A stretch of DNA of 64,000 nucleotides from NCBI GenBank assembly GCA_963734545.1, contig CAVTHO010000008.1, forward strand, positions 256,001 to 320,000, in the 5' to 3' direction. The notes below the pieces were generated by a model. That model was not told where the DNA came from. It worked only from the letters and a program-made list of their open reading frames with translations, and ran no database searches. Positions within the stretch are counted from its first letter, which is position 1; the number at the start of each line of letters is the position of its first letter. Both the position numbers and the translations under genes were made by a program. Positions 1 to 64,000 of this stretch are shown here, piece by piece. The stretch is from an uncultured Spirochaetota bacterium. GTDB taxonomy: Bacteria > Spirochaetota > Spirochaetia > SZUA-6 > Fen-1364.

Positions 1-1656
1 GTCGCCGTCGATCCCCCCCCTGCATCGGGCAAGGGGAACCTGAAGGATGCGGAAACCACGGACGGAGTGCGGCTCGCCTGCCAGCTCACCCTCGTGGAGG
101 ACTGCACCGTCACCGTGCCGCGGGATCGTCTTCTCCGATCGGTCGTGAGCCACGAAGGGGGAGACGCAGATGTCCGGGCTGCGGTTCGTGACGCCTCGAT
201 TCGCAGGGTGAAGGTGCGCCTCGCGGAGCCGTCATTGGAGGATCAGCGCGCCGACTGGGAAAGGCTCGCGGCGGGACTGGAAGGGCAGGGCATTGCCGCG
301 CACCTCCCTGACACCGCCTCCCTTGAAAAGCTTCCTCAAACGCTGCGGAAGACCGACTGGATGGTCGAGGCGCTCTGCGACGGGAACGAGTTTCTCTGGC
401 TGGCGAGCACGCGGGGGCGTCGAAGCTGCGGCTTCGGAGTGGACCTGGGCACGACCACGGTCGACATCGCGCTTCTGGATATGGAGACCGGAGAGCAGCT
501 TGCCCGCAAGGCCCTCCTCAACGGCCAGGTCTCCTTCGGCGCGGACGTAATCTCCCGGGCCATGAGCTTTCACGACGATCCCGGCCCCGTGCGCCTGGCC
601 GCTTTGCACACCATCGAGAAAGGCGCACGCGAGATCCTGGCGGAGACCGGGGTCCTTCCCGACGAGGTCGTGAAGACCATGGTCGTGGGAAACCCCATCA
701 TGATCCACATTCTGAACGGGATCGATCCCTGGCAGCTCACGCGCGTCCCCTATATTCCCGTGACCCGCCGGTCGCTGCGCGGCGTGCCGCGGGATTTCGG
801 CTGGACATTCCAGGAGCACGGCTTCGTGGAGACGCTGCCCCTCGTATCCGCCTACGTCGGCGCGGACACGATCGGGATGATCGTCGCCCTCGACCTGGGG
901 CGGGAGAAGAAGACGTCGCTCTCCATCGATGTGGGCACCAACGGCGAGATGGTGCTCGCCCGGGGAGGCGAGCTCATCACCACTTCCACCGCCGCCGGCC
1001 CCGCGTTCGAGGGCGCACAGATCTCCTGCGGAATGCGGGCCATGGAGGGGGCCATTCACGAAGTCCTTCTTTCCGCGGACGGCAGCCTCGCGATGCAGGT
1101 GGTCGGCGCAGCAGCGCCCCGGGGAATCTGCGGCACGGGCCTCGTCTCGGGCATCGCCCAGCTCCTGGAGCGCGGCATCGTGGATTCGACGGGCAGGCTT
1201 CTTGCACAGGGGGAGATCGAGGATCCGCGGCTTCGCGGCCGGATATTCCCGCTCGGAAACGAGCTCGCCTTTGCGCTGTCCGACGACCGGACCGTCTATA
1301 TCTCCCAGACCGACATCCGCAAGATGCAGCTCGCAAAGGGCGCCGTGCGCACGGGAATCGAGACGCTCCTGGATGTGACCGGCGTGGCAATCGAATCCCT
1401 CGACGCGCTCCGCCTGGCAGGGAACTTCGGAGCCCGGCTCGACCCGCGGGCCGCCATGCGCATCGGCCTGATACCCGAGATGGACCTGGGAAAAGTGGAA
1501 GTGGTGGGGAACGCCGCCCTGCGGGGCGCCCTCATGGCCCTGCTCTCACGGGACGCCCGGGGACTCGCGGAGCGCGCCGCGCTGCAGGCGAGGTTTATCG
1601 AGCTGGGGGGAAAACCGGAGTTTCAGACACGGTTCATGGAGTCTATGCTTTTTTAG
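1..1656 (+). CDS. ASKHA-domain reductive activator of corrinoid proteins (RACo/DUF4445-like) with N-terminal 2Fe-2S domain; 5' truncated by window
   Basis: Frame open from base 1; RLACQ end of ferredoxin domain; GVDLGTTT, DVGTNGE, AGPAFEG and GICGTG motifs. Confidence 0.88.
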   Translation, partial: VAVDPPPASGKGNLKDAETTDGVRLACQLTLVEDCTVTVPRDRLLRSVVSHEGGDADVRAAVRDASIRRVKVRLAEPSLEDQRADWERLAAGLEGQGIAAHLPDTASLEKLPQTLRKTDWMVEALCDGNEFLWLASTRGRRSCGFGVDLGTTTVDIALLDMETGEQLARKALLNGQVSFGADVISRAMSFHDDPGPVRLAALHTIEKGAREILAETGVLPDEVVKTMVVGNPIMIHILNGIDPWQLTRVPYIPVTRRSLRGVPRDFGWTFQEHGFVETLPLVSAYVGADTIGMIVALDLGREKKTSLSIDVGTNGEMVLARGGELITTSTAAGPAFEGAQISCGMRAMEGAIHEVLLSADGSLAMQVVGAAAPRGICGTGLVSGIAQLLERGIVDSTGRLLAQGEIEDPRLRGRIFPLGNELAFALSDDRTVYISQTDIRKMQLAKGAVRTGIETLLDVTGVAIESLDALRLAGNFGARLDPRAAMRIGLIPEMDLGKVEVVGNAALRGALMALLSRDARGLAERAALQARFIELGGKPEFQTRFMESMLF

Positions 1657-2353
1657 ACTTCATTCCCTGAAGGAAGCCGGGTCGGGACTGGCACGTGAAC
1701 CACCGACCGCTGATCTTTCGCGCCTTTTCCTCCAGCGTTTTTTCGACGAAAGCAGCGTACTCCTCGGGCTGCACCCCTCCGGACTGGAACCCGTTTATCA
1801 CGACCCCCTGCCCGCTGTTCGCGGTGAGAAGGGAGGAGCAGAGCCCGTGGAAGCATTCGCGCATGCTGCTCTCCAGGGGGGACGTGCCGGTACCCGTGCT
1901 CACCATGCAGAGCACGCCGCTGTGACGCCCCAGAAAGTACGCAAGCGCTTCCCGTGCCAGAAAGATCGGGCCCCTGGCATCGTCGAACGCCCTCTCTATG
2001 TCCACGCTCGGCATATCGTGAAGCGTGGCATGCGCCGCGCAGGGAGGCTCGAGAATCAGGACTTCGTCAACCGCGTCGAACGTGTTCAACACGTTGAGAA
2101 GGACCGTGCGGGCGGACAAAGGGGACCTTCGGTTCCAGGGGACGGCCGCGGGGGCCTGCCCGGACACCGTCCCCGGTGGATTTGGTCCCGCCACCGTACC
2201 CGGTGGATTTGGCACCGCTGCCGTGCCCGGCGGCGTTTCCCCCGACACCAGCTTCACCACGGACAAACCGCGTGCCGACAACAGACGCGTGAGCGCCTCT
2301 CCGAGCGGGGAATCCCCCTCTGTGACGAGTATCGTTCTAGCCATTTCACTCAT
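1643..2353 (-). CDS. Degenerate SDR/Rossmann-fold protein
   Basis: MSEMARTILVTEGDSPLGEAL resembles an SDR beta1-alpha1 but lacks TGxxxGxG and YxxxK; C-terminal ISGRWF. Confidence 0.6.
   Translation of the reverse strand: MSEMARTILVTEGDSPLGEALTRLLSARGLSVVKLVSGETPPGTAAVPNPPGTVAGPNPPGTVSGQAPAAVPWNRRSPLSARTVLLNVLNTFDAVDEVLILEPPCAAHATLHDMPSVDIERAFDDARGPIFLAREALAYFLGRHSGVLCMVSTGTGTSPLESSMRECFHGLCSSLLTANSGQGVVINGFQSGGVQPEEYAAFVEKTLEEKARKISGRWFTCQSRPGFLQGMKSKKA
2165..2233. repeat. 27-bp tandem repeat (about 2.5 copies) encoding a P(N)PPGT(V/A) insertion
   Basis: caccgtccccggtggatttggtcccgc / caccgtacccggtggatttggcaccgc / tgccgtgcccggcgg at 2165, 2192, 2219. Confidence 0.8.
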
Positions 2354-2477
2354 CCTATCGCGACCGCCCCGCGCGGTCAATGCGCCGATCCGTCGGAGGG
2401 ATTCGGCCCGCCGCGCTGGTCTGCATTGCCCTTCGCGGCTGTTCGCTGATAGATTCAGGGGCAGAAAGGAGCCGTGC

Positions 2478-4136
2478 ATGAAGGTTGCGTGCGGGCAGAT
2501 CAATCCCACAATCGGGGATTTCAAGGGAAACTGCGAGAAGGTGCTCTCCTTTGCGGCCAGGGCGAAGGAAGCGGGATGCAGCCTCGTCGTGTTCCCCGAG
2601 CTGTGTCTCTGCGGCTACCCGCCGATGGACCTTCTGGAGTACGAGCTCTTCGTGGAGGAGAACCTGAAGGCGCTTCGCCAGGTGCAGATCGGAGCGCCGA
2701 AGGGGATCGGCATCGTCGTGGGGTACGTGGACAGGAACAGGGCCCGGCCCGGTAAAGGGCTGCTCAACGCGGCGTCGCTCCTCGCGGACGGCAGGATCAT
2801 CCACACGCAGGCAAAGACGCTCCTTCCCACCTACGACGTGTTCGACGAGGCGCGCTGGTTCGAGCCCGCCGCCGCGCGCTCGGTCGTGTCCTTCCAGGGA
2901 GAGAAGCTGGGTATCGCGATCTGCGAGGATATCTGGTGGGAGGGCGAGCCCGCGCCCGGGTTGCGCTACCCGGTGGATCCGGTGGCGGAGCTCCTGGACG
3001 CCGGCGCGACCCTCATCCTCTCGCCCTCCGCATCCCCCTTCCACGCGGGCAAGCCCCGGGTCCGCCTGGACCTCCTGTCACGCATCGGCAAGACCTCGGG
3101 AGTGCCGGTGGTCTATGTCAATACTGTCGGCGCAAACGACAACATCATATTCGACGGCCAGTCCATGGTCACTTCGAAGGAAGGGAAGCTCGTGTTCCTG
3201 GGCAGGGCCTTTGAAGAAGAGCTTGCCGTTGTGGACACCGATGCCGCGGGCCCCGAGGTGCCGCTGCCGGAGGACCGGTACGCGCAGATCGAAGGGGCTC
3301 TCGTTCTGGGCATAAGGGACTACGTGCGGAAGTGCGGATTCACCCGTGTGCACCTGGGTCTCTCCGGCGGGATCGATTCGGCGCTGGTTGCCGTGCTTGC
3401 CGTGAAAGCGCTCGGACCCGGTCGGGTGGACGTGTTCGGCCTGCCCTCCCGCTATTCTTCGACAGGGAGCGTGGAAGACGCGCGCGCGCTGGCGGCCACC
3501 CTCGGCCTCACGCTCAGACTCCTGTCGATCGAGGACATATTCGGCTCGTTCCTGCGGACGCTGGAGCCGGTATTCGAGGGGAAAGAATCCGCCGGGTACG
3601 TCGGCGCAAAAGCCGACATCACGGAAGAGAACGTCCAGGCGCGGATCCGCGGCACGCTCCTCATGGCCTTCTCGAACAAGTTCAACTCCCTGCTCCTCAC
3701 CACGGGGAACAAGTCGGAGCTCGCCACGGGATATTGCACGCTCTACGGCGACATGAGCGGCGGTCTGGCAGTGATCGGCGATCTCTTGAAAGTCGAGGTA
3801 TACGGTCTTGCCAGGTCGATCAACGCCCGGGAACGTCTCATCCCCGACGCCATCATCAGCAAGGCGCCTTCGGCCGAGCTGCGGCCCGGCCAGAAGGACC
3901 AGGATTCGCTTCCTCCCTATGAGACCCTGGACGCGATACTGGAAAAGTACCTGGTGCAGAACAGGTCCGCCGCGGACATCGCTGCCTGCGGTTTTGACGC
4001 CGACCTGGTGCGTTCCGTGATCGGCATGGTGGAGAAAGCCGAATACAAGCGGCGGCAGGCGCCGCCGGTGCTCAAGGTCTCACCGAAGGCGTTCGGCACC
4101 GGGCGCCGCATCCCCATCGCGAGGAAGCTTACCTAG
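2478..4136 (+). CDS. nadE: Glutamine-dependent NAD+ synthetase
   Basis: Nitrilase domain (VFPEL, KTLLPTYDVFDE, ICEDIW) plus synthetase domain (GLSGGIDSAL, ENVQARIRG, TGNKSE, PSAELRPGQKD); AAGGAG RBS. Confidence 0.96.
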   Translation: MKVACGQINPTIGDFKGNCEKVLSFAARAKEAGCSLVVFPELCLCGYPPMDLLEYELFVEENLKALRQVQIGAPKGIGIVVGYVDRNRARPGKGLLNAASLLADGRIIHTQAKTLLPTYDVFDEARWFEPAAARSVVSFQGEKLGIAICEDIWWEGEPAPGLRYPVDPVAELLDAGATLILSPSASPFHAGKPRVRLDLLSRIGKTSGVPVVYVNTVGANDNIIFDGQSMVTSKEGKLVFLGRAFEEELAVVDTDAAGPEVPLPEDRYAQIEGALVLGIRDYVRKCGFTRVHLGLSGGIDSALVAVLAVKALGPGRVDVFGLPSRYSSTGSVEDARALAATLGLTLRLLSIEDIFGSFLRTLEPVFEGKESAGYVGAKADITEENVQARIRGTLLMAFSNKFNSLLLTTGNKSELATGYCTLYGDMSGGLAVIGDLLKVEVYGLARSINARERLIPDAIISKAPSAELRPGQKDQDSLPPYETLDAILEKYLVQNRSAADIAACGFDADLVRSVIGMVEKAEYKRRQAPPVLKVSPKAFGTGRRIPIARKLT

Positions 4137-5289
4137 CGCCGATCGACCCGGAGAAGAGAAAGCCGTGGTCCACCGCGGCCGAGGCCGTTTTCCCCGATTC
4201 GCCCACGAATGTCACCTTCCCCTCCGTGAACCCGGCGGTTCGAACGCGCCCGAACCCTTTGGGAACGCGTGTCACCCCCTGGATGTAGTTGACCGCAGTG
4301 GGCCGCAAGGGGGACAGCTTATGGGCCGTCGGGATCCCTTTCTCGTTGAGCTCGTTCTTTTTCACGGAAGCCGCCAGCCCCATGGCGAAATAGCCGCACA
4401 CGTCTTCCAGGCCCAGGCAGCAGTTGCGGCCGTTCCAGGGATCGGCGTGGCGTCCGTGATTCTCGATCCAGAACAGCGTCGACGGCAGGACCTTCGGGTC
4501 CTTGAGCGCGTACCACAGCCACCCCTCCGAGGGATTGACCGCCGTGACCCACGCGGGGCCGCCTGTCTGCTTGTTGTACACCTGGACAAGGTCACAGAAA
4601 CCCCGGCGCCGCGGAAACGAGGCGCACGAATCGAACGGCATCTCCTTCCAGACAGTGGGCACCTTGTCGAGGCTGCGGAAGCTCGCCCCGGCGGCCAGCG
4701 CGCTGTATTCGCCGCCGCTTTCAAAAGAACGCGCCGGCCGTGGGGGTACCTGCCCGAACTGAACGGGGCTCGTGGAGAGCAGGAGCGTATCAGGCTGGTC
4801 GCCGCCCGCAAGCGTGGCATGGTGCCCGAGGGGCGCGCGCACGTCGAATCCCTCCAACACGTGCCGGATATAGATCGTATTCTGGCCGGAAACGAGAGAA
4901 ATGCTCTTGCTGATCCGTCCCTTGAGCTTCGAGGTTGCCATTGTGAGGGTGATCCGGGTCAGAGCGTCCGACTGCTCGAGGCTGCCCGCGCTCCAGGTCT
5001 CCGTTGCCGGCTCGCCATGGGTGGTGTGCGTCACGCCCTTCAGGACGCTGTCGCCGCCGAAAGGCATGCAGAAGAAGTCTCCCCTGAGCGGTCCGAGCAC
5101 GGGGGGCTGCACCGTCTTTCCTTCTCCCTGCCAGGGGCTCACGTAGTAGGGCTGGAGGGGAGATTCGCTCTTGCGGAAAAAGGTGACAGGGGCCATGTGG
5201 CCGCCCTTCAGCGTCAGGGCGATCCGCACCGTATCGTTCTCGATCACCCACGAGGGCTCTGATGCAATGATTTCGATCCTGGGCTCCAT
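4129..5289 (-). CDS. Hypothetical protein, possibly galactose mutarotase/aldose epimerase-like beta-sandwich
   Basis: Clean ORF with AGGAGG RBS; LRGDFFCMPFGG, HGE, GHHATL and LGLED motifs. Confidence 0.55.
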   Translation of the reverse strand: MEPRIEIIASEPSWVIENDTVRIALTLKGGHMAPVTFFRKSESPLQPYYVSPWQGEGKTVQPPVLGPLRGDFFCMPFGGDSVLKGVTHTTHGEPATETWSAGSLEQSDALTRITLTMATSKLKGRISKSISLVSGQNTIYIRHVLEGFDVRAPLGHHATLAGGDQPDTLLLSTSPVQFGQVPPRPARSFESGGEYSALAAGASFRSLDKVPTVWKEMPFDSCASFPRRRGFCDLVQVYNKQTGGPAWVTAVNPSEGWLWYALKDPKVLPSTLFWIENHGRHADPWNGRNCCLGLEDVCGYFAMGLAASVKKNELNEKGIPTAHKLSPLRPTAVNYIQGVTRVPKGFGRVRTAGFTEGKVTFVGESGKTASAAVDHGFLFSGSIGAR

Positions 5290-5349
5290 GCGGCACCTCC
5301 TTTGAGCCTCCATCATATGCGGAGCGCGCTGCGCCGTCGAGGGAGGTCT

Positions 5350-7296
5350 CTATGCCCGGGGGAACTCCGCCGCGATCCGGACGCCTGCGAGGATTTCACT
5401 TGCAAGACGCCTCGAATCAACCGGACCGAGTCTTCCCCGCGCGGCGTCCCGTTTGCCCTCGAGGTCCCATTCCGTGTGCTGGAACCAGGCCGTTCCGAGA
5501 GGCGCCATTTTCGCCCCCTCGAGGCATAAGCGCGCAAGGCCTCTCAGGAAGGATTTCAGACCGGAATCAGGCGCCAGCTCTCTGAGCTTCAGGAGCAGGA
5601 GCGCGCTTTCGTTGCCGGCGAAAATGATTCTCTGGCGCGTGAAGGAGTCCACGAGACATCCGCTGCAGCCGGCTTCGAGCAGCTCCTCCCCTGCCCGCGG
5701 GTGGACCCGGATCCACGGGAGAAGAAGAGAGGAGAAGAGACGCACGCTTTCCGCCGCGCGCGCCCGGGAAGCGGCCGCTCCGCTGACCGGAGGCTCGGCC
5801 GGCTTGTAGCCCAGCGCGCGCATTTCAACGAACAACCGCGCGGCAAGGACGGCGCCGGCCGCGTCCGGCCCTCTGCCCTCCCGTGAGCCGGGTGGTTGAA
5901 ATGCGTCCCATGACACGGCGGAGAATCGCCTGACCAGGAGATCGAGAGCCTTCCTGTACCTGTCCTTGCCGGTCTTGAGAAACAGCCGGGCCATGGGAAA
6001 GAAAAGCTCGATGCCGCCGAGGCCCGGAGCAGGATCCCGCACGGGCGTCCTCTGGCCCGGCACGTGCAGGCTTCCCGGCATGCTGAGCTTTGCCTTCTCA
6101 TCCAGAAAGAACTCCACGAACCTGAGGCCGGCAAGAAAGTACTTCTCATGAGGCAGACCATCACGCGCCAGGTCTTCCGCAAGGACCAGCAGGAGCTCCG
6201 CGATGCGGGCGGACTGCCCCATGGAAAGAAGTGCCTGACTTGCCTCTCCGTGCACGCCGCGCCACTTCCCTGCCTCGAGGTGGTAGCTTTCGTAGAAGAA
6301 ACCTGAAGCAATCTGGCCTTTGAGCGCGAAATCCGCGAGCCGCAGCGCGAGCTCCTGCAGGCGCGCGTCCCGCGGGAAAAGCTTCCGCATCGCCACGGCC
6401 AGCCCGAGCCCCGCACCGGCGGAGAGCCATGGGCTTCCGGGCAGCTCGCGCATCCCCACCACGCCGGGTGCCTCACAGAGATGCGTGGAGAGGGCTGTCT
6501 GCAGGGCAGCGGCCAGGAAATCCTGGTGCGCGGACCCGTCTGCCCCGCGGGCGTCACGGTCAGGGACAAGCCGCTTGTAGACGGCTTCCGCGCCCTTCAC
6601 CTGTATTTCCTCCCGGGCGGAAAAGGTGAGAAAGAGCTCGTGGTTCCTGTCGAGGCTTCCGGGGGACTCGATGAGCTGCTCCGTGGCCTCTACTTCCTGC
6701 GAAGGGACGGGGCCGATGCGGCTGCCCGGTTCTTCCTGGCCGGGGAATCGAACCTCCACGTGCAGGCGGGAAGGCTCGTCCTCGATTTCCGTGGTGCTGA
6801 TCCCGATACCGGCGGCCGAGCCCTCGCAGGATGCGGCCTGGGAAAACAGCAGCACGCCCTTCCTGCCCATGGAGAGAAAGAGCGCAGCGGGATAGCTGGT
6901 CTTTTCACCGAGGAAGGAGGTGGGCGCAGGGGGAAGCCCCTGCCGGGCGTGCACCCCGGGAAAAAGGCATCTCATGTCAGCGGGCGCATCGAATTCCACG
7001 TCGATGGACAGGTGCCCGGCGCCGGGTGTCTTCACTGCCCACGTCCGGTGCAGGGTGATGCCGGCGGCATCCGAGGTGATCCGGTCCCTTATCTCCCCGA
7101 ACAGGAAAAAGGCGCGCACCTCCCAGGTGCCGTGTGCTTCCCGGGCGCCCCGGGCCCCTTTCTCGCTCTCCGTAAGCACGATGCTCGCCGCCTGCCGTTC
7201 CTGCCCGTTCCAGAAGAACCTGTACGGGACATGGAATGGGATTCCAGAGTCCGGCTGGATCCGGATTGTGCGCAGATCTTGCTGAGTGACCTTCAT
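5350..7296 (-). CDS. Hypothetical protein (beta-rich N-terminus, helical C-terminus)
   Basis: 648-aa ORF with natural composition, co-oriented with 4129-5289; no recognisable catalytic motif. Confidence 0.6.
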   Translation of the reverse strand: MKVTQQDLRTIRIQPDSGIPFHVPYRFFWNGQERQAASIVLTESEKGARGAREAHGTWEVRAFFLFGEIRDRITSDAAGITLHRTWAVKTPGAGHLSIDVEFDAPADMRCLFPGVHARQGLPPAPTSFLGEKTSYPAALFLSMGRKGVLLFSQAASCEGSAAGIGISTTEIEDEPSRLHVEVRFPGQEEPGSRIGPVPSQEVEATEQLIESPGSLDRNHELFLTFSAREEIQVKGAEAVYKRLVPDRDARGADGSAHQDFLAAALQTALSTHLCEAPGVVGMRELPGSPWLSAGAGLGLAVAMRKLFPRDARLQELALRLADFALKGQIASGFFYESYHLEAGKWRGVHGEASQALLSMGQSARIAELLLVLAEDLARDGLPHEKYFLAGLRFVEFFLDEKAKLSMPGSLHVPGQRTPVRDPAPGLGGIELFFPMARLFLKTGKDRYRKALDLLVRRFSAVSWDAFQPPGSREGRGPDAAGAVLAARLFVEMRALGYKPAEPPVSGAAASRARAAESVRLFSSLLLPWIRVHPRAGEELLEAGCSGCLVDSFTRQRIIFAGNESALLLLKLRELAPDSGLKSFLRGLARLCLEGAKMAPLGTAWFQHTEWDLEGKRDAARGRLGPVDSRRLASEILAGVRIAAEFPRA

Positions 7297-7493
7297 GTCA
7301 GGGATAACCCGCGGGAGGATAGTAGCGCGCGGCAAGGGCGGTGACAACAGGCCTCGACAGAGGGGTTTTCAATTCCGCCCCTCATGTGATAGAATCAGAT
7401 TGTACGCCGCCTGCACGTTTCAACCGCTCCTCGCAGCGCGGGGATGGATTTATCTGATACGAGACCGAAACATGCTGACCGGAGGGTGGGAAG

Positions 7494-7871
7494 ATGAAGC
7501 CTGTCTTGAAGCTCTGTGTCGTTGTGATCGTTTCGATGCTCGCGCTCACGACCTGCGTTCTCGACCAGATAGCCGTGAGATGGGACGTCACCGGCTTTGG
7601 CTTGTCGGGGTCTCTTGCTACTGTCTTTTTTGATGTCTGGAACGATGGGAAATACGACCTTAAGGGAGTCAACCTTGAGGTTGCCGCATATGTACAGCCC
7701 GCAGGCGTGTATGTGAGCGCCTGGAGTGCGCCGGACTTCAGCCTGGCGCAGGGCGAACTGAAATCCGGCAGCTTCACCTTCAGTATCAGCCCGTATGCTG
7801 CGGGTCTCGGCGATTCAGTCACCGGCGCTGCAATCCTTGGCGTGGACATGGACAAGCCCAGCGACTCCTAG
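7494..7871 (+). CDS. Small exported protein, putative lipoprotein
   Basis: GGAGG RBS; MKPVLKL plus hydrophobic stretch ending LALTTC. Confidence 0.65.
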   Translation: MKPVLKLCVVVIVSMLALTTCVLDQIAVRWDVTGFGLSGSLATVFFDVWNDGKYDLKGVNLEVAAYVQPAGVYVSAWSAPDFSLAQGELKSGSFTFSISPYAAGLGDSVTGAAILGVDMDKPSDS

Positions 7872-7894
7872 CGCGCGGAGACTGCTGTACATCC

Positions 7895-9217
7895 TCACGC
7901 TCCCGAGATGCGGGAGCGGAAGCGATCGTCGAGCGCTGAGAGTCGGGTCTTGAAGGATGTCATCGAAGCCCAGTAGCGACGTGCGTCATCGGGGCGCGCC
8001 GCGGCGATGAGGGCGGTCAGATAGGCCTGGCGGAACAAGTCGTCCTGCGCGTCACTGCCGCCTATGGCGGTCATCCGGCTCATGACAGGATCCAGCAATG
8101 TCGCCGCTCGCGCCGGGTCTCCTGCGCCGTGGGAAATGCACGCCTCGACCACGGCCCGGCCGACGGGCTGCCACACCCGCCGCGCTTCGTCGTCGTCGGC
8201 CTCAGTCCGCCGTCGAACCGAGGAGCGAAGCGTGTCGAGAGCGGCCGAGCGGCCGGCACGCGCGAGGGCGTACCCGTGCTGCGCGCTCAGGAACGGGAAG
8301 AAGCACTCGCCGGCGCGTGCTTCCACGTGGTCGGCAACATCGGCCCAGCGGGCATTGTCGACTGCCACGCCCGCCATTTCGAGACGCCACAGGTACGAGA
8401 TGGCATCTACCTGCTCCCCGGGGGAATCGGGAGAGACGCCCCAGATGTGATGTCGGTAGACCGACTCGGCCCGGTCGACCTCGAGCGCATCGAGAAAGGC
8501 CACGGCGAGATGCCACGCGTTGTGGCAGTAGATCACCCGGCCGCTGGTCTCCCAGACCGGGAGGAAACTCTGGAGGCGCGCAATGGCCTCGGGAGGGTCG
8601 CCGCGCGTGATGAACACGTGCGAGAGCGCGTGATGCGCCCACGGATGGGCGTCGATGTCCAGTGACGCTTCGGCCAGGTCGGCGGCGTGGTCAGGCGCGC
8701 CGCTGAGCTCGGCCGCGAACGCCCATACGGAGAGAAAGTCGGCGTCGTCGCGGTTCGGCGCTGCGATGCGCTCGACCTGTGCGCGGAATCGCTTCCCCAT
8801 GTGCTGCTGGCCGAGCACGTAGTACAGGAACTCGAGTGCCTTCAGCGCCACGATGTCACGCGGCCATTGCGTCACCAGCTCCTCGAGCCTCCCGGCTGCG
8901 GCGAGGAAGTCGTGCGCGTGCCAGCGCTGAAGTGCGGCCAGCGTGGCGCGTTCGCGTTCGTTCATCGTCGGCTCGAGCGCCTCGCACTGTTCGATGTATC
9001 GATGGGCGTCGGCCGAGGCAGCGGCCGTCTGCCCGTAGAGGCCGAGCATTGCCGCGTCGAGTTGCAGCATGGCCACGCCGGCATGATGCGCGGCGTCGTC
9101 GAGGACGGCCTCCACACCGAGTTCGAGACCCGCGAGTCGATCGGTAAAGGTGTCGACGGCATCGATTGCGTCCCTGGCATCGGTGCTGACCTCGAGCCCC
9201 CGTTGCGTCCTTCCCAT
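7895..9217 (-). CDS. Tetratricopeptide repeat protein 38 (TTC38)-family protein
   Basis: PWAHHALSHV, HNAWHLA, DAISYLWRL and IGGSDAQDDLF motifs. Confidence 0.85.
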   Translation of the reverse strand: MGRTQRGLEVSTDARDAIDAVDTFTDRLAGLELGVEAVLDDAAHHAGVAMLQLDAAMLGLYGQTAAASADAHRYIEQCEALEPTMNERERATLAALQRWHAHDFLAAAGRLEELVTQWPRDIVALKALEFLYYVLGQQHMGKRFRAQVERIAAPNRDDADFLSVWAFAAELSGAPDHAADLAEASLDIDAHPWAHHALSHVFITRGDPPEAIARLQSFLPVWETSGRVIYCHNAWHLAVAFLDALEVDRAESVYRHHIWGVSPDSPGEQVDAISYLWRLEMAGVAVDNARWADVADHVEARAGECFFPFLSAQHGYALARAGRSAALDTLRSSVRRRTEADDDEARRVWQPVGRAVVEACISHGAGDPARAATLLDPVMSRMTAIGGSDAQDDLFRQAYLTALIAAARPDDARRYWASMTSFKTRLSALDDRFRSRISGA

Positions 9218-9277
9218 TGATCCACCCTTCCGCGCGCCTGCGCCGCACGACTGGTGCGCGCCACTAATATACTCAGG

Positions 9278-9306
9278 TTGACAGCCGGAGAGAGGGCCCC
9301 TATCCT
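9278..9306 (+). promoter_or_regulatory. sigma70-type promoter of radA
   Basis: TTGACA-N17-TATCCT ending 14 bp upstream of the ATG. Confidence 0.6.
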
Positions 9307-9319
9307 CGGGCGGGGAGAA

Positions 9320-10696
9320 ATGCGAATGACAAAGTCACGGCCGCTGTTCGAATGCACCGGCTGCGGTCACCAGGAGCCGAAGTGGCTCGGCCGGTGCCCC
9401 GAATGCGGAAAGTGGAACAGCTTCACGGAAGTCGCGGCGGCTGACCTGCCTGCCCGCAGCGCGGCGTCGAAGGCGCGAAAGACCGCGGTTCCCATCCCCC
9501 TCTCCTCGATCGAGAGCCGTGAGGGCATGCGCCTGGACACGGGCATCGCGGAGATGAACAGGGTCCTCGGCGGCGGGCTCATGCGCGGTTCCTCGGTGCT
9601 GGTGGGAGGCGAGCCGGGCATCGGCAAGTCCACCCTCATGCTCCAGCTCGCCTCGCGCACCGCGCCGCCGGGGCGCAGCCTCTACATTTCCGGGGAGGAG
9701 TCCCCGGGCCAGCTCCGCATGCGGGCGGACAGGCTCCGCGTATCGTCGGACCGGATCGAGGTGCTGGCGGAGACGGAGTTGACCGCGGTCATGCAGGTCC
9801 TGGAGCAGGTGAAACCGGTCATCGCCATCGTGGATTCACTCCAGACTCTCTACACGCGTGAAGTGAATGCCCTGCCGGGGACGGTCAACCAGATCAAGGT
9901 CTGCACGCAGGAGCTGGTGGAGTGGGCGCGGACCCGCGGCACGGGCCTTCTCCTGGTGGCGCACGTGACAAAGGAAGGGGCAATCGCCGGGCCGAAGCTG
10001 GTGGAGCACCTCGTGGACACCGTGCTGTCCTTCGAGGAGGCGAGCGCCGAGGTGCGCACCCTCCAGGCGGTCAAGAACAGGTTCGGCTCCGTGGACGAGA
10101 TCGGCTTTTTCCGCATGACGGAAAACGGCCTGACGGAGGTGGAGGATGCTTCAAGCCTTTTCCTGACTCGTCGGGAGGGAGAGATCCCTCCCGGCGTGTC
10201 CGTGGCGCCCGTCTTCGAGGGGTCCCGCGCGCTGCTGGTGGAGATCCAGGGCCTCACCGTGCCGGCCAAGAGCGGGATCAGCAGGATCTATTCGGACCGG
10301 ATCGACTCGGGCAGGGTGGCGCGGATGGCGGCGGTGCTGGAAAAGCACCTGGGACTCCACCTGGCCGAGCACGACATCTACGTGAATGTCGCCGGGGGAA
10401 TTCGTATCGGCGAGGTGGGAATCGAGCTGCCGCTGGCCCTTGCCCTGTACTCGGCGCGCACGGGGGCGCCGCTCCCGGCCCGGACCGCGGTGATCGGAGA
10501 GGTGAGCCTGACAGGAGAGATCCGACCCGTGCCGGGCCTGGAAAAGCGCGCCCGCGCATGTCGGGAGCTGGGGTTCGAGACGCTGATCGGGCCCGGCGGC
10601 CCGGATGCGGAAAAGCCGGAGGGTGCCTCATTCAAGGGAGCGGAGCTCGTGAAAGAGGCGGTCCGGATAGTCTTCGGCCTTCCCGGCGGAAAGTAA
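9320..10696 (+). CDS. radA: DNA repair protein RadA/Sms
   Basis: C4 zinc finger, GGEPGIGKST Walker A, KNRFG motif, Lon-like C-terminus. Confidence 0.97.
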   Translation: MRMTKSRPLFECTGCGHQEPKWLGRCPECGKWNSFTEVAAADLPARSAASKARKTAVPIPLSSIESREGMRLDTGIAEMNRVLGGGLMRGSSVLVGGEPGIGKSTLMLQLASRTAPPGRSLYISGEESPGQLRMRADRLRVSSDRIEVLAETELTAVMQVLEQVKPVIAIVDSLQTLYTREVNALPGTVNQIKVCTQELVEWARTRGTGLLLVAHVTKEGAIAGPKLVEHLVDTVLSFEEASAEVRTLQAVKNRFGSVDEIGFFRMTENGLTEVEDASSLFLTRREGEIPPGVSVAPVFEGSRALLVEIQGLTVPAKSGISRIYSDRIDSGRVARMAAVLEKHLGLHLAEHDIYVNVAGGIRIGEVGIELPLALALYSARTGAPLPARTAVIGEVSLTGEIRPVPGLEKRARACRELGFETLIGPGGPDAEKPEGASFKGAELVKEAVRIVFGLPGGK

Positions 10697-10770
10697 CAAC
10701 CCACGCTCCAATTGCAGCTTGATTCTATTGGATAATCTACTATTATTTGATTACCTGATAGGAGCAAACC

Positions 10771-11031
10771 ATGGTTGAGATGACTGTAACCGAATTCGCC
10801 AAGAAGCTGCGGGCGGTTTTTGACCGTATAGAGTACAAGGGAGAAGAAATAGTGCTCATACGGAACAAGCATAGAATCGCGCGGATTGTTCCCGGATCGC
10901 CCCATCTCACTGCTATTGAGGCGATGGGGGACTTGTATCGCACGCTTCCCGAGGAGGCAGCAGAAGATTGGCTCGAGGAAAGCCGCTCCACTACCAGGGT
11001 TTCCGAGGAGCCGCGCAACCCGTGGGAGTGA
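10771..11031 (+). CDS. Phd/YefM-family antitoxin
   Basis: MTVTEFAKKLRAVFDRIEYKGEEIVLIRNKHRIARIVP; stop overlaps the toxin start (GTGA). Confidence 0.85.
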   Translation: MVEMTVTEFAKKLRAVFDRIEYKGEEIVLIRNKHRIARIVPGSPHLTAIEAMGDLYRTLPEEAAEDWLEESRSTTRVSEEPRNPWE

Positions 11032-11444
11032 TAGTTGATACCTGCATCTGGATAGACGTGGAGCGCGGGACCATTTCGCCGGCGGATGTTGCGAGATACA
11101 CGAAAGATGAGCCGATCTTCATTTCTCCGGTAAGTATTGCGGAGCTCAGCTACGGATCGGAAGTTGCCGCCAACGAGGCAATCCGGCAGAAGCGACTCGC
11201 AGCCTTGCACCGCATGAAGAAAAAGCCGTCCCTCCATATCGACGAGGAGACAGGTATGATATTCGGAAGCATATCAGCACATCTGAAAAAAACGGGCCGC
11301 GCGGCGGATTACCGCGTTCAGGACGTCTGGATGGGCAGCCAGGCGATCCAGTATGGCTATCGCCTGCTCACCAGGAACCGCAAGGACTTCGAGGACTTAC
11401 CGGGCCTCGAACTCATTATCTTCGGGGCTCCCGACGGGGGGTGA
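11028..11444 (+). CDS. vapC: PIN-domain VapC toxin
   Basis: GTG start; VIVDT..ID, SIAEL, QDVW and LLTRNRKDF PIN residues. Confidence 0.88.
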   Translation: MIVDTCIWIDVERGTISPADVARYTKDEPIFISPVSIAELSYGSEVAANEAIRQKRLAALHRMKKKPSLHIDEETGMIFGSISAHLKKTGRAADYRVQDVWMGSQAIQYGYRLLTRNRKDFEDLPGLELIIFGAPDGG

Positions 11445-11452
11445 TCAGTCGA

Positions 11453-12964
11453 TTACACTCCCCGGGCCAGGTGGTAGTAGGCCGCGTTCCACCGGAGCTC
11501 GTTCTTGAACTGCGTGAGCGAGGTCTTCCCGTCGATCAGCAGGAACTCGATACCGGCGATTTCGGCAAAGTCCTCCAGGTGCCTTGCGGTCACCGGCGTG
11601 GCTGTAGCCCGGCGTGGTGCGCTCCGCCCGCGTGGATCCATGCGGCGGCTGCAATCTTGAGATCCGGCCGGGGAACCCACAGGGCCCGGGCAACCGGGCA
11701 GCTTCGGCAGCGGCGCATCCGGCGCAACCACGTCCACTTCGTTCACCACCATGCGGAATCTCGTCCCCATGTCGATCACGGTTGCGTTGACGGCAGGGCC
11801 GGCTGCCGCGTTGAACACCAGCCGGGCCGGGTCGTCCTTGCCGCCGATTCCCAGCGGGTGCATCTGCAGGGACGGTTTTCCATCAGCGATGGAGGGACAG
11901 ACCTCCAGCATGTGCGCGCCCAGCACCTTCATGCCGCCCTTGGGCCAGGTGATAGGTGTAGTCTTCCATGAATGTCGTTCCGCCCGTGAAGCCCGGCAGC
12001 CATGACCTTCATGGACCGCACAAGGGCAGCGGTCTTCCAGTCTCCCTCGGCGCCGAAGCCGTATCCATCCGCCATCAGGCGCTGGACGGCGAGACCCGGG
12101 AAGCTGCGCAAGACCGTGCAGGTCCTCGAAGCAGGTCGTGAACGCGTGAAATCCCCCGGCTTCCAGGAAGTGCCGCATCCCCAGCTCGATGCGCGCCGCT
12201 TCACGCAGGCTCGCGCGTTTGGTGCCGCCGGCGCGCAGGTCCTTGTCCACCGCGTACTGGGCGTCGTACTCGGTCATGAGCCGGTCCGCATCCGCGTCCG
12301 TCACGGCCTTCACGCTCGCCACAAGGTCTCCGACGCCGTAGCCGTGCACCGCGTAGCCGAACCGGAGCTGCGCCTCCACCTTGTCGCCTTCGGTCACGGC
12401 AACTTCACGCATGTTGTCGCCGAACCGGGCGATCTTCAGGCCCTGCGCGTCGTGCCAGGCGCCGGCGGCGCGGAACCAGGTGGCAAGCTCCTGCTGGACG
12501 TCCTCGTCCTGCCAGTGGCCGACCACGACCTTGCGGTCCAGGCGCATCCGTGCGCCGATGAAGCCGAACTCCCGGTCCCCGTGGGCGGACTGGTTGAGGT
12601 TCATGAAATCCATGTCGATCGATGACCAGGGGATGTCCCGGTTGTACTGGGTGTGCAGGTGGACAAATGGCTTGCGGAGCGCGGAGAGGCCGGCAATCCA
12701 CATCTTTGCCGGGGAGAACGTGTGCATCCACGTGACCAGCCCGATGCAGTTCTTTGCCGCGTTGGCTTCCCGGCACACCTCCAGGATGGCATCCGGGGTG
12801 GTGACCACGGGCTTGAAAACGACCTTGACGGGGATCGCCGGTGATGCGGAAAGGCTGCGCGCGATCTCCTGCGCGTGCTGTCCGACCTTGTCGAGGGTTT
12901 CCTTCCCGTACAGGCTCTGGCTTCCCGTGACGAACCAGGCCTCGAGCTGTTTCAGATCGATCAT
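11453..12964 (-). CDS. araA: L-arabinose isomerase (internal compensating indels)
   Basis: [43 protein letters not shown]; the [13 protein letters not shown] segment lies in another frame near 12000-12090. Confidence 0.93.
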
Positions 12965-13891
12965 GCGTTTTTCTCCTCTCCGTCGAACACGGCCTTCAGG
13001 GCCTCCAGGGATTGCACGAGCATGCGCTCAAGCTGCGGGATCAGAGTACTCGCGGCCGACCTTGGGCCCGCTGAGCTCAAGATACCCCGTGACGGCCTCT
13101 GCTGGGAAGCGCCCCGCGTTGCGGTCGATGAGCTGCTTCAGCCGGGACAGGTCCACGATGCCGCGCGCCCGCTCCTCCGGTGCGAAGCCGAATGTCGAAT
13201 TGAAGATCGCGTCGGTGTTCTTGAAATGGAACTCCCACATCCACGGGATCTCCAGCTCGAAGAGGCTCCAGTTGTCGTGCAGGACCCTGCCCTGCGCGTC
13301 CGCCACGCCGTGGGAGATGTCTCCGCAGAGGAGAAGCGGCACGGTGCTGTCCGGATTGGCGGCCAGGAACGGATCGAGCTCCGTTGCCAGCTCGCGCACC
13401 TCCTCGGGTGTCGAGGGGTACTCCCAGACCGATGACATGGGCTCGATCGTGAGGGTCTTCAGACCCGCCTTGCGGGCCGTGCCAAGCAGGCCTTTCATGC
13501 TGTCGAAGAAGCAGCGGATGCCGCGTTCCCGCAGGTGGGGCTGGTCGCGCAGCATGATGCCGGCGTTCGAGCCGGCAGATTCGGCCCCGAGCAGGGCTGC
13601 CACGTGGATGAGCCTTTCCCATCCTTTCCGCGCGCCCTCTTCGAGCAGTGGATCGCCGCTTGCGAACCCGCCCAGCTCCCGGTGGGACGTGAAGAGGCTG
13701 CTGATGCGCACGTCCCTCTTCTCCGCCTTCGCGCGGAGCTTCTTGAAATACTCGTCCTCTGCGCTGAAAGTCGGGTAGGAGCTCCCGATCTGCAGGCGGT
13801 GAATGCCGAGGCCCTGCATGATGTCGAAGAGCCACTCGAAGCTGTAGCGGCTCTCGATCGGATCACTTTTCACACCCAGGTGCACTTTCAT
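12961..13891 (-). CDS. Xylose-isomerase-like TIM-barrel sugar (phosphate) isomerase/epimerase; indel near 13040
   Basis: TIEPMS, GDISHG, EFHFKNTD and YLEL metal-ligand pattern; corrected C-terminus ends in an ATGA overlap with araA. Confidence 0.75.
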
Positions 13892-14923
13892 GGAACGAAC
13901 ACCACCTTGTTGAAGGATTCCTTTCGCGCAAGGACCCGGGCAAACACGTCTGCCCCCTGCGGAGAGCGGCGGGGTGTGGCTCACGAGCCGGGCCACCTCG
14001 ATGCGGGAGCCGAGGTGCGAGAGGACGGTGGTCCAGTCGTTCCTTCCCTCCGGGACGACGCGGGAGTTCCAGGTGCCCCTGATCGTCAGCTCCCTCCTGA
14101 GGATGGAGGAGAAGTCCTTTTCACCGATTTCGAAGCTGCCCCGGATGTTGCCGAGAAAGACCACTTCGCCGAACCGGGCGCCGCACTGAACGGCCTGCAG
14201 GAACGTGAGAGGAAGGCCGATGGCCTCCACCACCCTGTCCGCTCCGGCCCCGCCCGTCTCCTCCTTGATCCGTGCCACCGGGTCGCCGAGCCGTGAATCC
14301 ACGGATGTGAAGCCCATTTCCGCTGCAAGGGCGAGCTTGCGATCGTCGATGTCCACGACAAAGACGCGGCTGCACCCGCGAAGACGCATCCACTGCGCGG
14401 CCATGTTCCCGATCGGGCCGCCGCCGAACACGGCCCCGAAATCACCGGGCGTGATCGAAAGCTTGTCCACGCCGTGCAGCGCGACCGCGCATGGCTCCGT
14501 GAGGGACGCGTCCTGCATGCTCACGCCCTCCGGCACCGGCATGAGGTTTGCCTCCGGCACCCAGACCTTTTCCGCGAATGCGCCGTCTCGCCGTGAGCCC
14601 AGGTAGTCGTAGTCGACGCATTGAGCGTAGTCTCCTGTCTGGCAGGGAACACAGCGCCGGCACGGTATGAGCGGGAAAACGATCACCTTCGCCCCCACGG
14701 GAAACCGCTCGTCGGCGGCACGCTCTTCGACAACGCCTGAAAACTCGTGGCCCATGATCAGGGGATAGTGATAGGCGGCACCCTCGAAGCCTCTATGCAG
14801 GTCCGAGTTGCAGATCCCCGAGTACGCCACCCGGATCAGTGCCCAGTCCGCACCGGGCCGGACCGGATCAGGTACGTCCAGGTATTCCAGCAGCCTGTCT
14901 TTTTTGAGGACCAAAGCTTTCAT
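13888..14923 (-). CDS. Zn-dependent polyol dehydrogenase (galactitol-1-phosphate 5-dehydrogenase-like); indel in a G-run near 13955
   Basis: GICNSD, GHEFSG, CRRCVPC..C, GSRRDGAFAE, GGGPIG; corrected end FNKVVFVP* overlaps the next ATG. Confidence 0.85.
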
Positions 14924-14960
14924 GGGCGAACCGTATCCGGATACACCCTGTTGTTCAAGA

Positions 14961-15000
14961 GGATTTGATTGAATTTGATCAAAATTGATCGAATCTGCTT
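14961..15000. promoter_or_regulatory. Four 10-bp direct repeats in the divergent promoter; putative DeoR operator
   Basis: GGATTTGATT GAATTTGATC AAAATTGATC GAATCTGCTT. Confidence 0.6.
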
Positions 15001-15058
15001 GATGGGAATCAGAAAAAAGGTATACTTGGCCAGGACTAACAGGGTCAGGGAGGCGGGA

Positions 15059-16121
15059 ATGAGAGCAGCCGTGCTGGAGGCGCTGAACAAGATTGCAGTC
15101 AAGGACATGCCCGAGCATGCGTGCGGGGAGGATGAGGCGATCCTCGAGGTCAACGCGTGCGCGGTCTGCGGGTCCGACATCCGCATCTTCCACTACGGCA
15201 ACGACCGGGTGAAGACACCCGCCATCATCGGACACGAGATCGCGGGACGAGTCGTGGCAGCGGGCCGGCGCGTGACGCGCGTGAAACCCGGGGACCGCAT
15301 CGCGCTGGGCGCTGACGTGCCGTGCGGCACCTGCCACTGGTGCACGAACGGCATGGGCACCAACTGCAGGATCAACTATGCCATCGGCTACCAGTTCTCC
15401 GGGGGGTTCCAGGAGCGGATGGTGCTCAACGCCACCACGCTGAACTACGGGCCGGTCACCCCATCCCCGACGGGCTGTCCTTTGCCGAGGCGGCAATCGC
15501 GGAGCCGCTGGCGTGCGCCGATGAACGGGCTGGAGCTGGCCCGGTTCGGCCTGGGGAAGAGCATCTGCATCATCGGGCTGGGGCCCATCGGGTGCATGAT
15601 GCTGGAGCTTTCCAAGGTGTTCGGCGCCTCGCGGGTCTTCGCGGCCCAGCGCTCGCGCGCCCGGCTGGACATGGCCCGGCAATTCCTCCCCGAGGCGCGG
15701 TTCATCGCCACGGAGGAGGAGGACCTCGTGGAGACGGTCATGAAGGAGACCGGCGGCGAGGGAGTGGACCTCGCCATCACCACGGCAGGCACCGTGCAGG
15801 CGCACGACGACGCCATCCGCATGGTGGCCCACCGCGGCTACGTGAATCTCTTCGGCGGGCTCAAGAACCAGCCGAAGCTCAGCATCGATTCGAACCTCAT
15901 TCACTACAAGGAATGCTTCGTCATGGGAAGCCACGGTTCTCTGCCGCGCCACCACCGAACCGGCGGTGGGGCTGATCGCAGCCGGCGCCGTGCAGGCGAA
16001 GAAGTACATCTCGCAGGTTTTTCCCCTCGAGACAACGGCAGAGGCCTTCGCCTTCCACGAGTCGCGCCGCGGCCTGAAGGTGATCGTGGCACCGCAGGGA
16101 GAGAAGGCGGCATGGTCATGA
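15059..16121 (+). CDS. Zn-dependent alcohol/polyol dehydrogenase (L-iditol dehydrogenase-like); frameshifted
   Basis: AVCGSD, GHEIAG, CGTCHWC..C, GLGPIG; C-terminus GLKVIVAP in a shifted frame. Confidence 0.82.
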
Positions 16122-16791
16122 AGAGAATTGGAATCGCCCCGTCGCTGATGTGCGCGGACTTCATCCATCTCGGGGAGGAGCTGGACCTCATGCGGGAGGA
16201 AGGCGCGGACTGCCTGCACGTGGACATCATGGACGGTCACTACGTGCCCAACTTACACGCTGGGTCCGGATTTCTGCCGGAAGCTGGCCGAATATTCTCC
16301 CCTTCCCCTCGACATCCACCTCATGATCGAAAACGTCGACGCGCACGCCCCGCTTTTCGCAAAGCTCCCGGGCGCGCGGGTGTCATTCCACCCCGAGACC
16401 GCGTGGCACCCGCTGCGCACAATCGAGCTGATCAGGAGCTGCGGCGCGCAGCCGGGCATCGCGGTGGACCCCGCGCTGCCCCTTGCCGCCGTGCAGGACA
16501 TGCTCCCCTACGTCAGCCTGGTCTGCATCATGACGGTGAACCCCGGCTACGCGGGGCAGGCTCTGATCCCCGGGGCACTGGACAAGATCCGCGCGCTGGC
16601 CGACCTGGTGCACGCTCGCGGTCTGGACATCCAGATCGAGGTGGACGGCAACGTGAGCTGGGAGAACATCCCCCGCATGGTCGAAGGCCGGCGCCGATCT
16701 GCTCGTGGCCGGAACCTCCTCGCTCTTCGACGGAAAGGGGGACCTCCGGGCCAATCTCCGCCGCATGCGCGCGGCGGTCGGCAGGGACTAG
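16118..16791 (+). CDS. Ribulose-phosphate 3-epimerase family (Rpe/AlsE-like); frameshifted
   Basis: IAPSLMCADF, LHVDIMDGHYVPN, DIHLMI, MTVNPGYAGQ, IEVDGNV, LVAGTS across frames. Confidence 0.88.
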
Positions 16792-16871
16792 GGGAATGTA
16801 GGGTGATGGCAAGCAAAAGACAGACGGGCCCACGCGTGGAGACCGCCCTTCGGGCGGTGCCGGTCTAGCGG

Positions 16872-17648
16872 ATGCTGTCCGCCGAGCGACACGCGCTTCT
16901 TCTCCGCGTGCTCCGACAGAACAGGTTCGCCTCCGTGGGCGAGCTGGCGGGAATCGCGCGGTCCTCCGCGGCCACGATCCGGCGCGACCTCGGCAGCATG
17001 GAAGAGTCGGGCCTGGTTCGCAGGGTGCGGGGCGGCGCGGAGCTTGCCGCGGGGCAGGAGGGCGCCGAGCAGCCGGGGGAGCTGCCCTTCGAATACCGCA
17101 AGGGCATCCAGCTCGAAAAGAAGCGCCTGATCGCCCGGGCGGCCGCGGCGCTCTGCACGGACGGAGAGACCGTCATGATCGACGGCGGCTCCACGACGTA
17201 CCAGATGACGGAGTTTCTCCGGGACATCCGCCTGCAGGTCATCACCAACTCGTTCGCAATCGCCCACGAGCTGGCGCGCGGCTCCCGCTGCACCGTCATC
17301 CTGAGCGGCGGCGTGGTGCATCCGGATTCCCAGCTCGTTCTGGATCCGTTCGGGGAAGACATGTTCGAAAACTACACGGCGTCCCGGCTCTTCATGGGCG
17401 TGTACGGCATCGACGAGACGGGCGCCACCAACACGGAAGCGCTCCTCATCAAGACAGAGAGGGCCATGATCGAGAGGGCCCGCACGCTCGTGGTCCTGGC
17501 GGATTCGAGCAAGTTCGACCGCCGCGGGAGCCTTCTGCTCTGCGGGTTCGAGAAGATCCACGAGCTCATCACGGATCCCGGCATCGACGCGCGGCACCGG
17601 GAGATGCTTCTCTCCCGGGGCGTGCACGTGATAGTGGCCGGGGGCTGA
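16872..17648 (+). CDS. DeoR/GlpR-family transcriptional regulator
   Basis: ATIRRDL HTH, RVRGGA, IDGGSTT, VITNS, LADSSKF. Confidence 0.93.
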   Translation: MLSAERHALLLRVLRQNRFASVGELAGIARSSAATIRRDLGSMEESGLVRRVRGGAELAAGQEGAEQPGELPFEYRKGIQLEKKRLIARAAAALCTDGETVMIDGGSTTYQMTEFLRDIRLQVITNSFAIAHELARGSRCTVILSGGVVHPDSQLVLDPFGEDMFENYTASRLFMGVYGIDETGATNTEALLIKTERAMIERARTLVVLADSSKFDRRGSLLLCGFEKIHELITDPGIDARHREMLLSRGVHVIVAGG

Positions 17649-17672
17649 ATGCGGTGGCCGGGGGCTGAATGC
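17634..17672. repeat. 20-bp-period tandem duplication spanning the DeoR stop codon
   Basis: gtggccgggggctgaatgc at 17634 and 17654, with partial copies downstream. Confidence 0.75.
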
Positions 17673-17737
17673 CACCTAACCGCACGGGGTACCGTGCGAG
17701 GTACGGTGGCCGGCCTGATCGTGGCCGGGGGCGAGCC

Positions 17738-18145
17738 CTAGCGGAGGCCGTGCTCGTTGAAGAAAGACGAGTACTTCTTGTCCGTGCCCATGATGTGGTT
17801 CTGGAGCCAGTTCTTGAGGAAGCCCATGATTTCCAGGGTGAGGCCGAATCCCTTCTGGTCCGCCCGCGCCTTCAGGTCCAGGGCCGTTCGGGTGAACTCA
17901 TCATGCTCGCTCTTGTGCGCGTCGAAGTCGGGGTAGTGGAACTTCTTCATGTACCCCTCTTCCAGCTTGAAATGCGTGGCGGCATAGTCGACCATCGCGT
18001 CAATCGTCGCCTTCTGCATCTCGCGGCCTCTCTTCGCGAGCATCGCCTCGTTCAGCGAGTTGAGCATCTCGATGAGTTTCTTGTGCTGGGTGTCGATCAC
18101 CTCCACGTTGACGCTCAACTCGTCAGTCCATTCGAAGAATGCCAT
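17738..18145 (-). CDS. Bacteriohemerythrin
   Basis: IDTQHKKL, HFKLEE, HKSEH and WLQNHIMGTD di-iron ligands. Confidence 0.95.
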   Translation of the reverse strand: MAFFEWTDELSVNVEVIDTQHKKLIEMLNSLNEAMLAKRGREMQKATIDAMVDYAATHFKLEEGYMKKFHYPDFDAHKSEHDEFTRTALDLKARADQKGFGLTLEIMGFLKNWLQNHIMGTDKKYSSFFNEHGLR

Positions 18146-18210
18146 GTTGTCTCTCCTGTGCCGTTGTACGCGCTACCACAAGCATACCACCGGGAGGTGT
18201 ATCGGTCGAG

Positions 18211-21047
18211 CTACTGCTTTTCCTTTTCCGCCCTCTTGCTCCGCAGACGCGCAATGTACAGGTACGCGGCCAGCTCGGGATCGATCTTCTCCTCCCGCGC
18301 AATGCCCGATATCCTGTGGCGCAGCTTCGTCCTTTCCTCTTCATGGGCCTTCGCGACCATGCCGGTGAGCTCGTCGTAGCTCAGCGCAGAGGGCGCCCGC
18401 CGGGGCCGCAGCAGGGCCGCGAGCCTTGCGCGCGTCCCTTCCGGCAGCACGAGCCTGCGGGCCACGACGTCCAGAAAGAACAGCGCGAGCGCGGCCAGCA
18501 GCAGGTACCGCCAGGCAGCGTTGCCCCCGGACATCCGGCCCGGTTCCCGACGGAGGACCTCGGCAATGGCGGCGTCGTCCTCGGCCGAGGTGATCACTTT
18601 CCCCCCGTGCCGGCGGCGAGCTGGCCGAGGAGCCCGGTGTCCACACCGAGCATCCGATACTCGTCGGAGTACGGAACGCTTGCCGCGAGCGTCAGGGGCG
18701 CCAGGGTCACGTCACCCGCTTTCGCGGACAGCGTGACGGCGTAGTCCCCCACCCGGCCGGCGTCGAAGCCTCCCTCGTAGAGCCCCGGCCCGACCTGGCC
18801 CACCTTGATTTCTGTGCGTTCCCCCTCCGGGCCGAGCACGATGCCGCTCAGCTCCAGGCCATTGACGAATGCGCCGACCGCGTCGTAGGCGTCCACGCGG
18901 ACGGACGCCTTTCCGCGCGATACGTCGATGCGCGGGTGAAGAAACTCACCACCGGAGGGCCGCTCGATCCACCGGACCTGCTGCGCGGCGAATCGGGGAA
19001 ACTGGTCCCAGCCGAGCCACGCCCGGCTCCACCTGCCGCGAAAGTCCGATGTGAAGGCCGCGGTCCTGCCCAGGCCGTAGCGCCACTCGGCCAGGAGCGG
19101 CGCGTCGTAGAGCGCGGAGAGCACCATCTCCGCGCCCGGTTTCATGTAGGTGAGGACAAAGCCGGCAAGACTCGGCATCCCTTCCAGCGAGATGCCGCGG
19201 ATGCTTTCCCCCGCCGACACGGCGCGGGGGAAAAAACTCTTCTCCACGAGGAGCCCCCGGGTCACCAGGGTGGTCTCCGTCATGAATATCTGCGGCACGT
19301 CGCGCGGATCGGCCGTGGCATACGTGCGGCCTCCGCCCCATCGCGCGATGCTCCGCAGCAGCGCCGTGTCGGCGTCCTCTCCCACCGCCACCGTGGAAAC
19401 GCTGATCTTCTCCCGCGCCATCCTGCGGACCAGCTTCTCGAACTCGCCCGGGTTGGTCAGACCGTCCGTCAGGACGATTATGTGCCGCAGGGGAGCGGTG
19501 GCAGAGGAAATGGCCCGGTAGGCCTCCTCCAGGGCGGGGTACATGACGGTGCCGCCGCCCGGCTGGAGAGAGGCCAGGTCCGCGACGATCTGCTGGATGT
19601 CACCCGCGTCGGTAATGGGCACCGTCCATTCCCAGTCCGCGTCGAACGCCAGGAGACCCACCCGGTCGAAGGGGTTGAGCAGCTCGATGGAGGAGAGCGC
19701 GGCGGATTTCACCACGTCGAGCTTCGTCTCCCCGGTGGGCACCGGACTGCTCATGCTGCCCGACTTGTCGATGACGAGGACCAGGGCGACGCGCGGGAGC
19801 TGCACCTGCGACTTCACGTCCATGTCCACGGGAAGAATTCTCTCGATCGGGGTCTTGTAGTACCCGCCGGAGCCGAAGCTGCTCGGACCCCCGATCATCA
19901 GGAGACCGCCGCCCGTGTCGCGCACGTAGTGCGCAATCGTCTCCATCTTCTCATTGGAGATGCCATAGCCGGGCACGTCATCGAGGATGAGCGCGTCGTA
20001 CGGGAGATAGCCCACGAGGGTACCGGGCAGCGCGGCCGGGCTTCGTTCCACCGTGGTGATGCCCTGCGCCGCCAGCGCGGCAAGCAGAGCCGGCGACTCG
20101 TGACCGGGCCGGGCCACGTACAGGACCTGCGGGGGGCCGGTCACTTCCACGAATCGCCGATAGTGATTGTTCTCGGGACTGGCATCGGAAGGGGCCTCGA
20201 CCAGCGCGTCCCACGCCTGCAGGCCCCTCTGCGGGAAGACAGCGGAGAACTGCACCGCGTTCTCCCCCGGCGCGAGCAGGCCTTCCCGCGTCGCCACCGG
20301 CAGACCCTCGCGGAACAGGGTGACCCGGGCCCGGGTTTCCGTTCTGCTGCGCACCATGACGGTCACCTCGTGCGGCTCGCCCTGCCGCACGCGCTCGGGG
20401 GCGCGAATGTCTTCGACGGAGACTTCGCCGCGATTGATCACCGGTCCTGACACGATCCGGGTGGAGAGCGGCGCCGGAAAGATCCTGGCCCCGAGGGACC
20501 GTGCCACGGTGGCAGCCTGCTCCGCGCTGCCCCTGTTTTCATTTCCGTCCGTCAGGAGCACGATCCGGGGCGCTCCGCCCGTCACCTGCGCGAGGCTGAA
20601 CTGGATTGCGCCGCCGATGTCCGTGGCCCCCCCGTCCACTTCGCCGTGCTCACCGGGAAGAGCCGCGCCGGGCGCGAGCGGCTCCAGCTCGGCGTTCGCG
20701 CCGAACCGTGCCAGGTAGGCATTGTCTCCCGCGGCCCCCCATGAACGGCCCGGTCTCAGTCTGCCGCGGATGGCTTCGATGATCTGCGCCGCGCTCGCGC
20801 GCTGCTGGTCGCTGATGCTCCGGGAATCGTCGAGGAGGAAAATGACGGTGAGCTGGTCGGAGAGCCGCGCAAGCCCGAGCCCTCCGAGACCGAGCGCGAG
20901 AAGCGCGATGGCCGCGCTGCGCATGAAAAGAAACGCTCTGCGGCGCGCGGGGGAAAGCTGGCCGGCCCGCAGCGTGCGTGCCGTGATGAAAACGAGGGGC
21001 GGGATGACCAGCAGAACAAGGAGCCAGGCAGGAGACTGGAGGCTCAT
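18211..21047 (-). CDS. Membrane protein with two VWA domains and a GATase1-like domain; indel in a C-run near 18600
   Basis: DDSRSI and DKSGSM MIDAS motifs, LTDG twice, GGGLLMIGG..SFGSGGY; C-terminal TM segment in a shifted frame. Confidence 0.85.
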
Positions 21048-22938
21048 CGCCGGGCCCCTTCCGCTGTTCGCAGCCAGACCAGCCACTCGAGGAGGATCAG
21101 CGCGAGAGCGACGACGGCGAAGACCACCCAGGCGAGCGAGTCCCCGACTGCTCCCGGCGCCGCCGCAGCGGCTCCTGCTCCCGCTGTTCCGCCGGTCTGC
21201 CCCGCGAAGCGCGGCCTCACGTCGGACTCAGCCTCGCTGGACAGGCTGACGGCAAACTCGCTGGCGCTCCCGCCGGTCTCTACGCGATAGTAGCCGACCT
21301 GCGTGGTGTCGAAGAACTCCACCGATTGCCCCGCGGAAGCAACGTGTTCCCGCGCGCCGTCGGGCCTGACCACGGTCAGGGTCGCCGCCGGGCAGCGCGG
21401 AAAGCATGCGGGGGCTTCCTGCCTGCACCTGGTCGGCCTGGACGGTCAGCCAGGAGGGGAAGAACCACGAAAGCGCGTTGGCCAGAAGGAGCGGGAAACC
21501 GGTCCTGAGCGGAAAGTCGGATTGGGCAGGATCAAAGCCGACGAGAAGCACCTTGAGCCCGGGCTGATCCCAGGAGAGCATCAGGGGCGCCTCGTGGGAA
21601 AAGGCAAGCGGCGTAAAGCCAGGCCCGGGTTCCAGGCGGAGAGCGGACCCGATGGTGAGCCCGCTCAGGGAGACTGATTCGAGCAGGGGGTGTGACCGGT
21701 TCCAGCCCGTGACGGCGGGCCGGGGAATCTGACCGGTCGCGTGGACAGGCAGGTTCGGGGGCACTGCCGCGAAGCAGACATAGTTGCCCTCCTCCAGCGG
21801 AGGCGGCTCGACGCCGTCGAATACCACCACATCATCCGCATCCGCGAGCCTGCGGGTTTCCCCGTGCGTGCCGGTCTCATCCGCGAGGCCTGCCGGCCCG
21901 GCCGCGGTGTGCAGGGTGACTCCGGGAAGCGAGCCAAGGGCTTTCTGAAGGAAGAACGAGCCCGGCCCGACGATCAGCACGCGCACGCTCCGGGCCGGTG
22001 CGAAGACGGCGTAGGCGCGATCGTCCACCGGAAAATCGTCCTCGAGCCGGATCCGGGCTTCGATCCTGCCCTTTGTCGACCCCTTCCAGGGAATGCTGAG
22101 GGTCCGCAGCTCGCCTGCCGCGAGACTGACCTCGCGGGATATGACGACGGCGCGTTCCGCGCTGACGGTGAGCGGGACAGAAACAGGGGCCCGGCCGAAA
22201 TTGTGCAGGGCCAGGAACATCTCGTAGGTTTCTTCTCCCGCAAGGGTGCGGCGAAACGAGAGCCCCGTGATGCCCACGTTGTTCCGGGCGGTCCCGACGG
22301 AGAGAATGCGCATCCAGGGAACAGTGGTGTCCAGGTCGCCGAGCGACTCGAAGGCCCCGTCTGTCACCAGGATCACCTGGTCCCCGCGGCGGGCATCACG
22401 CAGGGTAAGGGCGAAAAGCATGCTGTCGCCGGAGATCGCCCGGCTCGTCGGTGGCGGACGCGCTCTGGATTGCCCGGCGGAGCACGTCCCGATTTGCGGT
22501 AAACGGAACTGCCAGACGCGGGGAACGCGCCGCCGTGATCAGCGCCATGCGCGCGCCCCGGCGCAGCCCGCCCAGGACGTCCATGGCGCGCGCCCGGGCC
22601 AGCTCGAAACGCGTGCGGGCGCCTTCCCTGGTCTGCATGCTCGCCGTGCTGTCCAGCACGAGCACCGTGTCGCCGGCCGCAGCATACCCGCGGCCCGGGA
22701 AGCGCGGCCCGGCGAGCGCAACGGACAGCAGCGTCACGGCCAGCACCTCCAGGATCAGGCTGAGGTTCTTCAGCAGCCTCCTGATGCGCAGGCTGGTGCG
22801 CCTCTCCCGCAGCACCTCGTTCCAGAACACGAGGGACGAGACCGGCGTGTGCCGCCAGCGCACCGCAATGCTGTGGAGGATCACGATCAATGGGAGGAGA
22901 CCGAGAAGGAGGAGCCAGAGCGGCGCGGCGAAGCTCAT
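21044..22938 (-). CDS. BatA-type N-terminal/VWA domain membrane protein; frameshifted
   Basis: MSFAAPLWLLLL..ILH, LDSTASM MIDAS, VTDG, NNVGI, C-terminal LLEW. Confidence 0.82.
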
Positions 22939-23829
22939 CGGGAGTGCAGGTGCGCCCCCTGGCGGAGGTACTTCAGAACGACCTCTTCAAAGGGCACGAT
23001 CGTGGCGGTGCGCAGGTACTCGATGCGGTTCTTGAGACAGAACTCTTCCACGCCGCCGAAAAACTCGGTCACGCGCCGCCGATAGGCCGCCCGCATCGGC
23101 TTGTCCACGGCCACGGCAAGCTCCCGCCCGGTCTCCATGTCGGTGAGCCGCAGCGTCCCCTCCTCCCGGGGAGCGATCTCGTCCCGGTCCAGCACGTGGA
23201 CCAGCACGACATCGAAGTCGCGGAACAGGAGGGCGCGGAGACCGCGGCGGTAACCCTGGAAGGACTCGTCCATGAGGTCCGTGATGACGATTGCCAGGCC
23301 CGGGTTGCGGGAGCGCAGCGCGTAGTCCTCCAGGGACCGCGAAATGTCCGTGCCTCCTCCGGCCTTGATCCTGCTCATGTATTCCAGCAGGTGGAAGAGC
23401 TGCGCGCGGCCCCGGCGGGGCGCGAGCGCTCCCCCCAGGCCCGCGGCGAACGTGGTCACGCCCACCCGGTCCAGGGAGCCGATCCCCACGTAGCCGAGCG
23501 CGGCAGCCAGCCGGCGCGCATAGTCGATCTTCGCGCGGAGTGCCGTAGGACATGGACGCGCTCGCGTCGAGCAGCACGTGCACGGTGAGGTCCTCCTCCT
23601 CCGCGTACAGCCGCACGAACAGCCGGTCCAGCCGGCCGAATATGCTCCAGTCGATCGAGCGGAAGTCGTCCCCGGGCTGGTAGGTGCGATAGTCGGCGAA
23701 GTCGAGGCTGGTCCCGCGGCGCGGGGAGGCGTGCGCGCCCCGGGTATCCCCGCGGTAGATCCGTGCGCGAGACAAAGGAAAGGTATTCGAGCTTGCGGAG
23801 GAACTCGTGGTCGAAAAGCTCCCGGTCCA

Positions 23830-23830
<1 letters not shown>
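22935..23830 (-). CDS. DUF58 protein; frameshifted
   Basis: GTSLDFADYRTYQPGDDFRSIDW, LLDASASM, DRVG, ITD, DMETG. Confidence 0.9.
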
Positions 23831-24850
<1,020 letters not shown>

Positions 24851-24866
24851 ACATCCTCCGGTCTTT

Positions 24867-26342
24867 TTAATGCCGGGAATCGCCCTCGGAAACCCCGATG
24901 ATCGTGAAGTAGCTCTTCACGTATTCCTTCAGCTTCGGCGGGACCTCCTCCCGGGTCAGCGCGCTTTCCGCCGCCTGCGCGTACTGTCTCAGCACCTTGT
25001 CCTCCGGCAGCCGCGAGCCGCTCCACTCCGGGAGCGCCCGCACGAGGAACTTCGTCGACTCCCCTTCGCCGGGCGCTGCGTCCGTCTTCAGAGGGCTGCC
25101 CCGTCCGCCCTGCGCGATCCTCGACGGCGGTCCCCTGGTGTCAGGGACTGGCAGCAGGCCGGGGGCCCCCGCGGGCGCTTTTTTTCCTTGATCATTCGGA
25201 TCCAGGTCCGGTGCTGCATCCGCTCCCGCTTCCCGGCGGCAGGTTGCCCTGCCCCTTTCCCGACTGGTCGCTGCCGGGAGGAAGAACACCGCTGCCCGGG
25301 CTCGCGCGGAGGCGCCTGCGGTCCCTGCGCAAAGGAGGGCGGCTCCCCCCCTTCGGTGCCAGGGGGAGGTGGCGGAGCCCTGGCCCTGCCGCAGACGCTT
25401 CAACGCGTCTCCCATGTCCTTCAGGTCCTGGGCTCCCTGTTCTTCCTCCGGCGATGGCGCGGCAAATCCTTCTCCTCTGCCCGTTCCCGACCTGTTCGCC
25501 CCCGTCGGATCCCCGGCCCCTGACGGACCGCGGCCGCCTCCCCGCGGCTCTCCCAGCCTGAAGGCCCGCAGCCGCAGGTCATATTCGGCAACAAGCCGTC
25601 GCTCGAGGTCGGACATGCGATCAAGGGCTTCGTCTTTCCGGATGGCTCCCTGCGCGAGATCCCTCCCGAGCTTGGCGAGCTCCTGGGCAAGGGCAAGGCT
25701 CCGCCCGAGGTTCTGTGACCGCGCCGAGTCCTGCAGGCGCTGGCCGTAGCTCTGCAGATCTTCGCCGATCATGGCAAGCTCGCCCATGCCGGCGCGCCGT
25801 GCCGCGAAAAGCCCGCGCAGGTCGAAGGGAAATATCAGCGCGAGCGCGATGAGCGCGGCGAGAGCAGGCACGAACGGGAGCAGAGGAAGCCGCAGCGCGC
25901 CCAGAATCCGGCGCGGACTCGACCGGGCCATGAGATCCGCGGCCTCGTCGATGACCGCCTCCGAGAAGGTCTCCCCCCAGGGAGTGTCGACCAGTTCGAA
26001 AGCAGTGCTGGCGAGCTCCCTGCTGCCCAGGGACCGGTCGGCGCTGATGAGGAGGCGCCGCACGTCGATCCGATGAAAAAGCGCAAGGAGAATGCCCGCA
26101 AGAGTTCCGATGGCCGCCGCGCAGCCCGTGATTGCCGGGGCCGGAAAGGGCAGAGAGAATGTCCCTGCGAGCGCGGCAGCCACGAGCCCGGGAAGGAGTC
26201 CGATGAAAAGCCCTTCCGAAGCCCGACGCAGGATGAGGTCCCGTCGTGCGTGCAGCACGAGCCTCCTCACGCGCGCCCCGAATTCCGCGCGTGCGGTTCC
26301 CTGTGCTGCCTCAGTGCGTCTCGCTCTTCCCTGGCCGTTCAC
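24867..26342 (-). CDS. Membrane-anchored coiled-coil protein with Gly/Pro-rich linker
   Basis: Three N-terminal TM segments, helical middle, EEVPPKLKEYVKSYF tail typical of MoxR-cluster proteins. Confidence 0.7.
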   Translation of the reverse strand: MNGQGRARRTEAAQGTARAEFGARVRRLVLHARRDLILRRASEGLFIGLLPGLVAAALAGTFSLPFPAPAITGCAAAIGTLAGILLALFHRIDVRRLLISADRSLGSRELASTAFELVDTPWGETFSEAVIDEAADLMARSSPRRILGALRLPLLPFVPALAALIALALIFPFDLRGLFAARRAGMGELAMIGEDLQSYGQRLQDSARSQNLGRSLALAQELAKLGRDLAQGAIRKDEALDRMSDLERRLVAEYDLRLRAFRLGEPRGGGRGPSGAGDPTGANRSGTGRGEGFAAPSPEEEQGAQDLKDMGDALKRLRQGQGSATSPWHRRGGAALLCAGTAGASARARAAVFFLPAATSRERGRATCRREAGADAAPDLDPNDQGKKAPAGAPGLLPVPDTRGPPSRIAQGGRGSPLKTDAAPGEGESTKFLVRALPEWSGSRLPEDKVLRQYAQAAESALTREEVPPKLKEYVKSYFTIIGVSEGDSRH

Positions 26343-27097
26343 GACTTCTTATTGCTCCCAGGCTGGCAAAGGCGGTCCCCGCGAGCAGGAGCGCTGCCAG
26401 CACGCTCATGATAACGGAAAGCGAGAAAAAGGGAATGGAGCCGACGGGGAGGCTGATCGGCGCCGACGGCGGTCCCGTCCCGGGTGAGGATGCTCAGGAT
26501 GGCCACGATCGGATTTACCGAGGGAACAACAAGGGCGCTGACCACGAGAAACATGATGATGCCCACGGCGAGGGTCACGTCGCGCGCGCCCTGCCGTTCC
26601 AGCAGGGCGAGGGTCAGGAGCCCGTACATCCTGACGGCGAAAGTGGCGGCGCCGATCACCAGCAGGGCCGGAAGGATCAGAGACAGGCCCCCGCCGCTGA
26701 CAGCGAGCGATGCGAGGAGGAAGGGGGCGCCCAGGGCGAGGAGGAACAGGGTGTGGAGCAGCGCAAATACCGCCTTGCCGGCCACAAGCGAGGCAAGTGA
26801 GACAGGGGTGAGGAGAGCATACTCGCGCAGCCGCACCTGCGCCTCCGGAGAGAAACCCTCCGAGCCGTAGCGCGCGCCCAGGTAGGTCAGGCAGAAGTAC
26901 AGGCCGATAGCGACGGACGTGAAGGTTCCCGGGAAGGCACCGGTGCGCACGACGACATCGAAGCTCACGCGGGGCCACCAGAGAAGCAGCGCCACGCCGG
27001 CCACGCCCACCAGGGCGAGATAGGAGTGAAGAATGGTCTGCTGCGTGAAGTAGGTTTTCAGCCCTTCGTCCATGAAGGGATTGCGGGCGATCCTCAT
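26339..27097 (-). CDS. ABC-2-type permease-like membrane protein
   Basis: NP..E start, LLTPVS..LVAGK motif, about 6 TM segments; probable indel near the C-terminus. Confidence 0.72.
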   Translation of the reverse strand: MRIARNPFMDEGLKTYFTQQTILHSYLALVGVAGVALLLWWPRVSFDVVVRTGAFPGTFTSVAIGLYFCLTYLGARYGSEGFSPEAQVRLREYALLTPVSLASLVAGKAVFALLHTLFLLALGAPFLLASLAVSGGGLSLILPALLVIGAATFAVRMYGLLTLALLERQGARDVTLAVGIIMFLVVSALVVPSVNPIVAILSILTRDGTAVGADQPPRRLHSLFLAFRYHERAGSAPARGDRLCQPGSNKKS

Positions 27098-29010
27098 CGC
27101 GCCTGCACCACGATCAGGGAGAGCGCGGGCCGATCCGGCAGCCAGCCGGCGCCGGCAAGGACCCGGGGGATCACGGGGCCCTCCATCCATCCGACAAGGA
27201 GGTTCGACCCGCTGGATGAGCGCGAGGGACCCTTTACCGGCTCCCCTTCGGCCTGGTCAAAGAATGAGGCTCTGCGGGCGTCCCCCGTGATCCGCTGCCA
27301 CGACTCTGGATCTCCCATCGAGAGGCCGTCGACCGTCGCGAACGTCCGCGTGACCGTCTCAAGAGGCGCAACGTCCCCCACCGGGTAGCCGCGGCCGGCG
27401 TGCAGGAGGAAGCATCGCCGCAGAAGGCGCGCCGAGCCATTGGAAACAGTGAGCGTGAAGGAAGGCCTCGCCGCCGCTCACGCGGGCCTCGAGGGGCATG
27501 GGGATGACGGCATTGAGCACGAGCAACCGGCTTCCGTACCTGCCGAGCGAGATGCTGCCGAGGATCGTCTCCCGGCTGGTGTCCACGGTGAAGCCCGGGT
27601 TCGGAGCGCGCAGACCGCGCGTCGGGACACTCATGGTGACTGACTCGTCCACCGCCACGTCGGCCGTGCCCAGGGAGATCTCGGCGGAACCTGCCTGCAC
27701 GGCGAACAGCCCGACCTTTTCCGTGACGCGCGCCATGCCGTCCCCTGAGGCCATATCCAATCTCGCCGCGTCCAGCATGCGGGCGTCCGGCCGGAAGAGC
27801 TCCTGATTGAAAAGCAGCCAGCCTGCGCACCACGCGGCAGCCACGACGCACAGGAGCAGCACGAGGCGCGATTGCGCGGCGAGCCTGCGCAAAAACCGAG
27901 CGCTGAGAAGAGGCACGAGCAGCACGAGGTAGCCCCCGACAAAGGCCAGCACGGCGATCGACGACGGAAACCGCAGGGGCGGGTTTGCGAGGAGAGGTCT
28001 CATCCACGGATCGTCCGCCGCGCTGCCGATGGAGGCGCCCAGGACGGGTTGTCGATCATTTTCCGCCAGCCGCCGCCACAAGGCAAGCGATCCCGTCCAG
28101 GAATCCAGCGGCGCGAGCGTAGGGTCGAATGCGGTGAACCAGATGACCCCCCGGCCGAGCCGGCGCTGCACGAGAATGGGGATCCCCTCCTGGGACGAGA
28201 GGACGACCCCCGTGGTGACTCTTGACGCTGCAATGTATCATCTTTCCGCGCGGGCCCCGGCGGACCCCCAGAAACGCGGCAAGGGAAGGCAGATCGTCGC
28301 GTTCACGCAGGTCGGTGACCTCCACCGGGAGCAGCCGCCCCAGGCCCGCGCCGGCGTGCTGGAGGGCGTCCGTGCCCCCGGTGAACACGAGGGATCCGCC
28401 CGTCACGACCCATCGCTCGAGGGCGGCGACCTGCGCGGCGCGGAGCTGCTGGAATGCCGTGTCGTGCACCACGACCATGTCCACCGCGTCGTAGCCGGCC
28501 CAGGATTCAGGAAGATCGTCCACCCGGGGATACACGAGGCGCACGGCCTCGTTCGGGCCGGAGAGCGCGCTCACCATATCCAGCGAGAGCTCGCTGCTGA
28601 TTCCGGCCACGAGACGGTCGGTGGTGGCGAGGGTGCGCAGGTCCACCTCCTGGCGGGCGATCTCCACGCCGTCCGCGGAGACCGCAACCTTGAGGGATCG
28701 GGCGCCGCGCGCAAGGGGAACCACGAACGGGATCCTCCGCGTGACGCCTCCGGGCAGAAACGCCTGGCGCGTGAAGGAGCGCTGCGTCACCACGCCGCGG
28801 AGGCCGCCCCACGTCACCTCCACCCGCACGAGCGCCTGGAGCTTCGCCCCCGAGTTCTCGACGCTCACCAGCAGGGGCGTAAAGCGTCCCTCCCGGATCA
28901 CGCCGTTCCAGCCGAGCAGGGTGTCGCAGCGCACGGATGAGGCGGACTGCGCGGGCAGGGATGCGGCCAGAATGAGCAGCAGCGAGATGAGCGGCAGGGA
29001 CGGCGCGAGC
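27094..29010 (-). CDS. Exported/membrane protein with a GATase1-like domain; several frameshifts, start uncertain
   Basis: Signal-like LPLISLLLILAASLPA, LPESWAGYDAVD, LERWVVTGG, RRLGRG..TAFD, two TM segments; pieces in ORFs 28056-29216, 27359-28171 and 27094-27381. Confidence 0.65.
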
Positions 29011-29467
29011 CTACCGGCCCGGGCTGCCCTGTGTGGTGAGGACCTCAATGATGAACGACCTCTCGGAAGCGGCACCTGTCTTCCGGCGCGTGAAAAGGTA
29101 CAGCACGCCGAATGCCCCGAAGAAAAACAGCGTGGCGACCACGATCCCCGACGCCATTGACGCCGAGGGGACCCCCAGCTCGGTGGGTATGGCGCTGCCC
29201 GCGGCGTATCCGGCAAAGAGGAGCGCCACGGGGAACACGAAAAGCAGAAGCAGCATGGTCACAGGCGCGGCCCCTTCCGTGCGCACCCTCACGACGTCGC
29301 CGGCGCGGACGCCGAGCCGGTCTCTCACACCGGGCAATGATAAAATACTCCTTTTCAGAAAACCTGCAGGCGCAGCACTCTCCACACTCCCGGGACCGCT
29401 CGATGCGCACCCGTGCCGCTCCCCGGCCTCCGTCGATGACCACCCCGCGTTCCTCGATTGCCCTCAT
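29011..29467 (-). CDS. RseC/MucC-family protein; frameshifted
   Basis: MRAIEERGVV..ARVRIER..CGECCAC, G..GDVVRV, two TM helices. Confidence 0.75.
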
Positions 29468-29472
29468 GCCGC

Positions 29473-29985
29473 TCACGAGATCCGCTCCTGCACCCGCGAG
29501 TCGAGCATTGCATCACCGTCGAAGATGAAATATCCGCGGAAGCGCCTTCCCTGGAGAAGGAGGGGAAGCCACAGCACGTCGTCTGCCCACATCTTCTCAT
29601 ACGGGATGCTGTCCAGGGCGGTCCAGAGAGGGGCTGCCTCGTGCGTTTCACACAATTCCCCTTCGAAGCCCGTGCCCGTGAAGACGACGCCGTGCAGCGC
29701 ATACCCGTCGACAAACTGGAAAAAGAGCTCTCCCGCCTCCCGCACGCCGGTGGGTGTCACGCAGAGCTCCTCCCGCACTTCGCGGATGGCGCACTGCCGG
29801 GGAGTCTCACCCGGATCGATGCGTCCGCCGGGGCCGTTGATCTTGCCGGCACCCAGCCCCGTCTTCTTGTGGATGAGGAGGATCTGGCCGTCGCGCAGGA
29901 CGAACAGCAGGGTCGCCTTTTCGGTGGGCACCCAGGACGCCCAGTCGATCTCACTCACCCTGCGCGCGTTCGCCTGCGGGCCCAT
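29473..29985 (-). CDS. NUDIX hydrolase (MTH1-like oxidised purine nucleotide diphosphatase)
   Basis: KKTGLGAGKINGPGGRIDPGETPRQCAIREVREE Nudix box; IPYEKMWADD. Confidence 0.9.
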   Translation of the reverse strand: MGPQANARRVSEIDWASWVPTEKATLLFVLRDGQILLIHKKTGLGAGKINGPGGRIDPGETPRQCAIREVREELCVTPTGVREAGELFFQFVDGYALHGVVFTGTGFEGELCETHEAAPLWTALDSIPYEKMWADDVLWLPLLLQGRRFRGYFIFDGDAMLDSRVQERIS

Positions 29986-30060
29986 AGGATTCTTACCTTA
30001 TCGAATCGCCCGCGTGTTTTCAATCCCGGTGCCGCCGCGGGCACGTCGGCACTTTTTTTG

Positions 30061-30089
30061 TTGCATTCCCGCGAGGCCGGGTTTATACT
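30061..30089 (+). promoter_or_regulatory. sigma70-type promoter with upstream T-tract
   Basis: TTGCAT-N17-TATACT preceded by T7 at 30053-30059. Confidence 0.65.
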
Positions 30090-30093
30090 GCGC

Positions 30094-30212
30094 GCGATGA
30101 AGTATCTTCATCGCCGAAGGGGATTGTGAGAAGCAGGGGCCTCCTGATGGAGGTTGCAGGTCTCTCGTAGAGAGTCACCTCAAAATGCGCCTCTCACATC
30201 CCCTTCCACTTT
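30094..30212 (+). ncRNA. Candidate structured small RNA of unknown family
   Basis: Perfect 9-bp hairpin 30094-30114; 15-bp closing stem 30116-30131/30192-30206 enclosing two hairpins; immediately downstream of the promoter. Confidence 0.5.
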
Positions 30213-30746
30213 TCAGAACAATCCAATGTTCCTTGCGAGCCGGGGTATCTCACTCGGCGTGAAAATGTGCCTTCCCGAGACCACCTGGAGAATCGTGAGC
30301 AGCGCGACCACCGCGAGAAACACGCTTCGTGTCACGAGGTGGGAAAAACCGCGAGTGACGAGCAGGGAGAAAAGCCAGGCCAGGCCCGCGGCGGCGGCAA
30401 CCGCGACTGCGGACAGAATGCACCCTGCCAGAAACAAAACTGCTGAACCGCGGCCCAGGAGACGGAATGCCAGATCGAAACCGAACCGGGTCCCGGTTGC
30501 ATAGCCGAGCAGGAAAACCAGCAGGAGGCACACCGCAATTCGAATGAAGATGCGCGGACCCCGGCCCGCCGTGGCCGCTCCCAGGAGGGCGGCTGCGACC
30601 AGGAGAAGGTCGACCGAGGGGGCAAGAAGGGAAGATAGCGGGGCGGCGGGAGACCAGCCGGGCAGATTGATGAGGAGGTCGAACAGGAACAATCCAGCGA
30701 TGAGCCCCGCGATGCCACGGGGCACCGTGGCGCAACCAGAATCCAC
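30213..30746 (-). CDS. Hypothetical integral membrane protein
   Basis: About 5 hydrophobic segments; start uncertain. Confidence 0.6.
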   Translation of the reverse strand: MDSGCATVPRGIAGLIAGLFLFDLLINLPGWSPAAPLSSLLAPSVDLLLVAAALLGAATAGRGPRIFIRIAVCLLLVFLLGYATGTRFGFDLAFRLLGRGSAVLFLAGCILSAVAVAAAAGLAWLFSLLVTRGFSHLVTRSVFLAVVALLTILQVVSGRHIFTPSEIPRLARNIGLF

Positions 30747-30772
30747 GGGGTACAGTGGCGCTCTCGATGCGC

Positions 30773-31279
30773 CTACTCCCGCGTGCGCCGCGGCATGACC
30801 TTGAGGTACATCACCTTGGCGTCACCGGGCGCGTAGAAGTCCTCCAGCTCGGCGATCTGCGTGTAGCCGCGGGCGAGGTAGAAAGCGCGGGTAGGCTCGT
30901 AGAGGGGCCGCGCGGAGGTCTCGATATACACGCGCGTGCCCCCCAGCGCGGCAATTGCCTCCTCGCTCTGCTCGAGGAGCTGCGTGCCCAGGCCCTTGCC
31001 GCGGTACGTGCCGCTGACGACGATCCAGTACAGGTCATAGCTCTCCCGGGTGCAGGCGATGGGCCCGAAGCTCGTGTACCCCACCGTGCGTCCGTCCTGC
31101 TCGGCAAAAAGGAAGTGGTACCCGCAGCTCGGCCCCTTGGCCAGCCGATCCTCCACGAGCTCGACCGCGGTGTCCACCTCCTCCGGATAGAAGAAGCCGG
31201 TGGAGTCCGTGATCTCGCGGACCACCTTCAGGTCCTTCTCCGTCACGGTGCTCCGAAACCCGATCTTCACGACGTTCAT
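30773..31279 (-). CDS. GNAT-family N-acetyltransferase
   Basis: YDLYWIVV...RGKGLG motif A; YIETS..LYEPTRAFY..GY; ATGA-coupled to the upstream ligase. Confidence 0.88.
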   Translation of the reverse strand: MNVVKIGFRSTVTEKDLKVVREITDSTGFFYPEEVDTAVELVEDRLAKGPSCGYHFLFAEQDGRTVGYTSFGPIACTRESYDLYWIVVSGTYRGKGLGTQLLEQSEEAIAALGGTRVYIETSARPLYEPTRAFYLARGYTQIAELEDFYAPGDAKVMYLKVMPRRTRE

Positions 31280-32302
31280 GCGTGGCGCTCCTCTGCCTGT
31301 TTCCCGGCGCTCACTCGCGTGGCCGCCGAGACGATTCTTCCGACAACATCCTCGGTCGTCAAACCTGCCCTGCCTGCCGCGGCCATGAAACCGGCGTCCG
31401 GGGCGAGACAGGGGTTGGTGTTTACCTCCAGGATCCAGGGGCGTCCCGCAGGGTCGACCCGGAAATCCACCCGCGCGTAGCCCCGCAGGCCGAAAAGCTG
31501 CCAGCACTCGCGGCTCAACCGCACGAGTGTCCGCACCAGCTCAGCGTCTTCGCCCGGAAAATCGAATACTCTCGGCGTGGCGCGGTACTCGAAAGACCCT
31601 TCCACCCACTTGGCCTTGTAGCCGACCATCCTCGGCTTGCCGTCGAGGGTAGCCGACGAACTGGATTTCCGCCGGAGGGAGACTTTCCGGCTCTTTCTCC
31701 CCGTCCAGCAGCGCCAGGTTGAACTCCCTGCCGTCGATGAACGACTCGACGAAGAGGTTTTCGATTGCCTCCCGTTCCGCGCGTCGGCGTATCTCGGCTG
31801 CAAGGTCTTCCGCCGACCCCGCCACCGAGCTGTCCTCCAGACCGATGGATGCATGCTCCCACACCGACTTCACGATCCACGGAGGGGGAAAGCCCGGCCC
31901 GGCAGCGAGAGACGCGGCTGCAGCCGCCCATGGCGGTGTGGCCATCCCCCCCGCGGCGAGGTTCCTCTTGGCAAGCACCTTGTGCGAGGTGAGCAGGATC
32001 GCTTCGCAGGAAGCGCCCGTGTACGGGATGCCCAGGGTGTCGAGAAGGCTCGGCGCAAGGTGAATCAGGCTGCCCTTCCCCTCGATGGTCTCGGCCAGGT
32101 TGAAGGCAAGGAGGGGCGCTGCCGCCTTCAGTACCGCTGCCGTCACACCCAGGTCGAGCGATACCGGCACGTCGAATGTCTCATGGCCCAGTGCGTGCAG
32201 CGCCGCGCGGACGGTGTTCACCTGGACCAGGACGTCCGCTTCATCTGCCGGGGCCGAAGGGTCCACCCGGCCGTAGACGATGGCGATCTTCTGGTGATTC
32301 AT
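31276..32302 (-). CDS. D-Ala-D-Ala ligase-like ATP-grasp enzyme; indel near 31650
   Basis: FNLAE, GIPYTG, VKSVWEHASIG, FIDGREF, YARVDFR, ILEVNTNP. Confidence 0.88.
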
Positions 32303-32393
32303 GGGGAGGCGTCGGTGTGCGGGAGAGATATGTGCGCCACGGTATTTCGTGGATTTTGCGCCGCGTCCGTTTCGGGCGCGGCGCATCGGGTGG

Positions 32394-33704
32394 TCATTGT
32401 ACGTGTTGTCCTGCGGGATCCGGATACCGGAAAAGCAGACCCTGGTAGTTCCTCAGCACGAGGTCGTCCCCGTCCCTCCCGACGACGTACTCGGGCAGGA
32501 GCGGGATCTTTCCGCCTCCCGCGGGGGCGTCGATCACGTAGGACGGCACCGCGTAGCCCGACGTGTGTCCCCGCAGGCCCTGGATGATCTCCAGTCCTCT
32601 TCTGGACCGGGGTCCGGAAGTGGCGACGAGCCGACGATCGGGTCGCACTGGTACAGGTAGTAGGGCTTCACGCGGGCCTTCAGGAGGCCGTGCATGAGCC
32701 GTCGTCATGGTCTCCACGGTGTCGTTGATGCCCGCCAGGAGCACGGTCTGGCTTCCCAGGGGGATGCCCGCATCCGCAAGCCGCGCGCACGCTTCCACGG
32801 TCTCCGGGGTGAGCTCGTCCGGGTGAGTGAAGTGGATGCTCATCCACAGCGGGTGGATAGCGCTTCAGCACGCGGGTGAGCGAAGCGGTGATCCGCTGCG
32901 GCATGACGACCGGCACCTTGGTGCCGATGCGCAGGAACTCGACGTGCGGGATCCTCCGCAGCCGGGAAAGCAGCCAGTCCAGCTTCTCGTCCGAAAGGGT
33001 CAGCGGGTCCCCGCCGGAGAGGAGCACGTCCCGGACCTCGGTATGGGCGTCGATGTAGGCGATTGCCTGCTCCCACTGGGCCTGGAAGAAGATGCTGTTG
33101 CTGTCGGGGTTTTCCACCATGCGGGAGCGGGTGCAGTAGCGGCAGTTGGACGCGCAGGAGTTGGCCACGAGGAACAGCACCCTGTCCGGGTAGCGGTGCA
33201 CGATGCAGGGCACCGGGCTGTCCTTGTCCTCGCCCAGCGGGTCTTCCGCCTCTCCCGGCGTGCGCAGGTACTCGTCGGTGACCGGGATCATGGTCCGCCG
33301 CAGGGGCTGCTCGGCGTTTTCCGGGTCCAGCAGGCTGAGGTAGTACGGGAGTGATGGCGAAGGGCAGCGAGCCCGAGTGCCGCGCGATGGCCGTGCGCTC
33401 ATCCCCGGTGAGCCGCACGATCCGTCTCCAGCGCCTCCAGGGAGCGGACGCGGTTGCGCAGCTGCCAGCGCCAGTCGCACCATTCGGCCGCAGTGGCAAG
33501 CGGAAAGAAGCGCGCGCGAAACGCTTCCGACCCAGGGGAGACGGGGAACTTGGGGGTGAGGGGAGCTGCTCTCTTGATGGAGCGGGAATAGGACGTAAAC
33601 GGCGGGATCGTAGTCCGGATGCCGGCCAGTTCGGCAAAGTCCTGGACTACGGGCATTGTACCTGGAGGTTCTGCCTCCTCAGTGCTGAGCACTTTGGTTT
33701 CCAT
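32394..33704 (-). CDS. kamA: KamA-family radical SAM lysine 2,3-aminomutase; multiple indels
   Basis: HRYPDRVL, CASNCRYCTR, LLSGGDPL, YLYQCD, VIDAPAGGGK. Confidence 0.9.
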
Positions 33705-33891
33705 TCTCGTCGAAACTCCTTCATACTATCGAATGTCCGAAAGCAAGCTGTGCTTCTTTCGCCGGGGTTGTCGCGTCATGCTTTGCATGGTGTGCGAACG
33801 GCGGGTCCCCTCCCTTTCGAGCCTACATCGCAATGCATACTACAACGAAAAAACAAATGCAAGGGTTTTTTGGAAGTATCTTTGAATCACG

Positions 33892-35202
33892 ATGGAGAAA
33901 GAACTCTTTACACGGGCCCTTGCGCCGCCGGGAGCCGGCGGCCGCGCAGTGCTTGTCGGAGTCGAGCTCAAGGGCGCGCAATCGACCTGGACGCTCCAGG
34001 ATTCCCTGGCCGAGCTCGGGCGTCTCGCCACCACGGCGGGGCTCGAAGTGGCGGGCGCCACCTGGCAGAAGCTGACCCGGCCCCACCCGGGCACCTGGAT
34101 CGGCTCCGGGAAGGTGCAGGAGCTCAAAGAATTGCTCGCTGCCAATGACGCTCAATTCGTGCTTTTCGACGACGAGCTCTCCCCGGGACAGCAGAAGAAG
34201 CTTGAAATGGCGCTGGGTGACGGAGTCAGGATCATCGACCGGACAAGGCTCATCCTGGACATCTTCAGCCAGCACGCGCACACCCGGGAGGGCAAGCTCC
34301 AGGTGGAGCTGGCCCAGTACCAGTACCTGCTTCCCCGCCTGGCCGGCCTGAGGGCCGGGCTTTCGCAGCAGACGGGCGGCACGGGGGCGGGGCTCGTCGG
34401 CCTGAGGGGACCTGGGGAGACACAGCTCGAGCTCGACCGCAGGCAGGCGCGGCGGAGGATCGCCACCCTGCGCCGCGGCCTGGAGGAGATGCGAAGGCAG
34501 AGGCTGCGGCATCGGATGCGCAGGGAACGCTCCGGGCTGCCGGTAGCCGCCCTCGTGGGGTATACCAATGCGGGAAAAAGCTCGCTGCTCAATGCGCTTA
34601 CCGGTGCCGGAGTGCTCGTCCAGGACAAGCTTTTCGCCACCCTGGACCCTACCACCCGCAGGCTCAGGCTCCCCGGCGGCAGGGAAGCCCTGCTCACGGA
34701 CACCGTCGGCTTCATCAGGAAGCTGCCTCATGCGCTCGTGGCGGCTTTCCGCGCGACGCTGGAAGGCATCGAGGAGGCGTCCGTGATCCTGCACGTCGTG
34801 GACAGCACTCACCCGCACGCTTCCGAGCAGATCGCCGCGGTTCAGGCCGTGCTCGCCGGACTGAAGGTGGCCCAGACGCCCCTTCTTCTCGTCTGGAACA
34901 AGATCGACCTGCTTCCCGCGGACGCCCCGACCCCGGTCCTCGGGTCCTCCCACGCGCACGCCCTGGCGATCAGCGCGAAAACCGGGGCCGGCCTCGATGC
35001 CATGCTTGCCCGGGCTGAAGCGATTCTCGGAGAGAGCCTGGTTGCCCTGGAGGTCGTCATCCCCTACGGCCGCTACGAGCTGGTGCGGATGGTGTATGAA
35101 CAGGGAACCGTAGAATCCCGCGAAGACCTGCCCGAGGGTATTCGTCTCTGCGCATCGGTCCCCCTTGCCCTTTCCGATCGCCTCAGGGAGTTCGCGGGCT
35201 GA
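33892..35202 (+). CDS. hflX: Ribosome-splitting GTPase HflX
   Basis: GPGETQLELDRR, GYTNAGKS, LFATLDPT, DTVGF, NKID. Confidence 0.96.
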   Translation: MEKELFTRALAPPGAGGRAVLVGVELKGAQSTWTLQDSLAELGRLATTAGLEVAGATWQKLTRPHPGTWIGSGKVQELKELLAANDAQFVLFDDELSPGQQKKLEMALGDGVRIIDRTRLILDIFSQHAHTREGKLQVELAQYQYLLPRLAGLRAGLSQQTGGTGAGLVGLRGPGETQLELDRRQARRRIATLRRGLEEMRRQRLRHRMRRERSGLPVAALVGYTNAGKSSLLNALTGAGVLVQDKLFATLDPTTRRLRLPGGREALLTDTVGFIRKLPHALVAAFRATLEGIEEASVILHVVDSTHPHASEQIAAVQAVLAGLKVAQTPLLLVWNKIDLLPADAPTPVLGSSHAHALAISAKTGAGLDAMLARAEAILGESLVALEVVIPYGRYELVRMVYEQGTVESREDLPEGIRLCASVPLALSDRLREFAG

Positions 35203-35227
35203 GGGCCTGCGCGCCGGACGTACCGGC

Positions 35228-37990
35228 TCAGACCCGGGGATCGTGCGCCTTCCTTCGATACTCGGTGTACGTCGAATACGGTTCCCCGCCTGCGTTCTCC
35301 TTGCCGGGATCCACGAATACCACCGCGTTTCTCGTGCGTTTGGCCGCGTAGAGGGCCTTGTCCGCGCGTTCCACGGCTCTTGCCAGGTCGAGGATGCCCG
35401 TGACATCCGCGACCCCGATCGACAGGGTACCGCATGGCTGGGCCCGGCTGTCACCAATGCTTTTCACGTCCTCCATTGCCTCGCGGTTGCGGACGTTGCT
35501 CTCCTGGGCATGACGGAGCCGCTCCGCGAGGATGATGCCCGTGTGCAGGTTGGAGGGCACCACCACGAGGATTTCCTCGCCGCCGTAGCGGATCGGAAGG
35601 TCGCCTTCCCGGACACCGTCCAGGACCATGTCCGCGGTGGCCTTCAACACCTCGTCGCCGCGGGGATGGCCCAGCTCGTCGTTCACCCACTTGAAATGGT
35701 CGACGTCGATCAGGAGCAGGGTCAGGCTCTTGTGCTTGGCGCGGAGCTTCTCCAGCCGCCGGGGAAGGTCGATCAGGAAATAGTCCTTGTTTTTCAAACC
35801 CGTGAGCGCGTCGACGAACTGCCCCGGGAACTCTTCGCGCAGGGTTTCCTGGAGCAGCTGGTAGGAATCCCGTCCACGGGCGTCCCGCTCCCGGGTCCAC
35901 ACGTCACGGTCTTCCGCCGTGGCGGCGGTCACGCCGTGGCCCGTCTGGGCGGCAAAGCTTCTCGGATCGTTCAACAGGTACTCGTAGATCTCCGCGACTC
36001 CTCGGAAGACGTCCATGAAAGCCACCGGGGCCTTGTGCGGGATGTCGCGTACGGACTCCCGAAATCGCGCCTCGATCCAGCGCTTGATCTGCCGGGCGAT
36101 GGGGCGATACTCGGCGGATCCGGTCTGCGACTTCAGGGCAAAATCGACGATCGGGTATGCCGCAAGATCCTCCACCGTCCTCCGCCGCACAGGGTCTTCA
36201 GCGGAGAGCGTGGCCTGGTTGACGATCGTGCCGGCCTCGAAGAGGCGCAGGCTGAGCTGGGCGGCGAGCTCGAACGGCTTTGGTCCGTCATAGTGCTCCC
36301 GCTCGGTGATGATGTGCCCGAAGTTCCGGATGGCCCGGTTGCGCAGCTGGTTTATCCTCTCCTCGATGCTGCGCGCCCTCTGGCTCTCCCTGAAGAGCTT
36401 TGCGAAACGCGGGTCCCCTTCGGTTTCCCGCGCGTACTCGCGGATCTCCTCCAGGTACGGCTCGAAGAATCGCAGGTACGCCTCGTGCCAGGAATCGCGC
36501 AAGGCGATGAACGCCGCGGCAACACCCTCTTTTCCGACGATCTTTTCCAGGGCATACGGCTCCAGGGACCCGAGAAGGTCGTCGAGGATCGAATGCAGCA
36601 CAATGAGAAGAGCCACCACGTCCGTGGAGGACAGCTTTTCCAGGTCCGCCAGGCGTGACTGGAAAGCCGCCGAACGATTGAATACCCTGTTGGCGAAATA
36701 GGGCAGGATGAAAGCTCCCTGCTCCATGCGTTCGATGCCGGATTCGGGGAACAGGGACTCCAGGGTGGCGAGAGTCCCCTCGAACCGCACGCCGAACTGC
36801 TCCGCCTTCTCCTGCTCCAGGCGCGCCAGCTCTTTCTCCTGGCGCTCCTTCAGGGCCTTCTCCCGCGCTTCGCGCATCCTTTTCTGCCAGCCCTCCCAGG
36901 TGAGGATTTCCTCCTCCTTGAGCCCGAGGAACTGCAGGACGGCCAGGCGCTTCCCCGGGCTCGTGTCCTCCTCCGGGTAGAAAGCGGCGATCATCTTGAG
37001 CAGGGCCGGATAGAGCTCGTGGCCGAACCGGTGGAGGTTCTGGAGTGCGGCCCGGAACAGGCTCTCCGCCTCGGCGAACTCCGAGGCGGCGCGCGCGCCC
37101 GGGGCCAGGGAGAGGTTGACCTCCCGCATGACCTCGAAGAGCATCTCCAGCTTGTCGCGTTCCAGTGCCTCCGTGATTGCGACGAGCCGGCACCCGTCCT
37201 TCACCACGCGCGCCAGCTCTGCAATCCGCACGCGTATACCGGCCCGCAGGTTGGAGCCGAGAAATTCGAGACTCTTGCGGAGCATGTCGCGGCGCTCTGT
37301 GAACACGGCAAAGAAGACGAGGACGAATGGCTCGCGCGCGCGCAGCGATTTCAGCGTCTCCTCAGCGCGCTCCGCCGCTTTCTCCTTGTCCTGAGCCTTT
37401 GTGCCGGAAGGCCCGGCGCCGAGGAGGATCCGCGCGCTGTCCCGCAGGGCATTCAGCGTGTCGATGAATGAAAGCTGGAAAGGATTCTGGTCGTGATACC
37501 CCCTCTCCGCGGCGATGAGGCGCAGCAGGGCCCTGCTGGCATAGTCCGCCCGCGTGGCGTCGAAGAGGCTCATGAAGTCATCGAAGCGTTCCGGAAGACG
37601 GGTGATGAGAAATCCGCGGCTGTACGCGTAGCGGTTGATCCGCCTGCGCAGCCAGGGGGGCACGAGGGGCAGCCAGTCCACTGCCCGCCTGTTCAGATCC
37701 TCGAGGGCAGCGGCCTGCGCAGCCTGCTGGGCATCCGGCCGGCCGTCGGCCGGTGCCGGGCGCGCGCTCGCGGGCTCGGGTGGGAGCGGGGTACCCTGGC
37801 GTCTCTCTTCGAGCTCATTCTGAGTCTTCGCCTTCTGCAAGGCGGCGCGGGATCTCCGCTGCGCCTCCTCCTCGCCGTAGCCCCTGCCGCGAAGGGTCTT
37901 ATAGACCTTCTTTATCTCTTCCTTGGGCACGCCCCGGCGAAGGAGATCTTCCTTGAAATCCGCTTCTTCTTTCTTACCGGGGGCCGCCAT
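35228..37990 (-). CDS. Diguanylate cyclase with a large uncharacterised helical N-terminus
   Basis: DALTGL, DVDHFKWVND..GH..GD, RxxD I-site (REGD), GGEEI, ADKALYAAK. Confidence 0.88.
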   Translation of the reverse strand: MAAPGKKEEADFKEDLLRRGVPKEEIKKVYKTLRGRGYGEEEAQRRSRAALQKAKTQNELEERRQGTPLPPEPASARPAPADGRPDAQQAAQAAALEDLNRRAVDWLPLVPPWLRRRINRYAYSRGFLITRLPERFDDFMSLFDATRADYASRALLRLIAAERGYHDQNPFQLSFIDTLNALRDSARILLGAGPSGTKAQDKEKAAERAEETLKSLRAREPFVLVFFAVFTERRDMLRKSLEFLGSNLRAGIRVRIAELARVVKDGCRLVAITEALERDKLEMLFEVMREVNLSLAPGARAASEFAEAESLFRAALQNLHRFGHELYPALLKMIAAFYPEEDTSPGKRLAVLQFLGLKEEEILTWEGWQKRMREAREKALKERQEKELARLEQEKAEQFGVRFEGTLATLESLFPESGIERMEQGAFILPYFANRVFNRSAAFQSRLADLEKLSSTDVVALLIVLHSILDDLLGSLEPYALEKIVGKEGVAAAFIALRDSWHEAYLRFFEPYLEEIREYARETEGDPRFAKLFRESQRARSIEERINQLRNRAIRNFGHIITEREHYDGPKPFELAAQLSLRLFEAGTIVNQATLSAEDPVRRRTVEDLAAYPIVDFALKSQTGSAEYRPIARQIKRWIEARFRESVRDIPHKAPVAFMDVFRGVAEIYEYLLNDPRSFAAQTGHGVTAATAEDRDVWTRERDARGRDSYQLLQETLREEFPGQFVDALTGLKNKDYFLIDLPRRLEKLRAKHKSLTLLLIDVDHFKWVNDELGHPRGDEVLKATADMVLDGVREGDLPIRYGGEEILVVVPSNLHTGIILAERLRHAQESNVRNREAMEDVKSIGDSRAQPCGTLSIGVADVTGILDLARAVERADKALYAAKRTRNAVVFVDPGKENAGGEPYSTYTEYRRKAHDPRV

Positions 37991-38077
37991 ACGCCGCTCT
38001 TTCTCCTTGTCTCAGAAGAGTCTCATTCCCAATGTACCATCCCGGCAGGGAAGCGCACCGCATTTCCCTGGCGGGCT

Positions 38078-38806
38078 TCACTGCAATCGCCAGAACAGGG
38101 GCCTCGGATTTTCCTGCTCCACGCACACTGCTCCCGCATGACCGGGGGACGGAAGCAGGTCACGCATCCACCAGTCCCGGGCCGGGCCGGAAGGCGTGTC
38201 GGCCAGCACGACTCTGAATCCCGAGTCGGCATGGCCGCAGGGGGGAAGCGCAAAGCGCGCGAAGCAATCGAAAAGCCCGATGCCCAGCGCTTTCGCGGCC
38301 GCCTCCCGGCGAGTCCAGAGAAGGAAAAATGCGCGGGTCCGCTCCTCTCCTTCGTGCGATCGCAGCCAGGCTGATTCCTGCTCGCTGAAGAATCCGTTCA
38401 GGATCGCTTCCCTCTCCGGTACCTCTCTCACCCGTTCGACGTCGATGCCGACCCGGAGGCCCCGGGAGACGGCGATGAGTGCCAGATCTCCCGCATGGGA
38501 AATGTTGAATTGAATGGAAGGGTCCGCGCAATCGAGGGCGGGTTTCCCGGAATTCCCTGCCGTGAAGGAAAGTGAGCGCGGTTCCTCGAGAAGGTACTTT
38601 GCCAGGACGACGCGCAGCGAGGCGCGGGCGGCGGCACATCGTGCGCGGTCCGCCGGACGTACGAACCGACCGCACTGGTCCCTTTCCTCCGCGGAGAGAG
38701 CGCCCTCCAGGCGCTCACGCTCCTCCGCCGGCAGGGCGAGGGAGGCACGCCAGATGTGCAGGCTCCCCTGTTCCAGGAGAAGCTGCCGTGGAGGGTGAGC
38801 CCACAT
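38078..38806 (-). CDS. Sfp-type 4'-phosphopantetheinyl transferase
   Basis: GKP, FNISHAG, VGIDVE, WTRREAAAKALGIGL. Confidence 0.92.
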   Translation of the reverse strand: MWAHPPRQLLLEQGSLHIWRASLALPAEERERLEGALSAEERDQCGRFVRPADRARCAAARASLRVVLAKYLLEEPRSLSFTAGNSGKPALDCADPSIQFNISHAGDLALIAVSRGLRVGIDVERVREVPEREAILNGFFSEQESAWLRSHEGEERTRAFFLLWTRREAAAKALGIGLFDCFARFALPPCGHADSGFRVVLADTPSGPARDWWMRDLLPSPGHAGAVCVEQENPRPLFWRLQ

Positions 38807-38879
38807 GGGGAAGGATGATACGGGTCCCTGCGCGCCTTGACAACAACCCCCTGTTTCGGTTTATAGATGCATGCATACC

Positions 38880-40127
38880 ATGAGAAATCCCACAGATGTC
38901 AGGGTCGTCATTACCGGCATGGGCACGATCAACCCGATTGGAAGCAGCGTGCCCCAGTTCTGGGAAAACCTCATCAAGGGCACCTCGGGAGTTCGGCGTA
39001 TCTCGAGCTTCCCGATCAACAACTATTCCGTCCAGATTGCCGGGGAAGTCGATCTGCCGGACCTTGCGCCGTATTTCAAGAACCGGAAGATGACAAGAAG
39101 GCTCGACCGGTTCGTCGTCCTGGCGCACATCGCCGGTGCCCAGGCCATGCGGGATTCGGGCCTGGACGTGGAAAAGGCTCCGCACCGGTACGGCGTGATC
39201 ATCGGAACCGGTGAAGGCGGCGCCGCAACACGCTATATCAACACGAAAAAAATCGTCGAGGATGGGATGCAGGCAGCGTCCCCGTTCTTCGCCATGTGCA
39301 TTCCCAGCACCGCATCGGGATTTTTCGCCATGGAGTGGAACCTCCAGGGCCCGTGTTTCTCCGTGAACTCGGCGTGTGCCACCGGAAATCATGCCATGGG
39401 AGTTTCGGCCTCGCTCATCAGGATGGGAATGGCTGACGCAATCTTTACCGGCGGGGCCGAAGCGGTGATCAACCCCACCGGGCTCGCCGCATTCGGAAAC
39501 ATCATGGCTCTTTCCGAGCGCAACGACTCTCCGGAAACCGCCTCACGTCCATTTGACAAGGACAGGGACGGGTTCGTGTTGAGCGAGGGAGCAGGCGTTC
39601 TCTGCCTGGAAGAGCTGGAGCACGCGAAACGCAGGGGTGCCACGATCTACGCCGAGCTCACCGGGTACGGATTCACCGGAGATGCCTACGATCTAGTGGC
39701 GCCGCACCCCACCTCGCGCGGCTCTGCCCGGGCCATGCAGGACGCGCTGGACAACGCGCACCTGAACCCTGACCAGGTGGACCTGATCAACTGTCACGCC
39801 GCCTCCACCTCGCTGGGGGACCTTGCGGAGAGCAAAGCGATCAGCGCGGTCTTCAAGGATCTCGCTTCGAAAGTTCCGTCCCACAGCACCAAATCCATGA
39901 CCGGCCATCCCCTTGGCGCGGCAAGCGCACTGGAAGCCATCGCCGTTATTCTGGCCATACAGAAGGGCGTGATACATCCGACCATCAATCAGTTCGAGCA
40001 GGACCCGCGGATCGCGCTCAACGTGGTGCGAAAGCCCCTGGAGGCAAAGGTCAATCACGTGGTTTCAAACGGTTTCGGGTTCGGCGGTCAGAACGCGGCG
40101 ATAACGCTCTCGCGCTACACGGGTTGA
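38880..40127 (+). CDS. fabF: Beta-ketoacyl-ACP synthase II
   Basis: VVITGMG, SACATG (Cys), NCHAAST and KSMTGH (His-His), SRPFDKDRDGF, NGFGFGG. Confidence 0.9.
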   Translation: MRNPTDVRVVITGMGTINPIGSSVPQFWENLIKGTSGVRRISSFPINNYSVQIAGEVDLPDLAPYFKNRKMTRRLDRFVVLAHIAGAQAMRDSGLDVEKAPHRYGVIIGTGEGGAATRYINTKKIVEDGMQAASPFFAMCIPSTASGFFAMEWNLQGPCFSVNSACATGNHAMGVSASLIRMGMADAIFTGGAEAVINPTGLAAFGNIMALSERNDSPETASRPFDKDRDGFVLSEGAGVLCLEELEHAKRRGATIYAELTGYGFTGDAYDLVAPHPTSRGSARAMQDALDNAHLNPDQVDLINCHAASTSLGDLAESKAISAVFKDLASKVPSHSTKSMTGHPLGAASALEAIAVILAIQKGVIHPTINQFEQDPRIALNVVRKPLEAKVNHVVSNGFGFGGQNAAITLSRYTG

Positions 40128-40160
40128 CACCGAAATCGAGGCACGGATCCCGCCGTAGAC

Positions 40161-40199
40161 TACGACTTTAGTCCCAGATCGAACCGCGACCATAAGACT
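40161..40199 (+). promoter_or_regulatory. Putative NarL/LiaR-type response-regulator sites
   Basis: TACGACTTTAGTC (GACT-N2-AGTC palindrome) with a degenerate copy GCGACCATAAGACT about 24 bp downstream. Confidence 0.4.
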
Positions 40200-40282
40200 T
40201 CCTCAAACCATTCCTCCGACCGACGCGCCCGCGGCGCCTGACGTGCAATGCTTGATCATGTGCAAGTCACAGGAGGAAAGAA

Positions 40283-40453
40283 ATGAACAGGACACAATCG
40301 GAAAAGCAGGCTCGACGGGAAAGCAGGACAAACCGCGGCGCGCAGCGTGAGCAGGCCAGATCAGGGCGCTCTGCCCGGGAATCTCTCAAAGCTGCCGCTG
40401 ACCGGCAGATCGCCGAGATCGAGCGGACATTCACGTCCCGCTATGAATGGTAA
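40283..40453 (+). CDS. 56-aa basic small protein (absent from the ORF track)
   Basis: AGGAGG RBS; MNRTQSEKQARRESRTNRGAQREQARSGRSARESLKAAADRQIAEIERTFTSRYEW*. Confidence 0.55.
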   Translation: MNRTQSEKQARRESRTNRGAQREQARSGRSARESLKAAADRQIAEIERTFTSRYEW

Positions 40454-40463
40454 GGGACCCGAA

Positions 40464-41612
40464 ATGAATGCGATCAGCATCCCTTCGTCATCAGCGGGCA
40501 TGAAACCCATGGCATCCCTGGTGCCCGCGAATCGAATCGTCTATCTGGACGTGCTGAAGGTCGTGCTCACGATCCTGGTGATCGCGCACCACGTGGGACA
40601 GGCCTATGGCCCAACCGGCGGATACTGGCCCGTGCAGGAAACAGCGCGGGCCGCCTTCCTGGGCCCCTTTTTCACCGTGAACCGCTCATTTTTCATGAGC
40701 CTGTTTTTCATGATTTCGGGGTATTTCATGGTCGGCGCGTACCAACGCAACGGGTTTGCCGCTTTCATCCGCAGCCGATTCGTGCGGCTGGGCGTGCCGG
40801 TACTCGCCTTTGCGGCACTCATGCTTCCCGCGCGGATTTTCATCTTTGGCGAGCACATTGCGCGCTGGGATGACTACATAAACGCAGGGCACCTCTGGTA
40901 CCTCGAGCACGTGCTGCTCTTCAGCGTGGTCTATGCGCTCTGGCAGAGGATTCGTGAGTCGTCGCAGCGGAACGCGCCGCAGCGCGGCCGGATATCGAAG
41001 CGCGCGGCGCCCCGCCTGCTGCCGACCTGTGCGGCCCTCCTTCTGGTGGCCGTGGCGTGCGGGGCGGTGCGGATCTGGTCTCCCATCGATCGATGGCTGA
41101 ACCTGCTGGGCTTCCTTCGCGTCGCCTTTGCCGACGTGCCCCGGGACCTTGCATTCTTCATCTTCGGTGCAATGGCCTTCAGGCACGGCTGGTTTGAAAG
41201 CTTCCCCACGCGGAGAGGCATGATCTGGCTTGCCGTTGGCGTCGTGTCGGCACTTGCCTGGTATGCATGGTCCCTGCTCCCGCACACCGGCCTCACCCTC
41301 AGCGGCATGGGCTTCGGGATCGTCTACCCGATCTGGGAGGAGCTGGTCTGCTTCGGGATGTGCATCGGGCTGCTGGTGCTGTTCCGGCAGGCGGTCTCCG
41401 GCCAGGGGCCGTTCGGCAGGCTGCTAGCCGCAAACCAGTACTCGGCGTACTTCTGGCACCCCCTGCTGATCGTCGGGATCCAGATGGGCTTCCTTGCCCT
41501 GTCCCTCGGCCCGTTCGTCAAGTTCGTCGCCGTCACGGCGCTGGGCGTGCCCGTTGTCTTCTTCTGGAGCTGGCTGGTACGAAGAATCCCGGCCGTGCGC
41601 TCGGTGCTGTAG
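40464..41612 (+). CDS. Acyltransferase family 3 (OpgC/MdoC-like) membrane protein
   Basis: RIVYLDVLK..LVIAHH, FFMSLFFMISGYF, RFVRL, GHLWYL, YSAYFWH. Confidence 0.88.
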   Translation: MNAISIPSSSAGMKPMASLVPANRIVYLDVLKVVLTILVIAHHVGQAYGPTGGYWPVQETARAAFLGPFFTVNRSFFMSLFFMISGYFMVGAYQRNGFAAFIRSRFVRLGVPVLAFAALMLPARIFIFGEHIARWDDYINAGHLWYLEHVLLFSVVYALWQRIRESSQRNAPQRGRISKRAAPRLLPTCAALLLVAVACGAVRIWSPIDRWLNLLGFLRVAFADVPRDLAFFIFGAMAFRHGWFESFPTRRGMIWLAVGVVSALAWYAWSLLPHTGLTLSGMGFGIVYPIWEELVCFGMCIGLLVLFRQAVSGQGPFGRLLAANQYSAYFWHPLLIVGIQMGFLALSLGPFVKFVAVTALGVPVVFFWSWLVRRIPAVRSVL

Positions 41613-41621
41613 ATCTCCCCC

Positions 41622-41649
41622 AGGTCGCCTGTGATTTCACGGGCGACCT
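41622..41649. terminator. Hairpin between convergent genes
   Basis: AGGTCGCCTGTG-ATTT-CACGGGCGACCT, 12-bp stem with one G-U pair, 10 bp after the stop. Confidence 0.55.
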
Positions 41650-41792
41650 TCGCGGGATTTTCCCGACCACCCCGCCGAACCTCACGAAAATGCGGAATTC
41701 AGAAATGCGCCTTCTAAAATCGCCGAAAACATGAGGGTCACGGCCCGCCTCGGCGTTTTTTGCAGGGAATCGGGGACGAGTCCGGCGGACCT

Positions 41793-42314
41793 CTAAGGGA
41801 AGCAGACTTCGCCGATGGCGGTGCAGGCAACCTTGCCGTCCGCGATGACCTGTCCGATCATCGTGGCAAAGTACTCGTCGTACTCCAGCTTCCTGGCAAG
41901 CAGAACGACCTCGCGGCCGGGCAGGACGGGCGCCAGGTAGTACGCGCCCACGATTCGGGTGGCCCGCACATTCATCGGCTGATTCTGAGCCGGGACCGCC
42001 GTGCTGCGGCTGCCCAGGAAATAGTGCAGGCAGAGGCCGAGCTGGCCGATCATCTCCACCTCCAGGCAGCCCGGATATACAGGATAGTCGGGAAAGTGAC
42101 CGGCAAATATCGGATCGTCGGAAGAGATGAAACGCGACCCTGCGATCGCCTCTTCATCGAAGCTGACCCCCGTCAATCGATCCACGAGCAGGAACGGCTC
42201 CCGATGCGGGAGGATGCGCTTGATGTCGTCCCTTCCCCATGCAAGGGACGTGAGACGGTCTATCGGAATGAGCGGCTTCTTTCGATTCTCCCGGAGAAGA
42301 GCGTCGTGGTCCAC
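41793..42314 (-). CDS. FabZ/FabA-like 3-hydroxyacyl-ACP dehydratase
   Basis: LPHREPFLLVD and GHFPDYPVYPGCLEVEMIGQ (His/Glu dyad). Confidence 0.88.
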   Translation of the reverse strand: MDHDALLRENRKKPLIPIDRLTSLAWGRDDIKRILPHREPFLLVDRLTGVSFDEEAIAGSRFISSDDPIFAGHFPDYPVYPGCLEVEMIGQLGLCLHYFLGSRSTAVPAQNQPMNVRATRIVGAYYLAPVLPGREVVLLARKLEYDEYFATMIGQVIADGKVACTAIGEVCFP

Positions 42315-42315
42315 T

Positions 42316-43575
42316 CTACGCGCGGAGGCCTTTGGCGATCACGTCCTCGATGATATTGAGGGCCGTGTCCATCTGCTCTTTCGTGAACTGCGTGGACACC
42401 GAGATGCGGAATCTCCGTGAATCCGCCGGCACCGCGGGAAAGTCCACGGGCTGGAGAAACAGCCCGCGCCGCTGTATCTCGTAGGCGAACTGGATGAGCT
42501 TTTCACCCGAGGAGCCGATGATGATCGGTATCACCTGGGATTCGCTCTGACCGAGATTCAGCTTCAGGGCCTGGAGGCCTTTCTTCAGATACGCGACGTT
42601 CTTCCAGAGCAGGTCACGGAGGCTCGAATCACGCGTGGCCACTTCCAGCGCTTTCATCAGCCCCCCTACGACTGGAGGTGAGGGCGCGCAGGAGAAGTTC
42701 CAGGGAGAGGAATATCCCTTGAGGTACTGGATGATGCGGGCGTTGGAACAGATGAACCCGCCCACACCGCCGAAGGACTTGCTGAACGTCCCGAAGCTCA
42801 CGCCGATGTCGTGCTCGAGACCGAAATGCTCGGCCACGCCCCGGCCATTCGGGCCGAACATGAGCGTGGAATGTGCTTCGTCGATATAGGTGGCCGCCTT
42901 GTAGTGGGCGCATACCTTCAGGATTTCCGGCAGCCGTACCAGGTCACCGTCCATTGAATAGACGCCTTCGAAGGCAACCAGCACGCGCTTGCCCTTGCAC
43001 TTCTCCAGCATGGCTTCCAGGGAGACCGGGTCGTTGTGGGAGAAGAACAGCATCTTTGCGCCGGAGAGGGTGCCGCCGTCTATCAGGCTCTTGTGGCACT
43101 TTTCATCAAGGACGAACATGTCCCCCTTGCGCAGGAGCCCCTGGATTGCGCCGACATTCCCGCCCAGCCCGCTGGAAAACAGCAGGCAGTCTTCCTTCTG
43201 CTTGAACTCCGCCAGCTGGCGCGCGAACTTCACGTGCAGGTCGAAAGTGCCGGACAGAAGCGGGGCGCCGGACGCGCCCAGCCCGTAGATATCCAGCGCT
43301 TCCTTTGCCGCCTGGATGACCTCGGGATGCGTGGAGAGCCCGAGGTAGTTGTACGAGGTCATGTTGATGACTTTGCGGCGCTTGCCGTCGAGGCTGCTCA
43401 GGACCTCCGTGCCCGCGCGCGGGGCGGCCAGGAGCTGCTGCCCGAAGAGACCCATGGCGGCCTGGATCTTCGGGTGCTCGATCCACGACTGGAAATCGCT
43501 CGGAGGGGTCAGGACGTCCGGGCTGTCATTGAAGAAAAAGTCCGCCAGGCTGAAGCTGAGGGCCTTGTCAGCCAT
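42316..43575 (-). CDS. PLP-dependent alpha-oxoamine synthase (SPT/BioF/KBL family)
   Basis: SYNYLGL, CHKSL, EGVYSMDGD, IDEAH, GTFSKSFG (PLP Lys), FPAVP..RRFR. Confidence 0.9.
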   Translation of the reverse strand: MADKALSFSLADFFFNDSPDVLTPPSDFQSWIEHPKIQAAMGLFGQQLLAAPRAGTEVLSSLDGKRRKVINMTSYNYLGLSTHPEVIQAAKEALDIYGLGASGAPLLSGTFDLHVKFARQLAEFKQKEDCLLFSSGLGGNVGAIQGLLRKGDMFVLDEKCHKSLIDGGTLSGAKMLFFSHNDPVSLEAMLEKCKGKRVLVAFEGVYSMDGDLVRLPEILKVCAHYKAATYIDEAHSTLMFGPNGRGVAEHFGLEHDIGVSFGTFSKSFGGVGGFICSNARIIQYLKGYSSPWNFSCAPSPPVVGGLMKALEVATRDSSLRDLLWKNVAYLKKGLQALKLNLGQSESQVIPIIIGSSGEKLIQFAYEIQRRGLFLQPVDFPAVPADSRRFRISVSTQFTKEQMDTALNIIEDVIAKGLRA

Positions 43576-43822
43576 TGCCTTTGTTCACGTATTCGAGGAA
43601 TTTCACCGCCAGCTCGTCGATGTTGTTGATGTCCGTCAGCTCGGAGCGTGGAACCTTGATTTTCAGCTCCCGCATGGACGTGGAAACCACTTCGATCATG
43701 TCCAGGCTGTTTGCGCCATAATCTTTCATGGATTTCTGAGGGTCGATGCTGGCGGCGTCGATATCGTCGCTGTTGGCGGCGATGTTCTTCTTGATCACCT
43801 CGATCACCGCTTCTTTTGTCAT
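43568..43822 (-). CDS. Acyl carrier protein, AcpK-like
   Basis: DYGANSLDMIEVV Ppant site; KIKVPRSEL..NIDELA resembles beta-branching ACPs. Confidence 0.88.
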   Translation of the reverse strand: MTKEAVIEVIKKNIAANSDDIDAASIDPQKSMKDYGANSLDMIEVVSTSMRELKIKVPRSELTDINNIDELAVKFLEYVNKGNG

Positions 43823-43840
43823 TTCGCGCTCCTTATCTTG

Positions 43841-44656
43841 TTAAGTCTCTTTATCTGGGGACCGTTCCGCAAGATACCGGCCCATCGCATTATCCCGAAA
43901 GGGGAGGCCGTAGTCAACGCTGATTATCTGGCCGTTCACGGCGTCCAAAAGCCCGCTGCAGAGGGCCAGGACGGCCTTTCCGCACTCCGCGGGGGTCAAA
44001 ATCATGCTGGAGGGAATACCTTGCGTGGCTATGTACTTGAAGAAATCCTCTCCGAAGATCGCCTTGAAGGAATCCGTGTTCACCGTGCCGAACCGCAGCA
44101 CGTTCACCCGTGATCCCTCGGCCTGAAGAGGCACGGAGAGGTACCGGGAAAAAAACTCCAGAAGTGCCTTCGAAGCCGCCACGAAGTCGTACCCAGGGTA
44201 GAAATGGTCCGGGCCGTCGCTGGAGATGGCGAGGACATACTTCGGATAGCTGCCGAACCTCTCCTTGATCCTGCGGGTATAGTCGATGAGCGGCCAGGTG
44301 CTGTACTCGAGGGTCTTGAAGAGCGACCTCTTCTTGTAGTCCGCCAGCGTGAGGGTGCGCAGCGCGAAGCTCACATTGCTGATGAAGATGTCGATCTTCC
44401 CCGCGACCGACGCGATCTGCTCCATCAGCCGGACGGTATCCTCCTCCTCCGCGGCATCCGCTTCGTAGAACATCGGGCGCAGGGCGCCCCGCGACTCGAA
44501 CTCCGCCGCCACCTTCTCCTGGTCGGCGCTTCCCCACTTGTAGGTCAGGTATACCTGTGCCCCGGCTTCGGCGAGCGAGAGCGCAGATGCGAGTCCGATC
44601 CCCTTGGTTCCCCCCGTAATGAGAGCTGTCTTCCCCCGCAGATCCACGCTGACCAT
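43841..44656 (-). CDS. SDR, FabL-like enoyl-ACP reductase
   Basis: TGGTKGIG; YDFVAASK is the Y-X6-K spacing of enoyl reductases. Confidence 0.75.
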   Translation of the reverse strand: MVSVDLRGKTALITGGTKGIGLASALSLAEAGAQVYLTYKWGSADQEKVAAEFESRGALRPMFYEADAAEEEDTVRLMEQIASVAGKIDIFISNVSFALRTLTLADYKKRSLFKTLEYSTWPLIDYTRRIKERFGSYPKYVLAISSDGPDHFYPGYDFVAASKALLEFFSRYLSVPLQAEGSRVNVLRFGTVNTDSFKAIFGEDFFKYIATQGIPSSMILTPAECGKAVLALCSGLLDAVNGQIISVDYGLPFRDNAMGRYLAERSPDKET

Positions 44657-44673
44657 GACTGCCGCCTTCTTTC

Positions 44674-45423
44674 CTATTCGGGGTAGAGCTCGTTGATCGT
44701 GCGGCGGGTTTCCGGGAAGGAAAAACTGATCCGGTGCATCAAGTCTTCCTGGAGCCGCGCATCCACCAGGAGCTTCTTTTTCTTCGCGCTCAGGGTGTGC
44801 TTCAGCAGGGATATGGATCGGGCATCCTTCTCCGCGATCTGCTCGGCCAAGTCCCGGGCCCGGGCCAGGACCTCGCTCCTCGGCAGGATGTAGTTGATAT
44901 GGGTGCCTCTGCCCTCGAGCTCGCTGCCCCGGAAGCGCTTGCCGGTGAACATCATCTCGTTTGCAAGAAAGGGACCGACGAGCTCCGCCAGCAGGGTCGT
45001 GGTGCCCATGCCGGGGGTGAAGCCGAGGCTCATGAATACCGCCCCGTACCGGCTTTCTCTGGCCGCGATCACAATGTCGCAGCAGAACCCGACCGCGAGT
45101 CCCCCTCCTATGGCGTGACCCTCCATCGCGGCGATCACCGGAAAGGGCATCTCGAGAAGCCGCTCGCAGATCACGAAATCCTTGACCGCCGCCTTGCCGT
45201 CGCACAGATCGATCAGCTCCTTCTTGTGCGCGCCGCCGCAGAAGACATCCGGGAGGCCGGAGAGAACGAGGACCTTGGGCCGGCGTTCCTGTTCCAGCTC
45301 TTCCAGTGCCTCGAGGAGCTCCGCGATGAACTCCGAAGAGAAAATATTGCGGCCCCTGGTGTCATTCATCTTCAACCAGGAGACTCCGGAGGGCTCGGAG
45401 GTCAGCTTCATCCGTTCGCTCAT
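44674..45423 (-). CDS. PksI-like enoyl-CoA hydratase fold (ECH2, decarboxylase)
   Basis: VIAAMEGHAIGGG, FMSLGFTPGMGTT, C-terminal EDLMHRISF. Confidence 0.85.
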   Translation of the reverse strand: MSERMKLTSEPSGVSWLKMNDTRGRNIFSSEFIAELLEALEELEQERRPKVLVLSGLPDVFCGGAHKKELIDLCDGKAAVKDFVICERLLEMPFPVIAAMEGHAIGGGLAVGFCCDIVIAARESRYGAVFMSLGFTPGMGTTTLLAELVGPFLANEMMFTGKRFRGSELEGRGTHINYILPRSEVLARARDLAEQIAEKDARSISLLKHTLSAKKKKLLVDARLQEDLMHRISFSFPETRRTINELYPE

Positions 45424-46262
45424 GGCGCACCCGCCTTCCCTTCCCGCGCGCTCGAAAGGGCAAGAGAACGCGACGGCCTGAACCGGGAGAACCAGGCCGG
45501 CACGTGCCCCTCCTGGAATGCCTTCACACCGTCCAGGGTGGGTGGATCGTGCATCATCTCCACCAATCTGCGGCGCGCGAGCAGGCTGCCCTGCTTCGGC
45601 GTCTTGCCGATCAGCTCCGCGGTAAACTCCTTGACAGCGGCAAGCGCGCGGGGGGACGAGCACAGGAGGCGCTTGAAGATCTCGCGCACGCGGCGCTCGA
45701 TATCCGCGCCGGCCACCAGCTCGTCCACGAGATTCAGACGCAGCGCTTCGGAGGCGGAGATCCGGTGCGAGCTCATCACGAGGTAGCGCGCCGTCTGCGG
45801 CGTCACGCGCAGCGCGAGCATGTAGGGCAGCACGTTCGCGGGTATCAGCCCGAAAATCACCTCCCCCAGCTCGAATGTGGCCCGCTCCCCGGCCACCACG
45901 ATGTCGCACGCGCACGCCAGACCGACCCCGCCGGCCTTCACCTCACCCTCGACAAGGCAGACAACCGGCAGTGCCGCGGAGAATATCGTCTCCAGCACGC
46001 CGGCGTAGCTGTCCACCGCCTTCTCCGCATCCGCCCGGGCCGCGGACCCGTGCGCCGCCAGCAGCGCAAGGTCCATGCCCAGGCAGAAGACAGGCCCGTT
46101 GGAGCGCAGGAGAACGGCGCGCACGCGCGGGTCCTTCAGGGAGCGATCCAGCGCGGCTCTCAGCTCCCGCAGGCCTTCGGGGCTCAGGAGGTTGCCGTGC
46201 TCTCCGTCATTCAGGGTGATCACCGCGACGTGGGAGTCCTCGTACTGCTCGATCAGCGCCAC
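45420..46262 (-). CDS. PksH-like enoyl-CoA hydratase (ECH1, HMG dehydratase)
   Basis: FCLGMD, GEVKAGGVG..ACD, GEVIFGLIPANVLP, terminal VPAW. Confidence 0.82.
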   Translation of the reverse strand: MALIEQYEDSHVAVITLNDGEHGNLLSPEGLRELRAALDRSLKDPRVRAVLLRSNGPVFCLGMDLALLAAHGSAARADAEKAVDSYAGVLETIFSAALPVVCLVEGEVKAGGVGLACACDIVVAGERATFELGEVIFGLIPANVLPYMLALRVTPQTARYLVMSSHRISASEALRLNLVDELVAGADIERRVREIFKRLLCSSPRALAAVKEFTAELIGKTPKQGSLLARRRLVEMMHDPPTLDGVKAFQEGHVPAWFSRFRPSRSLALSSAREGKAGAP

Positions 46263-47497
46263 CGGCTGAGCTCCACTCGTAGGAGCGGTAGAAATCCTTG
46301 ACCTGACGAAGCACGAGGCGCTTCCTGCCCCGGTAGTGCCGGTCATACCAGCCCTCCGGGCAGGGATAAATCGGGCGTGAAGCAGGGCTGCTCAATGGCC
46401 TCCTCCCGCATTTTCTCGATGGTCTCGTACTCCGCCACGCTCACCTCGCGGCGGGCATCCAGCTCGGCGTCGATGCCCATGCCGGCAACTACCTCCCGGG
46501 CCTCGGGACACAGAAATCCGCTGTAGAACTCGCCGATTGCCCCGGAGCCGTAGGAAAAAAAGCTGATACGGTCTCCGGCCTTCACGCCCTGCGCGCTCAT
46601 TGCGATCCCGCATATGCCGAGGAAGTTGCTCGCCCCATAGGTGGAGCCGCATCGGCGGGCATACAGGAGCGAGGGTTGGGTCTTCTGCGTGAAGCTTTCC
46701 CGTATCTCGATCTTGGTGCGCGCCCGGGCCAGGTTGCAGAGGGTCCGGTGCGCCTGGAATGCCATGCCGGGAAAGGGAGTGTGGTAGCAGTTCTGGGCAA
46801 AGTAGCTGTCGAAATCCACCGTCTCCCCGGTCGTTTCCACATAATCCCGATAGGACCCTTCCAGGGCATCGAGATACGTGTACAGGCTCACCTCGTTGTT
46901 GCCCATCTCGTGCCGTGCACTGGGCCGGAATGTATCGTAGACATCGGAGGTCCACGTGCCTCTCTTGGACAGCTCGTACTCCACCACCCTTGGTGAGTCG
47001 CTCACGAGAGCGGCCGCGGCCACGCCGCCGAGGACGAACTCTTCCTTCGCGTTCAGGTGCATGCGGGAAAAGTCGGTCGAGATGACCAGCGCTTTCCGCC
47101 CCCGATTCAGCCCGGAGGCGATCCAGTTGAGCGCCGTGTCCAGGGCCGCCACGCCGCTGTAGCAGGCGTGTTTCGTCTCGAAGTTCCGCACGTTGGCGGG
47201 CAGACCCAGCGCGCCGTGCATGTTGGTGCTGATGGGTTTGCCGAAATCAACCGAGCTCTCGGTTCCGACCACGAGCATGCCGATGGCCTGCCTGTCCTCC
47301 CCCTCCAGCATCGGGGCGGCCGCGTTGACCCCCATGGTCACGGTGTCCTCGTAGAGGGGATTCAGGGAGCGTGTGTCGATCAGGAAATCCGCAACCACTT
47401 TCTGCGGGTCCATGCCCCTGGCCTCGGCCAGCTTCTTCTGGTCCAGTATCAGGGAGCTGCCGTAGATGTTGATCTTTTCGATGCCGATGCGGCGCAT
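46207..47497 (-). CDS. PksG-like HMG-(acyl-ACP) synthase; indel near 46360, 3' end uncertain
   Basis: EDTVT, GTESSVDFGK, FETKHACYSG (Cys), DTFRP, YHTPF (His), FSYGSG; C-terminal FYRSYEW in a shifted frame. Confidence 0.9.
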
Positions 47498-47505
47498 ATT
47501 ACTCC

Positions 47506-48261
47506 TTATGGCGCGTAGCTCAGTCCGCCGGCCACCCGGATCACCTCGCCGTTGATGAATCCGGCTTCCGCGCCCGCGAGGTAGTGCACAAGGCTGGCAA
47601 TCTCCTCCGCGGTGCCGATCCGCTTGATCGGACAGTATTCCAGCCAGATCTCGTGCAGCTTTGTGGCCATATGCTGGTCCGTCATGTCCGTTTCCACGTA
47701 GCCGACGGTGACGATATTGGACGTGATGCCTCGGGGGCCGTATTCTCGCGCGAGGGTCTTGGTGAGCCCGATGAGCCCGGCCTTGGCCGCGGCATAATTG
47801 ACCTGGCCGCTGGAGCCCTCCTGCGCGAGAGAGGAGATATTGATGATACGGCCCCAGCGTTTGCTCATGAGGTGAGTGAGAAAGCTGCGGATCACGAAAA
47901 ACGGGCCGGAGAGATCGGCGGCGATCACTTCCTGCCACTGTTCGTCGCTCATCATCGCGGCCGTGTTGTTTCTGACGATGCCGGCATTGTTCACCACGAT
48001 GCCCAGGCTCGGAAAATCCTCCATCACCTGGTCCGCCACCCTCTCCACCTCGGCGCTGTCCGTGACATTCATCCGGTAGGCTTTCAGCGCTGCCGCGCCC
48101 TCCAGCCCGGCAGCCAGGGTCTGTGTCTCCCGCATGGCCGCCTCGTTGCCGACATACGTGAACGCGGTCGGGATGCCCTCCTTGACCAGGCGCAGAACTA
48201 TGGCGCGCCCTATGCCGCGGGAACCGCCCGTCACGAAAGCTGCCGGTAAACCTGGTTCCAT
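47506..48261 (-). CDS. 3-oxoacyl-ACP reductase (FabG-like)
   Basis: TGGSRGIG, NNAGI, NISS, GQVNYAAAK. Confidence 0.9.
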   Translation of the reverse strand: MEPGLPAAFVTGGSRGIGRAIVLRLVKEGIPTAFTYVGNEAAMRETQTLAAGLEGAAALKAYRMNVTDSAEVERVADQVMEDFPSLGIVVNNAGIVRNNTAAMMSDEQWQEVIAADLSGPFFVIRSFLTHLMSKRWGRIINISSLAQEGSSGQVNYAAAKAGLIGLTKTLAREYGPRGITSNIVTVGYVETDMTDQHMATKLHEIWLEYCPIKRIGTAEEIASLVHYLAGAEAGFINGEVIRVAGGLSYAP

Positions 48262-48264
48262 TCC

Positions 48265-49548
48265 CTACCCCTCGTAGCGCCTGATCAGGCTGCAGGCGTT
48301 GATGCCGCCGAACCCGAAGGAGTTTTTCAACATGTAGCGGACCTTGTGCTCCACGGGGCCCCTGGCGCAGACATCGAGGTCCACTTCCGGGTCCAGGCGG
48401 TCGATGTTGATCGTGGGATGGAGGCGGCCGTGCTTCATCTGGAGGAGCCCGGCAATGGTCTCCACGATGGGGGATGCCCAGCAGGTGTGTCCCAGCATCG
48501 ACTTGGCGGCGTTGAGCTTCATCCGGTACGCGTGCGCGCCGAATGCTTCCTTGATGGCCCTGATCTCTTCAAGGTCCCCGCCCGGCGTGCCCGTGGCGTG
48601 ACAGCTCGCGAAATCGACTTCCGAGGGGTCTGTCCCGGTGGACACCAGCAGCTCGCGGATCAGGCGTGCCTGGATTCCAGCAGCAGGCGCGGGCAGGTGA
48701 CAGGCGTTGGCATTGGCCCTTACGCCCATCACTTCCCCATGAATTCGGGCGCCGCGGCTCAACGCGTGCCCCAGCTCTTCCAGCATCAGCGTCCCGGCCC
48801 CGTGCGAGTAGACGAACCCGGCCCGGTCGGCGTCGAACGGCCGCGAAGCCTTTTCCGGGTGATCCTGGAATTCCGGCTTTACAACGACAGCATTGATGAT
48901 CACGGAGGCCTGGATGTCACCGGGGGACATATCGAAAAGCCCGCCGGCAATCACCGCCAGGTCGGACTCCCCGCTCATGATGTCGCGGAAGCCCTCCCGG
49001 AGGGCGAGGTTGCCGCTCGCGCAGGCCCCGCCGATGGTGAAGGTGGGGCCATGCAGTCCCAGGAGCTCCGTGATGACGGCAGGCACGTTCGGATCGATAC
49101 CCTCGACCCCGCTGAGGGGATCCAGGTACTCCACGTCCTGAAGGAAGCGCTTGGAATTCTCGTGGATGTAGTTCGAGTTCAGGTTATGTCCGCCCACGAT
49201 GACGCTGGTGCGGAATGGATCGGTCTCCGAGGCGAAGAGCCCGGCATCCTGCCAGGCAGCGAGAGTGCAGAGAACGGCCATTTTCGCTGAAAAGGTCGTG
49301 GAACGGAACATCTTCTTTGCCTTTTTGAAGGTGTCCGCACCCAAAGCGTCCTTGAAACGTTCCAGGGCCCCCAGGCAGTCGTAATCGCCCAGGTCACCCC
49401 CGATTTTGCACTCTATATTGGTCATATCGAGGCTCTGCCAGCGGCGGATCCCCGATTTCCCGCTTATCAGGTTCTGATAATAGCCCTCCAGCGTATCACC
49501 GAGCGGGTTGATGGTCCCCATGCCGGTGATAACGGCGCGACGTTTCAT
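48265..49548 (-). CDS. Stand-alone ketosynthase, PksF/FabF-like, catalytic Cys retained
   Basis: VGGHNL, TIGGACASG, CHATGT, KSMLGH, NSFGFGGIN; AAGGGGAGG RBS. Confidence 0.88.
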   Translation of the reverse strand: MKRRAVITGMGTINPLGDTLEGYYQNLISGKSGIRRWQSLDMTNIECKIGGDLGDYDCLGALERFKDALGADTFKKAKKMFRSTTFSAKMAVLCTLAAWQDAGLFASETDPFRTSVIVGGHNLNSNYIHENSKRFLQDVEYLDPLSGVEGIDPNVPAVITELLGLHGPTFTIGGACASGNLALREGFRDIMSGESDLAVIAGGLFDMSPGDIQASVIINAVVVKPEFQDHPEKASRPFDADRAGFVYSHGAGTLMLEELGHALSRGARIHGEVMGVRANANACHLPAPAAGIQARLIRELLVSTGTDPSEVDFASCHATGTPGGDLEEIRAIKEAFGAHAYRMKLNAAKSMLGHTCWASPIVETIAGLLQMKHGRLHPTINIDRLDPEVDLDVCARGPVEHKVRYMLKNSFGFGGINACSLIRRYEG

Positions 49549-49563
49549 CTCGCGCGCCTCCCC

Positions 49564-49630
49564 TTGTGCGATACGGCGTACTCGCCGAACGGGTACTCCC
49601 GTACTCCGCACAATCTCGCGGTATTCCGCG
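49564..49630 (-). promoter_or_regulatory. Structured 5' leader with three A(G/A)UA-tetraloop hairpins
   Basis: mRNA sense: CGCGG-AATA-CCGCG, then TTGTGCG..CGCACAA enclosing ACGGG-AGTA-CCCGT and CGGCG-AGTA-CGCCG, abutting the RBS. Confidence 0.55.
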
Positions 49631-49701
49631 CAGTTGTCGGTCTTTCCAGGGCCTGGTGCCATCCCATGATGGGTGAGTGTAATATTTCAGCACCCCTCGA
49701 T

Positions 49702-50675
49702 TCAATAGCTGCCTCGGGCCCCGATGCGCGCCGCGAAAGCCTGAATTTCGTCACTTCTGCCCGAAAAAGCGCAAAGAGAGGTCTTCCAGACAACGCGTCT
49801 CTTGCCGGTCGGGCCCAGCGGCGGCGAACAGCAGGAAAACTCGATGCTGTCAGGCACGCCGCCGGTTCGGCAATCCACCCGGGCGTCATCCCTGCCCTCC
49901 TCCCTCGCAAAATCCTTGACCAGGAGCTGTGCGCGCCCGGACTCACGCTCCTCGAGGCAGAGGATCCGGTTTCCCGCATCCGCGCCCGGGATTTCGATCT
50001 TCGCGGACTGGGGACCCCGCAATCGTACTACCGCGCAGTCTTCGGCGAATTCGAGGCTGCGGGAGGGCAGGGTCACGAGGCTCGTCTCCGTCCACCGTTT
50101 GCGGAGAGGCACGCGAATCTCCGCCCCCATGCGCGCCTGGGTGATGTTCCAGAGCCACACGGGCGCGCGGCAATCGCCCGAGATCTCGAGGACCGTCTCC
50201 TCCTCATACCCGGCCTGGCGCAGCCAGGTCGTGCCCCAGAGGTCGGCCAGCCGCGCCTCTGTCATCGGCCTCACCCGGCGGATGAGCCTGAACCGGATCC
50301 GGGACCCCGTCTTCCAGGCCAGCGCCTCGCCCTTGTTCTCCATGGCATATCCGGATTTCTCGGATGAGCGGGCAAACTGGCCCGGGTCGATGGCGGGGGG
50401 GACCTCGGGGCCTTCGGCGAGGAACTCCTCTTCCGGAGCCAGCCACATCCGGTCCCCCCCGGGTTGATCCAGCCGTCGTCCTTTGATCCGATGTGCAGAA
50501 GACGCAGAAATCCGGGATTCACCCAGAGCGCGTTGTCACCCCGCCAATGGGGCCACACCCCGAGCACGCGCCCGTACTCGGGCAGCACGAGCACGGCGCC
50601 GTCCGCGCCCGATTCGAGGACCGCGTACTCGACGCCGAGGGTCTTCAGGCTGACAACGGTCTCTTCGAGTCCCAT
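49702..50675 (-). CDS. Hypothetical protein (DUF6786-like); indel in a G-run near 50458
   Basis: PEYGRVLG..NALWVNP..WINPGG(DR)MWLAPE joins ORFs 50271-50675 and 49702-50448. Confidence 0.6.
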
Positions 50676-51119
50676 TCAGTTTGCCGGCGCGCGCCGCGCA
50701 ATCACGTCCTGGGACATGACGAGCAGGGTCGTGCGCTCCTGCCAGCCGATTTTTCTCCAGAATCGCCGGCCGGCCCGGTTTTTCGCCAGGACGAAGATGT
50801 GGCACTTCCGCATGCCCAGATCGGCGAGCGCGGCGAGGCTTCGCTCGACCAGGGCGCGGCCGATACCCGTGCGCCGATGGCTGTGCGCGACGGCCAGATG
50901 ATTGAGGAATCCCCTGCGGCCGTCGCTGCCGCCCAGCAGCGCCCCCACGAGAGTGCCGTCCTCCTCCGCGACAAAGCTCAATCCTGGGTTGTGCGCGAGG
51001 TACCGGGCGATGTTCCGCTTTTCGTCCGCCTCGCTCAGCCCGATCCCCTCCATGCTCTGCCAGAGGGCATACGCCGCCTCGTAGTCGGCGATTGTGAACT
51101 CACGCAGCGTCACGCTCAT
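50676..51119 (-). CDS. GNAT acetyltransferase (YpeA-like)
   Basis: GSDGRRGFLNHLAV..HRRTGIG; N..GRRFW..GW. Confidence 0.88.
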   Translation of the reverse strand: MSVTLREFTIADYEAAYALWQSMEGIGLSEADEKRNIARYLAHNPGLSFVAEEDGTLVGALLGGSDGRRGFLNHLAVAHSHRRTGIGRALVERSLAALADLGMRKCHIFVLAKNRAGRRFWRKIGWQERTTLLVMSQDVIARRAPAN

Positions 51120-51225
51120 GCCGCCGGTGTATCCGCCGCTTCCGGCCGCGTCAAGTGCGCATTTGCGCGCAGGTGCGGATTTGTGCCGTAGAAGAATGCG
51201 GCCGCCTTCCTTATAGTTCGCACAC

Positions 51226-52275
51226 ATGGAGACCCTGGAGTTGCGAAACCTGCCGAAGGTGGAGCTGCACCGGCACCTGGACGGGAGCGTGCGGGCAGGC
51301 ACCATCTGGGAGATCGCGCAGGAGCACGGCCTCGATCCGGGCTTCGCCTCGAAGGAAGAGCTGGAGCGCGGCGCCGTCATCAGCGCGCCCATGCAGGACC
51401 TGGACAGCGTCCTTGCCCGGTTCGCCACCCAGCAGGCCGTGCTGTGCTCCTTCGAGGCCATCAGCCGCGTCACGTTCGAGAACGTGGAGGACGCCTGGCG
51501 GGACGGGGTGACGCTCGTCGAGCTGCGCTTCGCGCCGTCCTACATCGCGCACGGCAAGAGCCTCTCGAACGACGAGATCATCGCCGGGGTGCTGGACGGC
51601 ATGCGCCGCGCAATGGCGGCCTGGCCCGTCGAGGTCGGCCTGATCGGCATCCTCCCCCGTCGTTTTCCGCTGGAGAAGAACAGGCAGGCCACCCGGGACC
51701 TGATCCGCTGGAAGATGAGCGGGGAGCCCGGCGCCGCGCGTATCTGCGGCTTCGACCTCGCGGACGGCGAGGCGGACTGTGACCCCGCGGTATTCGTGCC
51801 GCTGGTGGAGCAGGCGCGCAATGCGGGGATGGGCATCACCATCCACAGCGGCGAGGACACGGATGCGGCCCACGTGGCCCGGACCCTCGCGCTCTTCCAT
51901 CCTTCACGCATCGGTCACGGGATCCGAAGCTGGGGGAATGAAGAGGTCATGCGCCGCCTGATGGACGAGAACGTGCTGCTCGAGGTGAGCCCCACTTCGA
52001 ACTGGATCACCAGCGCCGTGCCGTCCCTGTCCGCTCATCCCCTGCCGGGGCTCTTCCGCGCAGGGGTGCCTGTGTGCATCAACTCGGACGATCCGAATCT
52101 CTTCGGCATCGACCTCGTCCACGAATACGAGCTGTGCGCGCGTGAGTTCCAGTTCGGCGAGCATGAGTTCAGGGTCATGAACCGGGCCGCTGCGCAGCAC
52201 TCGTTTCTGCCGGAGGAGACGAAGAGGCGCGTGGCCGAGACACTGCAGGCGGCTGCGCGGAGGGTGCGGCCGTAA
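51226..52275 (+). CDS. add: Adenosine deaminase
   Basis: PKVELHRHLDGS, ELRFAP, TIHSGE, RIGHG, PTSN, NSDDP. Confidence 0.93.
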   Translation: METLELRNLPKVELHRHLDGSVRAGTIWEIAQEHGLDPGFASKEELERGAVISAPMQDLDSVLARFATQQAVLCSFEAISRVTFENVEDAWRDGVTLVELRFAPSYIAHGKSLSNDEIIAGVLDGMRRAMAAWPVEVGLIGILPRRFPLEKNRQATRDLIRWKMSGEPGAARICGFDLADGEADCDPAVFVPLVEQARNAGMGITIHSGEDTDAAHVARTLALFHPSRIGHGIRSWGNEEVMRRLMDENVLLEVSPTSNWITSAVPSLSAHPLPGLFRAGVPVCINSDDPNLFGIDLVHEYELCAREFQFGEHEFRVMNRAAAQHSFLPEETKRRVAETLQAAARRVRP

Positions 52276-52293
52276 CCCCGCGCGGTACGAGCG

Positions 52294-53139
52294 TCAATCC
52301 TCCCTGGCCAGTCCCTTGCCCCAGATTCTTTCGATCGTGAGCGGTGCGCTGCCCTCGTAGTGATTGTTCACGTTCAGATACACGGTGAGACTCCGGCCCC
52401 GCATGTCCCTGATCATCTCGACGACCTGTGACAGCTCGTCGTCCTTCGGGGCGACGATGCTGTGCCAGCTCTCCCCCGTCGCCTGCTCGATCCCCTCCCT
52501 GTCGGGCCCGTGCAGCCGCACAACAGCGGCACTGCGCAGCAGGTGCCCGCACTTCCGGTATGTCTCCACGATCGGCGGCATGTGGTAGCCCTGCAGGAAA
52601 ACGTGGCTGAGCCCCCTGTCGGAGAGAAACCTGAAGTACCGCTGGTCCAGCCACCGGGGATTGCGCGGCTCGACGGCGCAGGGAATCGAACGAGGTACAG
52701 CGTCGAAAAAGGGTCCGAGCCGGGCCAGGAACTCCGCCTGGGTCGGCATCTTCTGCGTGTTGAGATACTCGAACTGGAGCATGAGCATTCCGATCTTCCC
52801 GCGCAGCGGCTCGAGCAGGCCGAGAACTTCCTCGAACAGCCGCGGAGAGAGGAAGTCCGGGTTCGGACGCGACTGGGTCTCCCCTTTTGTCCTGCGCAGG
52901 TGCGTCAGCGTGAGCATATTGGGGAGCTTGATGGTGAACTGGAAATTGTCAGGAGTCGCGGCGGCGTAAGCAGCAGCGACCTTCGGGTCGGGAAGCGCAT
53001 AGAACCATTGGTCGACCTCCACGGTGGTGTATTTCCGCGCGTACTCGGCCAGGTAGTCGATGCCTGCCGCGCGGGAGTACACCAATCCTTTCCACGACGG
53101 ATACTTCCAGCTGCACGTTCCCACCCTGAGTCCCTGCAT
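52294..53139 (-). CDS. DUF72 family protein
   Basis: GTCSWKYPSW, VEVDQWFY, LTH, VEPR, RLHG, NNHYEGSA. Confidence 0.92.
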   Translation of the reverse strand: MQGLRVGTCSWKYPSWKGLVYSRAAGIDYLAEYARKYTTVEVDQWFYALPDPKVAAAYAAATPDNFQFTIKLPNMLTLTHLRRTKGETQSRPNPDFLSPRLFEEVLGLLEPLRGKIGMLMLQFEYLNTQKMPTQAEFLARLGPFFDAVPRSIPCAVEPRNPRWLDQRYFRFLSDRGLSHVFLQGYHMPPIVETYRKCGHLLRSAAVVRLHGPDREGIEQATGESWHSIVAPKDDELSQVVEMIRDMRGRSLTVYLNVNNHYEGSAPLTIERIWGKGLARED

Positions 53140-53184
53140 GCGGACAGTATAGCAGACCCGCACGCTCGCGGATGCAAACCTGCA

Positions 53185-53234
53185 AATCGCGCAAGCTCGC
53201 GCGCGTGCTCAATCGCGCAAGCTCGCGCGCGTGC
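53185..53234. repeat. Exact 24-bp direct repeat (period 26) in a divergent intergenic region
   Basis: aatcgcgcaagctcgcgcgcgtgc at 53185 and 53211. Confidence 0.85.
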
Positions 53235-53281
53235 GGGATACCATGGATTTGACGCGCGATATCAGCTAATATTGCGGTGCC

Positions 53282-56269
53282 GTGAAAAAGAAAAAAGCCG
53301 TTGTCACCACTCTTCGCCAGGCTCTGTCCTACGAACCGGTGGAGCTCGCGTTTGGAACCAGCGGATTGCGCGGGCGGGTGAGTGACATCACCAGCCTGGA
53401 GGCGTACGTGAACACCAGGGGGTTTCTCACGCGGCTTCTCGAGACGGGTGATATCGCCCGGGGGAACACGGTGTTCGTTTCCGGTGATCTGCGGCCGAGC
53501 ACCGACACGCTCGTGGCGGAAGAGGGCTCGCGCGGAGAAATTCTCCAGGCCGTGTGCCGGGCCATCGCGGATTCGGATCTCGCGGCAGGCTACGTGGGCA
53601 GGGTCCCCACGCCCGCTCTCGTGCTCCACGCCATGAAACGCGGGGCCGCGTGCGTCATGGTGACCGGAAGCCACATCCCCTTCGACAGGAACGGCATCAA
53701 GCTCAACAAGCCCTCGGGGGAGCTGCGGAAGCATGACGAAGCCCCGATCCTCGCCGCGGTGAAGAAGGTACGCGACGAAGAATACGCCCGCCCGCTGGAC
53801 GAGAGCCTCTTCGATGAGCAGGGCATGCTGCGCGAGCAGGGCGCGCTTCCGGAACAAGCCACCGGGGCCGCGGAAGAGTACGCGCAGCGCTACACCGCAG
53901 CCTTCCCGCGGGGCGTCCTGGCGGGCAGGAAAATCCTCGTGTGGCAGCACTCCGCGGTGGGCCGGGACCTCGTGGTGAAGATACTGGCAGACCTTGGCGC
54001 CGAGCCGGTTCCCGCCGGGAGGAGCGACTCGTTCATGGCCGTGGACACCGAGGCGGTGAACGACCAGATGGTGCAGGACATCCAGGCGCTCGTGGATGCG
54101 CACGGGAGTGCCTCGATCGCCGCGGTCGTATCGACCGACGGTGACAGTGACCGGCCGCTCGTCCTGTCGGTGGACAACGGCAGGGTGCGCTTCTTTCCCG
54201 GCGACCTGCTCGGCCTGGTTGCCGCGGACTACCTGGGCGCCGGTCATATCGCGGTCCCCGTCAGCGTGAGCGATGCGATCGATCTGCACCTCGGGCCCCG
54301 GCATGTGGTCACGGTCCGGACAAAGATCGGCTCACCCCATGTCATCGCTGCCATGAAGGAAGTCGGCTGGGAGGGAAACGGCGGATTTCTCACGGCGGCC
54401 CCCGTGCGCATTCCGGAAGGCGGCGTGCTGGAGCCGCTTCCCACACGCGACGCGATGCTTCCCATTCTCGCGGCCCTGTACGCCTCCCTCGGCCGCGGAA
54501 AAAGCCTGGGTGCGCTCCTCGATTCTCTTCCCAGGCGGTTCGGAAAGACCGCGCTCGTGCGCGACTTTCCCATGGACGCGGGAAAGGAGATCGTGACGTG
54601 GCTTTCTCCCACCGATCCCTCTGTCCTCGAAGCGCGCTTTGCCTCCGCGGGAATCAGCGTGAAGACGCAGGAGGGCGAGGAGCGCGGGCTCGCAGCGGGA
54701 GATCCGCTGGCGGAAGAGCTCGCCGGAATACGCAGCCGGCTGCAGAGGTACTTTTCCCCGGACGGATTTGGCGAAGTGACCTGGATCAACTGGCGTGACG
54801 GCGTGCGCGTCGGGTTCGACAACGACGAGGTGGCGCATGTGCGGCCGTCGGGCAACGCGCCTGAAATGCGCTTCTACGCCATCGCGGACACCGAGGAACG
54901 GGCGAGCTCCATTTCGACGGGTGCCGTTGGTGAGGACGGGCTCCTGCATCGCATGAGGCAGGACTCCAGCGAGCGCAGCGCCATTGCCGGCATCCGTGTG
55001 TCCCCCCGGGCGCTCACCCTCCGCCCTGCCGTCCAGCATTACGAGTGGGGAGGGTACGAGTTCATTCCCGGCCTGCTGGGCGTGCAGAACACGGAGCGCC
55101 GTCCGTTCGCAGAGCTGTGGATGGGGACCCATCCGCGCGGGCCCGCGCGGGCGGAGATCGACGGAACCCTCCTCTCGCTGGACAGGCTGATTGCCGCCGA
55201 GCCATGGCAGATCCTCGGCACCGATGTCGCGCTTCGTTTTGCGGGCCGGCTGCCCTACCTTTTCAAGGTGCTCGACGTGCGGATCATGGCGTCTCTCCAG
55301 GCGCATCCGTCCAAGGGCCAGGCGGCAGAGGGCTTTGCGCGGGAGAACGCGGCCGGCATACCCCTGGACTCCCCCGAGCGAAACTACAGGGATGAAAACC
55401 ACAAGCCCGAGGTGCACGTGGTCCTCACGGATTTCTGGATGCTGCACGGATTCCGGCCCCTGGAGGAGATCTCCGAGGCGCTCACCGCGGAACCCGAGCT
55501 CAGCGGCATCATGCCGAGCTTCGACGAAAAGCTGAGCGCATCCCACGGGGACCCGGCAGGCAGATCGGCGCTCCTGCGCGAGCTCTACGCGCGGGTGATG
55601 ACAATGGCGCAGGCAGAGGTGGATGCGATCCTGACACCGCTCATTGCCCGGCTGGAGGCGGCGGAGAACCAGGGGGCACTGCGCAGGAACAGCCACGGGT
55701 TCTGGGCCCTGCGGGCCGCGCGGACATTTCCGCTGCCCGGAGGCCACGGTGACCGGGGGATCATTTCCATGTACCTGCTCAATCTGCTGGAGCTGAAGCC
55801 GGGGCAGGGCAGCTACCAGCCCGCCGGCACGCTCCACGCCTACCTGGAAGGCGCGGACGTGGAGCTCATGGCCAGCTCCGACAATGTGCTTCGGGGCGGT
55901 CTGACCCCCAAGTACGTGGACGTTCCCGAGCTCCTGGCCACTCTCTCGTTCACTGACGGCCGCCCGCCGATCCTCGAGGGACGCGCCGCATCCGAGACGG
56001 GACGCGAATACGAAACCCCGGCAGAGGAGTTTGCGCTGGAGAGGATCGAGATCTCCCCGGGCACGCCCTATTCGGGCGGAAGGGACCACAGCGCGGATTG
56101 TCTCATCGTGATCGAAGGCGCGGCGGCGGTGATCGCGGGCGGGCGCACGGTCATGCTCCCCCGCGGCGGGGCGGCAATGGTGCCAGCCGCTCTTCCCTAC
56201 TCGATCGCGGCCCGGTCCCCGCGCGCGGTCCTCTTCAAGGCGGGTGTGCCACTCCGCGAGGGTGCGTAA
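53282..56269 (+). CDS. Phosphomannomutase - class I mannose-6-phosphate isomerase fusion
   Basis: N-half FGTSGLRG, VTGSHIP, TDGDSDR, VRPSGNAPE; C-half QHYEWG, WMGTHP, SLQAHP, DENHKPE, HAYL, SSDNVLRGGLT. Confidence 0.9.
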   Translation: MKKKKAVVTTLRQALSYEPVELAFGTSGLRGRVSDITSLEAYVNTRGFLTRLLETGDIARGNTVFVSGDLRPSTDTLVAEEGSRGEILQAVCRAIADSDLAAGYVGRVPTPALVLHAMKRGAACVMVTGSHIPFDRNGIKLNKPSGELRKHDEAPILAAVKKVRDEEYARPLDESLFDEQGMLREQGALPEQATGAAEEYAQRYTAAFPRGVLAGRKILVWQHSAVGRDLVVKILADLGAEPVPAGRSDSFMAVDTEAVNDQMVQDIQALVDAHGSASIAAVVSTDGDSDRPLVLSVDNGRVRFFPGDLLGLVAADYLGAGHIAVPVSVSDAIDLHLGPRHVVTVRTKIGSPHVIAAMKEVGWEGNGGFLTAAPVRIPEGGVLEPLPTRDAMLPILAALYASLGRGKSLGALLDSLPRRFGKTALVRDFPMDAGKEIVTWLSPTDPSVLEARFASAGISVKTQEGEERGLAAGDPLAEELAGIRSRLQRYFSPDGFGEVTWINWRDGVRVGFDNDEVAHVRPSGNAPEMRFYAIADTEERASSISTGAVGEDGLLHRMRQDSSERSAIAGIRVSPRALTLRPAVQHYEWGGYEFIPGLLGVQNTERRPFAELWMGTHPRGPARAEIDGTLLSLDRLIAAEPWQILGTDVALRFAGRLPYLFKVLDVRIMASLQAHPSKGQAAEGFARENAAGIPLDSPERNYRDENHKPEVHVVLTDFWMLHGFRPLEEISEALTAEPELSGIMPSFDEKLSASHGDPAGRSALLRELYARVMTMAQAEVDAILTPLIARLEAAENQGALRRNSHGFWALRAARTFPLPGGHGDRGIISMYLLNLLELKPGQGSYQPAGTLHAYLEGADVELMASSDNVLRGGLTPKYVDVPELLATLSFTDGRPPILEGRAASETGREYETPAEEFALERIEISPGTPYSGGRDHSADCLIVIEGAAAVIAGGRTVMLPRGGAAMVPAALPYSIAARSPRAVLFKAGVPLREGA

Positions 56270-56290
56270 GGGCCACGAGCGGCGGAAGCC

Positions 56291-57385
56291 TCAGACGTAG
56301 TCCGGGCCGAATCGCTCCGCGGCAAGCGCGTGCAGCCTTTTCAGGTCTTCCGCCCTGTCCTTCCTGCAGACGAGCGTCGCCGTGGGGGTGTGCACGATCA
56401 CGAGGTCCTCACAGCCAAGGGCGGCAATGAGGTGGGCAGGATCGCTCGAGGAGACGAGCGTCCCCGTGGTGTCCAGGAGCAGTGATCTCTCGGCGCCCAG
56501 CGCATTGCCGCTCTCGTCCCTGGGGCACGTCTCCGCGAACGCGGGCCATGAGCCGATATCCATCCATGAAACAGCCATGGGAACGGCTGCCACCTTGAGG
56601 AGGGGGTCGCGGGATGCCTTCTCCATGACGGCAAAATCAACGCTGCTCTTCTTCAACGTCGGGTAGACGGCCGCGATAGTCGACGCGAATCGCGCCGAGC
56701 CCCACGCATCCGCGATGCGGGAAACGCTCTCGAATACGGCAGGCTCGTATCTTCTGACGCACTCCAGAAACACGCGGGCCTTCCAGACGAACATGCCGCT
56801 GTTCCAGAGGTAGTGATCCGGACCCTCGGCCACCCAGCGTTCCGCGGTGGCCCTGTCCGGCTTTTCCCGGAACTCGACCACGATGCGGGACTCCCCGAGG
56901 AAGACCGGGCCCATGTGCAGGTACCCGTAGCCGGTTGCGGCGGAAGAAGGCGTGATGCCGAATGTGACAAGAACCTGTCCTCCCTGCTCGGCGATATCGT
57001 ATCCGCGCGCCACTATCCGGCGGAACACTTCGTCAGGCTCGATGAGGTGATCAGCAGTGAACACGCCGATCGTCGCGTCCGGGTCGCGCCTGGCGATCAC
57101 GGCCGCCGCATACGCAAGGGCGGCGAGAGTGTCCCGTCCCGCGGGCTCGCCCAGGAATTCCTCCTGCCCGAGTCCGGGCAGCTCTTCGAGAATGGCCCGG
57201 CGATGCGATTCTCCCGCGCACACGAGGCACCTGCCGTCTTCTACAAGGCCTTGCAGCCGGTTGTGGGCGAGGGTGAGGAGGCTTTTGCCCCGAATGAAAG
57301 GAACGAGCTGTTTGGGCATGGCCGTCCGGCTCATGGGCCACAGCCTGGTGCCGGAACCGCCGGCGAGGATCAACGCGAACCTCAT
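56291..57385 (-). CDS. manC: Mannose-1-phosphate guanylyltransferase
   Basis: LAGGSGTRLWPMSR..PKQ, EPAGRDT, ADH, TGYGY, EKP, WNSGMF, WMDIGSW. Confidence 0.93.
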   Translation of the reverse strand: MRFALILAGGSGTRLWPMSRTAMPKQLVPFIRGKSLLTLAHNRLQGLVEDGRCLVCAGESHRRAILEELPGLGQEEFLGEPAGRDTLAALAYAAAVIARRDPDATIGVFTADHLIEPDEVFRRIVARGYDIAEQGGQVLVTFGITPSSAATGYGYLHMGPVFLGESRIVVEFREKPDRATAERWVAEGPDHYLWNSGMFVWKARVFLECVRRYEPAVFESVSRIADAWGSARFASTIAAVYPTLKKSSVDFAVMEKASRDPLLKVAAVPMAVSWMDIGSWPAFAETCPRDESGNALGAERSLLLDTTGTLVSSSDPAHLIAALGCEDLVIVHTPTATLVCRKDRAEDLKRLHALAAERFGPDYV

Positions 57386-57469
57386 CCCGGTACGATAGCA
57401 GGCTGGACATCCCATGTACATCACGGGCGCGCCCGTGCGCCGGACACGGCTATCGAGGCCCGGGCATTG

Positions 57470-57513
57470 CTACCTGAATGTAGGAAGAAAAATAAATGGC
57501 TACAGAAATGTAG
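57470..57513. promoter_or_regulatory. Tandem palindromic enhancer sites
   Basis: CTACCTGAATGTAG (57470-57483) and CTACAGAAATGTAG (57500-57513), 30 bp apart. Confidence 0.6.
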
Positions 57514-57575
57514 TTTCTTATCGGCTACCCGATCATAAAAGCCATCAAAATGCGGGAAAATCGCAGAATCCTGCA

Positions 57576-57591
57576 TGGCACGCCAATTGCA
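57576..57591 (+). promoter_or_regulatory. sigma54 (-24/-12) promoter
   Basis: TGGCACG-CCAA-TTGCA, a consensus match 40 bp before the P-II ATG. Confidence 0.85.
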
Positions 57592-57631
57592 TGATCAATC
57601 ACATTGTCCGCAAGGGCAGAGGGAGAAATCT

Positions 57632-58009
57632 ATGACCCGAAAAATCGAGGCGATCCTCAGGGAGGAATCGCTTGATGCGGTGAAAGACGCCCTGCACGAG
57701 ATCGGCATCGTGGGCATGAATGTCTTCGAGATACGCGGTCACGGGCGGCAAGGGGGAATCGAGATGTCCTGGCGGGGCACTTCGTACAGGATGGACCTGA
57801 TTCCCAAGATTCAGCTCAACATCATCCTCAGCGACCACAACGTGGAAAAAGCCATCGAGGCGATTTCCAGGGCCGCGCGGTCCGGCAAGGAAGGTGACGG
57901 CATCATCTTCATCTACCCGGTGGAGGACGTGGTGCGCATCCGCACCGGTGAGCGCGGCCACGACGCCATCATGTATCCCGACGACATCGACACGAGGCAG
58001 CCGAAATAG
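57632..58009 (+). CDS. P-II nitrogen regulatory protein (GlnB/GlnK family)
   Basis: KIEAILR, GHGRQGG, PKI, GKEGDGIIF..VRIRTGERG. Confidence 0.93.
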   Translation: MTRKIEAILREESLDAVKDALHEIGIVGMNVFEIRGHGRQGGIEMSWRGTSYRMDLIPKIQLNIILSDHNVEKAIEAISRAARSGKEGDGIIFIYPVEDVVRIRTGERGHDAIMYPDDIDTRQPK

Positions 58010-58015
58010 CGGGCC

Positions 58016-59452
58016 TCAGGAGCCGGGGGCACGCGCGCGGGCGGCCGCAAGCTCGAGGGCCCGCCCCGTCATGCGGCGCACGTCCTGCAGGGAGGTGTCG
58101 GGATTCATGAACGCGGCGCGCAGGTAGCGTCTGCCGTCCAGCTCGGCGGTGGAAAGATAGAAGCTGCCTTCGGCGATGAGCGCGTCCCGCACGGCAATCT
58201 GCAGCGCGTCGTCCCCGCGGATGCGGAAGCAGAGGATATTCGCCTCCGGCGGCACGGGACATTCGAGCTCGGGAAGGGAGACGAGGTACGCATGCGCCTC
58301 CTGCGCAAGCGCGAACTGCCTTTCGACGTACCGGGCAAGTCCCTGCTCGCCCAGGGATGCGAGCACGGCAAAGAAACGCAGGCCGAGAGCGGCCTTGGTG
58401 CATTCCACCGTGCGGTGAATGAAATCCACCCCCGGCTGCTCCTTGTCATGAAACAGATAGCTCGCCTCCTGCTGGAACGCCCCATCGAGCATTCGCGCGT
58501 CGCGGACAAGGACCGCCGCGCAGAGCGTCGGCGTGCGCATGAGCTTGTGCGCATCCCATACCAGGGAGTCCGCGGCCTCCACGCCTCGCAGAAGCCCGCG
58601 ATGCCGTTTGCTCAGGAGCGCGCTCGCACCGTGCGCGCCGTCCACGTGCAGCCAGACGCCGTGCGCGCGGCAGGCCTGCGCGATTTCCGTCAGCGGATCG
58701 TAGAGACCGACCGCGGTGCTGCACGCGTTGGCTACAAGCGCCATCGGCCTCCGTGCGTCCGCTTCCACGCGGGCAAACGCGGCCGGGATCCGGTCCGGGA
58801 CCACCCTGCCATGGGCGTCCACCTCCAGGGAATACAGAGCGTCCCTGCCGATACCAAGCAGCCCCGCAGCCCGGGCGATCGAGTAGTGGGACTCTGCCGG
58901 TGCCAGCACGGCGAGGTCCCCCGGCGACCCCTTCTCCCATGAATCGGGTGCCAGGTGTGTCCGCGCGGCAAGCAGTGCCGTGAGATTTGCCAGGGACCCA
59001 CCATGGGTCAGAACTCCCCCCGCGTGGGCTCCCGTGCCGCTGCTTTCCCGCGGATAGGGGGCGGGGATCCAGCCCACTTTCTCGATCATCCAGTTCAGCA
59101 CAAAGAACTCGATCGCCGCGGCCGCCGGTCCCATCTCGTAGATGGCCATGGCATTGTTGGTGAACCCGTCCACCAGGGCAGCGAGGGCGCCCGCATACGC
59201 GGGCACGGCTACCTGGTGCGCCATGTAGGCAGGATGGTGGAGGCGCGTGCTGGATTCGAGATACCGGTCCATGAAGCGTGAGAGTTTCCTCCCTCGCAGA
59301 CCGCCGTGTCTCGTGAAGTCCTTCAGGCCCAGCGCGGCAACGATGTCCTCGATGGGCGCCTGGGAAATCACGCGGCTTCTCCCCTTTACGGAAAGACGGT
59401 GGAACCGGTCCAGCGCCCTGGTCACTATCCGTGCATCGGAGAGGAAGCTCAT
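58016..59452 (-). CDS. Group II PLP-dependent amino-acid decarboxylase
   Basis: HHPAYMAHQ, GGSLANL, SHYSI, WLHVDGAHG, WDAHK. Confidence 0.9.
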   Translation of the reverse strand: MSFLSDARIVTRALDRFHRLSVKGRSRVISQAPIEDIVAALGLKDFTRHGGLRGRKLSRFMDRYLESSTRLHHPAYMAHQVAVPAYAGALAALVDGFTNNAMAIYEMGPAAAAIEFFVLNWMIEKVGWIPAPYPRESSGTGAHAGGVLTHGGSLANLTALLAARTHLAPDSWEKGSPGDLAVLAPAESHYSIARAAGLLGIGRDALYSLEVDAHGRVVPDRIPAAFARVEADARRPMALVANACSTAVGLYDPLTEIAQACRAHGVWLHVDGAHGASALLSKRHRGLLRGVEAADSLVWDAHKLMRTPTLCAAVLVRDARMLDGAFQQEASYLFHDKEQPGVDFIHRTVECTKAALGLRFFAVLASLGEQGLARYVERQFALAQEAHAYLVSLPELECPVPPEANILCFRIRGDDALQIAVRDALIAEGSFYLSTAELDGRRYLRAAFMNPDTSLQDVRRMTGRALELAAARARAPGS

Positions 59453-59583
59453 GCCGTACCTGCTCTCGTCGGCAGCGCGATGCTGACCACGATCACATCG
59501 AGGACCGACATCAGGACGCCCGCCAGGACAATGACGAGGATGACGTACGTGTGAGTGCGGTGAGCGGGGGAAGCCGTGTTCAT
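59449..59583 (-). pseudogene. 44-aa remnant of a DHA2/EmrB-type MFS transporter (TM1 only)
   Basis: CAGGAGG RBS; MNTASPAHRTHTYVILVIVLAGVLMSVLDVIVVSIALPTRAGTA*; LD..VV.IALP matches DHA2 motif D1. Confidence 0.6.
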
Positions 59584-59889
59584 GGGCCTCCTGTATACCA
59601 CCGGAAGACGAGGCAGTCAAACGCAGGATCAGCCGACCGCGCAAGTCGGCGGCCACTTCCGCGATTTTGCGCTTGCGCCGCGCGCCAAAACAGAATATTC
59701 TGCTTTTCGTATAGTCTAGAGATCATGTTGCGCATCGATTCCCGTTGAAAGCCTCGGCACTGACAAATGCGAACTGGCCGAGTTCCAACGGCTGAGCACG
59801 GGCGATGCTCGAGGAGGCCCAGTATGGCGAACTCGTTCCATGACGCCCTGCCCGAAAGCATGACCGGTGACAGCGCTGCCCGGGGAACA

Positions 59890-62055
59890 ATGAGAGGCCG
59901 CGGCTCCGCGATGCACCCCGCCCCCGCGTTGCTTCTCATGCTGTTCCTTGTCCTCGCGGCCTCGCCGGCTCCCGCTGAGGACTGGGTCTTCACCGCTTCT
60001 CCGCTGTACTCGCTTCCGATCGGCGCCCAGGAGGGCGTGTTCACGCCCCTCTCGCTCGGCGGCACTCTATCCGCCTCCCTGCCGTTCGCACTGTTCGGCC
60101 TCTCCTGGCTTACTCCCGAGGTCGGCCTGGGTTATGTGTACTCCGGCCTCAGCGTGACCTCCAGCTCGCTTTCCGCCCTGGAGATCCAGGCCGGGCTGAC
60201 TGGCCGTTTCCCCATGGCCGCCTGGGTCGATCTTCAGGCCCTGCTCGCCGCTCGCCTTGGCTACTACCTGCTCAGCGCGGACCCGCAGTCCACCAACGGG
60301 GCCTCCCCGGGGGTAGAGGCAGGGCTTGGCGCGGATTTCCATTTGACCCCGACGTTTTCCCTGGGGGTCGGCGCTCAGGGTGTCTATGACTTCGGCATGT
60401 ACTTCTTTGTCCGCCCCTATCTATCAGCCTCGCTCCGCATAGGGGGAGGCGCGGCGCAGGGAACCGCGGCGCCGAGGCAGGAGGCCCCCCCTGCCAAGCC
60501 CGCCCCGCTCACCGGAGAAAACGCGCAGAAACCGCAGCCTGCCGCAATGGAAGGTGACGCGGTGGAAGTTACGGTAGACGGCGTGTTCCCTGTTTTCTAC
60601 AAGTACTATGAGAATCATCCGTTCGGAACCGTCACGGTGTCGAATCGAGGGAAGAGCCGGTGGACCGATGTAAAGGTCACGTTCTCCGTCAAACAGTTCA
60701 TGGACCTCGAGACAACGCTGCCTGTTGTTGCTTCGATCGACCCGGGCAAGGCGGTCAAGCTCGATCTTGTCACGCTGTTCAACGACAGCATCCTTTCTGT
60801 CACCGAGGCCACGAAGATCACCGGGGAGCTTCTGGTCGAGTACAGGGAGAACGGCAAGACGGCGCAGCTGAACCGTTCCGTGTCGCTGCGCGTCTACGAT
60901 CGTAACGCCATGACCTGGGCCGACGATCGTCGTGCCGCGGCTTTCGTCACGGCAAAGGATCCGGCGATCCTCACGTTCGCCAAGAGCCTTGCCGGAGACG
61001 TGAGCGCAAGCAGGAATCCGGCCATAAGCGACAAGCTGCAGGTGGCGGCAGCCGTGCATGAGGCCCTGATCATCTATGGGGTCAACTATGTCCGCGATCC
61101 GACCGGCATCTTTTCCGGCGCCAAGGGCAAGGACGAGGTGGACTTCCTGCAGTTCCCCCGGCAGACACTCGAGTACCGCGCGGGCGATTGCGACGATCTC
61201 TCGATCCTGTACAGCGCCTTCTTCGAAGCGGTGGGCATCGAGTCGGCATTCGTCACGGTTCCCGGTCACATTTTCGTTGCGGTCTCCCTGGACATGACTC
61301 CCGAGGAGGCAAAGGGGCGCTTTGGCAGATTCGATGACCTGATTTCCCGCGAGGGGAAGACCTGGCTCCCCATCGAGATTACCATGCGCAAAGGCGGATT
61401 TCTCGCCGCATGGACCGAAGGCGCCAGGGAGTGGCGCGAGAGCTCGGCGCGCGGTCAGGCTGCATTCTCTCCCGTGCGCAGCGCGTGGGAGCTCTATGAG
61501 CCGGTGGCATTGCCCGGTTCCTCGAACATCCCTCCGCTGCAGAACGCAAAGGCTATTGATGCCATGAAGGCCGACGTCGAGAGTTTCGTCTCCTCCGAAA
61601 TCGCCGAACGCGTGGCAAGACTGCAGGCCGACAGCAGGAAGGCCCAGAGTGCGTCGAAGGCGATCAATGGGCTCGGCATCCTTTATGCGCAGTACGGTCT
61701 GTATGACAAGGCCGCTGCACAGTTCAAGAGCGTTCTGTCGAAAGTGGAATACGTCCCGTCTCTCGTGAATCTCGGCTACATCTACAAGGCCCGCGGGGAC
61801 AGCGAGGCTGCTCTCGCCTACTTCGATCGCGCCTTCAAGAAGGCGCCGACCAGCGTGCCCGTCCTGCTCGCTGAGGCGACAATCAATCACGAGATGGAGA
61901 ACTATGGTGCGGTAAGGAAATACTACCTGGAGCTCAAGAGGCGCGATCCCGCGCTTGCCGACCGCTATGCGTATCTGGACTTGCGAGGGAGCGAGGGTGC
62001 AAAGGCCGCCGATGCTGCGGGCCTCAGGAACATGATCGATTGGGTGGAGGAATAG
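59890..62055 (+). CDS. Exported protein: beta-barrel-like N-domain, transglutaminase-like domain, C-terminal TPRs (start may be 59824 or 59911)
   Basis: Signal peptide; amphipathic beta strands; DFLQFPRQTL..GDCDD, PGHIF, WLPIE; NGLGILYAQYG and NLGYIY TPRs. Confidence 0.78.
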   Translation: MRGRGSAMHPAPALLLMLFLVLAASPAPAEDWVFTASPLYSLPIGAQEGVFTPLSLGGTLSASLPFALFGLSWLTPEVGLGYVYSGLSVTSSSLSALEIQAGLTGRFPMAAWVDLQALLAARLGYYLLSADPQSTNGASPGVEAGLGADFHLTPTFSLGVGAQGVYDFGMYFFVRPYLSASLRIGGGAAQGTAAPRQEAPPAKPAPLTGENAQKPQPAAMEGDAVEVTVDGVFPVFYKYYENHPFGTVTVSNRGKSRWTDVKVTFSVKQFMDLETTLPVVASIDPGKAVKLDLVTLFNDSILSVTEATKITGELLVEYRENGKTAQLNRSVSLRVYDRNAMTWADDRRAAAFVTAKDPAILTFAKSLAGDVSASRNPAISDKLQVAAAVHEALIIYGVNYVRDPTGIFSGAKGKDEVDFLQFPRQTLEYRAGDCDDLSILYSAFFEAVGIESAFVTVPGHIFVAVSLDMTPEEAKGRFGRFDDLISREGKTWLPIEITMRKGGFLAAWTEGAREWRESSARGQAAFSPVRSAWELYEPVALPGSSNIPPLQNAKAIDAMKADVESFVSSEIAERVARLQADSRKAQSASKAINGLGILYAQYGLYDKAAAQFKSVLSKVEYVPSLVNLGYIYKARGDSEAALAYFDRAFKKAPTSVPVLLAEATINHEMENYGAVRKYYLELKRRDPALADRYAYLDLRGSEGAKAADAAGLRNMIDWVEE

Positions 62056-62057
62056 TG

Positions 62058-62516
62058 ATGAAAGCAATCAGGGAAAGGAGCAGGATTCTATTCCTTGCAC
62101 TGGGGCTCGCGCTTGCCGTTTTCTTGATGGCCGGGTGCGCCAACCCGGTGGCCGATGTGCTGAATGCGGACGAATGGGGCCTGGTCGGCACGTGGGTCGC
62201 GACCAGCGGCTTCGCGGCTCCAAGCCCGAACAATTCGGCCAAGCTCATATTGAATGCCGACGGGACATTCAAGGCCGCGGACCAGAGCGGAACTATGTTC
62301 ACCACAGGGCAGTATACAATTGCGGGCGTTTCGATTAAGAAAGACACCCGGACCTATCAATTAGACTTTGTGATGAGCCCTGCGATGACCCATACCTACC
62401 AGCTGGCAAGGATCACTGACGCGACAACTTATGAGCTCAACGCCGCACCGCTCCCGCCGTACCCTTCATCGATCAATACGAGTGACCCAAATTACTTCAA
62501 GTACACGCGCAAGTGA
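62058..62516 (+). CDS. Lipoprotein (lipocalin-like LVGTW motif)
   Basis: Basic n-region, hydrophobic h-region, LMAGC lipobox. Confidence 0.75.
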   Translation: MKAIRERSRILFLALGLALAVFLMAGCANPVADVLNADEWGLVGTWVATSGFAAPSPNNSAKLILNADGTFKAADQSGTMFTTGQYTIAGVSIKKDTRTYQLDFVMSPAMTHTYQLARITDATTYELNAAPLPPYPSSINTSDPNYFKYTRK

Positions 62517-62642
62517 TCGAACGCACTTGCTCGAGCGCCAGGGCATGCACGTGCTCTTCCGTGCTGCCCCGCTCGAGCAGCAATAGCCGCAGCCCTGGCG
62601 CCGCGTTGGCGCCCGCCCAGCGCCGATCCGGCGCGCGGAACC

Positions 62643-64000
62643 CTAGCGATCGAGGATCTCGCGCACCCGGGCGGCGAGGGCTTGGCCGGTAAAGGGCTTT
62701 GTAAGCAGTTCCATCTCGCCGCCCTTCATGATGTGACTGCTGATCACGTCCCGCTGGTATCCCGACATGAACAGCACCTTCACGCCCGGCATCGTTTCAC
62801 GCAGCCGTTCCAGCAGCTCCGTCCCATTCATGCGCGGCATGACCACGTCCGTGACGAGTATATGGATGACGCCGGCGTGCTCGGCTGAAAGATGCAGGGC
62901 AAGGACGCCATCAGCGGCCTCCAGCACCGTGTAGCCGAGGGCGCGAAGGTGGCGCGAGAGCAGGGAACGGATCGCCGCCTCGTCCTCCACGAGAAGGATG
63001 GTCTCACTCCCCCCGGCAGGTTGTTCCGGCTGGGAGGTGAGCGCATCGCGCCCCAGGTCCATGCCGCGGGGAAGGTGAATCATGAACCGTGTTCCCGCGC
63101 CGGGCCGGCTGTCGACTTCGATGCTTCCGTTGTGCTGCTTCACGATGCTGTAGACGGTGGAGAGCCCCAGGCCGGTGCCCTTGTCCGGTTCCTTCGTCGT
63201 GAAAAACGGGTCGAAGATCTTCCCCACCGTTTCCGCGTCCATGCCGGCTCCCGTGTCGCTGACGGTGAGCAGGATATAGCGGCCGGGCGGGAGATCCTTC
63301 TGGCGCCTCGCGAATGCGCCGCTCAGGAGCACCTCGGTCGTGGCAACGGTAAGCCGCCCTTCTCGGGGTATCGCGTCCTGCGCGTTGAGCGCGAGATTCA
63401 GCAGCACCTCTTCCATCCGTCCGGAGTCGGCAGTGACCGGGCAGGGGGAGGCGAAGAGCTGATAGTCGATGGTGATGTTCTCCCGAAGCGCATGGCGCAG
63501 CATCGAGCTGCTGTCCCGCACGACCTTGTTGAGGTCCAGGGGCTTCAGCTCGAACGCCTGCCTCCTGCCCAGGGCAAGGAGCTGGCTGATGAGGTCACGC
63601 GAGCGGTAGCCGGCCTTCGTGATCTCGCGCACCGAGGACGCGGAGTCGAGGTCCTCCGGCAGAGTCTCCCGCAGCAGCTCCGCATGACCGATGATGACAG
63701 TGAGAAGGTTGTTGAAATTGTGGGCCAGACCGCCGGCGAGGATCCCCAGGCTTTCCAGCCTCTGCGAGGAGGCGATGCGGCGCTCGAGGTCCAGCCTCTC
63801 CGCCTCGGCGCGCTTGCGCTCCGTGATGTCGACGAGGGATCCCTCCAGGATCCCCGGCCCGGCGAACAGCTTCAGCGATTGCAGACAGCTGCGCACCTCT
63901 CCCCGCGCGTTCAGAAGCCGGCATTCGTAGTTCGTCACCCCGCCATCGCGGGCCAGCATGCCTTGCATCTCCTCGCGCTCGCGCGGATCCGCCCAGAGGC
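62643..64000 (-). CDS. Hybrid sensor kinase (PAS-HisKA-HATPase-REC); 5' truncated
   Basis: LAHNFNNLL H-box, NLALNAQDA, DTGAGM, FDPFFTTK, GTGLGL, LVEDE..TDVVMP..KPF. Confidence 0.93.
   Translation of the reverse strand, partial: LWADPREREEMQGMLARDGGVTNYECRLLNARGEVRSCLQSLKLFAGPGILEGSLVDITERKRAEAERLDLERRIASSQRLESLGILAGGLAHNFNNLLTVIIGHAELLRETLPEDLDSASSVREITKAGYRSRDLISQLLALGRRQAFELKPLDLNKVVRDSSSMLRHALRENITIDYQLFASPCPVTADSGRMEEVLLNLALNAQDAIPREGRLTVATTEVLLSGAFARRQKDLPPGRYILLTVSDTGAGMDAETVGKIFDPFFTTKEPDKGTGLGLSTVYSIVKQHNGSIEVDSRPGAGTRFMIHLPRGMDLGRDALTSQPEQPAGGSETILLVEDEAAIRSLLSRHLRALGYTVLEAADGVLALHLSAEHAGVIHILVTDVVMPRMNGTELLERLRETMPGVKVLFMSGYQRDVISSHIMKGGEMELLTKPFTGQALAARVREILDR

Follow-up and report, generated by a model that had tools for sequence, protein, structure and literature searches.

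In uncultured wetland bacteria, a widely conserved operon links an HMG-type branching cassette to discrete synthase enzymes and an alpha-oxoamine synthase, probably for methyl-branched sphingoid-like lipid bases

Results

In this study, we describe a tightly packed operon that is widely conserved among uncultured wetland bacteria and in which fatty acid synthase (FAS)-type enzymes, a methyl-branching cassette of a kind otherwise associated with the assembly lines of antibiotics and a sphingolipid-type condensing enzyme are encoded together. Because these three components are combined, the operon probably provides a methyl-branched sphingoid-like lipid base; a self-contained type II synthase would make a methyl-branched acyl-ACP, and the alpha-oxoamine synthase (AOS) would condense it with an amino acid to give a 3-keto-sphingoid-type base. 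We establish what the genes encode, that their catalytic motifs are present, how the operon is conserved and that it is independent of modular polyketide synthases (PKSs). No description of this gene combination was found in the literature searched, in agreement with the first-pass annotation, to which no characterized example was known.

The window, a stretch of 64,000 nucleotides from a Spirochaetota genome, contains nine packed minus-strand genes at 41793-49548, from a ketosynthase (KS) through a FabZ-like dehydratase (DH), and all nine genes proposed in the first-pass annotation were recovered from ORFs, Pfam and NCBIfam. Gene identities were assigned using Pfam, NCBIfam and PDB searches, and the junction spacing was derived from the ORF coordinates with chosen start codons. 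Neighboring genes overlap by 3-8 bases (HMGS/ECH1, ECH1/ECH2 and ACP/AOS) or are otherwise separated by gaps of 1-18 bases. The annotation had described a set of nine genes, but a tenth conserved member, KS2, lies outside 41793-49548, as does a phosphopantetheinyl transferase (PPTase). The features are as follows.

48265..49548, minus strand: KS1, first gene of the operon (PF00109 + PF02801; best NCBIfam model of PksF type, NF005490)
47506..48261, minus strand: FabG-type 3-ketoacyl-ACP reductase (adh_short_C2, 5.7e-55)
46343..47497, minus strand: HMGS, HMG-ACP synthase type (PF01154 + PF08540; best PDB match CurD, 4.6e-68)
45420..46346, minus strand: ECH1, crotonase, putative HMG-ACP dehydratase (ECH_1, 1.7e-41)
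44674..45423, minus strand: ECH2, PksI/CurF-type decarboxylase (NF005496 above cut-off; PDB PksI, 6.5e-44)
43841..44656, minus strand: ER, SDR (FabI/FabL) enoyl-ACP reductase (best PDB matches FabI 1ulu and FabL 3oic)
43568..43822, minus strand: dedicated ACP (PF00550, 1.2e-8; the last 8 bases of the gene are shared with the start of the AOS gene)
42316..43575, minus strand: AOS, PLP-dependent acyl-thioester:amino-acid C-acyltransferase (PF00155, 1.9e-50; best PDB match SPT 3a2b)
41793..42314, minus strand: FabZ-like 3-hydroxyacyl-ACP dehydratase, DH, last gene of the operon (FabA/FabZ fold PF07977, 6.8e-17)
38871..40127, plus strand: KS2, FabF-like elongating ketosynthase, tenth member of the conserved set (NF005589 above cut-off)
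38078..38806, minus strand: Sfp-type 4'-phosphopantetheinyl transferase, PPTase (PF01648 + PF22624)
40347..41612, plus strand: membrane acyltransferase Acyl_transf_3 (PF01757, 4.2e-32), lineage-specific and doubtful as a pathway member

Conservation was examined in 44 related loci, 29 of which span the whole region and enter the nine-gene counts. All nine genes were kept in order and strand in 27 of the 29 loci, and chance is therefore excluded; the linkage of the AOS with the HMGS/ECH genes, a check suggested in the first-pass annotation, holds in these 27 loci. KS2 was present within 26 of the 29, and a homologue of the Acyl_transf_3 gene was found in only one of the 44 (L004). A PPTase adjoins the cluster in 28 of the 44 loci, being of the same type as that of the window in 22 and of a second type in six, and probably activates the cluster's carrier protein. 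The loci are labelled Spirochaetota (32), Aminicenantes (4), FCPU426 (2), Chloroflexota (1), 'delta proteobacterium' (1) or are unnamed (4), and thus come from at least four labelled phyla. Among 400 other sampled Spirochaetota species genomes, 21 have an HMGS with at least 59% identity. In the closed single-contig genomes G332 and G380, the order is GNAT-AT-KS1-FabG-HMGS-ECH1-ECH2-ER-ACP-AOS-DH. A FabD-like AT is found inside the cluster in some relatives and is absent from that of the window. Two variants were also observed: L020 has just ACP-AOS-DH-PPTase with unrelated flanks, and L037 (the Chloroflexota label) is without ER and DH.

The full enzyme complement (two KS, KR, DH, ER, ACP, HMGS, ECH1, ECH2 and AOS) is encoded with catalytic motifs intact. 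For KS1, ECH1 and the ACP, which the first-pass annotation called PksF-, PksH- and AcpK-like, the best NCBIfam model was indeed of the named type, but each score stayed below the cut-off: 308.5 against 445 for KS1 (293.9 with fabF TIGR03150), 142.4 against 250 for ECH1 (NF005498) and 54.7 against 79 for the ACP (NF005502). KS1 has an intact Cys-His-His triad. Its Cys motif was kept in all 29 readable orthologues, and its two His motifs were kept in the orthologue alignment except in two frameshifted rows for each. Because Cys-His-His is retained, KS1 is by sequence not a condensation-dead KS0, the type described for cassettes as inactive in condensation (PMC10006238). ECH1 is a crotonase whose best PDB matches are to generic members of this family, among them isohexenylglutaconyl-CoA hydratase 4zu2; it matches an enoyl-CoA hydratase chain of 8ahq at 2.3e-23. 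In the ACP, the motif GANSLD(M/I)IEVVS was retained in almost every one of the 40 orthologue rows, 39 of which lack any Trp. This protein stays under the donor-model cut-off and is not of the Trp-flagged acceptor type either. With an intact KS1 triad and a single ACP lacking the Trp flag, the cassette, as judged from the predicted proteins, is not canonical.

The other cassette enzymes were assigned as follows. In the PDB, HMGS ranked CurD first (4.6e-68, 233 bits), followed by M. xanthus HMGCS (8e-65, 223 bits), PksG (2.7e-63, 218 bits; a small margin) and MvaS-type enzymes (about 1e-55), and its Glu/Cys/His triad aligned to the CurD motifs. A second HMGS of this genome, on contig C6, was taken as the mevalonate-pathway copy because it adjoins an FMN_dh-family gene read as IDI-2-like. 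ECH2 exceeded the cut-off of the PksI-type model NF005496 (271.5 against 215); its PDB matches were PksI (6.5e-44) and CurF (1.1e-38) before a drop to 1e-28, and its His230 aligned with the PksI catalytic His, the role of which is described in PMC7501309.

Among the chain-building enzymes, KS2 passed the cut-off of NF005589 (469.9 against 387), scored 484.9 with fabF TIGR03150 (cut-off 493.75), and Cys-His-His was also read from its translation. FabG (TIGR01830, 240.3 against a cut-off of 297.75) and DH (FabZ model NF000582, 81.5 against 113) scored under their cut-offs; their translations contain Tyr-x3-Lys, and HFPxxPxxPG and E-x-x-x-Q, respectively. ER also remained under the cut-off of the FabL model NF005975 (105.8 against 328). 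The earlier call of a FabL-like ER was nevertheless borne out, since its nearest PDB matches are FabI 1ulu (2.7e-21), FabL 3oic (3.9e-20) and FabI 2p91, and its Tyr-x6-Lys lines up with that of these matches.

The AOS was assigned to the SPT family by the first-pass annotation, and SPT is indeed nearest among solved structures, with Sphingobacterium SPT 3a2b as the best match (2.3e-75) and 257 bits for 3a2b/8guh against 222 for the next, a BioF/KBL-type chain. However, the AOS reached no NCBIfam cut-off, including those of the SPT equivalogs (311 against 640, 277 against 500 and 230 against 670), and it scored about equally on BioF/KBL models. Its PLP-lysine motif GT(F/L)SKS has the pattern of the SPT-like clade, while the genome's own KBL has TFGKA. 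In the tree, the cluster AOS forms a separate clade (SH-aLRT 100), and its joining to the SPT-like clade is supported at 35 only.

The cluster does not depend on a modular PKS. As previously noted for the window, no modular PKS/NRPS gene was found among its scanned ORFs of at least 200 aa, and the genome-wide check proposed at that time gave the same picture. The window's genome (89% complete) has four KS matches, all discrete and located in frames 428-539 aa long; its ACPs are likewise discrete only, and neither KS nor ACP matches fall in multi-domain frames. Four of the five cluster-bearing relatives checked (G332, G380, G111 and G226) have discrete KS only, and the exception, G057, has one 2312-aa two-KS frame on a contig other than that of the cluster.

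Flanking genes at some loci fit lipid tailoring, namely a GNAT-type acyltransferase, glycosyltransferases and an LPG-synthase-TM-type gene. In 11 of the 44 loci, as well as in G332 and G380, the GNAT-type acyltransferase (about 380 aa) is encoded immediately upstream of the cluster, and in G276 a copy is located on the contig of the cluster, no more than about 4 kb away. The family is widespread: 131 of the 401 genomes of the phylum encode it, and 109 of these are among the 379 that have no cluster. In Acidobacteriota loci, the same GNAT-type family and an epimerase-family reductase flank SPT-like genes, a layout that appears to mirror the Spt/bCerS/CerR clustering in the available text of PMC11334938.

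Discussion

We propose that a discrete fatty-acid/polyketide-like synthase works on its own carrier protein. Malonyl units would be loaded, in this genome presumably by the housekeeping FabD because the window's cluster has no AT. Condensation would be carried out by KS1 and KS2, and reduction by FabG together with the FabZ-like DH and the FabI/FabL-like ER. In at least one cycle, HMGS would add an acetyl unit at the beta-keto stage, ECH1 would dehydrate and ECH2 would decarboxylate to give a beta-methyl-enoyl-ACP, which ER would saturate. Finally, the AOS would condense the finished methyl-branched acyl-ACP with an amino acid, serine being the leading candidate, with loss of CO2. The chain would thereby leave the carrier as a 3-keto long-chain amino base, from which ceramide-like lipids could be made. 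From the encoded enzymes we infer all of the chemical steps as well as the product, with its chain length, its saturation, the amino acid used and where and how often the chain is branched. The branched sphingoid-like pathway of the first-pass annotation thus stands on its genomic side (AOS linkage and no modular PKS in the genome), but the encoded proteins differ from that account in detail: KS1 is by sequence no KS0, the ACP is of neither the donor-model nor the Trp-flagged type, and the AOS reaches no SPT equivalog cut-off.

As to where the branch is introduced, we tentatively prefer the start of the chain, which would give an iso-branched base without the need for leucine. Malonyl-ACP may be turned into both acetyl-ACP and acetoacetyl-ACP by KS1, which is PksF-like and catalytically complete; from these, the cassette and ER may form isovaleryl-ACP, a primer that KS2 may then elongate. 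The use of a single ACP has a precedent in CurD, which accepts acetoacetyl on the donor ACP with 3-fold lower efficiency, according to the available text of PMC11522927. A somewhat less probable arrangement of the same machinery is internal or repeated branching, in which HMGS would compete with FabG in later cycles and the AOS would release mid-chain or multiply methylated, isoprenoid-mimicking chains. PKS-pathway HMGSs can use acceptor chains that are long and diverse (PMC11522927, in the part available), the cluster's own KR/DH/ER are what would be needed to process methyl-bearing intermediates, and no sequence feature ties HMGS to acetoacetyl. However, a one-ACP iterative system has no obvious way of timing the branch, and HMGS scores best with CurD and the M. 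xanthus HMG-CoA synthase, although by a small margin over PksG; CurD and HMG-CoA synthases have a common substrate, acetoacetyl (PMC11522927, same part).

Instead of a membrane lipid base, the product could be a small or medium diffusible amino-ketone, alpha-hydroxyketone, pyrazine-type signal or specialized amino-polyketide, which we regard as unlikely. CqsA-type AOS enzymes make autoinducers and their family is among the NCBIfam/PDB matches of the AOS, the patchy occurrence of the cluster (21 of 400 other genomes, several phyla) is typical of accessory metabolism, and no thioesterase or chain-length factor was found in the cluster. Nevertheless, the CqsA-type model NF005526 gave the lowest score among the AOS equivalogs (177.7, with the cut-off at 428), and the related loci have neither a sensor kinase nor a regulator conserved next to the cluster. 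A full KR/DH/ER set with a FabF-like elongating KS speaks for chains that are long and saturated, and the tailoring-type genes at some loci also fit a lipid.

Far less probable is an AOS of BioF/KBL type serving cofactor or amino-acid metabolism, such as a biotin precursor route, with the FAS-like genes feeding its acyl substrate. The scores with bioF (322.9) and the BioF/Kbl subfamily model (332.7) are as high as those with the SPT models, but both are under the cut-off (426 and 535), the genome has a separate true KBL (534, above the cut-off of 460), and no bioA, bioB or bioD-like gene is conserved at the related loci. HMGS cassettes are, to our knowledge, not part of pimelate synthesis.

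A trans-acting HMGS/ECH cassette for a modular PKS encoded elsewhere, with unrelated FAS-like and AOS neighbors, is the least credible reading and is largely refuted by the discrete KS described above, including those of two closed genomes, and by the linkage of AOS, ACP, ER, DH and KS to HMGS/ECH in 27 of 29 loci, even though G057 has its two-KS frame and this is the sole experimentally established context found, bar one type II aromatic PKS (PMC10006238 and the available text of PMC11522927).

Among known systems, those closest to the lipid-base operon proposed here include the HMGS (HCS) beta-branching cassettes of trans-AT and cis-AT PKSs (bacillaene PksF/AcpK/PksG/H/I, curacin CurB-F, VirC-E and BonF-I/N). 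The operon and these cassettes share the HMGS Glu/Cys/His residues, a PksI/CurF-type ECH2 with its catalytic His and a crotonase ECH1, and in both a KS and a small ACP are encoded in the cluster as stand-alone proteins. Unlike these cassettes, which have a donor and an acceptor ACP, the operon has one ACP, no Trp-flagged acceptor and no modular PKS, its KS1 keeps Cys-His-His, and its branching genes are joined to FAS-type KR/DH/ER/KS and an AOS. The logic of our preferred sub-model, an iso primer through HMG chemistry, is shared with the Aib route of Myxococcus xanthus, an alternative isovaleryl-CoA route that reportedly uses HMG-type condensation, dehydration, decarboxylation and reduction to supply an isovaleryl primer for iso-branched lipids, and the HMG-CoA synthase of which we take to be PDB 5hwo-5hwr, the 8e-65 match of HMGS. 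That route uses CoA thioesters and a different decarboxylase and reductase, whereas in the operon this chemistry would take place on the ACP and be directly coupled to elongation and the AOS.

The operon also resembles the Spt-bCerS-CerR ceramide pathway of Caulobacter, in that an SPT-nearest AOS is paired with an ACP and, at some loci, has as neighbors a GNAT-type acyltransferase and an epimerase-family reductase, both matched by family only. In contrast to that pathway, the operon AOS forms a separate clade and meets no SPT model cut-off, and its acyl chain would come from its own branched-chain synthase instead of the cell's fatty-acid pool. In Pseudomonas fluorescens MYb115, a dedicated synthase and a separate AOS (PfSgaAB) make sphinganines, according to the available text of PMC12134224. 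Compared by that description, PfSgaAB(C) likewise pairs a chain-building synthase with a stand-alone AOS, which frees a long-chain base by a route other than the canonical Spt pathway, but its synthase is one multidomain iterative type I PKS for which that text describes no branching cassette, whereas the operon has discrete type II enzymes with HMGS/ECH1/ECH2. An HMGS cassette with discrete type II components is also found in the fogacin type II PKS (Sato et al. 2019, via the available text of PMC11522927), in which, as its title states, KS-chain-length-factor pairs give fogacin polyketides; in comparison, the operon has full triads in both KS and, as proposed, complete reduction and release by the AOS.

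Results

Gene organization of the locus

The nine minus-strand genes that the first-pass annotation had recognized at 41793-49548 were recovered as nine open frames, with identities assigned by Pfam and NCBIfam, and further genes lie just beyond this interval. The features are as follows.

48265-49548, minus strand, ketosynthase KS1, first in transcription order
47506-48261, minus strand, FabG
46343-47497, minus strand, HMG synthase (HMGS)
45420-46346, minus strand, ECH1
44674-45423, minus strand, ECH2
43841-44656, minus strand, SDR, predicted enoyl reductase (ER)
43568-43822, minus strand, ACP
42316-43575, minus strand, alpha-oxoamine synthase (AOS)
41793-42314, minus strand, FabZ-like dehydratase (DH), last in transcription order
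38871-40127, plus strand, FabF-like ketosynthase KS2, just beyond the nine genes
38078-38806, Sfp-type PPTase, just beyond the nine genes
40347-41612, membrane Acyl_transf_3 protein, just beyond the nine genes

With the chosen start codons, the HMGS/ECH1, ECH1/ECH2 and ACP/AOS pairs overlap and the remaining gaps are 1-18 bases; on the basis of these overlaps and gaps, the nine genes form one operon. The window has a G+C content of about 0.60-0.70 and is carried by contig C8 of a 5.14-Mb assembly (10 contigs, 89% complete). Its remaining scanned ORFs have ordinary chromosomal functions (mannose metabolism, NAD synthase, VWA and GGDEF proteins), and no modular PKS or NRPS was found among the scanned ORFs, as had been read from the unaided sequence. 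Directly upstream of KS1, a 248-aa frame (49702-50448, minus strand) has no Pfam or NCBIfam match and is conserved in the three closest loci only (L003, L004 and L044); it may be a gene particular to this lineage or a spurious frame. A promoter/terminator scan of 38000-51000 was uninformative (2 promoter-like sites, 2.4 expected), and scans of the window for Rfam families and tRNAs returned 0 matches each. The sequencing datasets listed for the stretch comprise 23 DNA and no RNA entries, mostly wetland metagenomes with shares of at most 0.43.

Conservation and variants of the cluster

An AOS scan with one genome per species gave 69 loci, on which the window proteins were mapped by tblastn. Cluster genes were detected in 44 loci, and none of the other cluster genes accompanied the AOS in the 25 loci where its identity was at most 41%. 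The nine-gene set proposed from the sequence is conserved: among the 29 loci spanning the full expected region, 27 carry all nine genes in the same order and strand, the exceptions being L044, which is frameshifted, and L020. KS2, the tenth conserved member, is present in 26 of these 29 loci, usually divergent and just past the dehydratase; in loci of the FCPU426 type it precedes the cluster on the same strand. By record titles, and bin labels can be wrong, the 44 loci belong to Spirochaetota-type bins (32), Aminicenantes (4), FCPU426 (2), Chloroflexota (1) and a 'delta proteobacterium' (1), with no taxon for 4. The HMGS was found at 59% identity or more in 21 of 400 further Spirochaetota species genomes that were sampled evenly.

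No malonyl-CoA:ACP transacylase is encoded in the cluster of the window. A FabD-like acyltransferase (AT) lies upstream of KS1 in 11 of the 44 loci, as well as in G332 and G380, two cluster-bearing relatives, and a GNAT-type protein of about 380 aa lies upstream of the AT in 11/44 loci. The resulting 12-gene form in G332 and G380 reads GNAT-AT-KS1-FabG-HMGS-ECH1-ECH2-ER-ACP-AOS-DH, with KS2 nearby in G332.

Several variant loci were also observed. In L020 (9039-11743), ACP-AOS-DH-PPTase form an isolated group, with a 1656-aa beta-helix protein on one side and ABC transporter genes on the other, and the branching half is absent within 9 kb upstream. The Chloroflexota-labelled L037 (569-6400) has no dehydratase and no enoyl reductase, there being no room between ECH2 and ACP for the latter, and its KS2 directly follows the AOS. 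The cluster genes of L044, labelled 'delta proteobacterium', are 45-99% identical to those of the window (ACP 99%, FabG 95%, DH 45%) and its AOS matches in pieces; we suspect a mis-binned or error-rich Spirochaetota contig.

The branching enzymes

Among solved structures, the HMGS ranked closest to the ACP-dependent CurD (4.6e-68), followed by the HMG-CoA synthase of M. xanthus (8e-65), PksG (2.7e-63) and MvaS-type enzymes (about 1e-55). Its ES..., ACYSG and HTPF motifs align with those of CurD and provide the Glu/Cys/His catalytic triad, as this triad is defined in PMC11522927. A role as the mevalonate enzyme was rejected, as the genome has a second HMGS on contig C6; this copy adjoins an FMN_dh-family gene read as IDI-2-like and is therefore taken as the mevalonate copy. 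Of all the cluster components, ECH2 alone scores above the cut-off of a curated cassette model (NF005496, 271.5 vs 215). Its matches to PksI (6.5e-44) and CurF (1.1e-38) are far ahead of those to ordinary crotonases, and its catalytic His aligns with His230 of PksI, a residue described as universally conserved in PksI/CurF-type decarboxylases (PMC7501309). ECH1 is a crotonase that scores 142.4 on the PksH-type model NF005498, below the cut-off of 250, and its structural matches are generic crotonases, with an enoyl-CoA hydratase chain of 8ahq at 2.3e-23.

The discrete synthase and its carrier

The type II FAS set is complete in discrete form: Cys-His-His of the KS, Tyr-x3-Lys of the KR, the FabZ His/Glu of the DH, Tyr-x6-Lys of the ER, and an ACP. 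All FAS-type components other than KS2 score below the housekeeping equivalog cut-offs and are therefore paralogues, not the cell's own FAS, whose FabD-FabF genes are on contig C5. KS1 fits the PksF-type and FabF models about equally well (308 and 294 bits). Its Cys motif is present in all 29 readable orthologues and both His motifs are retained, and with this intact Cys-His-His it does not appear to be a decarboxylation-only ketosynthase (KS0); the KS0 enzymes of cassettes generally carry a Cys-to-Ser exchange. KS2 passes the FabF subfamily cut-off (469.9 vs 387) and also has Cys-His-His, and a KS-CLF pairing of KS1 and KS2 was rejected with full triads in both. The SDR has FabI, FabL and FabI as its three closest solved structures, and their Tyr-x6-Lys is matched in the alignment by its own; by these two criteria it is predicted to be an enoyl reductase, and the same evidence led us to reject a role as ketosphinganine reductase. 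The best model for the ACP is the AcpK-type NF005502 (54.7, below the cut-off of 79). Trp is absent from 39 of 40 ACP orthologues; the carrier therefore does not have the Trp flag by which beta-branching acceptor ACPs are recognized (PMC12560621).

Absence of a modular PKS partner

A co-occurring modular PKS had been named in the first-pass annotation as a finding that would speak against its reading; no modular partner was found in the window's genome (89% complete) or in four of the five relatives checked. The four KS matches of the window's genome lie in open frames of 428-539 aa each, in agreement with tblastn, and all PP-binding matches are in frames of 89-171 aa. G332 and G380, which are closed single-contig genomes (99% complete), carry discrete KS genes only, as do the cluster-bearing relatives G111 and G226, and in the fifth relative, G057, a single frame of 2312 aa on a different contig contains two KS. 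The evidence thus says that the cassette has no modular PKS to serve.

Identity of the alpha-oxoamine synthase

The AOS is a PLP fold-type I enzyme (PF00155); its whole clade retains the GT(F/L)SKS and DEAH motifs, which carry the active-site Lys and His. Its nearest solved structure is the serine palmitoyltransferase (SPT) of Sphingobacterium, at 257 bits vs 222 for the next. No NCBIfam equivalog cut-off was reached for SPT, BioF, KBL, ALAS or CqsA: the AOS scores below the cut-offs of the SPT models (NF047600, 311.5 vs 640; NF047599, 276.6 vs 500; NF047603, 230.1 vs 670), the CqsA/LqsA model (NF005526, 177.7 vs 428), bioF (TIGR00858, 322.9 vs 426.45) and KBL (NF005394, 302.9 vs 460). Four orthologues from other loci gave the same picture on the SPT models, and the true KBL of the genome is encoded elsewhere. 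At the PLP lysine, an Acidobacteriota SPT-like clade reads GTFSKS and the genome's own KBL reads TFGKA. In a tree of 66 rows, with this KBL as the sole labelled reference, the cluster AOS form their own clade (support 100) that joins the SPT-like clade with a support of 35 on long branches. The tree was rejected as evidence either way because of its unresolved deep nodes and long outgroup branches.

Candidate sphingolipid-type genes near the cluster

bCerS belongs to the GNAT type and CerR to the epimerase family. On the upstream side, a GNAT-type protein adjoins the cluster in 11 of 44 loci and in G332 and G380; in a further genome, G276, one is within about 4 kb of the cluster, and epimerase-family genes (24-100% identity) occur in about 10 of 44 loci. 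In loci labelled Acidobacteriota, Thermoanaerobaculia or Planctomycetota, retrieved by the same AOS scan, an AOS is flanked by a homologous GNAT (36-45% identity) and an epimerase-family reductase; the matched part of this AOS reaches 501 bits on the SPT-CFB model. Such a three-gene layout is described for Spt, bCerS and CerR, and used to define Spt-like proteins, in PMC11334938. The GNAT family is present in all 22 genomes with the cluster HMGS vs 109 of 379 without it in the phylum sample; as the genomes are kin and the GNAT family is broad, this co-occurrence is weak evidence. The family is named 'N-acetyltransferase family protein' in the atlas; a PDB sequence search with the GNAT protein gave no real match, and the copies of L010 and L053 found nothing in Pfam or NCBIfam. 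Among the GNAT copies examined, PF00583 was reached only by the window genome's own paralogue.

This paralogue, of about 380 aa (PF00583, 33 bits), lies about 6 kb past the window end (C8:326163-327314; L074:6163-7314) and is 41% identical to the GNAT inside the 12-gene cluster of the relatives; the genome has about five paralogues of the family. After the cluster in some Spirochaetales-labelled loci (L017:13959-16357; L010:13868-16791), we observed an LPG_synthase_TM-type membrane protein, an NAD-dependent epimerase-family reductase and GT4 glycosyltransferases, which could serve tailoring or export of a glycolipid.

Other AOS and HMGS loci

Outside the window, contig C8 carries a second ACP-AOS pair (846400-853500; L072, about 4100-13500). 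Before it come a UbiA prenyltransferase and an OYE-type oxidoreductase, and after it a DAGK_cat lipid kinase, an AIR-synthase-related protein, a discrete KS and a radical SAM/SPASM protein. This AOS reaches no NCBIfam cut-off (best bioF, 311 vs 426), and the locus may be another amino-lipid or sphingolipid-type cluster. On contig C7, a 267-aa frame (897859-898659; L081:2859-3659) resembles the N-terminal part of the SPT-CFB model over its first 170 residues (185 bits), and the tblastn AOS match is split over two pieces; it is possibly a broken SPT-like gene. Another free-standing HMGS mini-cluster, KS-SAM methyltransferase-FabG-HMGS, was found in genomes G119 and G126 (L078:6451-11035; L077:1103-3053). 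Its HMGS is about 40% identical to that of the window, no ECH or AOS was detected beside it, and HMGS of this kind were seen in 10 of the 400 further Spirochaetota genomes sampled.

Discussion

Judged from its catalytic motifs, the cluster is predicted to encode a complete discrete synthase on a private carrier, with two condensing enzymes, KR, DH, ER and ACP, and a PPTase usually adjoining (28 of 44 loci). In the most economical reading, the chain would be assembled and branched on the cluster's own ACP, with HMGS, ECH1 and ECH2 turning a beta-keto group into a beta-methyl branch, and the AOS would then condense it with an amino acid to a 3-keto long-chain base. A sphingolipid-like product is favored by the SPT-nearest AOS with its SKS lysine motif, its translational coupling to the ACP, and the upstream GNAT in part of the loci; against it count the scores below every SPT cut-off and the unplaced position of the AOS clade in the tree.

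The single ACP and the catalytically complete KS1 suggest a model in which KS1 would convert malonyl-ACP to acetyl-ACP by decarboxylation and to acetoacetyl-ACP by condensation, supplying both HMGS substrates on one carrier. CurD takes acetoacetyl on its donor ACP, three-fold less well (PMC11522927). The cassette and ER would then yield isovaleryl-ACP, which KS2, with FabG, DH and ER, would elongate to an iso-branched chain. We hold this iso-starter sub-model tentatively, as possible rather than probable; it solves the iterative timing problem because HMGS need recognize the C4 stage only. Internal or repeated branching in place of the iso-starter would be a somewhat less likely course. Our broadest proposal, which we offer as speculative and on balance somewhat doubtful, is that an ACP-bound mevalonate-like primer and branching route has been joined to a private fatty-acid synthase and a new SPT-like clade, by which anaerobic wetland and sediment bacteria of several phyla would make iso- or multiply methyl-branched, isoprenoid-mimicking sphingoid bases from malonyl units alone. 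If true, bacteria would possess a third, independent pathway to sphingolipids, from which orphan methyl-branched nitrogen lipids of anoxic peat and sediments might come.

Both halves of the system are known individually; their combination appears to be undescribed. In an incomplete full-text collection, we found nothing on spirochaete sphingolipids and no paper that connects an HMGS cassette to an oxoamine synthase, SPT, sphingolipid or aminolipid, and the supplementary Spt tree of PMC11334938 and the cblaster hits of PMC12134224 could include this clade. If the product is a membrane lipid, the cluster would provide a gene-to-lipid handle for uncultured wetland Spirochaetota, Aminicenantes and FCPU426, and a compact group of enzymes for building methyl-branched chains solely from malonyl-CoA. 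At present, sphingolipid-producing bacteria are recognized by Spt/bCerS/CerR homology, an approach that would overlook or wrongly assign an AOS clade that stands apart and has branched chains supplied by its own cluster. The two closed single-contig genomes suggest that cultured strains may exist, which would make the product question directly testable.

Beta-branching cassettes have been characterized on modular PKSs and, as cited in PMC11522927, on one aromatic type II PKS; here the same branching chemistry has apparently been recruited into a lipid-type, fully reducing, discrete synthase. The canonical cassette consists of a donor ACP, a condensation-inactive KS0, HMGS, ECH1 and ECH2, which act on an acceptor ACP of the PKS (PMC10006238). 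Our cluster shares with it an HMGS with the catalytic triad and a PksI/CurF-type ECH2 with its His. However, it has one ACP instead of donor and acceptor, its KS1 keeps the full set of motifs expected of an active enzyme, and there is no Trp-flagged acceptor ACP inside a modular PKS. On the side of the AOS, PMC12134224 offers a precedent in PfSgaAB, an iterative type I PKS with a stand-alone AOS that yields sphinganines. By analogy, our cluster may likewise be a private synthase feeding a stand-alone AOS, although the synthase of PfSgaAB is an iterative type I PKS and that of our cluster would be a discrete type II system.

Follow-up and report, generated by a model that had tools for sequence, protein, structure and literature searches.

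A peat or wetland spirochete most likely builds a methyl-branched sphingoid base from acetate, as read from a nine-gene operon (41793-49548) in a 64,000-nucleotide stretch of its DNA, hereafter the window. Genes for a ketosynthase (KS-B), a FabG-like ketoreductase (KR), HMGS, ECH1, ECH2, an enoyl reductase (ER), an ACP, an alpha-oxoamine synthase (AOS) and a FabZ-like dehydratase (DH) overlap or are separated by gaps of at most 18 nt, and a FabF-like ketosynthase (KS-A) and a PPTase are encoded beside them. We hold with about even confidence that the operon, KS-A and the PPTase would together form a self-contained ACP-bound line to a methyl-branched, likely iso-terminal, long-chain base. By predicted function the operon combines a private FAS with polyketide methyl-branching enzymes and closes with a sphingolipid-type condensing enzyme.

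Gene calls confirmed that HMGS, ECH1, ECH2 and a FabI/FabL-type ER are consecutive on the minus strand, as the initial annotation had it, and bore out the positions of its two KS genes (Table 1). KR lies between KS-B and HMGS, and ACP, AOS and the FabZ-like DH continue downstream of ER. The KR/DH/ER set that had been invoked for ordinary reductive cycles is encoded within the same operon, and KS, KR, DH, ER and ACP of type II FAS are all present with catalytic motifs. Fifty window ORFs were scanned against Pfam; no PKS megasynthase, no acceptor ACP of a modular PKS and no AMP-binding enzyme (acyl-ACP synthetase AasR) was found among them, and the operon holds a single ACP gene. Neither a MAT nor a YghO-family gene was found within the window.

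Table 1. Coordinates of the operon genes and their neighbors in the window, with the matches on which the assignments rest.
Feature	Position	Strand	Matches and remarks
Sfp/HetI-type PPTase	38078..38806	-	NF042922 133 bits, below cut-off; kept beside KS-A in relatives
KS-A, FabF-type elongating ketosynthase	38880..40127	+	NF005589 470 bits, above cut-off 387
Membrane acyltransferase_3	40443..41612	+	Pfam; variable accessory gene, outside conserved core
FabZ-like 3-hydroxyacyl-ACP dehydratase (DH)	41793..42314	-	FabA family; FabZ models 81 and 75 bits, below cut-offs
AOS, SPT-like	42316..43575	-	Pfam/NCBIfam; nearest solved is SPT
Dedicated ACP	43568..43822	-	PP-binding; best match NF005502 54.7 bits, below cut-off 79
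FabI/FabL-like enoyl-ACP reductase (ER), SDR fold	43841..44656	-	FabL best NCBIfam match, 106 bits, below cut-off 328
ECH2, PksI-like decarboxylase	44674..45423	-	NF005496 271.5 bits, above cut-off 215 (curated)
ECH1, PksH-like dehydratase	45420..46262	-	ECH_1 143 bits; NF005498 142 bits, below cut-off 250
HMGS, ACP-type, CurD/PksG-like	46343..47497	-	Pfam HMG_CoA_synt_N and _C
FabG-like 3-oxoacyl-ACP reductase (KR)	47506..48261	-	adh_short_C2 187 bits; TIGR01830 240 bits, below cut-off 298
KS-B	48265..49548	-	Best NCBIfam match NF005490 (PksF-type), 308.5 bits, below cut-off 445
Protein without family match, DUF6786-like features	49702..50448	-	Pfam/NCBIfam; upstream of KS-B

In an alignment with FabF, KS-B matched the active-site Cys and both His; the Cys was kept in 67/67 homologs of the loci and the His motifs in 67/67 and 66/67. 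The KS of PKS cassettes is described in the available part of PMC11522927 as a condensation-incompetent KS0, a feature not found in KS-B, which, unlike those enzymes, keeps its catalytic Cys in an intact Cys-His-His set. KS-A adjoins the operon in Spirochaetota loci and is a paralog of the housekeeping FabF (43.6% identical; C5:490994-492220). That FabF belongs to a housekeeping FAS set which also includes FabD (C5:489850-492220), and the FAS genes of the operon are paralogs.

The best solved relatives of HMGS were CurD (256 bits) and PksG (233 bits), and the M. xanthus HMG-CoA synthase (5hwo) scored 223 bits. CurD and PksG aligned over HMGS residues 1-408, MvaS-type enzymes only to about residue 363-375. 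The Cys112 motif was present in 77/77 homologs, and Glu80, His239 and Ser318-Gly319 were matched by eye to the triad named in the text available from PMC11522927. As assembled, HMGS has 384 aa, versus 409 aa in relatives, and its frame ends 25 codons early; an extra base near 46356 puts the conserved final 27 residues into a different frame, and a second extra base in the HMGS 3' region was located at 46268. Both were missing from 4/4 related loci aligned, and among public contigs crossing the sites base 46268 was missing in 3/3 and base 46356 in 1/1. Because these public contigs are without the extra bases, the truncation is suggested to be an assembly error, the two bases at the HMGS 3' end probably both being of that kind. 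By comparison with relatives, ECH1 probably begins at a GTG (46262), although its ORF is open to 46346. NF005498, the second-best NCBIfam match of ECH1, is taken by us to be the PksH model, and NF005496, matched by ECH2, the PksI model. The ECH1 and ECH2 genes adjoin each other, a feature of branching cassettes. ACP-bound chemistry, which the initial annotation had proposed, is supported because HMGS is CurD/PksG-like and the cluster carries a dedicated ACP and a PPTase; HMGS would then be of the ACP-dependent kind.

Thermus FabI (1ulu; 79 bits) and Bacillus FabL were the best solved matches of ER, and its Tyr-x6-Lys aligned with the FabI catalytic pair in a motif conserved among homologs. On these alignments ER is predicted to be more than a generic SDR. 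The serine motif of the ACP was found in 56/56 homologs, and the DH motif GHFP..PVYPG is likewise conserved. The AOS gene overlaps the preceding ACP gene by 8 nt, and its PLP lysine motif was kept in 48/48 homologs. As a single protein, AOS scored 257 bits against Sphingobacterium SPT (3a2b), its nearest solved relative; a profile of 25 AOS orthologs scored 339 bits against 3a2b, 297 bits against KBL as the next match and 144 bits against CAI-1 synthase. AOS fell below every curated equivalog cut-off, both for SPT (SPT-CFB, 311 vs 640; SPT-BetaP, 277 vs 500) and for BioF (323 vs 426) and KBL (303 vs 460). It shares 33% identity with Spt of E. coli BL21 and stands nearer to the Bacteroidota-type SPT than to that enzyme.

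All nine core genes were recovered from 34/56 non-myxobacterial and 12/22 Myxococcota loci, most others being cut by contig ends, and the nine-gene order is kept across two phyla. Among the complete loci, a YghO-family gene was present in 13/34 non-myxobacterial and 7/12 Myxococcota ones; it stood at most 2.8 kb upstream of KS-B in 11/40 loci with enough upstream DNA. Aligned from end to end, the protein from relatives shares 35% identity with YghO of E. coli BL21 (E 9e-77), which is listed as the homolog of Caulobacter CC_1154 in the available part of PMC9386255. Epimerase-family genes lie beside YghO in locus L048 and several Myxococcota loci; the CerR-like epimerases of some relatives matched the E. 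coli BL21 epimerase over 73 N-terminal residues only. Further genes added in relatives encode MAT (13/34 complete non-myxobacterial loci), a GT4 glycosyltransferase, a CDP-alcohol phosphatidyltransferase and FabH, the last within the cluster of two relatives. Two ER paralogs were found in 18/22 Myxococcota loci, and the Spirochaetota loci are without a second ER; none of the 22 Myxococcota loci showed a second KS within 10 kb. Elsewhere in the spirochete genome, the YghO-family gene nearest to the operon lies about 20 kb away (C8:326205-327314; 31% identical to E. coli YghO) and has four further paralogs. The genome also encodes a second ACP-AOS pair, which could be the true SPT.

Like the HMGS cassettes of bacillaene (AcpK/PksF/PksG/PksH/PksI) and curacin (CurB-CurF), the operon follows a five-part logic of an acetyl-ACP-supplying KS, a small ACP, an ACP-dependent HMGS, ECH1 and ECH2. 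The best family and structure matches of these parts all point to trans-AT or cyanobacterial PKS cassette proteins, ECH2 alone scoring above the curated cut-off of a cassette model. Unlike those cassettes, the operon has no megasynthase, carries one ACP rather than a donor and an acceptor, and is set among type II FAS genes. With type II FAS (FabD/F/G/Z/I and AcpP) it shares a KS (Cys-His-His), KR, DH, ER and ACP, to which many relatives add MAT, and KS-A alone passes a curated FAS model; unlike in type II FAS, the FAS genes of the operon stand intermixed with those of the HMGS cassette and are terminated by AOS. In the alternative isovaleryl-CoA route of myxobacteria (MvaS, LiuC, AibA/B and AibC), acetoacetyl is converted through HMG, methylglutaconyl and methylcrotonyl to isovaleryl. 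The carbon logic proposed for the operon is alike, whereas its intermediates would be carried on ACP, not CoA, with decarboxylation by the crotonase-fold ECH2, reduction by the FabI/FabL-like SDR and delivery of the product to AOS, not FabH. As regards the leucine independence that the initial annotation had suggested for iso-branched chains, at least four intact E1-alpha paralogs occur in the genome, only one of which scores above the cut-off of a curated model, that for pyruvate dehydrogenase.

Ceramide synthesis with a dedicated ACP is described for Caulobacter and E. coli BL21 (AasR/AcpR/Spt/CerR/CerS) in the available portions of PMC9386255 and PMC11324152, the former of which gives an ACP gene directly before spt as the rhodobacterial arrangement. 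As in the Caulobacter and BL21 ceramide systems, the ACP gene of the operon directly precedes the SPT-like AOS; in relatives a YghO/CC_1154-family N-acyltransferase gene is linked to the operon, and some of them have an NAD-epimerase-family gene close by. Unlike these systems, the operon is without AasR, and the acyl-ACP would be built de novo by the in-operon FAS and branching cassette.

Gene identities, gene order, catalytic motifs, conservation and the YghO-family linkage in relatives were observed; each chemical step that follows, together with the amino acid, chain length and branch position, is inferred. The dedicated ACP would be activated by the PPTase and loaded with malonyl by the housekeeping FabD, or by the in-cluster MAT in many relatives. 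KS-B (PksF-like, with its Cys kept) would decarboxylate malonyl-ACP to acetyl-ACP and by condensation form a 3-oxoacyl-ACP, most likely acetoacetyl-ACP. HMGS would add acetate onto the 3-keto group, ECH1 dehydrate, ECH2 decarboxylate and the FabI/FabL-like ER reduce, leaving a methyl branch, which from acetoacetyl-ACP would give isovaleryl-ACP. In the part of PMC11522927 available, CurD acts on acetoacetyl-ACP and, three times more slowly, on acetoacetyl borne by its donor ACP; therefore one ACP could be both donor and acceptor. Ordinary reductive cycles would follow with KS-A or KS-B, KR, DH and ER, after which the SPT-like AOS may join the finished acyl-ACP to an amino acid, probably serine, to give a 3-keto long-chain base with a methyl branch that is most likely iso-terminal. 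N-acylation by a YghO/bCerS-family enzyme would then yield a ceramide-type membrane lipid.

The initial annotation had set an ACP-bound isovaleryl primer for iso-branched chains against an isoprenoid-mimic chain. The isovaleryl-ACP primer fits best, short of proof, and is the more economical reading, since acetoacetyl-ACP is what the nearest solved HMGS, CurD, works on (PMC11522927, same part) and two relatives carry FabH in the cluster. An iso-fatty acid is less likely than an amino-lipid end product (sphingoid base or ceramide), because AOS comes directly after ACP and YghO is linked in relatives. With all nine genes recurring, YghO-family neighbors and an AOS profile nearest to SPT, the chain is probably consumed on its ACP to give a long-chain base with a methyl branch instead of a free fatty acid. 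Weighing against this line are the AOS scores below all curated cut-offs, the missing YghO neighbor in the window, the short epimerase match, the HMGS truncation as assembled and the second ACP-AOS pair. The acetoacetyl-ACP acceptor of CurD, and FabH as a maker of that substrate, argue against a single methyl away from the primer. In such a scheme HMGS would take a longer 3-oxoacyl-ACP, perhaps in the final cycle ahead of AOS, and leave a mid-chain or head-proximal methyl. No sequence feature that would measure or set the acceptor chain length was found, a point that weighs against this placement and against the iso-terminal reading. Polyketide-pathway HMGSs nevertheless take long and varied acceptors, as stated in the available text of PMC11522927, and KS-B is condensation-competent by its motifs; as the sole KS of the Myxococcota version it must yield 3-oxoacyl-ACPs that differ in length, and HMGS could draw on any of them. 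We consider a branch off the primer unlikely, though a serious candidate.

More doubtful is a secondary metabolite in place of a membrane lipid, namely an amino ketone of small or medium size (a signal, pyrazine precursor or alkaloid), with AOS working like CqsA/LqsA-type or polyketide off-loading enzymes. In its favor, AOS stays below the cut-off of each curated SPT model, the window has no adjacent YghO-family gene, and secondary metabolism is where HMGS cassettes are otherwise known; against this, the conserved and complete KR, DH, ER and FabF set suggests that reductive cycles are repeated, the operon is linked in relatives to YghO-family, glycosyltransferase and CDP-alcohol phosphatidyltransferase genes, and the profile match to CAI-1 synthase is far weaker than that to SPT. 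The isoprenoid mimic, in which branching and KR/DH/ER cycles would alternate to place a methyl on every fourth carbon of a phytanoyl-like sphingoid base, is improbable and found no positive support. One operon does encode enzymes for both kinds of cycle, and two KS (Spirochaetota) or two ER (most Myxococcota loci) could separate them. No second KS was found in the Myxococcota loci and no second ER in those of Spirochaetota, so neither split is conserved, including the division of cycle types between KS paralogs that had been suggested for this locus. With discrete type II enzymes and only one ACP, strict alternation has no evident mechanism, and literature searches turned up no such lipid; if true, the mimic would add to MVA and MEP a third, independent way of making lipids with an isoprenoid pattern, from acetate alone on ACP. 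That HMGS is the ordinary HMG-CoA synthase of a mevalonate pathway with unrelated neighbors is very unlikely, close to negligible, because a separate HMGS (C6:130983-132119; 29% identical to the operon HMGS) lies 4 kb from an HMG-CoA reductase (C6:136417-137511). Pfam and TIGR01835 do recognize an HMG-CoA synthase homolog, but the TIGR01835 score of 269 bits is below the cut-off of 360, the whole-length match is with CurD/PksG and not with MvaS-type enzymes, and the neighbors keep their order in two phyla.

Two genes beside the conserved core vary among relatives. The membrane acyltransferase_3 was seen only in the window and in the related locus L001, and is missing from L003, the HMGS of which is 95% identical to that of the window. 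The protein encoded upstream of KS-B was found only in L001, L003 and L016; its DUF6786 likeness consists of language-model features only and is a lead rather than a result. Its gene fills the slot that in other relatives holds MAT or YghO genes.

Genes were called by listing ORFs, placing start codons and scanning against Pfam and NCBIfam, within a 5.14 Mb, 10-contig genome estimated at 89% completeness (window at C8:256001-320000, G+C 63-68%; C numbers denote contigs of this genome). Nine minus-strand genes were packed with intergenic gaps of ≤18 nt or with overlaps, and three further genes adjoined them (Table). The initial annotation had placed consecutive HMGS, ECH1, ECH2 and enoyl reductase genes and the ketosynthase genes correctly, but its unit covered only six of the nine genes. 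Scanning of 50 window ORFs turned up no PKS megasynthase. Upstream of KS-B, the ORF at 49702-50448 had no Pfam or NCBIfam match and was unlike the MAT found in relatives; the Atlas suggested DUF6786 for it from language-model features alone. A promoter/terminator scan of 37900-51600 yielded 2 promoter-like and 15 terminator-like sites, where 2.2 and 10.3 were expected, and was of no use in setting operon boundaries.

Table. Genes of the operon and its adjoining genes in the window.
Gene	Coordinates	Strand	Remark
KS-B	48265-49548	-	ketosynthase
FabG-like KR	47506-48261	-	
HMGS	46343-47497	-	
ECH1	45420-46262	-	
ECH2	44674-45423	-	
SDR-type enoyl reductase (ER)	43841-44656	-	
ACP	43568-43822	-	
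AOS	42316-43575	-	
FabZ-like DH	41793-42314	-	
Membrane acyltransferase_3	40443-41612	+	adjoins operon
KS-A, FabF-type	38880-40127	+	adjoins operon
PPTase, Sfp/HetI-type	38078-38806	-	adjoins operon

Enzyme identities were assigned by profile and structure matches. A full-length relative of the HMGS (P0001) matched CurD (256 bits) and PksG (233 bits) end to end, and alignments with MvaS-type enzymes reached only about residue 363-375; the HMGS scored 269 bits on TIGR01835, below the cut-off of 360. ECH2 cleared NF005496 (271.5 against a cut-off of 215), NF005498 was the second-best match of ECH1 (142 against a cut-off of 250), and the best models of KS-B and the ACP were NF005490 and NF005502, both scoring below cut-off; we take these four models to be those of PksI, PksH, PksF and AcpK, respectively. 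KS-A scored 470 on NF005589, a FabF subfamily model with a cut-off of 387. The enoyl reductase retrieved FabL as top match among NCBIfam models and, among solved structures, Thermus FabI and Bacillus FabL, and its Tyr-x6-Lys lined up with the FabI catalytic pair; its predicted function is therefore supported, at low scores. When KS-B was aligned to FabF its Cys-His-His was intact, with the Cys present in 67/67 homologues. By these motifs KS-B is not a condensation-incompetent KS0, the type described for the canonical cassette (PMC11522927).

As assembled, the window HMGS was 384 aa, against 409 aa in relatives, and its missing 27-residue tail was found in another frame. Comparison with four related loci revealed two extra single bases in the window, located at 46356 and 46268 with the help of public contigs. 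The 3' end of the gene was spanned by wetland-metagenome contigs in short pieces: base 46268 was absent from 3/3 contigs crossing it, one of them otherwise identical over 46 nt, and base 46356 was absent from the single, about 94%-alike contig crossing 46306-46371. Matches to E1_dh elsewhere in the genome were split into adjacent fragments (C8:78833-79596, C8:202289-203081 and C3:115869-116766), a pattern that, with the two HMGS indels, hints at uncorrected indels in this assembly. Because the extra bases were absent from public contigs and other genes of the genome seem split, both are probably assembly errors; if real, they would leave the HMGS without its conserved C-terminal tail. E1-alpha paralogues were also scanned for a branched-chain keto-acid dehydrogenase; one cleared a PDH model and three cleared none.

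An HMGS scan of one genome per species yielded 80 loci, to which the window proteins were mapped by tblastn. Two loci (L016 and L074) were excluded from both groups, leaving 22 Myxococcota loci and 56 others (52 Spirochaet*/Brevinematales, 2 FCPU426, 1 Aminicenantes, 1 unnamed). All nine core genes were present in 34/56 non-Myxococcota and 12/22 Myxococcota loci, most incomplete loci being cut by contig ends; locus L024 held only HMGS, the ECH genes, KS-B and KR, and L026 only HMGS and the ECH genes. The Spirochaetota order was KS-B, KR, HMGS, ECH1, ECH2, ER, ACP, AOS, DH, with KS-A and PPTase alongside; the Myxococcota order was AOS, MAT, DH, KS-B, KR, HMGS, ECH1, ECH2, ER, ER, ACP, with two ER genes in 18/22 loci. 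Myxococcota carriers were Enhygromyxa, Nannocystis, Nannocystaceae and Polyangia MAGs. The ECH2 marker was detected in 31/401 sampled Spirochaetota genomes (21/153 genera); several large families of that sample yielded no copy. Four loci (L027-L030, e.g. Candidatus Haliotispira prima, NZ_CP123443.1) carried a more distant HMGS (51-54% identical) with ECH1 only, in a different gene context; ECH2, ER, ACP and AOS were not found within 10 kb.

Beta-branching cassettes are known from secondary metabolism, where they accompany giant polyketide synthases. The operon is alike in its functions but has neither a KS0 nor a modular PKS acceptor; instead, the cassette appears to be built into a private type II FAS that seemingly serves a membrane-lipid pathway. 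The genome carries a second HMGS (C6:130983-132119, 29% identical) and an HMG-CoA reductase (C6:136417-137511), and the operon HMGS is very unlikely to be a mevalonate-pathway enzyme. Nor is the operon the housekeeping FAS: housekeeping FabD and FabF were located at C5:489850-492220, and KS-A shares 43.6% identity with the latter.

Both phyla keep KR and DH in the operon, and since these enzymes serve ordinary reductive cycles only, we infer that at least one such cycle runs on the operon ACP. The simplest product is an isovaleryl-ACP primer formed from acetoacetyl-ACP only, giving an iso-terminal chain, because CurD, the nearest solved HMGS, takes acetoacetyl-ACP and FabH is added to the cluster in two relatives; CurD also tolerates acetoacetyl on the donor ACP (PMC11522927). 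A far less likely alternative is strict alternation of branching and reductive cycles, which would put a methyl on every fourth carbon; no device for such alternation is evident. The division of the two cycle types between two KS paralogues that had been proposed for it is not conserved, a second KS being absent within 10 kb in 22/22 Myxococcota loci. As KS-B is the sole KS there, it would have to extend the chain as well as supply HMGS with a 3-keto substrate. A single methyl branch may also lie elsewhere than at the primer.

The link to sphingoid bases was drawn from the AOS and its surroundings. The ACP and AOS genes overlap, an arrangement of the type described for acpR-spt in Caulobacter and E. 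coli BL21 (PMC9386255). The nearest match of the AOS was the Sphingobacterium multivorum SPT (257 bits), and a profile of 25 AOS orthologues widened the margin (339 bits for SPT against 297 for KBL and 274-278 for Sphingomonas SPTs). The AOS cleared none of the curated SPT, BioF and KBL models and is best called SPT-like, with serine as a candidate amino-acid substrate. Its residues 1-55 (window 43411-43575) form an N-terminal extension in which Ser9, Asp12, Phe13, Pro25 and Trp31 are invariant in the 25 orthologues; no solved AOS matched that stretch.

In relatives, the gene immediately upstream of MAT and KS-B encodes a protein of ~380 aa. This protein is 36% identical to one beside the Enhygromyxa cluster and, along its whole length, 35% identical to YghO of E. 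coli BL21 (E 9e-77), the likeness on which its family naming rests. YghO is listed as a homologue of Caulobacter CC_1154, an N-acyltransferase needed for dihydroceramide (PMC9386255). Proteins of this family had no NCBIfam match, nor any to a solved structure at E ≤ 1. The gene was present in 13/34 complete non-myxobacterial and 7/12 complete Myxococcota loci, and relatives' operons were also adjoined by epimerase-family genes, a GT4 glycosyltransferase, a CDP-alcohol phosphatidyltransferase, MAT and FabH. This context adds weight to the sphingolipid reading. For the window, the ceramide link rests on relatives, since the nearest YghO homologue in its lineage lies outside the window, about 20 kb from the operon, and is one of five YghO/CC_1154-family paralogues in the genome (C8:326205-327314, C8:825184-826314, C5:10787-11860, C5:411197-411877 and C7:352053-353135). 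Five paralogues are unusually many for a family of putative ceramide synthases.

The AcpR/Spt ceramide pathway is likewise similar in function, but AasR is lacking among the window ORFs scanned, and synthesis would be de novo instead. Known bacterial pathways, to our knowledge, start from an amino-acid-derived primer or a free fatty acid loaded via AasR. If the membrane-lipid reading holds, methyl-branched sphingoid bases would be made from acetate alone. Literature searches, with subscription journals outside their reach, found nothing joining oxoamine synthase, HMG-CoA synthase, enoyl-CoA hydratase and ACP, nothing, among the papers listed, combining HMG-CoA synthase, beta-branching and SPT, and nothing relevant on SPT or sphingolipids in Spirochaetota; for isovaleryl-ACP/HMG-ACP the papers listed dealt with PKS and acyl-HSL synthase/quorum-sensing work, and for sphingolipids or ceramides in Nannocystis and Enhygromyxa the matches were generic. 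Spirochaetota carriers include peat and wetland lineages with unstudied lipids, for which the operon predicts a class of lipids that might serve as a biomarker. The operon is found in Nannocystaceae as well, and the prediction is testable in cultured carriers (Enhygromyxa salina SWB005, Nannocystis sp. RBIL2 and Nannocystaceae bacterium ST9). No member of the LpxC family (PF03331) was detected in the genome, which is 89% complete, raising the possibility that the organism has no lipid A and that a sphingolipid is of importance to its outer membrane.

A second ACP-AOS pair was located at C8:846408-851082 (6408-7842 and beyond in locus L085), its AOS 28% identical to that of the operon, preceded by a UbiA prenyltransferase gene and followed by an AIR-synthase-related gene, a KS and a radical SAM/SPASM gene. 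This pair could belong to another amino-lipid or metabolite line, or could encode the organism's true SPT. Within the window, 4-8 kb from the operon (53270-57469), a 999-aa fusion of phosphomannomutase and mannose-6-phosphate isomerase is encoded alongside a divergent mannose-1-phosphate guanylyltransferase gene; the two genes could provide the GDP-mannose needed to build a glycolipid head group.
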